Under the pieces are notes generated by a model. That model was not told the DNA's origin, did no database searches, and saw only the letters and a program-made list of their open reading frames with translations. A stretch of DNA of 63,908 nucleotides, filler included, from Intoshia linei (Eukaryota; Animalia; Orthonectida): assembly GCA_001642005.1 (NCBI GenBank). It is 4 parts of 4 records of this genome, joined end to end, with 100 filler letters (N's around TTAATTAATTAA, not from the genome) between each part and the next. Parts side by side here need not be neighbours in the genome. Positions count along the whole stretch, not along the records: positions 1 to 14,058 come from LWCA01000982.1; 3 more parts are not named here. One strand, written 5' to 3'. The position numbers and the translations under genes were made by a program. Positions 1 to 63,908 of the stretch are shown here, piece after piece; position 1 is the first letter of the stretch, and every line of letters starts with the position of its first letter.

Positions 1-317
1 TTATTTACGGTCGTGATAGACAATAATATGCCATGCCTTTGTTTCACTTTTAATCGTACATCTTTTAATGAAATCCAACATTGATTATCTACTAAATCTT
101 GAATGTAGTCTACTATTGCTGGAGTGATTTTATTGTGTCTTTTACCCCCGCGAGCCTTTTTCTCGATTCTACCTTCTTTTTTAAAAACGGTTAATATGTT
201 TTTAACTGTGGACATTGGCATATCGAATATATTGGAAATTTCAGTTAATCGCCTTCCTTGTTCGTACTGATCAATTATACGTCTTCTGTCATTGTCCGTG
301 TATTTAGAATTCACCAT
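1..317 (-). mobile_element. IS630/Tc1-family transposase, N-terminal HTH region (runs off window start)
   Basis: Manual translation from ATG at 317: MVNSKYTDNDRRRIIDQYEQGRRLTEISNIFDMPMSTVKNILTVFKKEGRIEKKARGGKRHNKI..., typical paired-HTH plus RGG linker of IS630/Tc1 transposases. Confidence 0.75.
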
Positions 318-1355
318 TGTTTCTAAAATTACAAAAATTATCAATATACTAATTTAATATCCCTTTTATTCATATTATTAAACAAAGAAAATTAAATTTA
401 CCAAAATAGTCAATTCCAATGTATGTATCAAAATACAATGTATCAAGTGTATAATGAAAATGTATCAATATAAATCTACTAAATTGAACTTTATGTTCCG
501 TTATTCAAAGTTTGTGTTTATTAAATTGTATTGTAAACTTATTGTACACTAATTTTTTTTTTAAATATATCTACTGTCAATCGACATATCGAGCTTTACT
601 ATCTCGTTAATTTATTCTACTATCATTATAATTATTTCTTAATTTATCATTTATTTTAATTATGTGGTTAATGCTGAATGATGCATGAATTGGTTTTTTT
701 AGGAGAGTAGTGTTTCATTAAAGTCTTGAATTTGAGCCTATTTATAATTATTTAAAGCAATAATACATTATACAATAGTACAACCGTGCGGACGACTTTT
801 TTGGTAATAGTCGACTTTTTTTCAAAAAGGAAAGCCAAAATCGTCGAAATTTGCTGCTGGTTTAATTATTTGTTCAATCATATCAAATGGCTCCAAAACA
901 TCAGATAAGATTTGGAACTTTAAACCTACAAGGTGGAACGCTTAAAAAACAAATATTACAAAAAAAAACATTTTATGGTGTTTACACCAAGAAAATGTTT
1001 TCAGTCAGTTATAGCTAATATGACATTATAAATATTTAAGTGGTCAAGAGTTTTGATATACAATGACAATGGTTGTTAATGTAAACTATGAAACATCATT
1101 TAGAAAAATATACAATAAAGTTCATGATTATCATATTTAATCAACTTTTCAATTAAAAAATTAGTTTAACACATAATTAATAAAAATGTTGCTCCTAATC
1201 TATATTGATTTAAATTTCAAAATATTATGAGAAAAAAATTAACTTTGCAACGACGATTTAGTACAGTGGTTACTACGATGGAGTACATAATTGCAATCTC
1301 GAGAGGTACTCGGTTCAGATCCTTACCTGTCAAATATTTCAGAGAAATCAAAATA

Positions 1356-1626
1356 CAGTAGGGCGCTATTCATAACAATATTTTTTTGGTGTTGTAATGG
1401 AAAATGTAAACGTTAATATTATAATCTTTATTATTATATTTTAAAAATTTCGCTTGATTTCGATAATGTAAATAATAAATTTAATTTTATTTTACAAAGT
1501 CAACACAATGCATAATACAATTTAAACAGTACATTTCACTATACATTTACTATAGAAAATGTTACAATTGAACATCATTTTTCAACGTGTTGTAATGGAA
1601 AATGTTGTTATGAATAGCGCATACTG
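1356..1626. mobile_element. MITE, Tc1/pogo-type
   Basis: TIRs cagtagggcgctattcataacaa / ttgttatgaatagcgcatactg flanked by TA on both sides. Confidence 0.8.
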
Positions 1627-1927
1627 TACTGGATATTCAAGAGGATAAACATATAAGAAGATACTGTCTAACATAAGTGGTCAGAGAGAAGGTAGGGAAC
1701 GGTAGGGAGAGGAGAGAGATAGGAGGATACTGATAATAGGGTTGAGAACCACTACCCTAATGTATATATTAGATTTCATATTTGTTTTAATTATAATGAA
1801 GTTGTTAAAGTTTTATTCGAATTAATCTGTTTGTAATTTATTTCGTAGTCTGCTATTTGTCTCTTCTAATTAATTTATTATTTTACCCCACCGAAGTATT
1901 AATACGTCGTTCAATATTTATAAAATG

Positions 1928-2738
1928 CAGTATTCTCTCTATAACTCGCCATTCTTGGGATTTCGAAAAAGTTGGCGAGATAGAGAAAATAAAACTATAG
2001 AAACAATATCATAAAGTTAACGAATTTAACCAATAAATATAAATGAATAATAATTTATTACTATGATACTTTTTTGAAATAGTTACGTATATCAGATTTT
2101 CCTCATTCTCTATTAAAAGTTATATGATCATTTAGAGATTGTATTAATTTAATATCAATTATATTTCATTCCTCCTTCTCATACAAAAATTTTTCTACAG
2201 TTTGGAGTGAATGTATAAATTCATATGGAGTTGTTTTAATAACCGATGTATCGATAATAATCTTATCATTTTCAAATTGTTCGTCTAAACCAGATTCTAT
2301 GTTTAACGTAGAACATTCACTCATTATTTCATCTTTTTCAGTATATTCAATGTTTATAAATTCTTCCGTGATGGGGTCATGAATATTTAACGACTTTATG
2401 TAACATTTGTAATAAGATATTTTTTCATAATTTACATGCCCATTCTCATTACTAGGTAAATGTTTAAAACAATTCAAAATGGTTGATTGTGTTACTTTAT
2501 TCCAGGATAGATCCGCAAATATGATGGTATCTCTTAAGGTTAATTTTTTATAATCATCATATAGAGATTCACCTTTTTCAACCTTATTCAAAATAAATGA
2601 TAATTTGTAATTAAAATATTTTTTTAAACTTTTAAATTTTTATTTTTTTATTTAAAATAAATGGCGAGTTATAGAATAAAATGTTAAGGTTTCTATATTA
2701 CAATAATAATCATATGGCGAATTATAGAGAAAATACTG
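1928..2738 (-). mobile_element. Internally deleted pogo/Tigger element
   Basis: TIRs cagtattctctctataactcgccat / atggcgaattatagagaaaatactg; ORF 2166-2591 (LTLRDTIIFADLSWNKVTQSTILNCFKH) resembles the Tigger transposase C-terminal segment. Confidence 0.8.
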
Positions 2739-3298
2739 TACGTGTTTTTTTGTGTAAATTGTTTTGTAAATTTGTAATAGAAATAAAATAAAAATAGAAT
2801 TGTAATTAATATTACACGATTGAAATATTATTGAGCAATTTATACATTTCTATGAGGTTTGTTTCATTGTAGTATTCCAGAACCAAATCTTTTGGTTTAT
2901 TTGGAAAAATGTAATTTAAATATTTATTAATCTTTATCTAATTTGTATGTAATTATATAATAATATTATATATAATTATTGTAATTTATCACATTAATTT
3001 TAAATATATTTAATTATAATTATAATAAAACCATATTTATAATATCGAGAAAATTTCATTTTGCCAGAATTTTAATTTTGATGGCGACTATTTAATTCTT
3101 AAAGCAGTGGTTCCCGGTTCAAATAGTGTACGCACCCCCATTTCAAAATATTTACTTTTTTGTACCAAAGGAAACATTTATGCATTAATTATTAGGTGTT
3201 AGATTATTAACTCTACAGGTAATACCTGACTTTAAAGGTCAGTATTCCACATAAAAGCTATTTGAAAATGAATAATTTATTGACAAACAAATCAACAT

Positions 3299-4270
3299 TC
3301 AATTCATTAAAAAGTACAATTTTTTATTAAACACACCCACTCGTTTAACTTGAACCAAAATTTGAATAAAATGATAACAATCGAATTGGTCCGGGACAAC
3401 AGTTTTAATCACAGGAAATAAATCATCAGCATTCCAATATTTAAATAAATACAGATATTTAGATTTAGAGATTTGTTTTAAATAATCAACGTCACCTACA
3501 ACTCTAACACGTTTATTTAGTTCACCAATAAGAACATTGCACAATTCCTGAGAAATGAGAACAGTATTAATTATTAAGCTTAAATCATCGTATTCCTCTT
3601 GTAAAATTGGTCGAATGTCCAATTTTGAATACATTGAAACACTAGAGCCAGATTTAATAACCGTAGTCTTTCTAATATTTAATTTTTGAATGTTAGACTC
3701 TAATGGAGAATTTAATTGCATTTCAAAAGAATCACAATTATTATAGTGTTTGTTATTTTCAAGTAATTCTAAAACACTAGAATCTAATGTAGGACTAGGT
3801 ATTGAACTATTATTAAAATTTAATTCTTTCGGCCAATTCATTTTTTTCTCAGGGGAAGCGGGGTGAGCATAATTGGGAGAGTCTTTTTCAAAAAGGCTCA
3901 TATTTATTTTTGGAGTAATTATTAAATTTTTATCATTATCATCATTGTTTGGTATTATTGATACATCTTTTAAAGTTTCGTCATAGATTGAATATGTTGA
4001 GTCGATTTGGAGGTATGATTGTTCCAATTTTTCCAATAGTTTAGTTTGTTTGGTTACACGTTGGAGGTTTTCTTTGAATGTGGTATTCATTGAGTTTATT
4101 TTGATTATGCTAGTATCCAATATATTACAGTATTTTTCAATTATTTCGTTCAATTCTTCCTTGTCTTCTAATGACAATTCTATGCAAGGTTTGTTTTTAG
4201 ATAGTTGTTGATGCTTTTTTAGGTTCAAGTCTATATTTATCAATTCATTCTTTAAATTTTCAAAATACAT
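3299..4270 (-). CDS. Intronless protein, probable Ska complex subunit (Ska3-like)
   Basis: Long open frame (first ATG at 4270) with N-terminal coiled coil, S/TP-rich middle (ITPK, DSPN, ASPEK, PSPT, NSPL) and C-terminal IRPILQEEYDDL...ISQELCNVLIGELNK...ILVQVKRV resembling the Ska winged-helix domain. The gene is likely real; the identity is inferred. Confidence 0.55.
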   Translation of the reverse strand: MYFENLKNELINIDLNLKKHQQLSKNKPCIELSLEDKEELNEIIEKYCNILDTSIIKINSMNTTFKENLQRVTKQTKLLEKLEQSYLQIDSTYSIYDETLKDVSIIPNNDDNDKNLIITPKINMSLFEKDSPNYAHPASPEKKMNWPKELNFNNSSIPSPTLDSSVLELLENNKHYNNCDSFEMQLNSPLESNIQKLNIRKTTVIKSGSSVSMYSKLDIRPILQEEYDDLSLIINTVLISQELCNVLIGELNKRVRVVGDVDYLKQISKSKYLYLFKYWNADDLFPVIKTVVPDQFDCYHFIQILVQVKRVGVFNKKLYFLMN

Positions 4271-4325
4271 TTTATTTAAATACACTTTAAAAATTAATTT
4301 ACATTACAAAGTTGAATTTTTATTA

Positions 4326-4335
4326 TTTCGCGCCA
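4326..4335 (-). promoter_or_regulatory. E2F-type site TGGCGCGAAA upstream of Ska3-like gene
   Basis: Canonical TTTCGCGCC about 55 nt upstream of the ATG in GC-poor DNA. Confidence 0.4.
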
Positions 4336-4699
4336 TTTTTTGTTATCATAGATATAGTGATTCACGATCTTGTTAGTCATGTTTGCAATGAATATGATCA
4401 ATACAGAGATTACTAATAATATATATTAATAATATACGAAAATTTATTAGATATATTTTGTTAAACAAACTTTTAAGTTGTTTTTAAGAAGCACAAGTTA
4501 AATTAATCTTTCACAATATATTCGTAAAAATTTATTTTCATAATAAATTTTTTAATTGCACATTTTTCGATAATTATATTTTTAATATGTTATAAAATAA
4601 ATTACTAATTATAATGCTAATTATTAATTAGCATTACTATTATTACACTTTATATAGATTTTAACTACTTATTTAAGAATAAAATAGCAAGTAAATGTT

Positions 4700-5175
4700 T
4701 AATCATTAATAATTTCATGTTCGCATTTTATCAAATAGGGTAGCATTTTCCTATATAAACTATCACAATGCACGAATAATATTTCTTCAAATGAGTTGGT
4801 TACTTTTTCTTTAAGTTGCATTTCTGTTTGGACACACGCCCTTTTGATAATATTCTTCCATACTGAGAATACATTCTCGATTCAATTCAGAAATGGCGAA
4901 TACGGTAGTAAGTAATTAAGATTAAGGGATAGATTTTGTATAATTTCCGAAATGCCTTAAAAAGTTATATAAACAGTATTTTTATAATGGTGGATGCGTG
5001 CATTGTCCATTGTAAATATAGGATCGATAATAATTTTAGCCAAACATTTTTCTTTCAGCTCAATGAAACATATTTGGGTCAGGAATAAATTGTATTTTTT
5101 TATTGTATCATATGCTTCATTAATAGTAAACGACTCTTTTTCTATGTTAATAACACCTAATATATTTGTATACTC
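4700..5175 (-). pseudogene. Decayed IS630/Tc1 transposase catalytic (DDE_3) fragment
   Basis: Minus strand gives FTMDNARIHHYKN and LLPYSPFLN*IENVFSVWK motifs. Confidence 0.8.
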
Positions 5176-5190
5176 GTTTAATTCGATTAA

Positions 5191-5820
5191 TCCTAACTTA
5201 TATAATATGCGACGCGATTTTTGTTTGTGTGTGTGTCCCCTACTTTATTGAAATAACTAGCACTCTTAGAATTTTTTAAAGACCACATTTCAATTACAGT
5301 TTTTTACGGGACGTATAGTAAGATAAATTTTAATATCCCAATTTCACATCTTAAGGGTCAAAAACCCCTGTTGTCCCTCTTTTTGAAAATTAAACGAATT
5401 GAAGAATTTAAAACAATATATACGCTAATGCGGATTTTAAAATCATAAACATTATCATAAATTTAAATTAATTATATCTTTATGGCCAAAACCCCAAATT
5501 CCCTTCCTTTTTTTTTTGAAAACAGAGCTAGAATTTCAAAAAATTTACAGGTGGTAGAGTTGTATCATGTTAATACACATAAAAAATTTCAATCCGAATA
5601 AGTAACGACTTCACGGTCAAAAAAGCATTTTTGAAAGAAAAGAAAAAGCTCCAAAAAAGATAATATATTAAAAATTATTTTTCACCGGGAATGCGTAGAT
5701 TTCTGGGGTTGAACTTTTGTATTTATATCAACTGGAATAAGCTCTACAGAAAAATCTATTTTTTTTTTTAATTTTCTGACCGTTAATTATTTCACATTTT
5801 TTGTTTTAATAAAATATTTC
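5191..5820 (+). mobile_element. Non-autonomous Helitron, 3'-truncated copy
   Basis: Starts A|TCCTAACTTATATAATATG followed by a (GT)n tract; homologous to copies at 17257-17985 and 44419-45340. Confidence 0.7.
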
Positions 5821-6461
5821 GGAGCCTTTAATAATAATAAGCCTTTAAAGTTCTGAAATTCGTAGCATATTCAAATCTTTTCTGCAAAGTGCTAATACAA
5901 TTTCGTCTAATGGGAACTGCCACAAGTGATTTTAGAGTATAATGAAAGAAAGTGTTTCTAAGATTAAATAAATATAAAAGAGCAGGTGTATTTGTTTAAC
6001 CGATCAATATTTATTTTAACCATTATTTCCTCACTTTATATTTTTCACTGCAATTGCATCATTATTTTTTGAAAGCTAAAAGTTTCAAACAATTATTTGA
6101 TAATTCAATTCATTTTATAAATACAATCTTCATTGTATTCTTACACAAAGACTCGCTTCCCGATTTGTCAATTTCAAAACTTATTCAGTTAGTAATTTTA
6201 TTATAACATAAATACTTGCACAATTACCGTTACAGTAATTTTGTGTTGAGTTTAACTTATTATTTGTACTTTTCGACTCCCATAAACATAGTTGTCATTA
6301 TAATATTATGTTACAAATTATGAAAAATATTCATATAATAATGTACTTCCATTATTAATTATTTTGTATCGCTTTAGTGCAATTATTTTATATTAAAATA
6401 TTTTCGTTCATATTTTACTGACAGATAAATTGATTATCTTACGCTAGTACATTGTGTACGT

Positions 6462-9040
6462 TGTAGTATTTTGAATGGCGATGCACAAAATTAGAGTTGG
6501 GATCTTTTATTCAGTTAAACAAAAAATTACAATAAAATATGTATTGAATGATTTTCGTCGATAATATAATTATGAAATTATAATTTCATATATATATATA
6601 TAATTATATATAATTATATATAATATCTATTTCCCAAATTTGATTTACTCTATCCGTTAGGATTGTTTTTAATTTAGTGGGATGTAAGGTTCGTCCAGAT
6701 TTGTTAGTGTTACATTTGAAACATTTTGTTATGAAAGTTGTAGTGTCTCGCGTGTAGTTTGGCCAAAAATAGTTTAAACCTATGTTTTGAATAGTTTTGG
6801 TAATTCCCGTGTGAGTGAAGAATTTTGATTGATGTAAAAATTCTAGTAGATTTTTCTTTACACTGTTTGGAACAATTATTCGGTTTCATTGCTGTATACG
6901 AGGAGATGGTAATCTACAAAAACGGCACAACTTAAATAATTATAATTACATAGCAATGAAAATACAATACAATGAAATACCGAAACTACACTGATATAAC
7001 GCAATTTCACTTAACATTTGACCTATATTAGATTTTATAGAATTCATCCACTACAGACCTAAGTTAAAACTGAAATATTAAGATTAATTTTTTACCTAAA
7101 AACCATATTACAAAAAAATTAAAAATACACAATAATGTTTTGTAGTGAAAAATAGTTACGCTGTTAAAAAGTGTTAATTATTGGTTATTATAATTATTAG
7201 TCTCTATTTTGCAATATTCGCTGTTATTAACGCAGTGAAATTAGTTTTAATTATTACAAGCCGAAATTTGAAAATGTTAACTACGAAAATGAATTAATTA
7301 CAACAATCATCTTTTAATCTCAAGTTCTACTTGTGATCATATTAATACAATTATATTTTCATTGCTATGTAAGTCTAATTATTTAAGTTGTGTCGTTTTT
7401 GTCTGTGCCGTTTTTATCTACAATCTACTACTATCTGAATGTCTCTTTTATGTATTTTGTTAATGTGTTTTGCGTAAGGGTTGTTCTTTGATATTGGTAG
7501 CTTAGTTTCAATGTATTTCAATATTTCTTGGTAGTTAATTTGAGTGTCGAGTATTTTGAATTGATCCTGAACGAAATTAATATTGTTGATTATTTGGTCT
7601 TTCGTCAAAGGCTCTCTTGGTAGTTTGTCTTCCCAGGCTTGTGACGATGTCAAAATCAAAATTTTGGATACTGAATATCTCTGAATTGTCTGCTTGTCGG
7701 TAATTTTGTATCACGTATATTAACTAAGGGTTTATGATCAGTAATGACTGTGAATATTTTTCCCATTAGATGATATGCAAACTTATTTTCTGCCCATTTA
7801 ATTGCGTAAAGTTCTTTGTCTGTTGTTCAATTATTCAATTGAGCGGAGTTTTTACTGGCATATTGAATTATGTGGTCTTCTTGTTTGAGCACCACTCCAA
7901 CGCCATAATCATATGCATCTGTTTCAATAGTGTAACTTTTTAATAGATCTGGTATTGCTAAAATTGGTGATGTTATTTTACGTTTCAATGAAATAAATGA
8001 ATGTTGACATTCATCAGACCAATCAATCTTGACTGATTTTTTAGTAGAATGACAATCGGAGAGGAAATGTGGGTAAAATTAGGAATACATTTTCTTAGAT
8101 AGTTGCATGCACCCAGGAATCTCCTGACATGTTTGAATTTTTGGGTGCTTTAATAGCTAAAATAGCTACTTTGCGTGTATAATTTACTAATACAGAATTT
8201 GGTTTAATTGTGTGATCAAGATAGGTTAGATGTGATTTAGCGAATATACATTTATTTGGATTTACAGTTATATTGGCAGTAGATTTAAGTCCACAGTTTT
8301 GACAGTTTACATTTGATTGCGATGAAATTGATATTTGTTTCTTGAGAGAGAATTGTTTCGTTATTTTATGTATGTTTTCTTCGTTGTTGTACAGAGATAT
8401 AACACTTAATATGGAAGGATTCTTCAATTTTATTATATCCGTTAAAATGTTTTTTTGTGCAGTGGATAGCGATATGATCTCGTATTGATTCCTCTTCACT
8501 TGAAAAATTGCATTTGTTAGCTTGAATTCGAATTCTATGAACGTACTGATCTATGTCTTCGTTATTCAACATTCTCATGCATGACATTTCTATACGGGCA
8601 GAAATTGTGTTTATACTTGACCATGTACCAATTATATGTTTTATAACAGTTGCACTTAATAATTCCGCTTTGATATTTTTTGTTTCTATATTTAATATCG
8701 ATCTGGCTATAGATCCTGTTTGCTCGGAGTACCGTGGTTTCTGATATGTCATTTTTTTGCAATGTTGTTGAATGTTTTCCCAAAACTTTTTAAAATTTTT
8801 CAACCAGGAGTTAGCATCCATAATTAATTTTCTATCCTGGCTAAATAAATCGCCTGGTGGTCCGTAGAGTTTTGATAATAGATTTTTTGAAAATATTTTC
8901 CATCATTTATTTTTGCATATTTAAACTAATGTAATTTTGTAGTATTTTGAATGGCGATGCACAAAATTAGAGTTGGAATCTTTTATTCAGTTAAACAGAA
9001 AGTTACAATGTATTGAATGATTTTTGTCGATAATATAATT
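6462..9040 (-). mobile_element. Decayed Ty3/gypsy LTR retrotransposon
   Basis: Direct repeats 6462-6570 and 8938-9040 (tgtagtattttgaatggcgatgcacaaaattagag..., ending CA on the minus strand); gag-like ORF 8366-8821; RT tail (KCIFAKSHLTYLDH); RNase H (IETDAYDYGVGVVLKQ...KELYAIKWA...VITDHKPL); integrase H2C2 finger (H..HTGITKT..YFWP..KCFKC) at ~6700-6890; many stops, frameshifts and deletions. Confidence 0.85.
6918..7415. mobile_element. MITE inserted into gypsy pol
   Basis: ~50 bp TIRs (aaaaacggcacaacttaaataatt...ttacatagcaatgaaaat and its reverse complement); ATCTAC on both flanks; splits pol between DIQIVVD and YHLLVY. Confidence 0.75.
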
Positions 9041-9508
9041 TCGTATCAATAGTACTCGTTATTTTCCTCATTTATTGTAATCTAATATAATGTGATAAAA
9101 TAGTAATAAAGTAAATATGTAAATAAGTAATGTAGTAAAGTAATAAGAACTATGTTGTTATATTACTTACATTTTCCTCCGACTCAACCTCTTACATGTA
9201 AACAGGTGGCAACTGAGCGGATAGCAGATCAGTATGCTAGTACATTGTGTACGTTGTATCCCGACTTGACCTCTTACATGTAAACAGGATGTAAATGAGC
9301 GACCGGGACGCTCTTAGTGGGTTTTTAACTATTGAATTGTTTTCACAAGAACCAAAATATTTCCATTATAATTTTATTCAAATTTCCAGAATCATATTAT
9401 ATTAATCAAGTCAGTCCGATTGATACTCATTAATTTCACATATATTGTTCATATGAAATTATAAATATCACTTTAATTAACTGTTATTATGTTAATTAAC
9501 TAAATTCT

Positions 9509-9612
9509 TTCAATTATCTAGTTCCTATCAAGAATCCAGAAATTATTTTGTATACGTTTTTTTTTAAAATAAATGTTTAGTAACGTTCTTTGTATTGCAG
9601 GAATGCCCACCC
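9509..9612. repeat. Left direct repeat flanking the viral element
   Basis: About 90% identical by eye to 12119-12222. Confidence 0.85.
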
Positions 9613-11727
9613 CCACAAACTCGTGGAGAGGACGTGATCATAAGGACCCCAGTACCATTGTGTAAATTATCTAGAAACACCATTATTGAAATAAGTAGCA
9701 ATCTCATTTTGTGTAATAGCAGGTCTAAAAAGGCCCATTAGTTGTCTATAATGAAATTTTGTTGCCACAACTCTGATTTCAATTTCCATATCGAATCTGA
9801 TGCCATATGCTTGATAGAGTCTTGCTTGTATGTATGGTTCATTCAAGAGATCTAAAACAGGATTTATTCTGACAAAAGATGTAGAGGTAAGATTGCTGTT
9901 ATTTAGGGTTATAGTCTTTGAAAGAAAAAATCTTTCAAGAGATTTCGAGTAATCGTTTGCTCCATTCATATGAGGCGTCCATGACTGGTAAGTTTTGTGT
10001 TTTTATGTCAGTAATTTGATATGCTACTTCCACGAATTGCGTTAGGTTCTGACTGGTTGTACTAGGTTCTCCATCACCTATTTGTGTTTTATTAATTTGT
10101 CTGTCAGCAATATCGAGGGGAAAAAATTGACTATTGCTTAGAATCCCATAGGTAGGGTCACTAAGAAAGATATTGGAAAGATCCAATGGTGCTCCTGGTA
10201 TGTAGTTATTCATTATTTCGTCATAAAATAGTATTTCCAAATTGTTACTATCAATTAAGTACTGATATGTTTTCATTTCTATATCAAAAGACTTTTTTCC
10301 ATGGTAAAATAGTTCGAGCGAGGCTGTAACAAATAGTTCAGTATACAATTGGTTTTGGGACCAGTTTTTTGTCTCAGTGGTTTTTCGCCAATACATTATA
10401 AAGTGTTTTATCTTGCGTACAGGCATCGGCATCATCCAAAGTCCATTATTTCTAACAATACTTCTTTGCAAAAAATTTATCTCATTAAAATTTATCAAAG
10501 AAATGTTGTCTGTTTTATCAACAACTGTATATGTAATTCCCATAAGGGACATCTGCTTGACTATTGCTTTAGTAGCTGGAAGGTCGTCATTGTAAACTGC
10601 AATTATGTGGTAATCCCCATAGGTGGCCACTGGCCAGTGACAATATAGGAATTTTTAATGTATTGAAAGTTTTTCTAATAATAAGTGCATAAGCCAGTTA
10701 AGTAAAGTCCAGAAGGCATGCCTTGGCTTGTTCTATAGATAAGTATGTTTAAAACTATGTCCCCTTCACAACTATTTTTAGGTTGAAAAACGGCTCTTGC
10801 TATACTAAATCTTTATAATGAGTAAGAATTATTATACCATTCATTGATAAGATTAACTAATTCCATAAAAACTTCAAAAGGTATCGATCTGTCTGAAGAG
10901 GCGACATCTCCGCACAAATAGCTCACATCAGCACCATTAAATTGTAAATAAGTTGCCAAAGTCTCAACATCTCGTGCTTCAATGCTCAGGCCAATCTTAA
11001 CCGGACATGAGTTGTTCAGATACATTACATGTTGTACAAATGAACCAAACAAACTTTTCAAAACTAAGTTCATATCCAATGATAAAACACAGAATATTCT
11101 GGCTTTGTCCTTAAGTTCTTTTTTGAGTGACTTTTTCTTTGGTTACTTTCTCATCTTTCAACATGTCCATTATAAGGAAATCTGGAATCTTGCTAACAGA
11201 AATCAGTTCCCATATATCATTATAAGAAAAAGTCAACTCTGGCGATATTGTCATAGAGTCAAAATCAATCAAAGAATTTCTTGTATGCCCATTGATATCC
11301 TGTTGACGCGGTTGAAGAAATACATTTTATACCCATATTTTCATTGCCAAACACAGCTTTATTTAAGGTAAGGACCTTCTGTTTATTGTTTACGGGTTTG
11401 TAAATATTGTTTAACCACTGTTTTTCTTCATCAAAATAATTTGGATTTATTCCTATCACTAGTTTTAACGATTTCTGGAAGAGACGATACATAGGTGTTT
11501 GCCCATCAATCAATCCTTTCAATGGAGATGGAGAGTAGTCACATTCATCAGTGTAGAGTGGTGATTTTAAAATTTGACTTTTTTTATTTACGTAGAGATG
11601 GGGTTTTTCATGGGCTATGTATTCAACAGCCGTGGCCTCTGAACTAAATATAGGATCTATCATTCATAGAGATCATTCTGAATCTATTATTCAGGCATTA
11701 ATGACTGTATTTCTCCATTGTTCGTCA
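9613..11727 (-). other. Endogenous viral element: decayed Picornavirales-like RdRp followed by jelly-roll capsid (VP2-like) N-terminus
   Basis: Ordered picorna-like RdRp motifs across broken frames: KSQILKSPLY; KVLTLNKAVFG..ISSTASTGYQW (G); LKDEKV..KARIF (F); GDVASSDRS (A); GMPSG (B); TYGDY (C, decayed YGDD); GITYTVVDK (D); FLQR (E). Then capsid-like RLYQAYGIRFDMEIEIRVVATKFHYRQL. Confidence 0.9.
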
Positions 11728-12070
11728 TTTTTTATGTGTGTTAACAGGATACAACTGTACAACCTGTAAATTTTTTGAAATTCTAGGGAAAAAAAGGAAG
11801 TGTAATGTATGGTTTGGCCCTGAAGATATAATTTTTTTAAATTTTCCAACTCGTTTGATTTTCAAAAAGGGGGACAACAAGGGTTTTTGACCGGTAAAAT
11901 GTGAAATTAGGAGGTTGAAATTTATCTTAATATACGTTCCGAAAAAAACTGTAATTGAAATGTGGTCTTTAAAAAGTTATAAGACGGGTAGTTATTTAAA
12001 TAAAGCTTAACATACACACACACACACACTAACAAACAAAAATCGCGTAGCCTTTTATATAAGTAATGAT
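11728..12070 (-). mobile_element. Helitron 5' fragment abutting the viral element
   Basis: Reverse complement of 5191-5590 / 44419-44850, including the (CA)n tract and 5' terminus. Confidence 0.7.
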
Positions 12071-12118
12071 TTTGTGGAAGAGATTTATAATTATTATTTT
12101 AATTTAGAATCTATTCAA

Positions 12119-12222
12119 TTCAATTATCTGATTCCTAGCAAGAATCCAGACATTATTTTGTATACGTTTTTTTTTTTAAATAAATGTTTGGAACGTTCTT
12201 TGTATTGCAGGGATGTCCACCC
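12119..12222. repeat. Right direct repeat flanking the viral element
   Basis: About 90% identical by eye to 9509-9612. Confidence 0.85.
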
Positions 12223-12605
12223 AACACTTGACCGAAAATGGATATTTGAAAAATCTATAATGATTAAACTGACGAAATAGGGACGTACATACATTTAATA
12301 TGCAACCTTAAAATCGCATAGACTCTCAAATAGACGTAAATACATAAGGAACTAACTTATTTCAACTAAGTATATTATTACAAATTAATTTTTATTTTCT
12401 ATTATTTTTGGGAATTTAAAAAATATCTATAATTTATTAGTCATAGTATCAGATGAGCTGGTACTCGAAAATAATTTCTAGACCCCTTAGGGGTCCCAGT
12501 ATCCCAATTTGGGAACCGCTGCGCTAGAGTCTACTAGTAGTAGAAAATGGACGTTGTTTTTATTTTTTTTTTTTAAATTTTTTTCAGGACCAATTATTCC
12601 GTTAA

Positions 12606-13643
12606 CCCTTTCACTGTCTGATGCAATTTTATATACTATCATCACACGTCTGGAATTTATGTATTAATTTAAACTTGTATTATTTTTAAATTACCTATGT
12701 AAAAATGTATGAAAATAAAAGAATAAAGTTCTTCAAAATTATGATGTGTATATCAGGCATTCTCAATCCTTTTTCGTTGTTGACCCCTAAGATGATATTA
12801 CATAAAACCTGTGGACCCCCAAAAAAATTAATAATAATGACTGTAGTGATAATCACTATAGTGTAATATAAAATAAACATAAAGTTAGTGTATAATTAAT
12901 ATTAAATTCCTTGAACACAATCTTGTATAACCTTATATCAGTTTCTTCATACAGGTAATATTGCTACAATGACAATTTTTAATGAATTATTACATTGGGG
13001 TGAAACGAATGATGGTCAAAAGACATGGAGTACTCTATTTTTGCGAGATGATAAGTTTGATGAAATATTAATATTTACCTTTAATATGTCAATGTTCCCA
13101 AAATGAATCATGTTTTTTGGGTATTGTTTACTACATAATACTATATCAGATAAATAAAAAGTCTATATTATCTATCTTCCCTGTGAAGAATTAATATTTT
13201 ATATTGCGTGGTAAATGTTTCATAGAATCATGAATATTAACTGATTTTTTGTCTTATTTTCAATTTGAAATTTAAAGCTTTTTTTATGACTAGAAACTTG
13301 ACTGGGTCATAAATTTTAATAAAATAATTAAATAAAACCGCTGCTCCAAAAAATAGAACAATGGAGGTTACCCATTAAGTTTTTAAACTTGTTAATAATT
13401 TAATTTACAGTTAGTTATTATTTAATTAAAGTTACAATTAATATCAAAGAATTTACTTTTACATGATTTTCACGTTTTATATTAGTATTTCTGAGCCTTT
13501 ATGTTTTAAAAACGACTTTATGTTACTGAAAATGTCTATAATATGTAATAAATGTATATAATTTTCATAGACCCCCAAAAAAGTGCTGTGGACCCGTTGA
13601 TAATGGCTGGTGTATATCATAGAATACACAAATAGTGAAAGGG
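12606..13643. mobile_element. piggyBac-type MITE
   Basis: TTAA|CCCTTTCACT ... AGTGAAAGGG|TTAA. Confidence 0.8.
12754..13609. mobile_element. hAT MITE nested in the piggyBac MITE
   Basis: TIRs caggcattctcaa / ttgataatggctg with perfect 8-bp TSD GTGTATAT; an internal segment recurs inverted at ~50430-50496. Confidence 0.8.
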
Positions 13644-14058
13644 TTAAAGAGGAATTAGCATGTATTAACCTTTATGCACTTACAGCAACAGCATCAGAAT
13701 AATCTTCTTTTTTTAATTTTCGGATCGTTAATTATTTCACATTTTTTGTTTTAATAAAATATTTCGAAAAAAAAATATAAATACTAAAATATTTTTTTGA
13801 TAGTGAAGTCGTCACTTATTTTGATTGAAATTTTCTGTGTGTTCTGTGTAAATTTTAGAGGCATAATATCATGTTGCTTACATGTTTTCTAAACAAGGAT
13901 AGAACATAGGACAAGACAAGATAGGACAAGATCCAAAAGTTTTCGTTTTGATTAGCAGACATAAAATCCAAAATCTTAACAAAATTCAAAAAGTTTATAA
14001 GGGTAAGAGCACAGAATATCAAATTATTATTTAAATATGAATATTAAGAGTATTACTT

Positions 14059-14158
14059 NNNNNNNNNNNNNNNNNNNNNNNNNNNNNNNNNNNNNNNNNN
14101 NNTTAATTAATTAANNNNNNNNNNNNNNNNNNNNNNNNNNNNNNNNNNNNNNNNNNNN
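14059..14158. other. Assembly gap with artificial TTAATTAATTAA linker
   Basis: N-run with six-frame stop linker; identical layout at 25091-25190 and 50497-50596. Confidence 0.95.
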
Positions 14159-14478
14159 GAATATTGTATAAAATTAACAATAAATTAATCTAAAGTTTTC
14201 ATAATCCTATAATTTTGTAATATTTCCCAGGCCCCACGGTTGGGAAACACTGTATAATAAGTTAGGTTATTTTTTTAATTTCTATAGGTTATTAAAAAAA
14301 CTTTCCCTAGTTATCACTAAAATTATAATACGCCGTAGAAGTAGTAGAAACTCAATGTTCTAGAAGTATACGTTCTCATATTAACTCATGTAAAATAACG
14401 ATTAGTTCAACTAGAATATACAAATAAATTACATGAAGGTTTAATAACAATAAAAACTATTACAAGATATGTCAGTAT

Positions 14479-17400
14479 TTACACTGAATTCAATAATATA
14501 TCAATATCTTCATAAGGAATCCAACCAACCAGGGGAGTTAGTCCAGGTTCATAGATTGTTTTTTCATGGTAAATTAGATAACCATCCATCTAAAATGATA
14601 TAAAGATTAAAATAAAACCATGAAAGTTAACAAGATATTAAAATTATTTGAAGAATATTGCCAAATTTTCATAAAGCATCTAATCAGTATTTGGTTAGAA
14701 TCTAATAACCATATTTAAATGTTTTTATAATGAAATGAGTATGTAAATATAAACTATTTCTAAAATTAGCCGAATATTAGATATATCACATTTATGCCAT
14801 CCCCTCTATCAATAGATAAAACTTTCGGGCCCGTTTGGGTTTAATTAGATAAAATTTATATAATATATTGTGTATATATAATTATAGATGCGTAACATCA
14901 ACCCCATTAATGATGACATTAAAATGTTTAATACATAATGGTTGACCATACTCATCAAAATTTTGACATATTTATTGAAGATAAATCTGCAATAACTAAT
15001 ATATTTTGTATTTACATTCTGTAAGTAGGAGTAGACTTTTTACACGTTTCAAACAATGAACATAAAAATAAACCACCATTTTTCAATTTTTTTAGGTTGG
15101 CTCAATTAGTCCTCATAAAATATAAATAAAATTAAAATTGTAAGGCAAAAAATTAAGAAATTTGATTAATCAATTTAAATTTAAATCAATTGACATAATA
15201 AATAAGTATTTAATAATTAACCCAAAAAGTTGTAAATCTATTGGCAATTAAATTTCAGCACTATTAATTTGTATAAATGATTACATTATTCAATAAAAAT
15301 GTATCCGAATTATTTTTTTTCCATTCACTACAGTCCCAGTTAGACATTCGATATCTTTGTAAATAGATAAATCGTCTCTAAAAAAATAAATTAATAAATT
15401 AAAATTTTTTAACCCATTTTATTAAAGTCTTAAACTTCATTATATTGGTTGATAATTTTTAGATGCATGGGTACAATGGTATGATCCAGAATCTAAAGGT
15501 TCGGATTACTGTTTTACAAAATATACATGCCAAATTTCGATACCATACTAATAATATAAAAATAAATATTTTCACATTCAAAATGAGAAAATAGGTTTTT
15601 ATAATTTTATTTTTTCTGGAATTTATGCTATTTATGACAATTTTTTAATGAGTGTTTTTACTTTATTGTTAAGATTATACAACTCATTCTGTCTAATAAA
15701 TTATTTCTTTAATTTTATTTTTTCTGGAATTTATGCTATTTATGACAATTTTTAGGATTGGACGTTTTTACTTTACTTTTAATATTATATACACATTCTG
15801 TCTAATAAATTAAAAAAATGGGATCATAATTATTTTCAAAATTCTTTATGCAAATGTTAACAAACAAAAAATAAGATGAAATAATTCACTTTAAAGTAAA
15901 TAGTAATGTGATATGACAGTTCCACCTAAAACAAGTTTGGAAACCACTCCTTTAAACGATTGGTAATATGTGAAATCCAACCGGTCCATACTAAAACAAG
16001 CTTGGGAACCACTGATTTAATGTGTTCATAATATTGAATAGTAACATGTTTGGTAATTGTGATAAAAATGTTTTTTTTTTATGTATTTATTATTATATAA
16101 TTTATTTTTTTGGTAGAATTAAAAAAGTCCGACCTTAACAGAGCTAAGTACTATTTGTTCAAAGTACATAACAGTGGAACTATTGATTTAATAAAACAAA
16201 AAATTTTGCAGAGTAACTGACAAAAAAATTAATTATAGCAGAAGATTAATAAAAAGTATCATATTGTGTTATATATTGTACATATATACACACATACATA
16301 TATTGTGCAAAATAATTATAAAATAATAAATACATCATTTTCAGGTAAATTTGGAAATTGATTGTACATTTCTTCCATTTTGCTTTTTAGCCAAAAAAAT
16401 CGCATATCTGTCTAAAATTGAAAATAAATAAATTAATAATAACACTACAATGTAGTGTAATAGTTCCCAATTCAAAATCTGTACGGACCTCAAATTCTAA
16501 ATTTTTTGGGACCCAAAGAAAACAAGAAATATGAGAAAAGCTTTTAAAATAGTAATAAAAATAAAAAAAAATAATCAGTAAATAATAAGTACATGTAAAT
16601 TGTAGATTTTTCTAGTCTTTTTTTTAATAATTTTATCAAATTATTTTTGTCATACAAGCCACCAGTTTCAGTTATGAATCCTAAGGTTCTGGCATTCTAA
16701 TTGGGAATCAATGCACTACATGTATATTCATCTGAAGATAAGTTAAACGAATACATATTGATTTTAAATTGAGTGAAAATTATCAAATCAATAACGAATC
16801 GATATCAGTAAAATATTTTCAAGGACAACACAAAAAAGCTGTTTGTATCCACTACAAGATTGTCACATGAGTCTAAAATCGTTATTAGATCGGGAACTAT
16901 GTACTAAAACAAGAAATTGAACAAATTATTTTACGAAAAAATGAATTTTAAAATTTTAAATGTAAATTATAACAAGTAAAATAATTTTATTTACCGAGTT
17001 ATTGCAAAGTTCTAAACTATTCCAACAAATGGCATCCAAAACGTAATATTTATTGATTTCTTTACAGTATATGGTGTCTATTGCAGTATCTATGTTTTAT
17101 TAAAAGTTACAGTATACAAAATCCTTTTTTCAAGTAAAATTATATGAAACTTACAAATGTAAGACTTTCGCAGGATTATATAATAATTTATTTTCAGAAA
17201 AGAAACAAACATTTTAAAAATTAATCAAATGTAACTAATTATTAATGTATAAGGAACTAGGTTGACTGTTATGTACTACGTACAAACAGCACCTAGCTCT
17301 GACGATGGTACATTTTTATTATACTAAAAAAATAAATTCAAATAATAATAATAATAACAAAGTTGTGTTACTTTTAATAATTCGTTGTTGTAGTTTTAAT

Positions 17401-20107
17401 TTAAATTTTAAACGAAATGCTTTGAAAATCAAAATAAAAAATTGAGTAGCAATGAAAAAAATTGCGAAGGAATTTATTATATATATTTTCACCCATATTT
17501 CTTTATTGGAAATGTGTTGACATTTTTTTTTGAAATTGTAGGATAAATATTTACATTTTCAATTTTTATTTTAATCGAAATATTTGAAAAATATTGGTTG
17601 AATATATTAAAAGTATTTTTCACCCGGGAATGCTTAGATTTGTAGAATTGAAATATTGTATTTATATCAACTGGAATAAGTCCTATCAGAATAATCTTTT
17701 TTTTTAATTTTTGGACAGTTAATTATTTCACATTTTTTGTTTTAATAAAATATTTCGGAAAAAAAATATATGAATACTAAAATGCTTTTTTGACCGTGAA
17801 GTCGTCACTTAATTCAGATTGAAATTTTTTTAAATTCTAGGGCTATTTTCATAAAAAAAATAATTTGTGGTTTTAACCCTGAAGAAATAATTTTTTTTAA
17901 ATTTATAAAATTTTAATACTGGTAGTTATTGAAATAAAGTAGAACACACACACCAACATTGCGTAGCATATTATATAAGTAAGGATGTTAAATCCTCAAT
18001 ATTTGTTTGTATGTGATATATTAGTAATATTCAATAAATTTAGAATTTTTTAAATGACCATTAAATACATATAATTGATTCAATACAAACTTTTAAATGA
18101 ACCTTTTAGATAACAATACATAAACAAAACAAACAATTACGTTTCTGAGTAATTGTTAGTGAACTTCCACCTGGTAAAATGGAATCAAAATTGTCAATTT
18201 TTTTACCATATTTTGAATAAGCGCGGGTTTTATTCTAAAATTTTAAATCATTCATAAAAATTAATGCTATTTATACATTTATTTCTAAATTTCATGCATT
18301 TTTAGCCAATAATTGAAATAATTCACTAACAATCATATCAACCTTTCCTTAAAAAAATATTCATTAATTTATTACGTTATTCGAAATTAGGAGATTTCTG
18401 TATCCTTTTGGGACAGGTAAAATATACCAATTTTCCATTAAATCTTCTGGAATTTCATTAAGTTCTTCAGCAAGCATTATCTGTACAATTTTAAATTATC
18501 AATACAATTAAATTACATACCTTACAATTACTTCTTTTTCCTGGTTTTTCTTCTTTGTCTTCAATGTGTATGTCCCTTAAAATCATTACGGCAGCATTGC
18601 GCTTTCTATAAAGTAAATTAAAAATAAAAACATTTCCACCATCACATTCCATTCAACCAATGTATAATATACACCAGTGATTCCCAAATGGGGGGCTTGG
18701 CCCCACATGTGGTGCCTTCAGAGTCTGAGGGGCCCGCAGATATCAGAAAAATTTTAAAATTAAATTTAGAGTTTTTAACATTAATTTGATATTTAATTAA
18801 TATATCTTGAAATTCGGATTAATTTTTGATTCTAATAAATGTAAATATTATTAAACCTTACGAGACAATAGCACGTATATATACAAAAAAGAACAATCAT
18901 AAATGTACAATTGTTTGTATACTAGGGTGTCAACTATATTAAAGAATAATTTATAACGAAAATAAAATAAAATATATATTTTTTATTAATTAAAGATAAC
19001 ATTTTTTTAATGGTTGTTATAATAGTATAATAAACATATTTACTATTTTGTACTAACTGATCTTTTCTAAAAATATTTGTATACTGTTATGAGGGTCGCA
19101 ATATATTTTTTTGGGAACCACTGCTAAACACAGTATACTGACTAAACCAAATGGTGGGCACTTGCGTTTATGTAAGAGAAATGACTCTTTAAAAATTAAA
19201 TACAGTATCAAGTTTATACGATTGACATTATAAAAATTAAATTAAGAAAGTTAATTGAATCCAATTTTAGGAAATGGAAAAAAATACATTTAATTCAATT
19301 GATAAAAAATAAAAAATATTGGCGCACTATCAAAAAATTGTAAAAAAATAAACTTCATAACTAAACCAAATATAGTAAATTGAATTGGATAAAAAATATT
19401 CTATGGTGTTCACACCAGAGAATATTTTTATTTTTTTGTAATATGGTTTGTAGCTATAATATGGTATTTTAATATTTCAGTTTTAACTTGGGTTTGTAGT
19501 CTAAATTAAATGAACTAGTTAATGAATTATTTAATTTAAACTTAAACAAAATAAATACGATCATGTGATTTACGATATTGTGAACGGACACGAAAAATAT
19601 TAGACGAAAATAGTGTAAAAATAGTAAATTGTAAATATAAGATTCAAATAGCTGTTGATAATTCGTAGATCAAAAATAGGCTCTTAAAATATTTTTGGTA
19701 AATTATGTGTTGTCATATAGTCCATATCTAGCATCTATGGTTTTGGACTTGACACGATAAATTTGAGAAACAAAATAGTCGATATCCAAAAATGTATTTT
19801 TTTTAAATTGTCAATTAGGAAAAATTTCTTGGAAACTCGGTACGGTAGGTTCGGCAGTGAAACATGTCTACAAGTATATTATATAGTGATACAGATACTA
19901 ATAAAGTTATATTCCATTATATAATTGTACCATTTTGATTTCTCGTGATTACAGTTTCTCAAAGTGAAATTTGAAAAACTTGTTTTTATAAATTATAAAT
20001 TAAAACAAATATTACTTTTTACATTCTAATATTCTTTGTTGTCGTCTACATTCTTGAGATTTAAGTAGTTTGGTATCGTTTTTATACAATGCTGTAAATT
20101 TACTCAT
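14479..20107 (-). CDS. SNUPN: Snurportin-1 (about 8 exons)
   Basis: Spliced exons give MSKFTALYKND..SQECRRQQRILECKK (IBB-like), IMLAEELNEIPEDLMENWYILPVPKGYR, KTRAYSKYG..SILPGG, IDTIYCKEINKYYVLDAICW, DMRFFWLKSK, RRFIYLQRY, DGYLIYHEKTIYEPGLTPLVGW; GT-AG boundaries. Confidence 0.92.
14770..15551 (+). pseudogene. Possible decayed SRCR-domain gene fragments, antisense to SNUPN
   Basis: AG/GT-bounded segments give TFGPVW|MRNI..TLKCLIHN|GWLN*..|DAWVQWYD, paralleling the SRCR GPIW..C.H.GW..DAGV.C order, with a frameshift and stops. Confidence 0.3.
17257..17985 (-). mobile_element. Non-autonomous Helitron with both termini, in a SNUPN intron
   Basis: 5' A|TCCTTACTTATATAATATG; 3' hairpin ctaggtgctgtttgtac-gta-gtacataacagtcaacCTAG|T; inserted between A and T with no TSD. 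Confidence 0.85.
18675..19123. mobile_element. hAT MITE
   Basis: TIRs cagtgattcccaaa / tttgggaaccactg; degraded 8-bp TSD (atatacac / ctaaacac). Confidence 0.7.
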
Positions 20108-20222
20108 TTATTATAAATTATTTTTCAATTTATTTTCATGGAAACGGTTCACATTTATTACAATTTCTTCGCATTTCAAATTGAAAGTTGACATATTCCT
20201 TGAATATTTTCAAATACATGTA

Positions 20223-22358
20223 CAGTAGAATCTCTTTAATTTAAAGTCAATTTTATTAAAATACAGTCAAATCTGTATAATCTGAACACCATTAAAATAA
20301 TGCTATTTATTCCCAGACTAAATTAACTCTTTCATTGCAATTTTTGATAAACCACGATTCCAGGTCATTGACCGATTTGCAACATTGTTGAAATGTTATA
20401 ATTCTAAAATATAGATTAAATAGTTAAATTTAAGCAGCTACTTATCGTTTTTAGGTATGTTGATTTGGTACATTCATCTTCCTTTATTTTCATCCTCTCA
20501 TTTTCACTGAATTGTTTTATGAATATATCATCAAATTCAGAAATTTCTTCATATATATTTTCAAATATAATATCGATTTCGTAGGATGATTCAATATTAG
20601 AATTTTTTATTGCATTATTTCAACAATTGGAAATCATCGTATTCGACCTCTCTCCAAGCCTGATTTATAGATAGCAGGGCGTCATAAACGTCTATTTTTT
20701 TTATTGAATCAAAATGTGTTTTAGAATCAATATCATGTATGTTATTAAGTTCAAACAATATCTTATTTTTCGTAATGAATTTATATTTATCCTTGAATGT
20801 TGTTATTATACTTTGATCTAAGGGTTGCAATTTTGACGTAGTATTTTTTGGATAAAAAAGGAAATCTATGTTGGACAATTCTATTCCATGAAAATGCACT
20901 GGTGCGTTATCAAGTGTTAACAAAATTTTTCTATTTTTATTTTTGTATTTAAATTAAGTAACCAATTGTTGCATATAACAGCAGTCATCCAAGCATTTCT
21001 AGAGTGAGAATATTCTACATTTAACTTAAAGGTTTTTTGTTTTCCATTAAAGCATCTTGGATTTTTAGTTTTACCAATAACCAATGGTGCTAATTTTTCT
21101 CTAGACATACTGGCACAAAATAAAATGGTTAACCTATCTTTATATTGTTTATAGCTTAAGTTAGTGTCATTATGTGCTACTAAACTTTTATTTCCGGTGC
21201 CTTTATACAGTAAACCAGTTTCATCATAATTAAATGTATTGTCAGAATTATATTTTTTTAATTTGTTTTTGTAAATAGGTTTAAAATTATCAATCAAACT
21301 TTCGGGTACGAAGCCTGACTCTCCTATCAAAAATTTTGATTTTATATTATATCTATTTGTAAAGGAATTCAGCCATCCGGTTGAGGCACAAAAATTAAAT
21401 ATATTAGCAAATTCTGCTAATTTCAAGGCCATTATTTTGAGATTATCGCCAGATATGGAATGATACATATGACGTCTACTAACAAACCATTCAAATAAAG
21501 TGCTGTCAATTGCATTGGTTTTCGAAAGTTTGCGTTGTCTTTTATTTCTGTTATCATCAATTTGTAAAAGTTTTTCCTTATTTGATAAGATTCTATTTAT
21601 TGTATCTATAATTATGAATATTATAAAAAGCTTAAATATATTTACCTAAAGAAATTTTAAATTTAATTGATATTTCCCGCTGTGAACAATGTGGATTCTA
21701 ATCGTAGAAACAAATAATATCTTTTTTTTCCTTTAAATTTAAGTCTACTCGTTTTTTTTATTGTTCATACTTACAATATAAAAAATAAAAAATCACGCTA
21801 TCAAATAATAATATATTTGAATTGTCTTGGTATTTAAAAATATTTTTAGTTCAGTGTTCAGATCAACAATGTTCAAATTAAAATTTTCTCATTGTATAGT
21901 AACCGTAAGAAAATATATTATAAATTGTTCAAAGTCGCAATGTTCGAATTATACAATGTTCAAATTATGCAGATTTGACTGTACTCTTTATTTTAAATAT
22001 TCACATGTTTATTTTTATATGAATTTTGAAAATATCTGAATTATTTTATTTACATTTTATATTATTTGTTAATTTTATTACTACGAAATTTTTTTATTTA
22101 AAATTTAGTGACTCATAGAATGAATATTACTTATGATTTATTTAGTTAATCTTATATATAGAGAATTAAATCGTATCGGTGTTCGATATTCCATATATAA
22201 TGATTTAGCTGCTGTTAAAAGTTATTTGGAATACATTTATATTTATTTATTTTTATTAGTCATAAAAACGTCAAATTAAAAATTGTAAATAATCATTGTA
22301 GTTGAAGAATTCTTTGTATTGAATCAAAATTGTACTTTAGATTAAGGAGATTCTACTG
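20223..22358. mobile_element. pogo-type MITE hosting a nested Tigger element
   Basis: TA-flanked TIRs cagtagaatctc / gagattctactg. Confidence 0.75.
20264..21981 (-). mobile_element. Near full-length Tigger/pogo transposon with defective transposase
   Basis: TA-flanked TIRs cagtcaaatctgtataatctgaaca / tgttcaaattatgcagatttgactg; CENP-B HTH (ASTGWLNSF), NYDETGL, DRLTILFC, AWMT, LDNAPVH, QPLDQSII; frameshifts; 40-nt GT-AG intron at ~21606-21645. Confidence 0.92.
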
Positions 22359-23525
22359 TATATATTTCACAAAATTCAACATATTTAAACTAACACTCAT
22401 ATTAAAATCTGTTATAAAACTTACAAATCGAAAATAATGTATTTCTATTGCATTGCTACGATGTGATTCAATGTTAATAAACAATTAATGTGTTAATTAA
22501 AATTGTACCATTAGTTGTTAAATGTGTGAAACATAAAAAAAATGTAAACAAATTTGAATTTGACCCAATTAATTGCTAAGCAATCTTAATTAAATATAAA
22601 AAATATTCTTCAAACATAATGAATAAAGATAATAAATGAAACATTACACTACTAAAGAAAAGTTGACATTACCTGCCGATAGTAAAATTGTATTTGATAA
22701 AAAGAATTGTACTACAATTGACGCTATGATGGTCCGAAATTTTTGGGTAGACAATACATTGTTTACCCATCACGAACATAGTCATTCTTCAGTAATAACA
22801 TTTTTAAATAGGAATGATGCATCCAATAAAAGTAAACATTTATTATACACTTATTCATGACTAATTGTATAATAATCAGTGATTACATAACAATTATAGT
22901 GAATGCATGATTAAATAGTTTAGTACATAATTAGTTATATATTAATAATTACAGATTAGTAATCAGTGTTATTCAACGAGTACACCGCGGTATTCCCGAA
23001 AAAAAATTTTTTATGATTAATATGACCATTCAATGTAAATATACAAAAATTTCCATCCCATTCACCGAGATAAAAAGGTTGAAGAACATTGCACTAGTGA
23101 CTATTCTATAATCAGTAGCAGTGCAGAATATATCGTACTCGAGACTCTTTTACAGTGCCTCACTTTTCCAAATTGAGCATTAAAAAAGTATTTTCTTGAA
23201 TATAACATATTTTTGTGTTTAAGATTTCAAGTCAAAAACTTTGGAGATGGAGGGCTATATCACTCTGCATAGTTTGCGCAAAAAATTTTTAGGGGTCTAT
23301 TTTTTATTTTTGAGTGGCAAGAGCTTGATTGGTTCGGATCTGTTAGTAGATAGTAAATAATTAAAAAAATACTTGACAAAAATAAAATTAAATATGTAAT
23401 CTTGTATTGTATATTTTTTGTTTTGAAACTCAGAGGTTGATTAAAACGATGGAAAATATTCATATTATAATTATAATTTATAATTAAAAATTTGTAAATA
23501 ATTTAATTTACAAATACTATATATA

Positions 23526-24630
23526 TGTCGTATAAAATGTGTACAACTGTGAAATGTATACATTCCACAGGCAAGTCTTAGAATGTACACATTTCATGGA
23601 TAAGTCGTTGAATGTAATTTCCTAAATAACGATAATAATAATGTACCAAGAATGATGAAATGAATAAATGATGAGTTGGAGCAGATTCAAATTAAATAAT
23701 AAATATAAATGAATATGCAATTATTTATTTATTGGTACAAGACAAGCTGTGATGGCAGCAACTATTACAAAGAATTGAATTACGTTTGCATTTACATCGA
23801 TTACCCAAACACCCACCTTTGCAATTACACTTAAAAAATCCTTGACCCGAACCAATTGACTTCTCGCGTACAGTAGAACGTAAACTCAAAATTTGGTTTG
23901 GACTTTTCAGGGTTTATTAATTGTTGATCGCATTTTTGAATTTGGTTTCTTGTAAAGTTATTTTCAGATTTACCGTAAGATGTTCCAATTGTATATTGTC
24001 CATGGTCGACACCTGTTACGACACCAATTAAATTTCCTGGATCAAGGCGTCCGCGATCAACACGAATTATGGTAATTCTACCACAGTGTCCTTCTTTTAA
24101 TGGCCCGAGGATTTTATTTCCCTTCTCAATCATTTTAATTGACTAAATTTCTTGATTTTTGTCAATTTTTTCTCTCGTCCCATTTCTTTTAAAATTTAAT
24201 TGCTTTAATTCATCTAATTCATTATCCAATTCGACTTCAATATCATTGTTATTCAATAAATCCTCTTCAACAAATATTAAAGGTAACACTTCTCGCGGTA
24301 AAGCACTAGATGACAATCCTAATGTAGCCGGTGTTCCAAAGAATGCTTCGCATGGAGAAGTGCGAATTCTAGAATGATATGAGCTATTCTTTTGAAATTG
24401 CACGAATTTCAATCCTACACTCCAATGTTGAGTATTATTGTCACGACTCCAAGAAACATGCTGTTTATGTACTTCGTCATTTGCCTTTTCAACGCTACCT
24501 TGAGATTGGGATAACGGGGTCTACCATGGATAATCTTTGTACTTGGCCATAATGCCATCAATTGATCAATGACCTTGTTAACGAATTCTCTACCATTGTC
24601 CGATTGTAAGATGTTGGGTGCACCATTATC
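23526..24630 (-). mobile_element. Ginger2/KRBA2-SCAND3-like integrase element, decayed 3' half
   Basis: GAPNILQSDNGREF..HGRPR.PQSQGSVEKAN..WSVGLKFVQFQKNSSYH..DRGRLDP and C-terminal CNCKGGCLGNRCKCKRNSILCNSSCH; TGT terminus with subterminal repeats. Confidence 0.8.
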
Positions 24631-25090
24631 AATTTAAATTTAAAATTAATTTAAAATGAAATTAAATGAATTGTTTATGTTGAATTAATAATAATGAAAC
24701 AAGAATAATCGGTGATGTCTAACTAACAGGATTTAGGTAAATAGGATTACATAGTTTAATGTAATTAATATTAATCAGAATCAAAGTATTCATTTTCCGG
24801 TTTAATTATTAATAATCCACAAATATTTTATGTATTATATTTTATAACCACATAATATAGTTAACAATATTACATTATGGATAAAAGTTTAACTTTAATT
24901 GACGCCTATATAATATTTAATTGCTATGCGTAACAAATGACAAAATAAACATTTAATGGCTAAAAATTGATAAATCAATTGACATTTAAATTACAGCCCA
25001 TAATAATTTTTATCTTTTCTGTATGGTATTATCTGTCATTGATATTGAATATGAAAATACTCTAAGTGGACAGTGGAGAAATGATTATAA

Positions 25091-25190
25091 NNNNNNNNNN
25101 NNNNNNNNNNNNNNNNNNNNNNNNNNNNNNNNNNTTAATTAATTAANNNNNNNNNNNNNNNNNNNNNNNNNNNNNNNNNNNNNNNNNNNN
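25091..25190. other. Assembly gap with artificial linker
   Basis: N-run with TTAATTAATTAA. Confidence 0.95.
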
Positions 25191-25367
25191 GAATACACAT
25201 TTGTCCATATTTTGTAAAAATAAAAAAATAACGCACTTACAGTATATATTCGTAAAGATATAATGATTTATAATAAAGTTACAATAAAAACGACATTACT
25301 TATGAAACAACCTAATAGCCTAGCATATTATATAAGTAAAGATTATGCATAATTAAATTTTTTATAG

Positions 25368-26610
25368 AAATGATCATCAAAGCACGAAAAGACATTATCA
25401 GAAATAAAATTAGGGCTATAGGTAAAATGGCTAGAAGTTTTCAACTTTTGAGGTATATTTTATTACATTGTTATTGTATTAGCAAATATACACATTAATA
25501 CATATGTCCAAAATTTAAAAAATTAAGTTCAGGTTCGGAAAAAGTTGGGTAATTCGTCAAAAATAACAATACAAAAAAGTAATTAAATTAGATAAAATTG
25601 GCAGAGATGCTTACCATTTTAAGGATATTATACAAAAATGTTCTAAAAAAATTAAATTAGAACTTTTATTTAATGGAATGTTAATATGAGATATGCTAGT
25701 TATGATTTGAGTGGTCTTGAGGTGATAAACATGCTTGGCTATTTACTTTTTATCTTTAAATTTTAGTCTACCTCGTTTACTTTTTTTTATCGATGTTTAA
25801 ATTCTTATAATTTTATAAAAATTATCACTAAAAACAAAAAATTTGGCAGTTTTCCAAATACGCAGATTATAAAAAATACGTATTTATGGTCACACTACTT
25901 GATCCGTTCCTGGACCATAAAATTTCAAAAAACATACTTTAATTCACACCCTAATACACATATAATCAAAATCAGTGGTTTTGCAACCATTTATCATATA
26001 AGTGTCCACTTTTCGCTTAAATTTATATCACCATTTGCTCTTTAAATTAAAATTTTAATCTTAAATTATATTCAATTATGTATACGTTTAATGTAATATG
26101 CATTGTATAACAAACAATATATAATGTATATTATTAGGTATCATAAATGAAGTATTATTAAATTTCTTAACATTTTAATTTTAATTAGAGAAGAAAACGA
26201 AACTATACTTAGACTAAAAGGACTTACCCCAAGCGGTTCTTTACCTATAGGAATTCTATCTCAAGGGAAAGCCGGCTTACAAAGTGGTAATATTATTATA
26301 CTATGTATGCATTCTTTAATTTTGAAATTTTTATTTAAAATGACAATGATTTATTATTTAATGTTTGAAATGTCGTATTGTCGCCATAAGTCCATTTCGA
26401 TATATTAATGACATTCACCCGATCCGATTACTAGTTTTAGTGTTTTTACTATTAATTTAATCTTTCCATTTAGCAATGATTGGCATTGGAAATAACGATG
26501 TAAATTCTTTTGCTGAAGCCAAAAATTTAGACAAAATTAATGAACATATACCACCAAAACGAGTAAACCCGCCAACTAAATCAGACTCTAAGAAAATTAA
26601 TAAAACATAA
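25368..26610 (+). CDS. PPP3C: Calcineurin A catalytic subunit, last three exons only (5' part lost at the gap)
   Basis: ARKDIIRNKIRAIGKMARSFQLLR (calmodulin-binding), EENETILRLKGLTPSGSLPIGILSQG, SFAEAKNLDKINEHIPP (autoinhibitory domain), TAA at 26608-26610. Confidence 0.93.
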
Positions 26611-26853
26611 TAATGATCGCTCATTATCTGTATGTATTGTTATCAATTTTGAATAAAATTAATATATTGTTACTTTGCATCGACAATTTTGTAATTAACC
26701 ATCCGCGATAGTATCCCAATAATTGAAAACATGGTGAGATAAATTAGGATTTACTACAAATAGAGACGAAATTTTTACCAAGTTTAAAAAATATTATTAA
26801 TACGGTATTATGTATATGAAATTTACTATTGTTTATAATTTATTATTTTATAT

Positions 26854-27470
26854 TTACATTGTCAGAGTATGTTCAAGATTTTAGATATTGTAGCAAGGGC
26901 ATTTAAATAAATTTAACGTAGCATTTCTGAAACTTTTTCCCATCAGGCAAAAGACAATAAAATTTGTAGCTGAATTGAGAATAACCAAACTAAAATACAT
27001 AAAAATTAAATTTGCATATTTAAAAAATGTAACATCAAGGTATATAAATTGTACTTGTTGGCAATAAGCATAAAAATAATGTAGTTTTCTCCGTTTTCAT
27101 TATAAAGAGCATGTACCACATTGTTTATGGTAGCTGGAGTAACACACAAAATAAACAAGCATATTATTGTTTATGTTATTTTATTTATCCTTGAATTTCT
27201 TTTATAGTGTTTGCAACTTGTTGATTTAGAATTGGTATTCATTTTTGAATGGTTTTTTCTCAATGTGATTATAACTGATAATTGATTATGTTGAAATGTG
27301 ATATTACAAGGTTTATTATTAATATTGACAGCCACTTGTATCGTCAATATCAAAACGATAAACAAGAAATCTGACATTGTTATAGCTCTAAGTAGATAAA
27401 ATATTTTTGATTTTCTAAAAAATTTTAGCATAATAAAAATGCTGACAGCATTTCCAATAATTCAAAAATT
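26854..27470 (-). pseudogene. Deleted duplicate of the GPCR at 30593-32919
   Basis: High nucleotide similarity; FQHNQ joined directly to LSVIITLRKNH; premature stop (KIT*); retains the last intron; 5' end truncated. Confidence 0.9.
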
Positions 27471-27879
27471 TGCGATAATACAACAGTCTCGAAAAACTGT
27501 AATAGAAATATGGAATTTTTAAAACTAGACTCCTCTTACTTTCTTAAATAGACTGGAACAAGCAAATAAACAAACGGACGTACATTTTTAACTACATTAA
27601 TGTATTTTACTTTATATAAGTAAAAATATATACCAAAACTAACTATATTTAAAATTTTTATTTTATTTCGAAGGCTTCACAGCAACAGGCGACACTACAG
27701 TACAGTATTCTCTCTAAATATTGTTACTGTCTCAATAATTTTGTAAATTTGTTCAAATTTTATCAACATATTGACATATATGTGAGTAATTTAAATAATT
27801 TGCGTAATAACAATAATGTATAAAAAAATATAATCACTATATTTGAATAAAGTTCACTTTAACTTATAAATATAAAAAA

Positions 27880-30800
27880 ATGTCACGTGAAAATAATAAA
27901 TCTAGCCATCGAGTCGGTCCATTACGTCAATCAAACAAGACCCACAAAACTGGAAAGCACAGATCAAAATCACAAATAAAAGTCGGTGGAAAACAAACCT
28001 CGTCAATAAAAGTGAATAAATTTAAAAAACAATCCAAAAATTTGAAAAATATAAAAACATTAAAACGAATAGCAAAAAGTTATAAATTATTGGAAAACTA
28101 TAATAAAAATGGTTTCAGGAACGGTAAAATGATTAATCCACACCTAGTATGTGTAATTTCTCTGAATGCTGGAGATTCGTTTTTATGTGTACAAAAAATG
28201 TTGAATTTTAAAACATTGGTTCAAAATGAAAGAAATTTTTATATGGCTGATTTTAATTCATTTAAAAGAAAGTCTGGCATGTTTATTTGTACAGATTCTC
28301 GAAATTTAATGGATACACTTGATAAAACTAAAATATCGGATACTGTTTTGTTTGTTGTTGATGAAATTGATCGTATTAGTCAAAATAATCAATGTCTCTT
28401 GTCCATTATTTTTGCATGTGGTGTTAAGAATATTGTTTGGGCTTTTAAAGTATTTTATTTTAGTATATTTTTAATTAATTTTAAATTTAGAATGAAAAAT
28501 TATCCACTAGGGAAATTCGAAAATCTTGTTTATTTAAATGGTTACTTTTTTAAATTCAATGTGTAGCTGTTGTGTGTGTAAATAGGTCAATATTAAACCG
28601 AGAATTGGTGGAATTGGATAAATTTAAAATTTTTTATTATTTTTCTAAATACTTTTTTAATTTATATAGCAATTTTTGATCTTGGCTCCCGTTCTACCTT
28701 GACACCACTGATTAATTTTGGTTAAAATTAATCGAAAGCGTTTACCAAATACTCATTGTAGGCTCTATTGATACATTTTGAATGTTGACTTTCGCAATTA
28801 ATTTTTCCATTTAGGATCACTACAAACAAAATATTTAGTATTCATTCTAATGAACAATGTCAAATTTTATTACGTTCAATATTCAATAAAATTTGTTCAA
28901 ATAAAACTCATTTCGAAAACGATCGTGGATTTTTATTTATTGAGCATTATGAAATTTTGCATGATGTAATTATTAATTATTATTTTGAAGTTTTAAATTA
29001 CTATATTGTATATTTAAATTTTAATTCGTGTTTAGTCTATCAAAGTGTGTGGTTTTGTTAAAGGCAATACTATTGATGCAAATTCTTTAATGTATATTCC
29101 AAATGTTGGGACATTTCAAATTAATAAAATTGAATCTATTGTCAATTCTGAAAAAACTAAATCCTTGTTTGATAAATTAGTTTATTTTTAGTTATATTTT
29201 TTTATTAATTATTTTAGGAAAACCATGTCGCATCCATTCCTTCTTTAATACAACAATCTTTACCAAACCATGAATATTCAAGAATCGAAATTGAAGACGA
29301 TCAAGATGAAAGTGAGATGAAAAAAATCAGTAACTTTTTAATGATTTAAGCTAGGGTGAGATTTATCTTTTTACAAATCTCTCGTATAGTCTATAACTAT
29401 CAAATTTATGATAAGTTTCCCAATTTTGTTATATTAAAAAAGGCAAACATTCAGTTGTGCGCTATTCATTTAAGCGATATAATCATCGATTTTGTTAATT
29501 TTACTTCAACTTAATTAATCATATTTATTTTTGTGATTTCTTTAATGACAATGACCAAAATTTTGTAGTGTTTTTAAGGGAATTTTTAGGGAAGTTGAAG
29601 GTAATAGTATTTTTTTACCCAATTTTTAAAGATTTTATAGATAATTTAGAGACCAAAATTTTTTAGGGTTTTAAGAAAAGTTTTTTTCACCCAATTTATA
29701 TGATTTTGAAGTTAATTTGGAACCAAAATTTTGTAGAGTATTTAATGGAAGTTTTTTTTACCCAATTTTTAAAGATTTAGAACACAATTGTGTAGGGTTT
29801 ATAAGGTAAAATTATTTTTTTTATTCAATTATTAAAGATTTTGAAGTTAATTTGGAACCAAAATTTTGAATATTTTAATTTTAAATACAAAAAAATAAAT
29901 AAATTTTTTTTGTATAATAAAGTTTTTTATTTTGGATGCAAATTTGCATTAGTTTTGTTTTATTGTCAAAATTTTGTAGGGTTTAAAGGGAAGTTTTTTT
30001 TGCCCAATTTTAAAAATTTTAATTAACAATTATTATTGTAAATTAAATTATTATTAGATATTGAGAAATTTTCCAACATTTAAATAATTATTATTAATTA
30101 CTTATTAATAAATAAAAATATTAGGATGATCATGATTGTAGGCGCGGGCCATATACCCCTAGCCTCCACAGCCCTGCCACACATAACCTTAAAAATTATC
30201 AGATTAACTGATATAAAATATTTCAATTGATTATGTTAAGATTTTATATGAATAGATAACATCTATAAATTTTATTCCATTCTTTATAATTGACGTTTTA
30301 TTTGTAGAAAATTTTGAAAACAGACACAAACAATTGAATATCCCGAAAGGATCAAATGAATATCAAGCCAGTTGGTTTGAATACGAAAATGAAAATTCTG
30401 ATGGAATTGAATCCGACGATTCCCAATATAGCAATCAAGCAGTAATTTATATTAATTATCTAAAATAGTTAGCAGTCTCAAAATTATTATCCCCCATGTT
30501 GATAACATGGTGGGATAAATTATGTTTACCACAGATTGAGAAGAAACTTTTAACATTTTTATAAATATTTCTGATAATTTATTATTTTATATTCACATTT
30601 TCAGAGTATGTTGAAGAGTTTGGGTTTTGTAGCAATGGCATTTAAATACCTTTAACATAGCATTTCTAAAACTTTTTCCCATCAGGCAAAAGACAATAAA
30701 ATTTGTAGCTGAATTGAGAATAACCAAACTAAAATACATAAACATTAAATATGTATATTTAAAATGTATAATATAAAAAGTACTTGTTGGCAATAAGCAT

Positions 30801-33800
30801 AAAAATAATGTAGTTTTCTCCATTTTCATTATACAGAGCATGTACCACATTGCTTATGGTAGCTGGAGTGGCACACAAAATAAACAAGAATATTATGGTT
30901 AAAGTTATTTTATTTATCCTTGAATTTCTTTTATAGTGTTTGCAACTTGTTGATTTAGAATTGGTATTCATTTTTAAATGGTTTTTTCTCAATGTGATTA
31001 TAACTGATAATGTGAAATACAATATAAAACCTACTGGTATGATGAACATAAACACCAAGTAAAACCCAAAGCTGTATACGTCGTTGTAAAATGTACTTTG
31101 ACTAAAATCTGTTTTTGCGAGGTGATCATTTTCAATTTTAAATTCAAAATATCTCGGAATATTGTACAAACTACACAAAAGTATGCATGAAAATACATAT
31201 TTTTGAATTAAGCTCATTCGACAATATTTGTGTGTTTTTAGTGGATGACAAATTGCTATAAACCGTTCATACGTTATTCCTATTGTAAAATATACTGTCG
31301 TCATTTGACTTGTCATTAGTATTGGCCACATATTTTCTAAATACAAATGTATGTGTATTTTTATTACAAGTCAAAATATGGATTTAGAGCCGCCATATAG
31401 CGAAACGTACTCAAAGAGTTCGTCTGTATGAATCTGTCCTATACATATGATGTGTAGATTTTAGATTTAAAAAATATAATATATATTTATGATGTAATTA
31501 TTTAACTGATAATTACAATTATAACAATCAAATTTAATCAATAGATTAATATTATTTACTTATGTTAATATTTTCTTTATTTTTAGTGATTTGTAGCATG
31601 ATTTTTAAATGTTATGTTTATGTATTTTATAAATTACATATAATGATAATTTTACTTATAATTTGAACTCAATGTTAATTTACTGTTTTATCATATAATA
31701 ATTAAAATATGAATGAATATTCAATAAAATTAGTAAAAATTTTTTCCATTGTGTATATAATATAATATAACTAGGTTGACTGTTATGTACTACGTACAAA
31801 CAGGACCTAGCTCTGCAGAGGGTACATTTTTATTATACTTAAAAAATAAATTCACGTTGAAAATTCAATTTAACAATCCTACTATTCACTATTATCAATC
31901 CTTTAAAAGAGTGGTTCCCAACTTTGTTTCAGATTGAATTAATATTTAATATTATATTAATATAGAATTAAGTACTTGGAAAAAGGAATTTTTCTTTGCT
32001 AAAATTTGGTGTTTGATATTGTGGTGTGATTAAGAGTTTTTTTGCATAAAGTTTGGTAAAATGGAAGTTCTCAAAAAAATGTCGGAAAAGAGATTTTACC
32101 TTAAATTAAGGCTTAAGGGTTGGTAAAATTGGATTTATTATTTTGGGGTTGGATGACAAGGTTTTTTGTAAATTCGTAAATAAGGGGCTATACAAAGTAT
32201 TTTTTATTAAATATTATTGAATTTTATTAATGGTTGGATAAAATTGAGATTTTTAAAATATTAATTTAGTGTCGTATAGGCTTTTGATAAAAATTCAACA
32301 TCTAACAACTTTGCAAATACTGTATATTACAAAAACATTAAACAAATAGTTTATTTTTGCTAGTAATAAAACCAGAAATGCTTGTAACACTTTGCTTTTT
32401 TCATTTCCTGGTAGGAACCAATCCTATATTAAGTGGTGAGCCCATCTCGTTTTATATTATAAATTGGTCATGATTATCTGAAATATTTTAAAAATACTTA
32501 CTTTGCATATATAATGGATACCAATTGATAACTTGTTCAGATACTTTTTTTTGGTTCACATGTGGTCGTTTATCATTTGTGGCTTTTCTGTTTCGTAATG
32601 GATGCATGTCTTTATTTAAATGAGCACTCTGTAAAGAATTTAATGTATTGTTTAAAATTCTGGCTGAATTTTGATTATGTTGAAATTTGATATTACAAGG
32701 TTTATTATTTATATTGACAGCCACCTGTATCGTCAATATTAAAACGAGAAACAAGAAATCTGACATTGTTAGAGCTCTAAGTAGATAAAATATTTTGGAT
32801 TTTCTGAAAAATTTTAGCATAATGAAAATGCTGACAGCATTTCCAATAATTCCGAAAATGCACAGAAATAATGCCAAGTACACCCCAATATATTGCTGCA
32901 CTATATGTTGATAGCACATGTATTTGTGTATAAATAAAATATATTCATATAATATGTATAAATCAAAATTTGCAATTACTAGCGTTTATGAGTGAATATT
33001 GATTTATAATTTTTACTTTTAATTATTACATTGTTTAATGAAATGTATATTAAGATTATAGATGATGGTGAATTGAATTGAATATGCCTTGTATGAATTA
33101 TTAATTTATCAATTTTGATTATTTTATTTTCTTTAAATAACTTAAAATTTTATTAGTTAAAATTAATGTTTTCACTAATTCAATAATATCTGTTTTTAGT
33201 AATTATTTATATTTTAGCGATTTATCGATTCGAAGAACTTGAATGGTATTATATTTTTATAATTTAAATTTATTTTTTATAGTGGATAATGTTACTAAAA
33301 AGTGTACCCAATTACATGAGACGGGTGAATTAAGTTTTAGCGATATGTAATGTTCCATTTTATTTTTATGATGATTGTTTAGTGTATCAGAGTATAGAAA
33401 TTTTCCTGATCAAGTACAAGTACCCAGGAATATGCCCGCATATAAGCGTTTTATCAAGTAATCTTATTATAATTATTATTATGTATGATATCTTTTAATA
33501 TTTAAAATAAAATTTATTTTCAATATTTGAATCAAATAGGTATAAAGCATGGAATAACAAGGAAAAGGATAGTTGGAAACGAGAAGAAGGTGTTCCGTCT
33601 AATTTTACTGAATTGTATCATTTTACGGACATTTCTAGAGCTCGAAAACGTCTCTTTTCAAGTCAAACACGCGGTGCACAGGTATTGTAATTATATTGAT
33701 TAATTTTACATTTAATGTTGATAATTCTCTATTTTAATTAATTTTATCTATTATACATTAGAATGGCTGGTATGTCATTATCACTTTAAATTTACACAAA

Positions 33801-35489
33801 GAAATCGATCGAAATGGTAAACATTGTAGTGCATTAAATTTTTATTTTTTTTTAAGATTTTATTTCAAAAATGAAAAAATCAATTGTTATATATTCTCTT
33901 TTGGAATATGAAAATAAAATGTCAATTGTTAATTTTGATCTGAAAATGCATGAAAGTTGTTCTGTTGACCTTAAATCTAAAGATGAATTCCTATTTTTGG
34001 CTGGAGTGAAAAGATTCGTTTGTCGTCCCATTTTTTCTGAAAATGGTGATACTTCTAAACATGCCTTTAAGGTGAATGTTTTTATATGACACATTATCAA
34101 TACTTTTAAAATTAAATGTAGTAATTAAAATCACATTTATTTATCCATTAGTAATATGACTCTTAATCTTCTTAATTAGTATCAAAAATTTGCGCCTATC
34201 AAGAAATCGTTTGTTGCTACAACTTATTGTCCTGTCATGTTTTCAAGCGGTCCAATGCCTATTATTGTTTTTAAAATTGTTAAAGGTAATTTATAATGAC
34301 ATGTCTAATTTATATATACATCATTGCTACATGTAATATATGATAGTTCTTAAATGTAATTTTACGCTTTTGTGATCAGTTGTGTATATATCGATTTCTT
34401 CCAATCAAACTTTGAGAGGGATGTTAGTTTTATTTATAGGTCGTTTATTAAATTTTATTCGACAGATCTATGCATTAAAGAAAGGAGATTATATGTATAT
34501 TTTTTTATTTCTCATTCATCATTTTTTTCGAAATTAAGAAAGGTAAAGGTGACATGATAATTAATATGCATTTAGGTATATGTGAATTGGTAGCAATTGG
34601 AACGCAATTAAGCGTTGATCCACATAGAATATGCTTGAAAAAAGCAACTCTTACAGGGCATCCCTACAAAATTAATAGAAAGCATGCAGTCATCAGACGA
34701 ATGTTTTTTAATCGAGGTTATTAATACATTACTTTCTTAATTTTGACAACTAGATGATATTGAATGGTTCAAACATGTTGAATTGACTTCGAGGTTGGGA
34801 AGAAAGGGAATGATTCGAGAACCTATCGGTATTCATTTATTTTTTTGATGCAAATGTCAAGTAAACTACATTTGAGGTATTAATAATATGCGTGATAATG
34901 CCTACATTGTGTATTTTTATTGGTAACAAATTTTTCATAGAAATTTCAATCTTATATTTCGAAACTTTGTTTCTATGACCCCCTTGAAAGTTTGGTTCAA
35001 AAAAAAATCTTAAAAGCCTTCCTTGAAAGTTTGGTCCAAAAAAATTTCCTAAAACCCCCCTTAAGAGTTTGGTCCAAAAAAATATTACTGCTAAATTTAA
35101 AAAATAATACTGTCAATTTGTGTTAAATGTTACTGCCACTTTTATAAATCTACTGCTTATTTTATTATTTTTACTGCTACTTTAAGAAAATTAACTGCTA
35201 GTTTAAATTAAACTGATAAATAATTAATACGTATTGTATTCATGCATGTATATCTGATGATATGGACCACTTTTAATAATTATTTCATATATATAACATA
35301 TTGATAAATTATTAATGATGATTAGGTACTCATGGCCATATGAAATGCACATTTGATGAACAGTTGGCTTCAAATGATGTGGTTTATTTAAATATTTATA
35401 AAAGACAATTTCCAAAATGGGATTATACAGAAACTGTACCACTTATTACCTGTTATAGATATGGGAATTCTAATGATTCTCATTTGTAA
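27880..35489 (+). CDS. TSR1: Pre-rRNA-processing protein TSR1 (multi-exon)
   Basis: HRVGPLRQSNKTHKTGKHRSK; PKGSNEYQASW; FPDQVQVPRNMPAYKRF; LLEYENKMSIVNF..LKSKDEFLFLAGVKRFVCRPIFS; LTGHPYKINRKHAVIRRMFFNR; GTHGHMKCTFD..YKRQFPKW. Confidence 0.95.
29540..30010. repeat. Degenerate ~60-65 bp tandem repeat in a TSR1 intron
   Basis: Unit like tttttacccaatttttaaagattttgaagttaatttggaaccaaaattttgtagggtttt repeated several times; related arrays at ~44130-44350 and shorter-unit arrays at ~34975-35080 and ~42220-42390. Confidence 0.7.
30593..32919 (-). CDS. Class A peptide GPCR, FMRFamide-receptor-like; 3 exons (32919-32502, 31336-30784, 30728-30593; 368 aa)
   Basis: GT-AG splicing restores one frame: GIIGNAVSI (TM1), LRALTMSDFLFL (TM2), WPILMTSQMTTVYFTIGITYERFIAICHPL (TM3), YNIPRYFE, FIIP, FILCATP, NNLVILNSATNFIVFC (TM7). 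Confidence 0.88.
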
Positions 35490-35901
35490 AAATTTGTAAT
35501 TATATTAAAAGATTTATATTTCATTTTTTGTAATTTATTGACTATTAATTTTATTCTACATTACAGATATTAAATTTAATCTCATTCATTGTGTATTTGT
35601 AAAGAAATGAAATTTATTGTATGACAGTGATCACTAAAATGGTCCCCTGTTGATACGGTGACCGGTAATAGACAGATCAAAAGGATCGGTGGTTCTCAAC
35701 CTTTTTTTGACGGTGAACCACTTGTAAAATAAAAAATGTGCGGTACCGTCATAGGCTATGGTGTATAACAGGTTATTAGGCTAACAATGAAAAAAGAGTT
35801 GTTTTGATCTTGATAAAAAATCTTTATAACCCAAGATCATAAATTTATTTACATTTTATTAAAAATTATATAATTTTAATATTATATATAATTTAATTGT
35901 A

Positions 35902-36832
35902 CAGTACGGTGCAAATGTTTTAAGCATGTATATTCAAATTTTCTAATTAAACAATAAATTATCTTAAATATTGACATTATCAATAGATAAAAATTCTGCT
36001 TATTCAAAATTTTATTCTGATCAATATCCATATTATATGTCAGAAGACCAAAAAATTTTAAATTCAATTCAAAATATATCACTCCTACCGTTAAGTTTTC
36101 AGCTTCAATTATGTAATGTGCTGGTATTCGATATAATGGTAGCAGATTTATCATTAAAGTGAATGGTAACATGAATTCTGCTGAATACCAAAGGGTAATG
36201 TTGGAAGCTCTACCAATTCTGTACACTCATGGATATATGTTACAACAAGATGGGGCTAGCTGTCATACTTCTCGAAGCACTACTCTACTTTTTGAAACGC
36301 AATCTATTGATTTGTTACCAAATTGGCCGGCAAAAAGTCCTGATCTCAATATAATTGAACATTACTGGGCAGACCTGAAGGCAAGGTTTAAATTAAGGGC
36401 TTCAAAAACAATAGACGAGCTTTGGGTTGTTACTAAAGAAGAGTTTTATAAAATTGAAGATATCCGAATTAAAAATTTGTATGATTCGTTGTCTAATAGG
36501 ATTGGCTTTGTTATTAAGAGCAAGGACGGACCTACAAAATATTACATCAATTATGTATGTTTGTTTTTTTAATTTAATCAACTTTAAATTTATTTTTAAA
36601 AGGTTTTAAAATAGGTGCTCAAAACATATGCACGACCATATTTTTTTTAAAAATGTATTTATATCTGTAAGATTTGATTTTGACAACCGATTCATAAAAT
36701 TTAAATTGGATATTGATCAGCGTTATATTAATAATCAAACATTTTTTCTATTTGTGATGTCTATATTTAAGATACTTTATTGTTAAATTAGAAAATTTGG
36801 ATATACATGTTTAAAACATTTGCACGGTACTG
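35902..36832 (+). mobile_element. Internally deleted Tc1 element
   Basis: TA-flanked TIRs of roughly 100 bp (cagtacggtgcaaatgtttt...); ORF 36159-36572 with QQDGASCHTS..WPAKSPDLNIIEHYW; appears nested in a hAT MITE (~35687-37011). Confidence 0.9.
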
Positions 36833-37247
36833 TATATTGAATTTATACATGTATAAAAATATAAATTACAATTTAAAAATTTTAATTTTAAAATAATTTA
36901 TCTTTTTTACAATATAAAGACATACTGTTAATCTTACTTACAATTTTAATTTATCAAAATGGCCAATACTCTACTTTGAATGACGCAATGCGCCATAGGT
37001 TGGGCACCCTGGTCTATTCAGTAAAATATATATTTTTTCGCGCTGAACATTTTCATAAACCCTGATATTACATTTAAATGTTGATGTAATGTATCGAATC
37101 ACAAAAGTTAGATAACAGCGTTGACTTACAAAGATGAAACAGTACGTAATACACTAATATAGTACTAATTATTAATTATTATTATCATCAGTAAATATAT
37201 TATTTACTGATGGAGTTGCAATAAAGTTTAAAAAATTTGAACAAATA

Positions 37248-40200
37248 ATGGAAAATGCAATAAAATTGGGAAAATCATATTACGAGTAAAATAACGTTAA
37301 AACAATTAACCCAATTCTAGGAATCGTATTTTGTACAAATATCCCTTACTCATAGATTTCAGTAAATACAGAGTAGTATTATCTCCGAATGGTGGCTGTT
37401 TGGGTTGAACCTTTAATTTATATTATAAATTTTTGTTAGCTTTTATCTATAAAGATTTTTTTGTTTATGATAATGACAGCAAAAAGATGCCTGTCAAAAT
37501 ACGAGTGGCTACAGCTTCTCTAAAGCTTATTTCCTGTTTTACAGTAATATTGTGTCATTATACTCTTATCTACATTTGTATATTTTTTTTACTTTTATGT
37601 ACTTATTCCTTATCAGTAAATGAAAAATGTCAATTTCACTCTAGATTAAATGTAAATTTATTATTTATTTTAGATTAATACTTACCAATTAGTAGATTTT
37701 GGGTTTACTCTAAATGAAACATTACTGTTAATTCAAAAAGATGGTGCCGTTTTAACATTTTCCGTTCATGGTACCATGTTACACAATTTTACATTTGGAT
37801 CTGTAATATTTCATTTTTATATATATTTTAAATGTACATTTTTAGATTGTAGAAAATGAAATTATTGATGAATGCAAAATTACCTATTTTGGTAATAAAT
37901 GTAATATTGGAGTAATAACTATGAAAAAATCAATTTTGTATTGTGAAGATGTTGAAAATATAAGAATTCATCGGTTTTTAGCAGCCAAACGTAAGTTTCA
38001 CTTACATTCATTACTTTTAATAATAATGAAAATATACAATTAATATTGGTACTATCCTTGCCTGGTATTTATTTATGACTGAGACATTAAAATGTTTCTG
38101 GTATCAAATTTCTATATACAGGGCCGAGTCGACAGACAGTCGAGGTGCCCAGAAAATAAAAATAGACTATTAAAATTTCTAAATCAAAAAAAATAAAAAT
38201 TTTTCAATGCGTAATGCCATATATCCCTATCTTCATGGTCTGAACTTGACAGTTTACACTTGATACACAAAAAAGTTATCATATCCAAGAATATCATTTT
38301 TTTAATTTTAATTACTCAATTTTACAAAACTTTTGTCGGCCGACCACCCCTGAAGCTGTCTTGGTATGGAAGATTCCGCTCAGTCTATGTAGCGACAATA
38401 GTTACAAATTGTATGTATCAAAATATTACAAATTTTGTTTATTTTTGATACTTTGTTTAACATTTCAAAATAGGAGCAGTAGAAAAATGTGTTCAATGGA
38501 TAGCATTTAGATATAATAATCAACAATTAATTGCCGTGTATGCCCAAAATAATGAAATTTATAGATTGGATTCCATTAGCACGACGCCAGAACTGATTGT
38601 TTGTTGATTTGTATGTATTTTTAAATGTATTATTAGGAAGTTGATTTTAAAAATACCAGCATTGTATCATTAAAAATATCAAATGATCAAACTCTAACCG
38701 TCGTTTATTCAATAGATTGTAATTTATGGATATTGTCAGCTGATTTTAAAGTAATACCTCAATTTTAATTATTTAAGACACATTTTGTTAAATCGTTCCA
38801 ATGACTTGTTATTATTATTTAAAATTTCTCATTTTTTATTTTAAATTTAACTTTAATTCTGACTATTATAGATAATGACTATAATCTTAAAAACAATCCA
38901 ATTATGTTTACCTTACTAAAAAATCACCATAAATAATATGAATTCAAGTATAAATAAAAATTAAAGTACTTGTAGTATATACTTTTTCTTCTATCATGAT
39001 TTGTTCTGATTTAAGTTACGATAATATTCAATACTTTTCTTATTAAAAATCCGACATTATAGAAATATTGTAATAATTACTTCTTATACTTTTTTTATTG
39101 AGCAATCAATACTGTCAAAAATCTGTGGTTATTTATTATGGGTTGATTAAGTTTTATTTTTAACCAAACATTAATCAAATTTTTATTAAATCATATTTAT
39201 ACGAGGATACACTCAAAAAATGTTTTTGTACATTATAATACATACATTAATATTTGTTTAGACGCATTACAAAACTATTCCATTAAAAGAAGAAAGTCTT
39301 CCAATTGATTTTGTTTGGTAAAAAAATTGAAATTTTTTTTATTTTTGAACACAGCCAAAATCCTTACATATAGAATTAAATGTTATTTTGAGTGTAATAT
39401 ATTATGTCAAAATCAAATTATAAGACAGTTTTTTCAATGAATATTTTATCATAAATTATAATCTCCTAAATTTGAATCTTTATGACCAAAAACGCATATT
39501 TACCTATATACAGTGGAATCTCGATCATACATACAGTCAATTATACATACAGTAAAATTTTAAATTTAACTTTAGTACATATAGATAATCAAAACTTAAA
39601 ATTACATTTTAAGTTTAGATAATTCTGTTGAAATAAGAATTAGTATTTTTAATATATTATTTTAACTAAATAATAATGAAATTTTATTTTAAAACTTAAC
39701 TGAGTCTAAATATTAATATTCCCTGATCCGAGTGTGTTGTGCTACGTACAAACAACATCTATTTGTATGTATACAACAGGGTTCTCAACCTTTTTTGAGA
39801 AGGGCCAGATTTATCAATATAAAATAAGTTAGGACCATCGAGGACAACAATTTTTATTTTATTGATTGAAAATTTATAAAATGGTAGTTGACAATTAATG
39901 AGAATTGATTTTTGGGGTTAATAATTGAAATATCGGTAAATTCAAATTATTAAAAGTATTCGGCAGACCACGAAAAATATAAAAAAGGCCACATTTGAGA
40001 ATCACTGATATACAGTAATCGATGATGGAATAATAATTTATACAATAAGAATAAAAAAAATATAATTTATTCATATTTACATTTAAACTACAATTTTTGT
40101 ATATAATTGTTTTTTTTCAAGTAACAATTTTTTATAATCTATTAAACATTTTAATTTACAATCCATATCAAGTTTACTGGATGACTGAATCAAGGATTCC

Positions 40201-43200
40201 ACTTTTTCTATTGCCAGATCAAAATCTTCGATTTTTTAAAATTTTTGTGTGATCATGGTTCATTTTCATAATATTGTCCCTATTTTTGAATATAGACACA
40301 ATAGTTTATCTAGCCCAGATGCACAATTTTTCCACTAATTCAACCACAATGCTACTTTTCTCATTGGTGCTACGGCCACACAAAATTTACTTCGACATTG
40401 AGAAAGTTTACTCTGGAATCCAAAGTCTAGACCTAAATTTTAGGTCTAATAAAATAGTTTTCTTAAAGTTTTAATAAATTATTGTATCAGCAAGTTTTAA
40501 TTAATAATTTTCAATTAAAATTAATCCTTAATTCACTAATATAAATTAACACCACATTTTTCATTTATCTGAATCGGAATAAATAGCAATACAGTAATAG
40601 TAGTAGTATTAATGTAGCAGGATTAATGCAGTGCTTCGCATGGGGTAAATACGAAAATCTAGATGATTGTAGGCTAATCTACAATTTTCCAAATATTTCA
40701 TTAAATCATCCAATTAATATATCTTATGAAAAAAAACCAAAATTTTACGCTTAAAGGGAATTTTTTTCCGCAAAATTGCTTTTACCAATATTTTTATGAA
40801 AAATCCCATTTTTATAAATTTTTAGATCAATAATTCTTCTGACTGATTCCATAAGAAAAAACCTGATTTTAAAAAAATTTGAAAAATCTCCTTTTACTAA
40901 TATTTTTCTGAAAAAACATTAATCCTTAATTTTTCGGTAAATAATTAATAATAATAATAATTGGACAACAGAAAAAAGTTCCATTAAAACTGATTTATAT
41001 TAAAACATTCTAATTACATTAGAGTGGAAGACATAAAAAATATGTAAATAGTAATAATGAAATAAAAAAAATATCAGTGACTGCCTTGATTTTGTGTGCC
41101 ATTCGCTAACATTTGAGAAACTGGGGCAAAGTCAAGAATGTAACTTTTTGATTAAAATATTTGAAACAGACCTTGAATAAAATCTCATTTTAACTTTTCA
41201 ATTTGAAGTAAAATGATGTAATGTAAAATAATCAGATGTATTGCCCACGGATGCACGTTGTGCACCCCTGATCTAGCCTTGTCAAATTTTGCATCCATTT
41301 GACCATAAGTTTTTCCTGATTCCACTTCTTCAATTAGTTTGATTTTATCAAACAAATCTATCGATTTTCTCTTAATTTTCATTATCGTTAGTTTTCAAAT
41401 GTGGCGCCAAATTACCTTTATTTATTCATTGTAATTTAAAGTTGTCTTAGTTATAACAAAAATAGCACAAAATTATTGTGCAATTTTCTGTATGTATAAT
41501 CAAGATACCACTGTAAGTATTAATTTATATGCAAACAATTGTTTATAAGTTATAAATTATAACATATTAAGAGAATTTTTAACCATGAATATGTAGACTT
41601 CTGACTCAGAAGTTATGATGTTTAGTTTTTTTCTCTAGGTTAATTGGAATAAGCTGTATCAGGATAGTATTCTTTTTTTATTAATTATAGGATCATTTAA
41701 TTATTTCATACATTTTTATTTACATTTAATTAATTAACAATTGTAAATAATTTTCCCAAAAAATGAGTAACATGTAAATTCAATTTTTATGAATTGAAAA
41801 AGTGAGGTTTAAAAAATATATTAAATGTGATTTTTTTTAATTGTAGGAAATTGCATTATTTCAAAAATATCAAATATTTTTGAACCATGGAAAGAAATTT
41901 TTTCTCATAATCATCTAGAATAAACTAAATTAAATTAATATTTTTTTAAATTTTAAGACTATAATTATAGTTATACATTACATACATGTATTACATGTTA
42001 TAAATATTAAATAATTTATAATAATAATGTAAAGCTTGGTTTAATTTAAAGTAGGACGAGGCTTAAAATGTCTTAGTAGTAGAATTTACATTTTCATTTT
42101 GTTAACATTTACTATTGTATATTTTCTAAGTTTAAAATGTGATTATAAATTCCATTAAATTCACTGCTGATAAATGTACTAGAAGACGAAAAATTTTGAT
42201 AAAATTGAAAGAAAAGCTTACAGTTTGGTTAAAAAAAGTCTTAAAAATTCCCATGAAAGTTTGGTTAAAAGAAAAGAATCTTAAAAACCCGATTTGAAAG
42301 TTTGATTAAAAAAAATCTTAAAAAACCAATTTGAAAGTTTGGTTCAAAAAAATCTCAAAAACCCTCTAAGATAGTTTGGTTAAAAAAAATTAACGTACAT
42401 AAAATAAGTTTAATCTTACAAAACAAAAAAAACTATACAAATTGACGTATACTCATTTTTTTATTGTATAGGTGTGGATCAGAAACAATTGTTTTGCATT
42501 ACATTGACCATATTTTGTATGTGTCTCAAAAATATAAATTTTCCGAACCAATAAATACTCAAGTCCTCTTGTTTCAAGATATAGATTGTATCCGTATTTT
42601 ATATACCAATCAATATAAATTGTTTGAAAAAATGAAAGGTATCATATAATAATGAAACTGGTAAATATTAATGACTACCTGATGTATGATTCTTATTGAA
42701 CCGGAAAAGCAAATATTTTTAATAAATACATTTATTTTCTTAAATGTATAAGTTAATGTTAATTGTCTTAAAATGAATCTTAGATATAAGCATGACTCAC
42801 GAAAAACTATTAGAAATTGGTTTTTTTTTAATTTTACGACTGTTAATTTTTTAAATAAACCGTAACACCGACAGACACATTAAAATTTCATTTTATATAA
42901 GAAAAAGGTAATATATTATGTTTTTGTTTTCTTTTATTATTTTATGAAATTATAATACATATGTATATAATAATGCATAATAATAACATTTAATAATCCT
43001 CGAAGTATATATTTTTAAGTGTTTTAAATAGCAATTTGTAAGATGTAAAGTAATTCGTTGTAATAAAATATCTAATAGTAAAAATTTTTAAAATTGACAG
43101 AAGTAATTTGTTTCAGTACAATACGAAAAAATATGTGACGCGTTTATAAAAAGGTTGAGAACCCCCTGTTATATTGTATATTTATAGCTGAATTGGTTGA

Positions 43201-46200
43201 GGTTTTACTTGAAAAATCGACATCGGCATCAGGACAATTATATCGTGCTTATAATATGTATGAGGTAGTGTGTTTATTTTTATTATTGTTTTTATTGCTT
43301 TATTTTAATTTATTTATAATAATCTTTTAATTAAAGGAAAAAGACGCACATTTTACGCTGGAACTCGCCAGTTTATCTTCAGCAGATATCATCAAGGCTA
43401 TTACTATTTGCTTACAGGCAGCAAATTATTGTCACGATATGCAAGTTCACAAACGGCTTGTCAAGGTTCATTCTTACTTACATTGATTGTACTAGGCAAC
43501 TGGTGGCATATTGAAAGTTTGATTTATTTAATTTACTTTTATTTTAGACGGCTAGATTGGGAATGAAATTTTGTTCTGTAAATTCCGCAGAAGAAATTAA
43601 AGACACATGTATTCAACTTCGTATTCTGAATGTTACACGTAATGCCGATGTTGGAATTTATCCGACTTTTCATCAGTAATTTTGATTTTAATTTAATTTA
43701 TATCTACAAATATGTTACAAAACTTGATCTACGAACAAATAGATCATTTGCAAAACATTGCATTTTTTTATTGTGATTTTTTAGATTAATGTTATTTTCT
43801 TATGATTTACTCATCCAACGATTAATCAATTTAAATATGTTTTCCTTGGCATTTCGTATAATCAATTATATCAAAATGGAAAATAATAAATTACTCATTG
43901 AATGTATCAAAGCATGGGCTGTTGAACAGGCAAATTTAAGGATTTGTTATAAAACTGAATGTTTGTTTGTTACTACTTTCAAATCTGAAGTTTGCATCAA
44001 AACTAAGAGTCTGAGAATATAATTTTACAAAAACGGCGAGCATTCAGTTGAGTGACATTTTCTTAGTTAATCATAATATTTATTTTTTTAAAATATTTTT
44101 TCTGGTTTCTTCAAGGTTTTTTTTATGATAATGACAATTTAAATTTAGTATGATTTTTAAGGGATGTTTTTACCCAATTTTTAAGGATTTTAAAGACAAT
44201 TTTGGGACCAAAATTTTTTAGAGTTTTGAAATGAATATTATTTTTTTATCCAATTTTTAAAGATTTTGAATATAATTTTTTTAGACTAAAATTTTGTAGG
44301 GTTTTTAAGGGAACATTTTTTTCACCTTATTTTTAGAGATTTTGAAGATCACATATAATGTTAAAAATGTTCTTTTTAAAATTACCCATCCTAATTAATA
44401 CTGAAATATATAAAATAATCCTTACTTATACAATATGTATAATATATTACGCGATTTTTTTTTGTGTGTGTATGTGTGTGTTCCACTTTATTTAAATAAC
44501 TACCCGTCAAGAATTTTTTAAACACTACATTTCAATTACAGTTTTTTTCGGGACGTATATTGAGATAAATTTCAACCTCCCAATTTCACATCTTACAGAT
44601 CAAAAATACCAATTGTCTTTATTTTGAAAATCAAACGAGTTGAAAAATTTAAAAAATATATACGCTGATACGGATTTTAAAATCATAAAAATTACCATAA
44701 ATTTAAATTTAAAAAAATTATATATTCAGGGCCAAAACCATAAATTACTCTTCTTTTTTTAATCAAAACAGCCCTAGAATTTTAAAAAATTTACAGGTGG
44801 TACAGTTGTATCCTGTTAAGTACAGTTGTATCCTGTTAACACACATAAAAAATTTCAATCCGAATAAGTGACGACCTTCACGGTAAAAAAAGCATTTAAT
44901 TTATATATTTTTTCTCGAAATTATTTTATTAAAACAAAAAATGTGACATAATTAACTGTCCGAAAATTAAAAAAAAAATTAGTCTGATAGAGCTTATTCC
45001 AGTTGATGTAAATACAAAAGTTCAACCCGAGAAATCTACGCATTCCCGATGAAAAATAATATTGAATATATTATCAACCAATATTTTTCAAATATTTTGA
45101 TTAAAATAAAAATTGAAAATGTAAATATTGATCCTACAATTTCAAAAAAATTGAGCATTGAACGTCTACACATTTCCAATAAAGAAATATGGGTGAAAAT
45201 CTATATAATTCATTCCTTCGGAATTTTTTTCATTGCTACGCAATTTTTAAATTTCAAATTTGTATTTTCAAAACATTTTTAATAAAATTTAAATAGAAAC
45301 TACAATAACGAAACTATTAGTAATACAACTTTGTTGATATCATTTTTATATTTATTACAAGTGAAAGTAAGATAAATTTTTGGAGAATTATCATAGGGTT
45401 TTTAGGAAATTTTTTTACTTGTTTTCAAGGGGGTTTAAGGAAATTTTTTTTTGCACTGGATAAAGCTGAGATAGAATTTATGCTAAATCAAACTAAAGGA
45501 ATTTATTAAATATACTTTACTTTTACCAATTAGGGTGAAAAATTTTTAGTAAAAAAGTGGCCACCTATTTCGAAACGAGGAATAATTATTTTAGTATCTC
45601 ATTAATAAGTAATTTAGATTAAAAATATAAAAAACGATGAAGTTTTATCAAAAGCATTAATAAAATCATTTAAAGAGACTGGCATGATAATTGATGCCTG
45701 TTACAAAGTGGCCAAACATGCTAAAAAAATTAAGCGTATTCAACTCTCTAATATGGTATGATTGGGATTAAATTAATTACATTTTTTGTTAATTTCTATT
45801 GCTCATTTAGCTCATGGAACATTTACCTGATTCTGAAATTAAAGTAAATTTTTTTCTTGAAGAACATCGAATTGATGATGCCATTCACGAAGCTTTATTC
45901 TCGGGAAATACATTTATTGGTAAATGAACAAGAAATGATTATACGAATGTTTTCAATTGACATGGTCACTTTTCCAATGTTTAGGATATTTTTCTGCCAT
46001 AAAACCCCATTTTATTATTTAATAATTATTAAACAGCTATGGACCTTATAACAGGGATGGGAAACATCAATCGAAACAATGGCCCGAAATAATTTTTATT
46101 ATAAAAATTATTTTTTAATGTAAAATTCTAAATTGTACATTATAATTAAAATTAACATTAAGAGATTAAAAATTTACATAGTAACATATTTTTTCGTCTT

Positions 46201-49036
46201 AAATGAGCAAGATAATAAAAAAGAGAAAAGTGGACTCTGAATGCAGAATTTTCCAAAAATTATGGGAATTAGAATATTATTTCATGGAACACTACAAAAA
46301 ACTTGTTTGTGTAATCTGCCATTAAAAATGTTGCTTTTAATAAAGTGAATAACATCAAGCTTCATTATGAAAGCAAACATAAATCGACACTTTAAAAAAT
46401 TCATGGAAATTTGAGATTAGACGAATTTAATAAATTAAAAAATGGTTTAAAAAAACAGGCTATTTTATTCACGAATAGGGTTACCAACTGCATTATTTTC
46501 CCCCTGAGACTTCGAATTTTCAAATTCAACTCAGAGTTAAGGGTTAAGTGATATTTATCAGGTTAATTTAATTATTTCAATCAAAATCATCAGATCAGAC
46601 ATATTTTATTTATATTGGATGAATAAGCGACTGTATTTGATGTATAAGATTATAACTGTATATAATATATATAACTATATATATAAACTGTTATTATTTT
46701 TTTAAAAAGAGACCACAAAGCAAAAGAGGGCCCCCAAAAAAAATAACACGCTTCGTTCAAAAATTCGGGTTGAGAATAACTTAATGTTGGTAACCGTATT
46801 CACGAATAGAATGGGTACAGATAAAAATAATATTAATGCCAGTTATGTTATTTCAAAATTGATTGCTCAACGCATGAAACCGGTATCTGATGGAGAGTTT
46901 ATTAAAGTGCCTAAGTTGCAGTTTTTGTCAGAGGCGTAAATTACAAATTTGAATTTGTTGAAAAATTTTTTGAATTGATACCTATGAAAGGGAATTGCAC
47001 TGGAATAGACGTCTTTGATGCAATAATGAAAATGATCTTAAAAGCAAATCTTAACATACGTAAATTTGTTGGGCTTACTACGGACGGTTCTCCATCTATG
47101 ATAGGCTCAAAAAAAGGAATTGTAAATTTAATGCAAGAACATTTAAAAAATGAAGAAATTTCAATTTATCTAAAAATTTTTCATTGTATAATTAATCAAG
47201 AAGAATTATGTGGAAAATCGATGAAACTCGATGATATAATAACATTTGTCATAAAAACTGTCAATTTTATTTTGTATAATAAAAATATAAATAAATATAT
47301 TCAAACTAAAAATTCTTAAAATTTATTTTTCCGGCCCACCCATCTATTTTATATAATAAAGGGCCCGCTATCACAGAAAGTCGCCCATCCCTGCCCTATA
47401 ACGATATTTTAAGTTTTGTTAAAAGGTTCGGTAAATTCCCTAGACATTATTGGATAAATGACTAAATTAAATATATCTATATATTGATTTTAGTTGGTGA
47501 CATTACTTTTAAATTACGAGAAATGATTACGTTTGTTCAATTTCTGAATATTATGACAAAAAAACAAATTATTTATTCGTTTTTTCGATATGTAATACAT
47601 TTATTTATTTTTTAATTTTATTTGAAAATATCGCTATTTATTATTTTCACATTTTATTATCTTAGATTTGTTTTCATATTGAATTTGATATGTTGGAAAC
47701 TTTATACGATCAAGCCGATAATCATGACAAATTAGCTCGAATTATTTGCAATAATTACAATAATATGGTTAATATTTATATCCATATTTTTGGTAAATTT
47801 TATTTCATTGTTTAGCCGTACGAAAAAAAAACAGAAGTATTAGTAAAATTACAGAGTTTATTCACCAAATCCAAGCAGTTATTATATCACGATGTAAGTG
47901 TAGTGGTAAGCGTGTAACTATGATTAACGTAAATATTTCATTTAAGCTTGTTTAACTTTTTTATTGACAAGTGTATTAAAATATTCTTGGTCAGAAAATT
48001 GTGTCTTTAAATATTATGTACATTAATGTTGCATGTAACATTGCATTTGTTCATATTAAGCTAATATAAAACGCATAGTATGCTAATCAGGAACGTACTC
48101 TGCTATCTAAACAGCAGCAGTATGAAAAAGATTATAGCGGTGATTTTGTTGGTTTACCAGTTTTTGATACTCTTGTTGAATTGTTGAGACATGGTGCACA
48201 GTCGGAGGCAAAAAATTTAAAAAATCGATTCAAATTATCAGACAAAAGGTATTCCAATACTTATCAAATATTATTATCATTATAATTATTAGTTTTTTCA
48301 TAATCAAAATTACATTATTTGCATTGTCCAATCAATGGGGTGAAGTAGAAAAATTTTCTTGCAAAAGTAGTTATTTAGAGGTAAATTTTGTAAACATGTT
48401 TATTTAAAATTATTCACATTTTAGACAATTATAAACATTTGTATAAAATATGGAAATATTGATACTACAAAAATATTGATATCAAATTTAAATGATCCGA
48501 AAACTTGTATAAAGTATTACCTTAAAGCTGGGTATTACATTTTATTGAACCATTAATATTATGAATTTTTGATTTTATTTTTAGTTTACAAGAAATATAA
48601 GTTTAGATATTTTTAAATTTTTTTTTATCCTAATTTGTTAAAAAAAATAAAGCAACGTTCAATCTAAAGCCGAACATACCTCTAGGCGACCGAAAATTAA
48701 AAATTACTTTCTAAGCTAACGATGCGTAGTGTCATATAGCCTTGTTTACCTCTCCTAGCCTCTTAAATTTACAATTTAAATTTTAAATAGCTTTTACTCT
48801 AAACACATTAAATTCTAGAATTTAACAAAAAATATGACATCCTAATCATTTGGGTCTAATGTAAACTGGTATATAAAGTTTTTGAAATTAATTTTAGGTT
48901 CTATGAAGATGCGGCCATGGTAGCCTACAAGGCATCAAATAAAAGTTATTTGCAACATATAATGGGCTTTTCAAATTTATTTAACAATAATCACGAAAAT
49001 ATAAGAGATTTTATCGATAAATTAATGGATTCTTAA
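37248..49036 (+). CDS. VPS16: Vacuolar protein sorting 16 (HOPS/CORVET), many exons
   Basis: VVLSPNGGCL; FGFTLNETLLLIQKDGAV; AITICLQAANY..KRLVKTARLG; CIQLRILNVTRNADVGIYPTFHQ; AIHEALFSGNT; FVGLPVFDTLVELLRHGAQSEAKNLKNRFKLSDK. Confidence 0.9.
39511..41513 (-). mobile_element. Decayed Tigger element in a VPS16 intron with nested hAT MITEs
   Basis: TA-flanked TIRs cagtggaatctcgatcatacatacag / ctgtatgtataatcaagataccactg; HTH-psq start MKIKRKSIDLFDKIKLIEEVESG. Confidence 0.8.
40316..41270. mobile_element. hAT MITE interrupting the Tigger transposase
   Basis: Perfect 8-bp TSD ATCTAGCC; related inverted copy at ~50597-51008. Confidence 0.8.
44419..45340 (+). mobile_element. Non-autonomous Helitron, long copy lacking the 3' hairpin
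   Basis: A|TCCTTACTTATA start; colinear with 5191-5820 and with the reverse of 17257-17985. Confidence 0.75.
46052..47393 (+). mobile_element. Decayed hAT (SPIN/GTF2IRD2-like) transposon
   Basis: TIRs cagggatggg / cccatccctg, TSD ccttataa/ccctataa; KKRKVDSECRIFQKLWELEYYF..VCVIC..HYESKH and GLTTDGSPSMIG..FHCIINQEELC; nested MITE 46476-46798 with TSD TTCACGAA. Confidence 0.88.
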
Positions 49037-50496
49037 TTTTGTAAATTTCTTAAAGTTGTATTAAATTATTACGTAATTTTAACTATAAATCAGGCTTTAA
49101 AACATTGATTCGCCGTATTGATAATAATTTCCGTAGATAAAGTTGTATATTACATATATTGTATACCAGTGTCTCTCAACGGTGGGTCGCCCATTGGGGT
49201 CGACTTTTTAAAATATTTTACAGAATACACAACCTAGAAAAACTTTTTTCCACAACCCTAGTCTTCAAATCAGGTGAATATTGGCAGATGTTTGACTTTT
49301 TTTTTTAATATTTTCAATTATTGTAACTAATCTTAATCTTATTACTTTATTTTGAGAATATTTTTCTTACGAAATTTTAAAAGGGAGATTTTTTTGAACA
49401 TACCCTTAAGGTGGAATTTTCGGCTTATTTGTATACAAAACTTTAAAAACGAAGATTTTTTAAAATTTTTTTAACCAAGCTCTTGAAGGGGAATTTTATA
49501 ATTATTTTGTTTACAAAACCTTAAAGGCGAGGGTTTTTTAAGATTTTTTTAACCGCGTCCAAAAAATGCGTCAATAAAATTTATACATTAAAAGAATGAG
49601 AATTTAAATCTCATCATGATGATATACATCTTATGATTTGATCATATCAATTTTAGAAATTATTAGCGAAAAACCCAATTAATTGGATTAATCCTTATTT
49701 CTATAAAAAAATACTGATATGAAGTTTTATTCGTACTTGATTGTATTAATTTTTGAAATAATGCAATGCTTTTTTGACAACTATTGTTATATTTGTGGAA
49801 TATTTATGGAATATGTATTTAAATCGTCTAGAATGTATAATACAACTAATAAATTGATGCAAGAGAAATACAAACTTACCTACAAGCGCAGTATTTTTTT
49901 TAATATTTGGAGCCCCACAAAAATCAAATTAAAAAATTAATAATTTACTAAAAACTTTTTTCAAATTATATCAAAAAATGGGCTGCCTTTATACGTCCAA
50001 AATACACCTCATAGAAAGTCATAGTGATAGATTACCTATAAATTGCATAACCGCAAGTGACGAACACGGTGAATGTTTTATCAAACTAAAAATTTTTGAA
50101 AAACGGTTTCATGGATTGAATTACCAAAGAATGCTTGCCGATTATTTGTGAACAATTAAAAATATTAATTAACTTAATTTTTGTATATATGTTGTATTTA
50201 TTTTATTAGGTTTAATTTAAATTTATATTGCTATTAATTAATTAATGCGATATATCTGAAGTACAAAAATCACGTAAAAATATTTTTGACGCAAGAAAAT
50301 AAATCTTTTTTTGTTGTTTAGTGTAATAAACTTTTTATTGATCTAAGAAAATATGTAGTAAACAATTAATAATGTACTGTAAACAATACCTAAAAAACAT
50401 GTTCGATTTTGGAAACATTGACGGGTTAAAGGTTAATATTAATAGTTCATCAAGTTTATCACATTGCAAAAATAGAGTACTCCATGTCTTTTGACC

Positions 50497-50596
50497 NNNN
50501 NNNNNNNNNNNNNNNNNNNNNNNNNNNNNNNNNNNNNNNNTTAATTAATTAANNNNNNNNNNNNNNNNNNNNNNNNNNNNNNNNNNNNNNNNNNNN
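50497..50596. other. Assembly gap with artificial linker
   Basis: N-run with TTAATTAATTAA. Confidence 0.95.
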
Positions 50597-51011
50597 GTCA
50601 GAAGAATTATTGATCTAAAAATTTAGTAAAATGGGATTTTTCATAAAAATTAAATTATAAATTAAAGATTGTTAAAATTTTGGTTTTTTCTCATAAGATT
50701 ATATTAAATTGGATGATTTAATTGAAATATTTTGAAAATTGTAGATGAGCCTACAATGATTTCAATTTTCGTATTCACCCCTTGCGTTGACGAGTCACCT
50801 ACATTAGAAGCACTGCATTAATCCTACTATTGCTATTTATTCCAATTAAGATAAATGACAAATATCGTGTTAATTTATATAAGTGAATTAAGGATTAATT
50901 TTAATTAAAACTTGCCGATATTAAAATTTAAAGAAACTATTTTATTAGACCTAAAATTTAAGTTTAGAGAAACTTTCTCAATGTCGAAGTAAATTTTGTG
51001 CACCCCTGCAT

Positions 51012-52916
51012 TAGGGTGTTTCACGTAATAGAATCTTTTTTAGCCTTAGTAAAAATTAGTCTAGTATTATAATTAAAAACATTATGTCAGCATTAAAATC
51101 TGCAAAAATTGTGGGGTTGAGTTGCGCACGACGTTTAAAGTTTTTAACTTAATATTAATTTATACATGTATATTATAGTTTATTTTGTATAATATTTATA
51201 TAATTTATACATATTTTTCATTTAGAGTGTAAATTAAATTGAATCTAAGTCTTCAATAATTAAAGTAAAATGAGTAGTATTAAATAACAAATATAAATAA
51301 TGCAATATTGGATAAAAAAATGCGTGTAAATTTTGATGGTCGTTGATGTAAAAATTTGTCAAATTAAGTAGTTGAGTAATTGGTGATATATGTCCAATGC
51401 GAAGAAAATGGAAGCATTCCAATTGATGTTTATTTAAATTAATTTATGTATTTTCAATTCATTTAAAAATTGAAATTGCAGCCACAATTTTGTGCTATAA
51501 AAGATACCATTGAAATGTATAATGTAGTAGAAAATATTTACATGATTATATGCAATACATGCAACGTCAATACAGAAGGAAAATAGGGTGATAAAAATGT
51601 TACATGATAACGTATTCAATTAAAATGTTTAATATTATGGCTGCCAGCGCCATATTTTAGATAGATTGTTAAAAATATATATGATTGAAATTTTGTGTTC
51701 TAACGCTATCAGTTCAAATATTAATTATGAATTTGTATTATGGTTAATTTGGAATGGAAAATTCTACATAAGAAAAATTGATATACTAAAAGGTGGAAAT
51801 TGGTACATCGATGACTAAGCTGAATTAGAAATCCTGTGTAATGCCTATAAAATACTGAAAAAAAAGTTAAAATTAAATGGAAGAAATTACCAAATATGTC
51901 AAATGCCAGATAGAACATCCGCGCTAATTTAGCATAAATGGCATATATTTTGGGTTTTAGAAACATAGGTTTGGAAGAATGTTGTAATTTTGTTTTAAAT
52001 ATTTGGTTTGATGCATGAGAAAATGTGTATCAATAATACATCATTTAAAAATGTACGAAAAACTAAATATGTCTATTAAAAAGGAAAAAAATGCATTTTT
52101 TTTCTTAATAAACGCAAATATACGTCTGAACCGAAATTGGACGTACTGTTGACAAATGAGGTAGCTGAGCGGTCATCTCAAGGCTAAATATTTTATAAGA
52201 TCACTCCACAAATATTTCAAATTTAAGAAAAGAACTAATTCTCGATGTGTATTAGAAGTTGATCCTTGCTAATTGACAAATTCATCTATACTTTTGGTTT
52301 TTTTATTTTAATAACATATTTTAGATTGTCAACTATGTCGTAGTACACTGTATTATAATATTATTTTGAAAGACAGGAATCTAGACTATTCCAATTTAAT
52401 TTAGAATAGATAAATAATTACAATCAAAAATTGTCTTATTAACATATTTTTAATTATTAGAATAGGAATACAAAGTTGATTTATAGTGTATTTAAGTTAT
52501 ATTAGGTATAATGGGTTTTCGTTTATTATTAAAAATTTTAGTTTCTCTTAAATTAAGATTAAAAAAACCCTTAACTGGGCATTGTTATATTTTTCTAATT
52601 GGATTTGTGTGTCTTACAAGTGTTACACCTCTGTTCGACGTCGTTCTCTGTTTAACTTTAAAAAATTCATCAAAAATAAAGATATTTCGTGTAATATTCA
52701 TATTTGTTGTTAATTTTGATATATCAACCAATGAGAATTCAGATAATAAAATATTTTTTAATAGTTTTTAATAAAATCTTTATTTGGAGTGCGCAACTCG
52801 ACCACTAACATTTACGAAAAAATAAAAGTCACAGAGTACTCTAAATATAAATACTAGCTTAATTTTAATTAAGGCTAAGAAAAACTCGAAAATTTTCAAA
52901 TTTTTGAAACACCCCA
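51012..52916 (+). mobile_element. Decayed hATm-like transposon
   Basis: Termini tagggtgtttca / tgaaacacccca with longer subterminal inverted similarity; plus-strand remnants YGCQRHILDRLLK, LPNMSNAR*NIRA, TNEVAERS. Confidence 0.65.
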
Positions 52917-53150
52917 CTATACATATAGGGTCTGTTTACTTTAATTCAGTGATTCTCAACCTTTCTTTAGCTTTGGATCATATTTTATTCTCAAAATGTA
53001 TGTGGAACACTATCAACCTCCGTTTCCCAAATTCCTGCTAATTAAGAATCCATCACAGCTTCCAATGAAATTACCTAAGAATATCCACCTTACCTTAGTA
53101 TGAAGTAGTAAAATTTTTAATTCATGTTCACAAAGTATAATATAATTATA

Positions 53151-53390
53151 TTATAATAGTTTAATATCAATAATAAAAGAATAAAGCAAAGAGACAGATT
53201 TTTTTATGTTAAATGTAGAACACATCATTGTCATTAATTTTGACACAAACTTTTTACCTTGATTAGTTTGCATCTCATTTGGCGTGCGATATCGTAAAAT
53301 GATGCAATTACAAATTGCATTACAAACTGTTTCAGCTGTAATTTCTATTACTGCTACCATTTCTGACCATCCATAATAAAGATTAACCAT
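53151..53390 (-). pseudogene. Retroelement integrase core fragment
   Basis: ITAETVCNAICNCIILRYRTPNEMQTNQGKKFVSKL resembles the rve TAETVA..RYG.P..I.TDQG..F.S motif. Confidence 0.7.
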
Positions 53391-54673
53391 ATTGATGATA
53401 ATTTTTTTGTTAGTTATTTTGATGGTATATATCAGTTAAATTGTTGAAGAAACTGTCCTATCCTTTCATACAATTTCGGAAAGAAATATCCATTTTAATG
53501 AGTTTACATACATGTAGTTACATAGAATAATCGGTCAATGGTGTAACAAGTTTGATAATACTACGTGAAATTAAGTAATACTGAGTAATCTTTATCTCCT
53601 TTGTTGTTATTTGTTTTTCGTCTCCAATATTAAAAAATCGCTCAACATGAGTGATATCGCCCAGATTGATCATCCTTGATGTAGTTTCATGTCGGTTAGC
53701 CGGCAGTGAGGTAAATATTTCTATAACTACACTATACTGTACCACTGTACTTAGTTTACTCGTAATGCAGTGCAAAAACTTTATTACTTGGCGCGTAGCG
53801 ATTAAAATTGTAGACTTAAAAATTTTTTAGTTTTGAAAAATTGATTACAAAATATTTTTTCTAGAATCATGTGCAAACGTGTAATAAAAATTTAATTGTA
53901 AACATTTTCTAAATTTAAACAAACAAAAATTTTGCCCAAAATTAAAAATAAAAAAACTTATAAATAGGAATTTTCACTTTGAACCCGCATAATTATAATG
54001 AATTTATTATTTACGGTCTATAAAAGACTAAATAGAAACATTTTAGAATTTTGGAATTTGTGGAATGTGACTGTTTAATAATGTCTGTCTGTCTATTTTT
54101 CAATTTGACATTTCACCAAAAATGCATACAATTTAATCTAAATACGAGTTTCAAATATAATGCATAGAAAACAAAAAATTAGATTGGAACAAAGTTGATA
54201 AGTTTAAATTATAAAATTGAAAAAATTAGGTGATCAAATTAATCTAATTTCCCAATTTACAAATAAGCAAGCAAATTTAAAAATTAACAAAACTAAAAAA
54301 GTACTAAATTATCAAATAGAAATACAATAATAGTATGTAACTAATGTATCAATGTCGTTGTAAGCGAATGCTCAAGTTATCAATAAATAACAATAATTAG
54401 GTCATTTCTATAAAGATAATGTCAAGGCAAACGCACTGTAATAGTCAAAACACATTGCTACAGAATCTAACGAGCTTAGTAATGCATTGAGTTTGCACGC
54501 ATAGACTGATTGCATATGACTGAAATATAATGTATTATATCCATAACAATATTAATTATGGAGCTAACAATTGTTGTGAATCATTTAATTTAGCTTATAC
54601 TACTTTGCATATACAAATTGCATTTTTATTCATAATTAGAAAAAATTTAAAATTCACTATTAAAAAATTAAAC

Positions 54674-55255
54674 ATGCTATTTTATGGTATAGATTTAAAC
54701 AATTACTTAAACAGTATTTCCATTGATCAATTAAAAAGTACAAATGATGGTTGTAAAATTAGTACTTTTGATAAATCTCTACATTACAATGTCAAAAACG
54801 ATTACATTTCTCACCTTCTCTTTAAAATTACCAAAGAATTCAACTGTCATAATGTTTTGGATATTTATAAAGAATATGAAAAAATTATATGTGTATTTCA
54901 TCAATATAAATGCAACAATATTAAAACCTTAGACAACCTAGTTTCTAGTTTTTCTACCGTCATTGATGAAATTTTGTAATTTTAAATGTTTATGAATTAT
55001 ATAAATTGACTTAGTTTGGATGGAATTAATTTTGGTCGAATTATTGCATTGATATCATTTTCTACCTTTGTCATTCAACGTTTAATTTTTCATGATCTTG
55101 TTGATTTTATCAATGAAATTATTAAATACACCAATAAATATTATCAAAATTATTTGGAACAATGGATTGATAGCAATGGTGGTTTGGTAATTGTTTTTTT
55201 TGATTGATTATACATTTTAAATATTTTATACAAGACTTCACATTTTAGTGAATGA
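54674..55255 (+). CDS. Divergent Bcl-2 family protein (3' end uncertain)
   Basis: Splicing the short intron at ~54976-55014 yields FSTVIDEIFLDGINFGRIIALISF (BH1) and LEQWIDSNGGL (BH2). Confidence 0.8.
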
Positions 55256-55714
55256 ATGGAGTGTCATGCGCGTTAACTATTTAATTGCTTTTTTAAATTT
55301 TAGTATGAATTAAAATTTTAATTTTTCACAATTCTTTGTTGTCAGTACATTTTAATGGTTTTCATATTTTAAAATCATTACTTTGCTATAACGAGCAGAT
55401 GCTGGAACACTTGAATTATTAATCAAATTACTTTTTTACAGATGTTTGGAGGGATGCATTGTTCTATTCCAGACGTTTTACTCATTTTATACTATAGTAT
55501 ATTGGTGATGAGATCCTTTTCAATATAATATTACGTACTGTTTTTAATTTTTAAAAGCGACTGATTCTACAGAAAATTCATTCATACAACGCGATAACTG
55601 CGTGTAGCAGGACTGTTCTAAGGATTATGGACATATCATTGACTATTATTTTAAAGTTATAGACTCTACAATGTAGAGGGATAGAAATAACTTAAATTAT
55701 ATTATATTAAATAC

Positions 55715-56485
55715 TACACCTTTTAATGTTTAAATTAAAATAGTTGAAGTATCAATTAAAATAAATAAAATTGATTAAATGTAGAGCACAGGTTCCCAAA
55801 GTAAAGTAAATAGTAATTTATATATGTACATTAGAGTGTCCCAATTTAACATTTTTGTTGAAATGCAAAAGCATTATATGCATTGAAATCATACATCTTA
55901 AATGTGGATAGAGCACCAGAGATGAAACAAATTTGTGATTTTATAGCAAATGTTTGGTCTAAATGTTGGTTTACTTGCAGATTTCAAACATTTGCAGAAT
56001 GGGATTTATTAGAAGCAGAATTGCTATTAAATTATCTAACTGTAGCTAAATTTATGACTATTTAATATGATGAAAAATTGGAACAAAGTGTATAAAAAAA
56101 TTTAGAATGAATTTTTATCTAATTATACGACTATAAAGATACATTATGTTTTTAATATTATAAAATACTGACTTTTAATCTATGAAAATAAACTTATATT
56201 CGTTTAAATTTATTATTTTTTTTTAAAATAAAATTTTCGTACTTTGTCTGACCAAATTACGATTAAACTATAAATTAAAAGCGACATTTTACATTGTATA
56301 CAAAATAGGACATACAGTCAAAAATACTTTTTGAATTTCAAACAAAAATGTTAAATTGGGACACTCTAATGTACATATATAAATTACTATTTACTTTACT
56401 TTGGGAACCTGTGCTCTACATTTAATCGATTTTATTTATTTTAATTGATACTTCAACTATTTTAATTTAAACATTTAATGGTGTA
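55715..56485. repeat. Long inverted repeat with ~160 bp arms around a hAT-like MITE
   Basis: 55715-55875 is the near-perfect reverse complement of 56325-56485; inner hAT-like ends tagagtgtccc (55832) / gggacactcta (56368). Confidence 0.85.
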
Positions 56486-57357
56486 AATATACATTACAAG
56501 TTGTTACAATCATGCTGAGTAAATATCCATGTTCGGTTTACAATATGCTAATTTATAAATTTGAGTTTATTTTTCGGATAGTATGGTATAGGCTAATTTC
56601 TATTTAAAGGAAAAAATTGATGATTGACGGACTGAATTTTTCTGAAGTACAAAAATTCCGTTAAATTTTAACTTAAAATGACTAGCATCGGAATTATACT
56701 AAAGCTTTTTATATATTTATTTAATATTTTCATTTAATTAACATCATGAATTGTATTATTTTATAGATGCCTAAGACTTATGTCGCTCGGAATTTTGCAA
56801 TTTTAATTAAAAATACTTATATTTCATTAATTATTAAATTTTTTATTATAGTTTTTACTTTTTTAGGGTTGTTAAATATTTGTTATTCATCATACACTAG
56901 ATATGGTATAATAAAATGTCTTAAGTCATGAACCAGGAGTGTTTAAATTAATTAGAATTGGGTTCCTAAGACTTATGTCGGGCACTGTATGCAGGACCTG
57001 CATACAGGTGTTAAAAAAAATTAGCCAACCACTGGATTACATCAATATAATATTATAACCTAGTCACTCCTTTAAACATGGCGTTGAAATAATTTTTTCT
57101 TTCTTTTATATTATTAAAGTTCCTAGGTTATACATATGTATCAGTATATCAGTTATTATAGTAATTGCTTTAATTTATTTTTAATTTTTAGATTTATCTA
57201 TTGGAATTATACAAAGAAAATAAAAAGACTGTTAAAATAAGAAATGATATACTAATCAATAGTTTCTTTTTCATAGCCTCTATCTTTGGTACCTATTTAT
57301 TTAGCGATCTTAAACTGTACTAAAACCTGTATGTAGTAATTAAATGTGAATATTTAT

Positions 57358-58207
57358 TTATATATCAATTATGACAAATACTGTACATTCTTGAGGTTTT
57401 CTTATTATTGTCAATTTTGAGTATGTAATGGCTTTTACTTCTGTTCCCTATTGAAATGCATAAATTAACGTGCAAACCTACAAATCCATAGAAAAGTTAT
57501 CAACTTATTAAATTTCATACAAAGATTTACAGGTCACTTTTAACCATTAAAAATTACTCCACATTAGTATATACCTGTTCATGTTTTTCAAGGCTAAATT
57601 CTTCTCCAGATCTTGAATACAATATTAAAAAATAAATAAATTATGAAAATACAAGGTAGCTTGAATATTGAAATTAATATCATCAAACTTTGTAATGTTA
57701 ACAATCTAAAAATGAAATAAATATAAAAAATCTCTAAAAATGCACTTTATAATTTACCTTTGTAATAAAATAAGGATCATCACAGAAAGAAAATAGACAT
57801 TCGTCCATAAAATTATATAAAAGCGAATCCATGTCCTCTCCTATTTAGAATTGAAATTAACGCCAGAAATTAAACCTTGAGCAACAATTAATTTATCCTG
57901 TTGAACATGAACAAATTCAAGAGGTGTAATGTAATTAAACATGGCTTGGGCGCACTAGTGTAGTTTAGTAAAATAAAAAGTAATTAACCTGTTGAAAAGC
58001 CACAGATATATTTGGACCCCCTACAATAACCTGTTAGCTAATTATTTAACAAAACATACATGCTTTAAGTCTATAAATGTAAAAACTATACAAAATCAAA
58101 CAAATGTAAATTACTGAACGTCGGCAGTGTGATCCAAATCTAAATAAATATTATACACCCTAATAATATATACATTCGTATCCTTCCAAAGTCTCGGCAC
58201 TATTCAT
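57358..58207 (-). CDS. ZBTB8OS: Archease (tRNA ligase cofactor), about 9 exons including an 11-nt microexon
   Basis: Spliced: MNSAETLEGYEYLDHTADVQLKAWGPNISVAFQQCAQAMFNYIT..GEDMDSLLYNFMDECLF..GEEFSLEKHEQGTEVKAITYS..VFVIIDI*. Confidence 0.95.
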
Positions 58208-58237
58208 GAAACTATTTAATACAAAATAATGTAAACT

Positions 58238-60284
58238 TTATTTTAATAAACTTTTTAAATACAGAGACAATTGGGTATGATATTTTTTGCGAATTTCAAT
58301 TTTTTGGGTTTGTATGTCATTACAATTGTTGCAATAATTAGTCAATTTCTTCATAACTAGAATATATTCGTTTTTAACACTTTCCAACTTGTCTTCATGT
58401 AATTTGAGTGTTTGTTTTAATTTTAAATTCCTTTTCTTAATGGTAATCGCATGATTAATCATGGACTGTTTAATATGGGTTGCATTTTTAGATGACCAGT
58501 ATTTTTCAATTTTTGCCATTTTAGGACCCAAGATTTCACACTTTTTTGCCACGGTAGTAAGATAATTATCAAATCTAGACTCTATGTCATTAATTTTATT
58601 AGTTTCTTCCTCCAGGTTTTTGGACTCTGTTACATACATTTCTTCGAGTTGATTCAATTGATTTTTAAAAGATGTAATTTTTAAATTCATATTTTCAACT
58701 TTTTTTTGCGATACATTTTTATAATTTTTAATTTTCATACAAATATCAGAAAGGATACAATCAATATCATAAGTTTTGTGTTGGATTAGAATCGCTCTAT
58801 CAAAAATATCATCCTGGTTTGCTTCAATTCCAATTTTTTTACAAAACATGATAATTGAATAATAATTTTGACGACAACTAGCTAAAATTTCATCACATTT
58901 TTTACGGTCTGTAGCAAGTTTCAATTGAACCTTTTTAGATATTTCTTCCTTTTCTAATTTTATATTATAAATGGCTTCTTCACGAGCTAGGCAAACATTC
59001 AATTTTTCAGTTAGTTTTTCCTTTTCTTTTCTATTCATTGTTTGGCTGGATAATATCTCGTTTTTTTCATCGATATATTGGTTCATTGAATCTATTTCCT
59101 TTTCTATTTTATTACATTCTTCTCGTTTTAATATAAATGCATCATGTCGCGCTTTTTTACATTCTTTCAATTCTATTAAATGTTTATCGGCAATATTGAC
59201 AAGGTTTTTGCGTTCTAAAAGGTAATCTGTTTTTTTTTTCGTATTTTCAACCATTGATGAGTATTTTTTGTATTTTTCTTCAGATTCTTGTATTTCTTTT
59301 TTTAATTCTATATTTTACATTTAAATTTCGTCAAATTGACAGTTAATTTTAAAAATAGCAAAAATTTTTTAAGGGGACCCATGAAATGTTTTCACTAAAA
59401 ATAACATTTTCTCCATTATTTCTCTGCATTATTTACCGTTTCTCCAGTATACCAAAACCTAGTAAAACACAATACTGGTGAACTAGTGAACCCTGGGTAG
59501 TACATAAACATCTATAACAAAAAAAAAATTACCCTAAAAATCTTAATCATGTATTTAAAAAATCCCACTGTTTAAAATCTTTATTAAACACAAATGTAAT
59601 AAAAAATATAAATTTACTCGGAATTTGTTCCTTCAATTTAGAAATTCCAAAGCATTTTTCTATATCGATATTAGTTTTAATTTCATTAGTTTCCATAAAA
59701 TGAGAATAAGACTTTGCACAAAAAAAATTTGTGATGACTTGATTCGCATTAATCAAATTATCAATCAATTGTTCATGTTGATTATCGTCGATTGTATCAG
59801 ATAAAATTTGGTCCATAATAAATTCATGTTGTTGAAAAAAATCTGAAACCACATCAATGTCTGGAATATCCTTTTCATATATTTCTATCAACCACATGAA
59901 AAATGCCAAAATTTGTGGCCACGCATGAGGCGATCCAATTGATACAAAGATTGATTTTTTTAAAGGATAAGGATAACTGAATAAAATTATAATGTCCATT
60001 AAATCGTCAACCCAATTGGGTTTTTTCTGATCCAAAGTAAACATATAGTCCGTGTTATTGTAATTTATTAAAAATAAAAATATTCGACAAAATTCCATTG
60101 AACTTGGAGACATTAAAGATCTTTTGGTAACATTTCCAATGTAATTGTTCATTTTTAAAAATTGAAGTAATTGGTCAATACACGATTCTTTAAATTTTTT
60201 ATCGTATATTGGACGTGGATCCTTTTTTAATAGAGTAGTGTTTATTGATGCGTTTTTTGTGACATTTACTTTTTTACGCATCAT
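58238..60284 (-). CDS. NDC80: Kinetochore protein NDC80/HEC1 (2 coding exons; intron ~59308-59617)
   Basis: KDPRPIYDKKF..QLLQFL..YPYPLKKS..IGSPHAWPQILAFFMWL CH domain followed by a long coiled coil; in-frame GT-AG splice. Confidence 0.93.
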
Positions 60285-60354
60285 CTTATAGATTCAATAA
60301 TAGAGTTGGTAAATTTATTGTTGGTTACTTGTTAATACTTTTTAAAAATAATAT

Positions 60355-60365
60355 TTTTGCGCCAA
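60355..60365 (-). promoter_or_regulatory. E2F-like site TTGGCGCAAAA upstream of NDC80
   Basis: About 70 nt upstream of the ATG; same orientation as the site upstream of the Ska3-like gene. Confidence 0.35.
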
Positions 60366-60469
60366 CTAGTTTCCAATGAATTTTTATTTTGAATTTGTAA
60401 CTTTACCAGTTTTGGATTCGTAATTATGGTTATTACAATATTATCAACCGCAAAGCACAATATGGACAG

Positions 60470-61117
60470 TAGGGGTGTGATTTTTTATACTTTTTGTCGA
60501 AATTTCATGGTCCAAATACTGATAAAGTTGCGTGTGATAGCTTTATGATAATCGTGAAAAGAAGAAAAATTTTTAGTTGAAGAGCTTGCCATTTTAAAAA
60601 TTTCTTACAAAAATTTTCTACAAAAACTAAAATATAACTTTATTTACTGGAATGTTACGATGAGATGATGTAGTTATGTTTTGAGTGGTCTTGTGTTGTT
60701 CGTCATGTGTGGTTATTCACTTTGCATTTGCATTTAAATTCAATTTTACCTCATTTATTTTTGTTTTTAGTGTAAATTTTTATCAATGAAAAATGATAAT
60801 TTTTATTAAATGAAAAGAACTTTAAACATCTATAAAATAATAAGTAAAGGAGGTAGAATTAAATTTAAAAATGCAAAATGAACAACCAAACATGCCGAAC
60901 AACACATTACCACTCAAAACATAACTACATCATCTCATCGTAATATTCCAGTAAATAAAATTATATTTTAGTTTTTGTAGAACATTTTTGTATGAAATTT
61001 ATGAAATGGCAAGCTCTTTCCCACTAAAAATTTTTCTTCTTGTCACGATTATCATAAAACTATCACGCAACTTTATTAGTAATTAAACCTAATTTATAAA
61101 ATTTTGGAACACCCCTA
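60470..61117. mobile_element. hAT-type foldback MITE
   Basis: taggggtgt / acaccccta termini, TSD atggacag/gtggacag, ~200 bp internal inverted arms; related sequence at ~25530-25955. Confidence 0.8.
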
Positions 61118-61535
61118 GTGGACAGAGCACCGATTAATAATAGTGTTCTGTAATACGATTCGGATAGATCAGAAGTTGGCAGGGTTGCCAACTGCGTTAT
61201 TTTCACCCTGACAATTCGGGTTTTTAAATTCAACTCAGGACTCAGGGTTAAGTGATACTTCTCAGGGTAATTTATAGTCCTCGACATACACTAGCGTTAT
61301 AAAATTAGATTCTAAAATAATAAATGAAACAATCCACAAATTTTTATAAAAATATAAATAATGCAGGAGATTACAGCACAAATACTAATTGCCAAGAAAT
61401 ATAATGAAAGCAACTATAATTAACAATCAACTAATTAAACCAATCCAACGCGTTTAAAATAATTTTTTATAATTTAATTTAATTTAAATAATTTTTAATA
61501 AAAAAAGTTCAAACCAAAATTGTAGTGACTGTAAC

Positions 61536-62059
61536 TAGACCTGTTCATGGTTTAGTTTATATTCTGGTTTGTAAATGGTTTACACCATTTATCTTTAATA
61601 AATTTATTTTCATTTTATTCAAATATATACAGTGGCGTAATCGGGTGTATAACCCATAAAAATGAAGTTATAAGTACATTGAGTAACGAGATAATGATAT
61701 TAAGTACTAGCAGTAAATTCGATAGCATACTACTAGAAAGTTATATACCAAACATTATATTTCATGTAGAAAATAAATTAACATAATATATTCATTCTAG
61801 AGTGAAGTAAGTTTAACGATGGTTACTTTAATGTTGCTCTATCGTTACTTATACTTTTGATATAACTCACTTGTGATATCTAACTGACAGAGTGGTTATA
61901 GTCGCACAATTGTATTCTGCGTGTGGCTGGGTTCGAATCGAGATTTGGACATCTTTTTATTTAAGATGAACTTATAAAATAAATAAATATAAATTTAAAT
62001 GGTTAAACCAAGCTAGTAAACCGATTAAATGGTTCTGAACCAAACCATGAACAGGTCTA
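61536..62059. mobile_element. hAT MITE
   Basis: TIRs tagacctgttcatggttt / aaaccatgaacaggtcta; perfect 8-bp TSD ACTGTAAC. Confidence 0.85.
61875..61953 (+). pseudogene. tRNA-like sequence (pseudo-tRNA or SINE head)
   Basis: A-box TGACAGAGTGG, B-box GGTTCGAATC, acceptor-like pairing gatatct/ggacatc, followed by TTTTT; anticodon arm imperfect. Confidence 0.5.
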
Positions 62060-62854
62060 ACTGTAACTAATTTATATTAAAATTATATGTACGTTAACGC
62101 AATAACTATTAAAATGTAAAAAAACGTCGAAGTTGTATTTGTGCTGTGTTATAATGATAGTACTAAATTATATAATTCATATGGCACTAGAAATTTCTAA
62201 TTTAAAACGAGTTTTAAAGAGTACTGTAATTTAAGGTGACGGGGACTGTTAATTATTTCAATAAAAATCATCAGATCAGACATATTTTATTTATATTCTA
62301 TAATTTTTGTCTCTATGGTGAAAGACTCTTAGTGTTAGCAGTTAATTTTATTTTATTATTTAGTGACACCCATATTTTGTTTTTTTTTCTCTAAAGTATT
62401 CATCATGAAGTCATTTTGAAATGTGCTATTTGCTATTTGTTATAAAAAATTTAAAGTATTGATTTTGAAATTTGCAATAAAAATTCTGTAAATAATTGTA
62501 TGTATAGATTATTGTTACAATAAACATTACACAATTAAAATTTAATAATTAATATTGACTACAATGTACTACAATTGATGAATATTTCACAATTCAAAAA
62601 TAGCCTAGTAAATTTTTAAAACACTTTTGGAACCAGCAATGATTAAATTTGAATTGTTTGTAAATTTGCAAATTTTTAATGCATTTACATCGGGAATCTA
62701 AATAGAAAATTTTATATATTTGTATTGACTTAAATTCTAATTAATATAAAATAAATTTTTATTTTATATGTATGCAGAAAATAAAATTTAAACTTTGAAA
62801 TATGTGTCTCAAAACTATACAAAAAAGGTAATTTATTTATATATAACAACCATT

Positions 62855-63880
62855 TTAATACTTGGTTATATTTCCTCCTGTTGCTTCTAACAATTCGATT
62901 AATCTTGAGGGAAATGATTCTACCAATTTTTTTATTTCCTGTATGTCAAGGGCATCCCATATACATTTAATTTCTGCCTTAATTCCATATTATTATGATA
63001 CACTTTAGTTCCAGGGTATAGTCGACGAACCATTATAGCCCAAAGGTTCTCAATGGGATTGCAATCAGGACTGTATGGTGGCCAATCAAGAACTTGTATG
63101 TTATTTTCACGTATATACCCCATACTTTTTTTGAAACATGAATCCTGGCGTTGTCCTGCATCATCATAAAATCGTTTTGATGAAAAGGAAGATAGGATTT
63201 GGTCAATATGTCTATATATACATCTGAATTTACATTTTGGTCGGTTAAATAAATAGATGTGGTACCGTTTAATCATATTCCTGCCCATACCACAATGCTT
63301 TTTGAGAATAGTTTTTTTCCGAAAAATTTTCAAATCTCATTGTGTTTTGTCCAATATTTTCGACATCCATCCGGACCGTCGAGTAAAAATATCTTTTCGT
63401 CTAAGAATGTTACCTGTTCCAAGTTCAATTTTTTTGTTGTTAATTTTAATAGCGTTTTCTTTGCCCATTTTAATCTATTATTTTTATTAAGTGGTGACAA
63501 TAATGGTGCTTTAAAATATGGGACATATTTGTAACCATTTCTAGCTAAAAATTTAATTTTTTTTGATAATATAATTATATATATTACCTGTACACTGTAT
63601 CTTTTGAGACATTGAGATTCAAATCAGCTATTAAACGTGCTGCAGTAGGAGAATCATCTTTTATAAGTTCAAGGTAGATATGTCTTTTCGTTCTATCATC
63701 CAATAATTGAGGTCTTCCACCTCCACGAGTGTAAGTCTTACTTCTCAGAAGGTAATTTTTTATGCAGTTATATGATCTCCCTAATCTATCTGCAATTTGG
63801 CCAGTAGGCACCTTTTTTTCGGTAAGAGATTGTATTACACCTGGTTCAAACTCAGATAATAAGTTACCACGTTTTGGCAT
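62855..63880 (-). mobile_element. Tc3-like transposase pseudogene
   Basis: MPKRGNLLSEFE..IADRLGRSYNCIKNYL..GRPQLLD; FLDEKIFLLDGPDG; WPPYSPDCNPIENLW; intron at ~63541-63587; frameshifts and deletion. Confidence 0.88.
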
Positions 63881-63908
63881 TTTAAAAATAAGTTTCTATG
63901 ATAGTAAA

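Follow-up and report, generated by a model that had tools for sequence, protein, structure and literature searches.

A decayed Picornavirales genome piece in a genome assembly of the orthonectid Intoshia linei

Identity and extent of the element

Positions 9613-11726 of the window, by which we mean the whole 63,908-nucleotide stretch of Intoshia linei DNA analyzed here, carry on the minus strand a decayed piece of a Picornavirales genome made up of its polymerase and one half of the first jelly roll of the capsid. We hold with high confidence that this element is the decayed fragment of a positive-strand Picornavirales RNA residing in I. linei DNA. It is ca. 2.1 kb long and broken, with the polymerase followed by the start of the capsid.

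Twenty-six open frames were scanned against Pfam, and RdRP_1 scored above its curated cut-off in 2 of them, both within the element: the stop-free pieces 9938-10654 (E = 7e-10) and 10816-11142 (E = 2e-8). The polymerase domain on which the original prediction depended is therefore present. As a tblastn query, we used the nearest intact relative, a viral polyprotein of 2453 aa (P0006). It aligned in six colinear pieces running from 11660 to 9619 (35-69% identity, residues 1151-1822, combined E = 9e-163) with scores of 34 to 169 bits, versus a top score of 24.3 bits in a shuffled-stretch control (n = 50). With a profile built from five relatives, no other viral pieces were found in the window.

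Motifs G, F, A, B, C, D, and E follow one another as in the relatives and match the motifs of the latter, as the original prediction had claimed. Its account of the damage (stops, frameshifts, a deletion in motif B, and a YGDY in motif C) was also borne out. There are six in-frame stops, three of them within the poorly aligned first 66 bases, and five frameshifts, near 11285, 11110, 10690, 10630, and 9956. Motif B, read from the sequence against the relatives, has lost ca. 5-6 codons including the conserved Asn, and motif C reads YGDY. Because motifs B and C are broken, no working polymerase is encoded any more. In the direction of the viral sense, the pieces are as follows.

11661..11726, minus strand: probable end of the 3C-like protease region, with three stops and weak homology, recognized by eye against the T-x-E-W stretch of the relatives and lying outside the tblastn and HMM coverage
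11289..11660, minus strand: N-terminal part of the polymerase with motif G; 40% to P0006 1151-1273, profile E = 2e-31
11114..11284, minus strand: polymerase fingers with the first half of motif F, a frameshift on each side; 39% to P0006 1278-1334
10690..11103, minus strand: second half of motif F, motif A, and the start of motif B, with a stop at 10813-10815 and the motif B deletion at its end; 58% to P0006 1334-1465, RdRP_1 E = 3e-9 when an X replaces the stop
10631..10689, minus strand: helix after motif B, in a different frame; part of the 10706-10629 piece, which is 58% identical to P0006 1466-1491 across 26 aa
9959..10630, minus strand: motifs C (YGDY), D, and E, thumb, and linker to the capsid, stop-free; 35% to P0006 1489-1712, RdRP_1 E = 7e-10
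9613..9954, minus strand: first half of a VP2-type jelly-roll capsid domain, with a stop at 9667-9669 and cut at 9613; 69% to P0006 1714-1822

The I. linei annotation has a hypothetical gene, A3Q56_06002, covering part of 9959..10630; its contig of 14058 bases corresponds to the window from position 1 up to the first N gap.

Relatives and classification of the virus

When 1.84 billion representatives were searched exhaustively by HMMER, with the 239-aa piece as the query, 57 matches had E values of up to 0.001. The top three non-self matches were proteins of 2436-2625 aa, aligned over the polymerase palm and everything that follows it in the piece. A word-index protein search with the polymerase piece and an IMG/VR search with a single piece returned no match; an alignment scan found two loci in IMG/VR and none in metagenome contigs. 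One IMG/VR contig of the same virus clade (L001:1-3985) is ca. 41% identical to the polymerase core of the element and has one in-frame stop at 2509-2511.

[quoted passage not shown] Their layout is a single polyprotein with helicase, 3C-like protease, polymerase, and then capsid. Since the element, which itself carries the polymerase, is without the helicase and most of the protease, the full helicase-protease-polymerase module is seen in relatives only (P0006, P0008, P0010, and P0014). P0006 and P0007 resemble the element in having the polymerase and then the capsid, colinear over its whole length; of these two, only P0006 gave a protease match. Over 449 polymerase columns, P0006 is 45% identical to the element. 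Given that P0006 and P0007 are intact and well diverged, the donor of the element was another species. A 184-aa protein on a 946-base NCBI contig (P0063) is 74% identical to the P0006 capsid and could be a virus fragment or another endogenous viral element (EVE).

The polymerase tree, a quick search of 19 rows, 18 of them references picked from the matches, grouped the element with P0006, P0007, and Cryptolin (SH-aLRT, 94) within a clade of 8 rows (SH-aLRT, 96). The trees of single pieces agree with it, with weak support. Both the comparison with viral proteins and the polymerase tree that had been proposed as checks speak for the viral reading, the former with its six colinear pieces and the latter with this placement. 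The named relatives (Cryptolin, Beihai sesarmid crab virus 2, and Sphaeripse virus), which come from several marine invertebrates, fall in the same 8-row clade and have the same gene order as the element, to which two of them are 27-49% identical per piece.

In the modeled capsid of Beihai sesarmid crab virus 2, the capsid piece corresponds to residues 55-142 within the first jelly roll. The VP2-like capsid start of the original prediction is upheld by this mapping to a VP2-type jelly roll and by the 69% identity to P0006 1714-1822. The capsid HMM search suggested along with it was answered only in part: the piece (9954-9619) had no Pfam match of its own, and the Rhv capsid family appeared among its Atlas neighbors with a score of 0.97, a weak result with recognition under the threshold of the tool. 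The mean pLDDT in the modeled Beihai sesarmid crab virus 2 capsid region is 53, two jelly-roll domains being confident and the third of low confidence; in the relative P0018, a CRPV_capsid match lies at the place of this third jelly roll. Folds that match the model are those of the large subunits of comoviruses and of VP2 from hepatitis A virus, enteroviruses, and dicistroviruses, with no caliciviral fold among its 47 listed fold matches. This predicted capsid fold is at odds with the "calicivirus" label.

Four family assignments were compared with these features. For Caliciviridae, in which a single major capsid protein is divided into S and P domains, one piece had as its best PDB sequence match 1khv (E = 7e-4), which we take to be a calicivirus polymerase. 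Against this family stand the fold matches just listed and the tree in PMC9241645, the text layout of which sets Sphaeripse virus 1 beside Beihai sesarmid crab virus 2 and apart from Caliciviridae. The same source describes Sphaeripse virus 1 as a member of Picornavirales with no family assigned, from a trematode dataset with the association unconfirmed. The Caliciviridae tree of the preprint 10.1101/2025.06.19.660416 includes Cryptolin, Beihai sesarmid crab virus 2, Wenzhou picorna-like virus 38, and Rudphi virus 1, and published trees place the named relatives with Wenzhou picorna-like virus 38. Dicistroviridae have two ORFs and an intergenic IRES; here, the polymerase runs into the capsid, colinear with single-ORF relatives, and 6700-14000 gave no Rfam match. 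In Picornaviridae and Iflaviridae, the capsid lies upstream of the replication genes, whereas that of the element follows the polymerase. From Marnaviridae, represented by "Marnaviridae sp." as the single named reference, the element is separated by a branch of support 100. The tested features of these families (one reference in the case of Marnaviridae) were not found, which makes the virus an unclassified member of Picornavirales. It can be assigned to an invertebrate clade of this order, likewise unclassified, with a single polyprotein, nonstructural part first and capsid second.

Probable second and third loci in I. linei

A polymerase end and capsid, 44% identical to P0006, make up A3Q56_08327 (P0009), an I. 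linei gene model of 620 aa that lies on a contig of 2537 bases. It covers more of the capsid than the element does and is known as a gene model only. In a 12-row tree, the element, A3Q56_08327, and P0006 form a clade (support, 96/94). At the polymerase end, 52 of 156 residues are identical between the element and A3Q56_08327 (33%), versus 47% between the latter and P0006. We rejected the reading of both I. linei sequences as copies of one insertion: the path between them amounts to 1.68 substitutions per site, versus a nucleotide decay of ca. 0.03-0.04 per site. As this divergence is far beyond postintegration decay, A3Q56_08327 was probably captured separately and probably derives from another virus of the same subclade. 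A viral-family RdRP with a near-complete domain is reported for the I. linei proteome in PMC6396948, in a figure that shows the family by color alone. Neither A3Q56_06002 nor A3Q56_08327 has an RdRP Pfam match, so the RdRP in that figure is probably a third locus.

The orthonectid plasmodium grows inside host tissue. The virus might then have infected the nemertean host, with its RNA reaching the parasite germ cells via the plasmodium; the element would be just as real, and the two readings compete only on whose virus it was. The host of P0006 is not on record, and the origin of the named relatives in several marine invertebrates would suit such a source. We nonetheless regard a nemertean virus as rather unlikely, in that two apparently separate captures from one subclade fit replication in the orthonectid lineage and the relatives include the one from a trematode dataset, itself of unconfirmed association.

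Edges and genomic neighborhood

The original prediction set the element among host transposons, and this is what the window displays: an LTR-retrotransposon relic on one side, a high-copy repeat of no established class on the other, and transposase relics elsewhere in the window. The features next to the element are as follows.

6440..9300, minus strand: scrambled, decayed Ty3/Gypsy-like LTR-retrotransposon relic, sharing its strand with the viral sense and ca. 0.3-3 kb from the element
9484..9612, no strand assigned: left copy of a low-copy 130-bp repeat, 86% to 12091-12222, ending exactly at the viral edge; depth of ca. 17 in its bin in sequencing run X1
11727..12072, minus strand: first 345 bp of a high-copy noncoding repeat (unit of ca. 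0.9 kb, with a GT microsatellite), cut at the viral edge
12091..12222, no strand assigned: right copy of the 130-bp repeat, the similarity breaking off at the very base where that of the left copy does

The LTR relic has RT_RNaseH_2 at 7740-8027 (E = 4e-21), an Integrase_H2C2 zinc-finger domain at ca. 6700-6870 (E = 1e-13), and an internal duplication (6461-6571 and 8937-9040); its part at 8549-9300 had no Pfam match and was assigned by eye. The high-copy repeat occurs at 5189-5823, 11727-12072, 13693-13842, 17331-17989, and 44438-45356, with the GT microsatellite near one end, and its start presumably resembles nonautonomous Helitrons. Its copies at 5189, 17986, and 44438 continue past the point at which the viral edge cuts it, and its summed depth is in the thousands. 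A third variant of the 130-bp repeat, found in run X1, diverges at the same base as both window copies.

The edges at 9613 and 11727 are where the flanking repeats end and begin, respectively. Since both are repeat boundaries, the original ends of the integration have probably been lost, and the present junctions are probably not the original integration points. Other arrangements of the repeats were considered. We rejected a single Helitron-like copy whose two ends would enclose the element and whose 3' end would be the 130-bp repeat, because fuller copies of the high-copy repeat end in unrelated sequence and the 130-bp repeat is low-copy and folds no better than shuffles (z = -0.1 and -0.7). 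As LTRs or as a target-site duplication, the 130-bp repeats are unsupported, the two copies being 86% alike and the variant in X1 diverging at the same base.

The contig of the element has repeats in common with two of the three other contigs of the stretch, and all four have a GC content of 25-28%. The transposase relics, Pogo/Tc5-like (DDE_1) and Tc1/mariner-like (DDE_3), lie at 20615-21645, 2166-2639, 36117-36572, and 62932-63895. Among the genes of the window is Ndc80 (58238-60293), the exon 59547-60293 of which is 100% identical to I. linei A3Q56_06133; this gene model (721 aa) carries PF01951 besides Ndc80 and possibly represents two genes fused by annotation. There is also a rhodopsin-family GPCR exon at 30759-31370, part of which is duplicated at 26827-27282 (91% identity), as well as a Tsr1 G-like domain at 27847-28566, slightly under the Pfam cut-off. 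A frame of 334 codons (3299-4303) had only weak Pfam matches, and its C-terminal part presumably resembles kinetochore SKA proteins.

Sequencing runs, alleles, and decay

Six sequencing runs were considered, and >60% of sampled words were present in two of them, X1 and X2, from two studies. Contigs of four runs were aligned to 7000-13000, so that the depths and junctions given here rest on assembled contigs. X1 yielded a single contig of 2805 bases over 8937-11756, with 24 differing letters and 15 gap letters relative to the window, and X2 yielded contigs at 9542-9886, 9857-9987, and 9958-11492. Over the part that they jointly cover, X1 and X2 have the same listed differences from the window, and hence at least two alleles exist; two short indels further set both apart from the window copy. 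X1 may have come from the sample that was assembled, in which case a single independent study, that of X2, would be left. X3 and X5 had little or no cover of the element and are not informative on its absence, and no empty-site joint was found among the 15 of 27 joints that were listed. The element is inherited, being present with common lesions in the window and in two runs of two studies.

Differences between X1 and the window were found at 20 of 2114 sites inside the element versus 17 of ca. 2240 in the flank (Fisher P = 0.51), those inside being distributed as 9, 4, and 7 over the three codon positions. None of the six stops is hit by the 24 listed differences of X1, and motif C is also untouched (one contig gap letter is unlisted). 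Scored singly, 17 of the allelic changes are nonsynonymous and 3 are synonymous (neutral expectation, 27% synonymous; P = 0.32), a pattern that fits neutral change, unlike that of two live virus strains. From two to three stops in 2022 aligned bases, we estimated a decay since integration of ca. 0.03-0.04 substitutions per site (range, 0.008 to 0.11). The integration is roughly several times as old as the allele split, an age that is relative only and gives no absolute date.

These values bear on whether the stop-free piece of 239 codons has been kept for a function, as a host gene (A3Q56_06002) or as a small-RNA template. In favor of this are the spliced gene model and the position of the element amid transposon relics of a single strand, an arrangement also seen for EVEs in the insect piRNA clusters described in PMC12922265. 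Against it, the intron of the model simply spans a frameshift, genes of the usual kind and transposases also occupy both strands of the window, the estimated decay would leave a stop-free stretch this long with a probability of 39%, and the allelic changes are mainly nonsynonymous. We therefore consider a retained function unlikely and keep to the reading of a neutrally decaying fossil.

The depth of the element was 15.8 in X1, versus 21 for the neighboring contig, and 19-24 in X2, versus 20-21 for the flank. It is single-copy-like in both studies, and the comparison of coverage with neighboring sequence, proposed as a check, gave flank-like depth. Of the two junctions at which DNA had been expected to cross, the left one was bridged in two of the four runs aligned, namely, the two that contain the stretch. 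The right one was reached, by 30 letters, in X1 only, one letter short of our bridging rule, and the long X2 contig ends at 11492, so that this half of the claim stands without a formal bridge. A contig that ends just past the right junction, as that of X1 does, is expected where it meets a high-copy repeat.

That live viral RNA or foreign DNA was misassembled into the scaffold is very improbable: the GC content of the element (34%) does exceed that of the window (26%), repeats, where assemblers err, stand at both ends, and the right junction is not formally bridged, but the left junction is crossed by independent contigs in two studies, the depth is flat, the breaks in catalytic motifs are common to the copies, and the differences lack the synonymous enrichment expected between live strains. 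The earlier argument that the decay speaks against contamination with live RNA is thereby supported. So is the germline integration of a probably undescribed virus, in view of the host context, the flank-like depth, the common neutral decay, and a donor diverged from P0006 and P0007.

Proposed origin and setting

Beyond the observed viral origin, gene order, host context, common breaks, and neutral drift of the alleles, a course of events can be proposed. The virus would have replicated in orthonectid germ-line cells, or its RNA would have reached them; the reverse transcriptase of a host LTR or LINE retrotransposon would have made cDNA, which would have been inserted into the patch of transposon relics; repeat insertions or deletions would then have trimmed both ends, with germ-line inheritance ever since. 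Copying into DNA by the reverse transcriptase of a host retrotransposon is likely, this origin being established for nonretroviral EVEs in insects and mice. Because both ends abut repeats and the element has no virus-retrotransposon joint, target-site duplication, or poly-A remnant, we can only infer the route.

Nonretroviral EVEs are a known class (PMC12922265). The NIRVS of arthropods are, like the element, decayed fragments of RNA viruses in host DNA beside relics of LTR retrotransposons; here, the host is an orthonectid and the donor belongs to Picornavirales. This order is rare among the RdRps in eukaryote DNA, with 8 sequences in the set of 1222 in PMC12548735, the text and two searched supplements of which do not name Intoshia or these accessions. 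In the literature searched, a scope that leaves out most subscription papers and the I. linei genome paper, we found no endogenous viral element described in Intoshia or in orthonectids.

A bolder reading, which we offer as a speculation with little weight behind it, is that orthonectids have a persistent Picornavirales lineage of their own, captured at least twice by the I. linei germ line and still circulating in P0006-like form, and that its fossils in patches of transposon relics act as templates for antisense small RNAs. If true, such viruses and small-RNA fossils would amount to a heritable antiviral memory in one of the most reduced animal genomes.

The fossil itself ties to a definite animal germ line an unclassified clade of Picornavirales that comes mostly from pooled metatranscriptomes with uncertain hosts, and it concerns a phylum, Orthonectida, for which our searches found no described virus. 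Well-supported cases are added to a virus order that rarely leaves fossils, and two I. linei "hypothetical proteins" in NCBI and UniProt are viral in origin.
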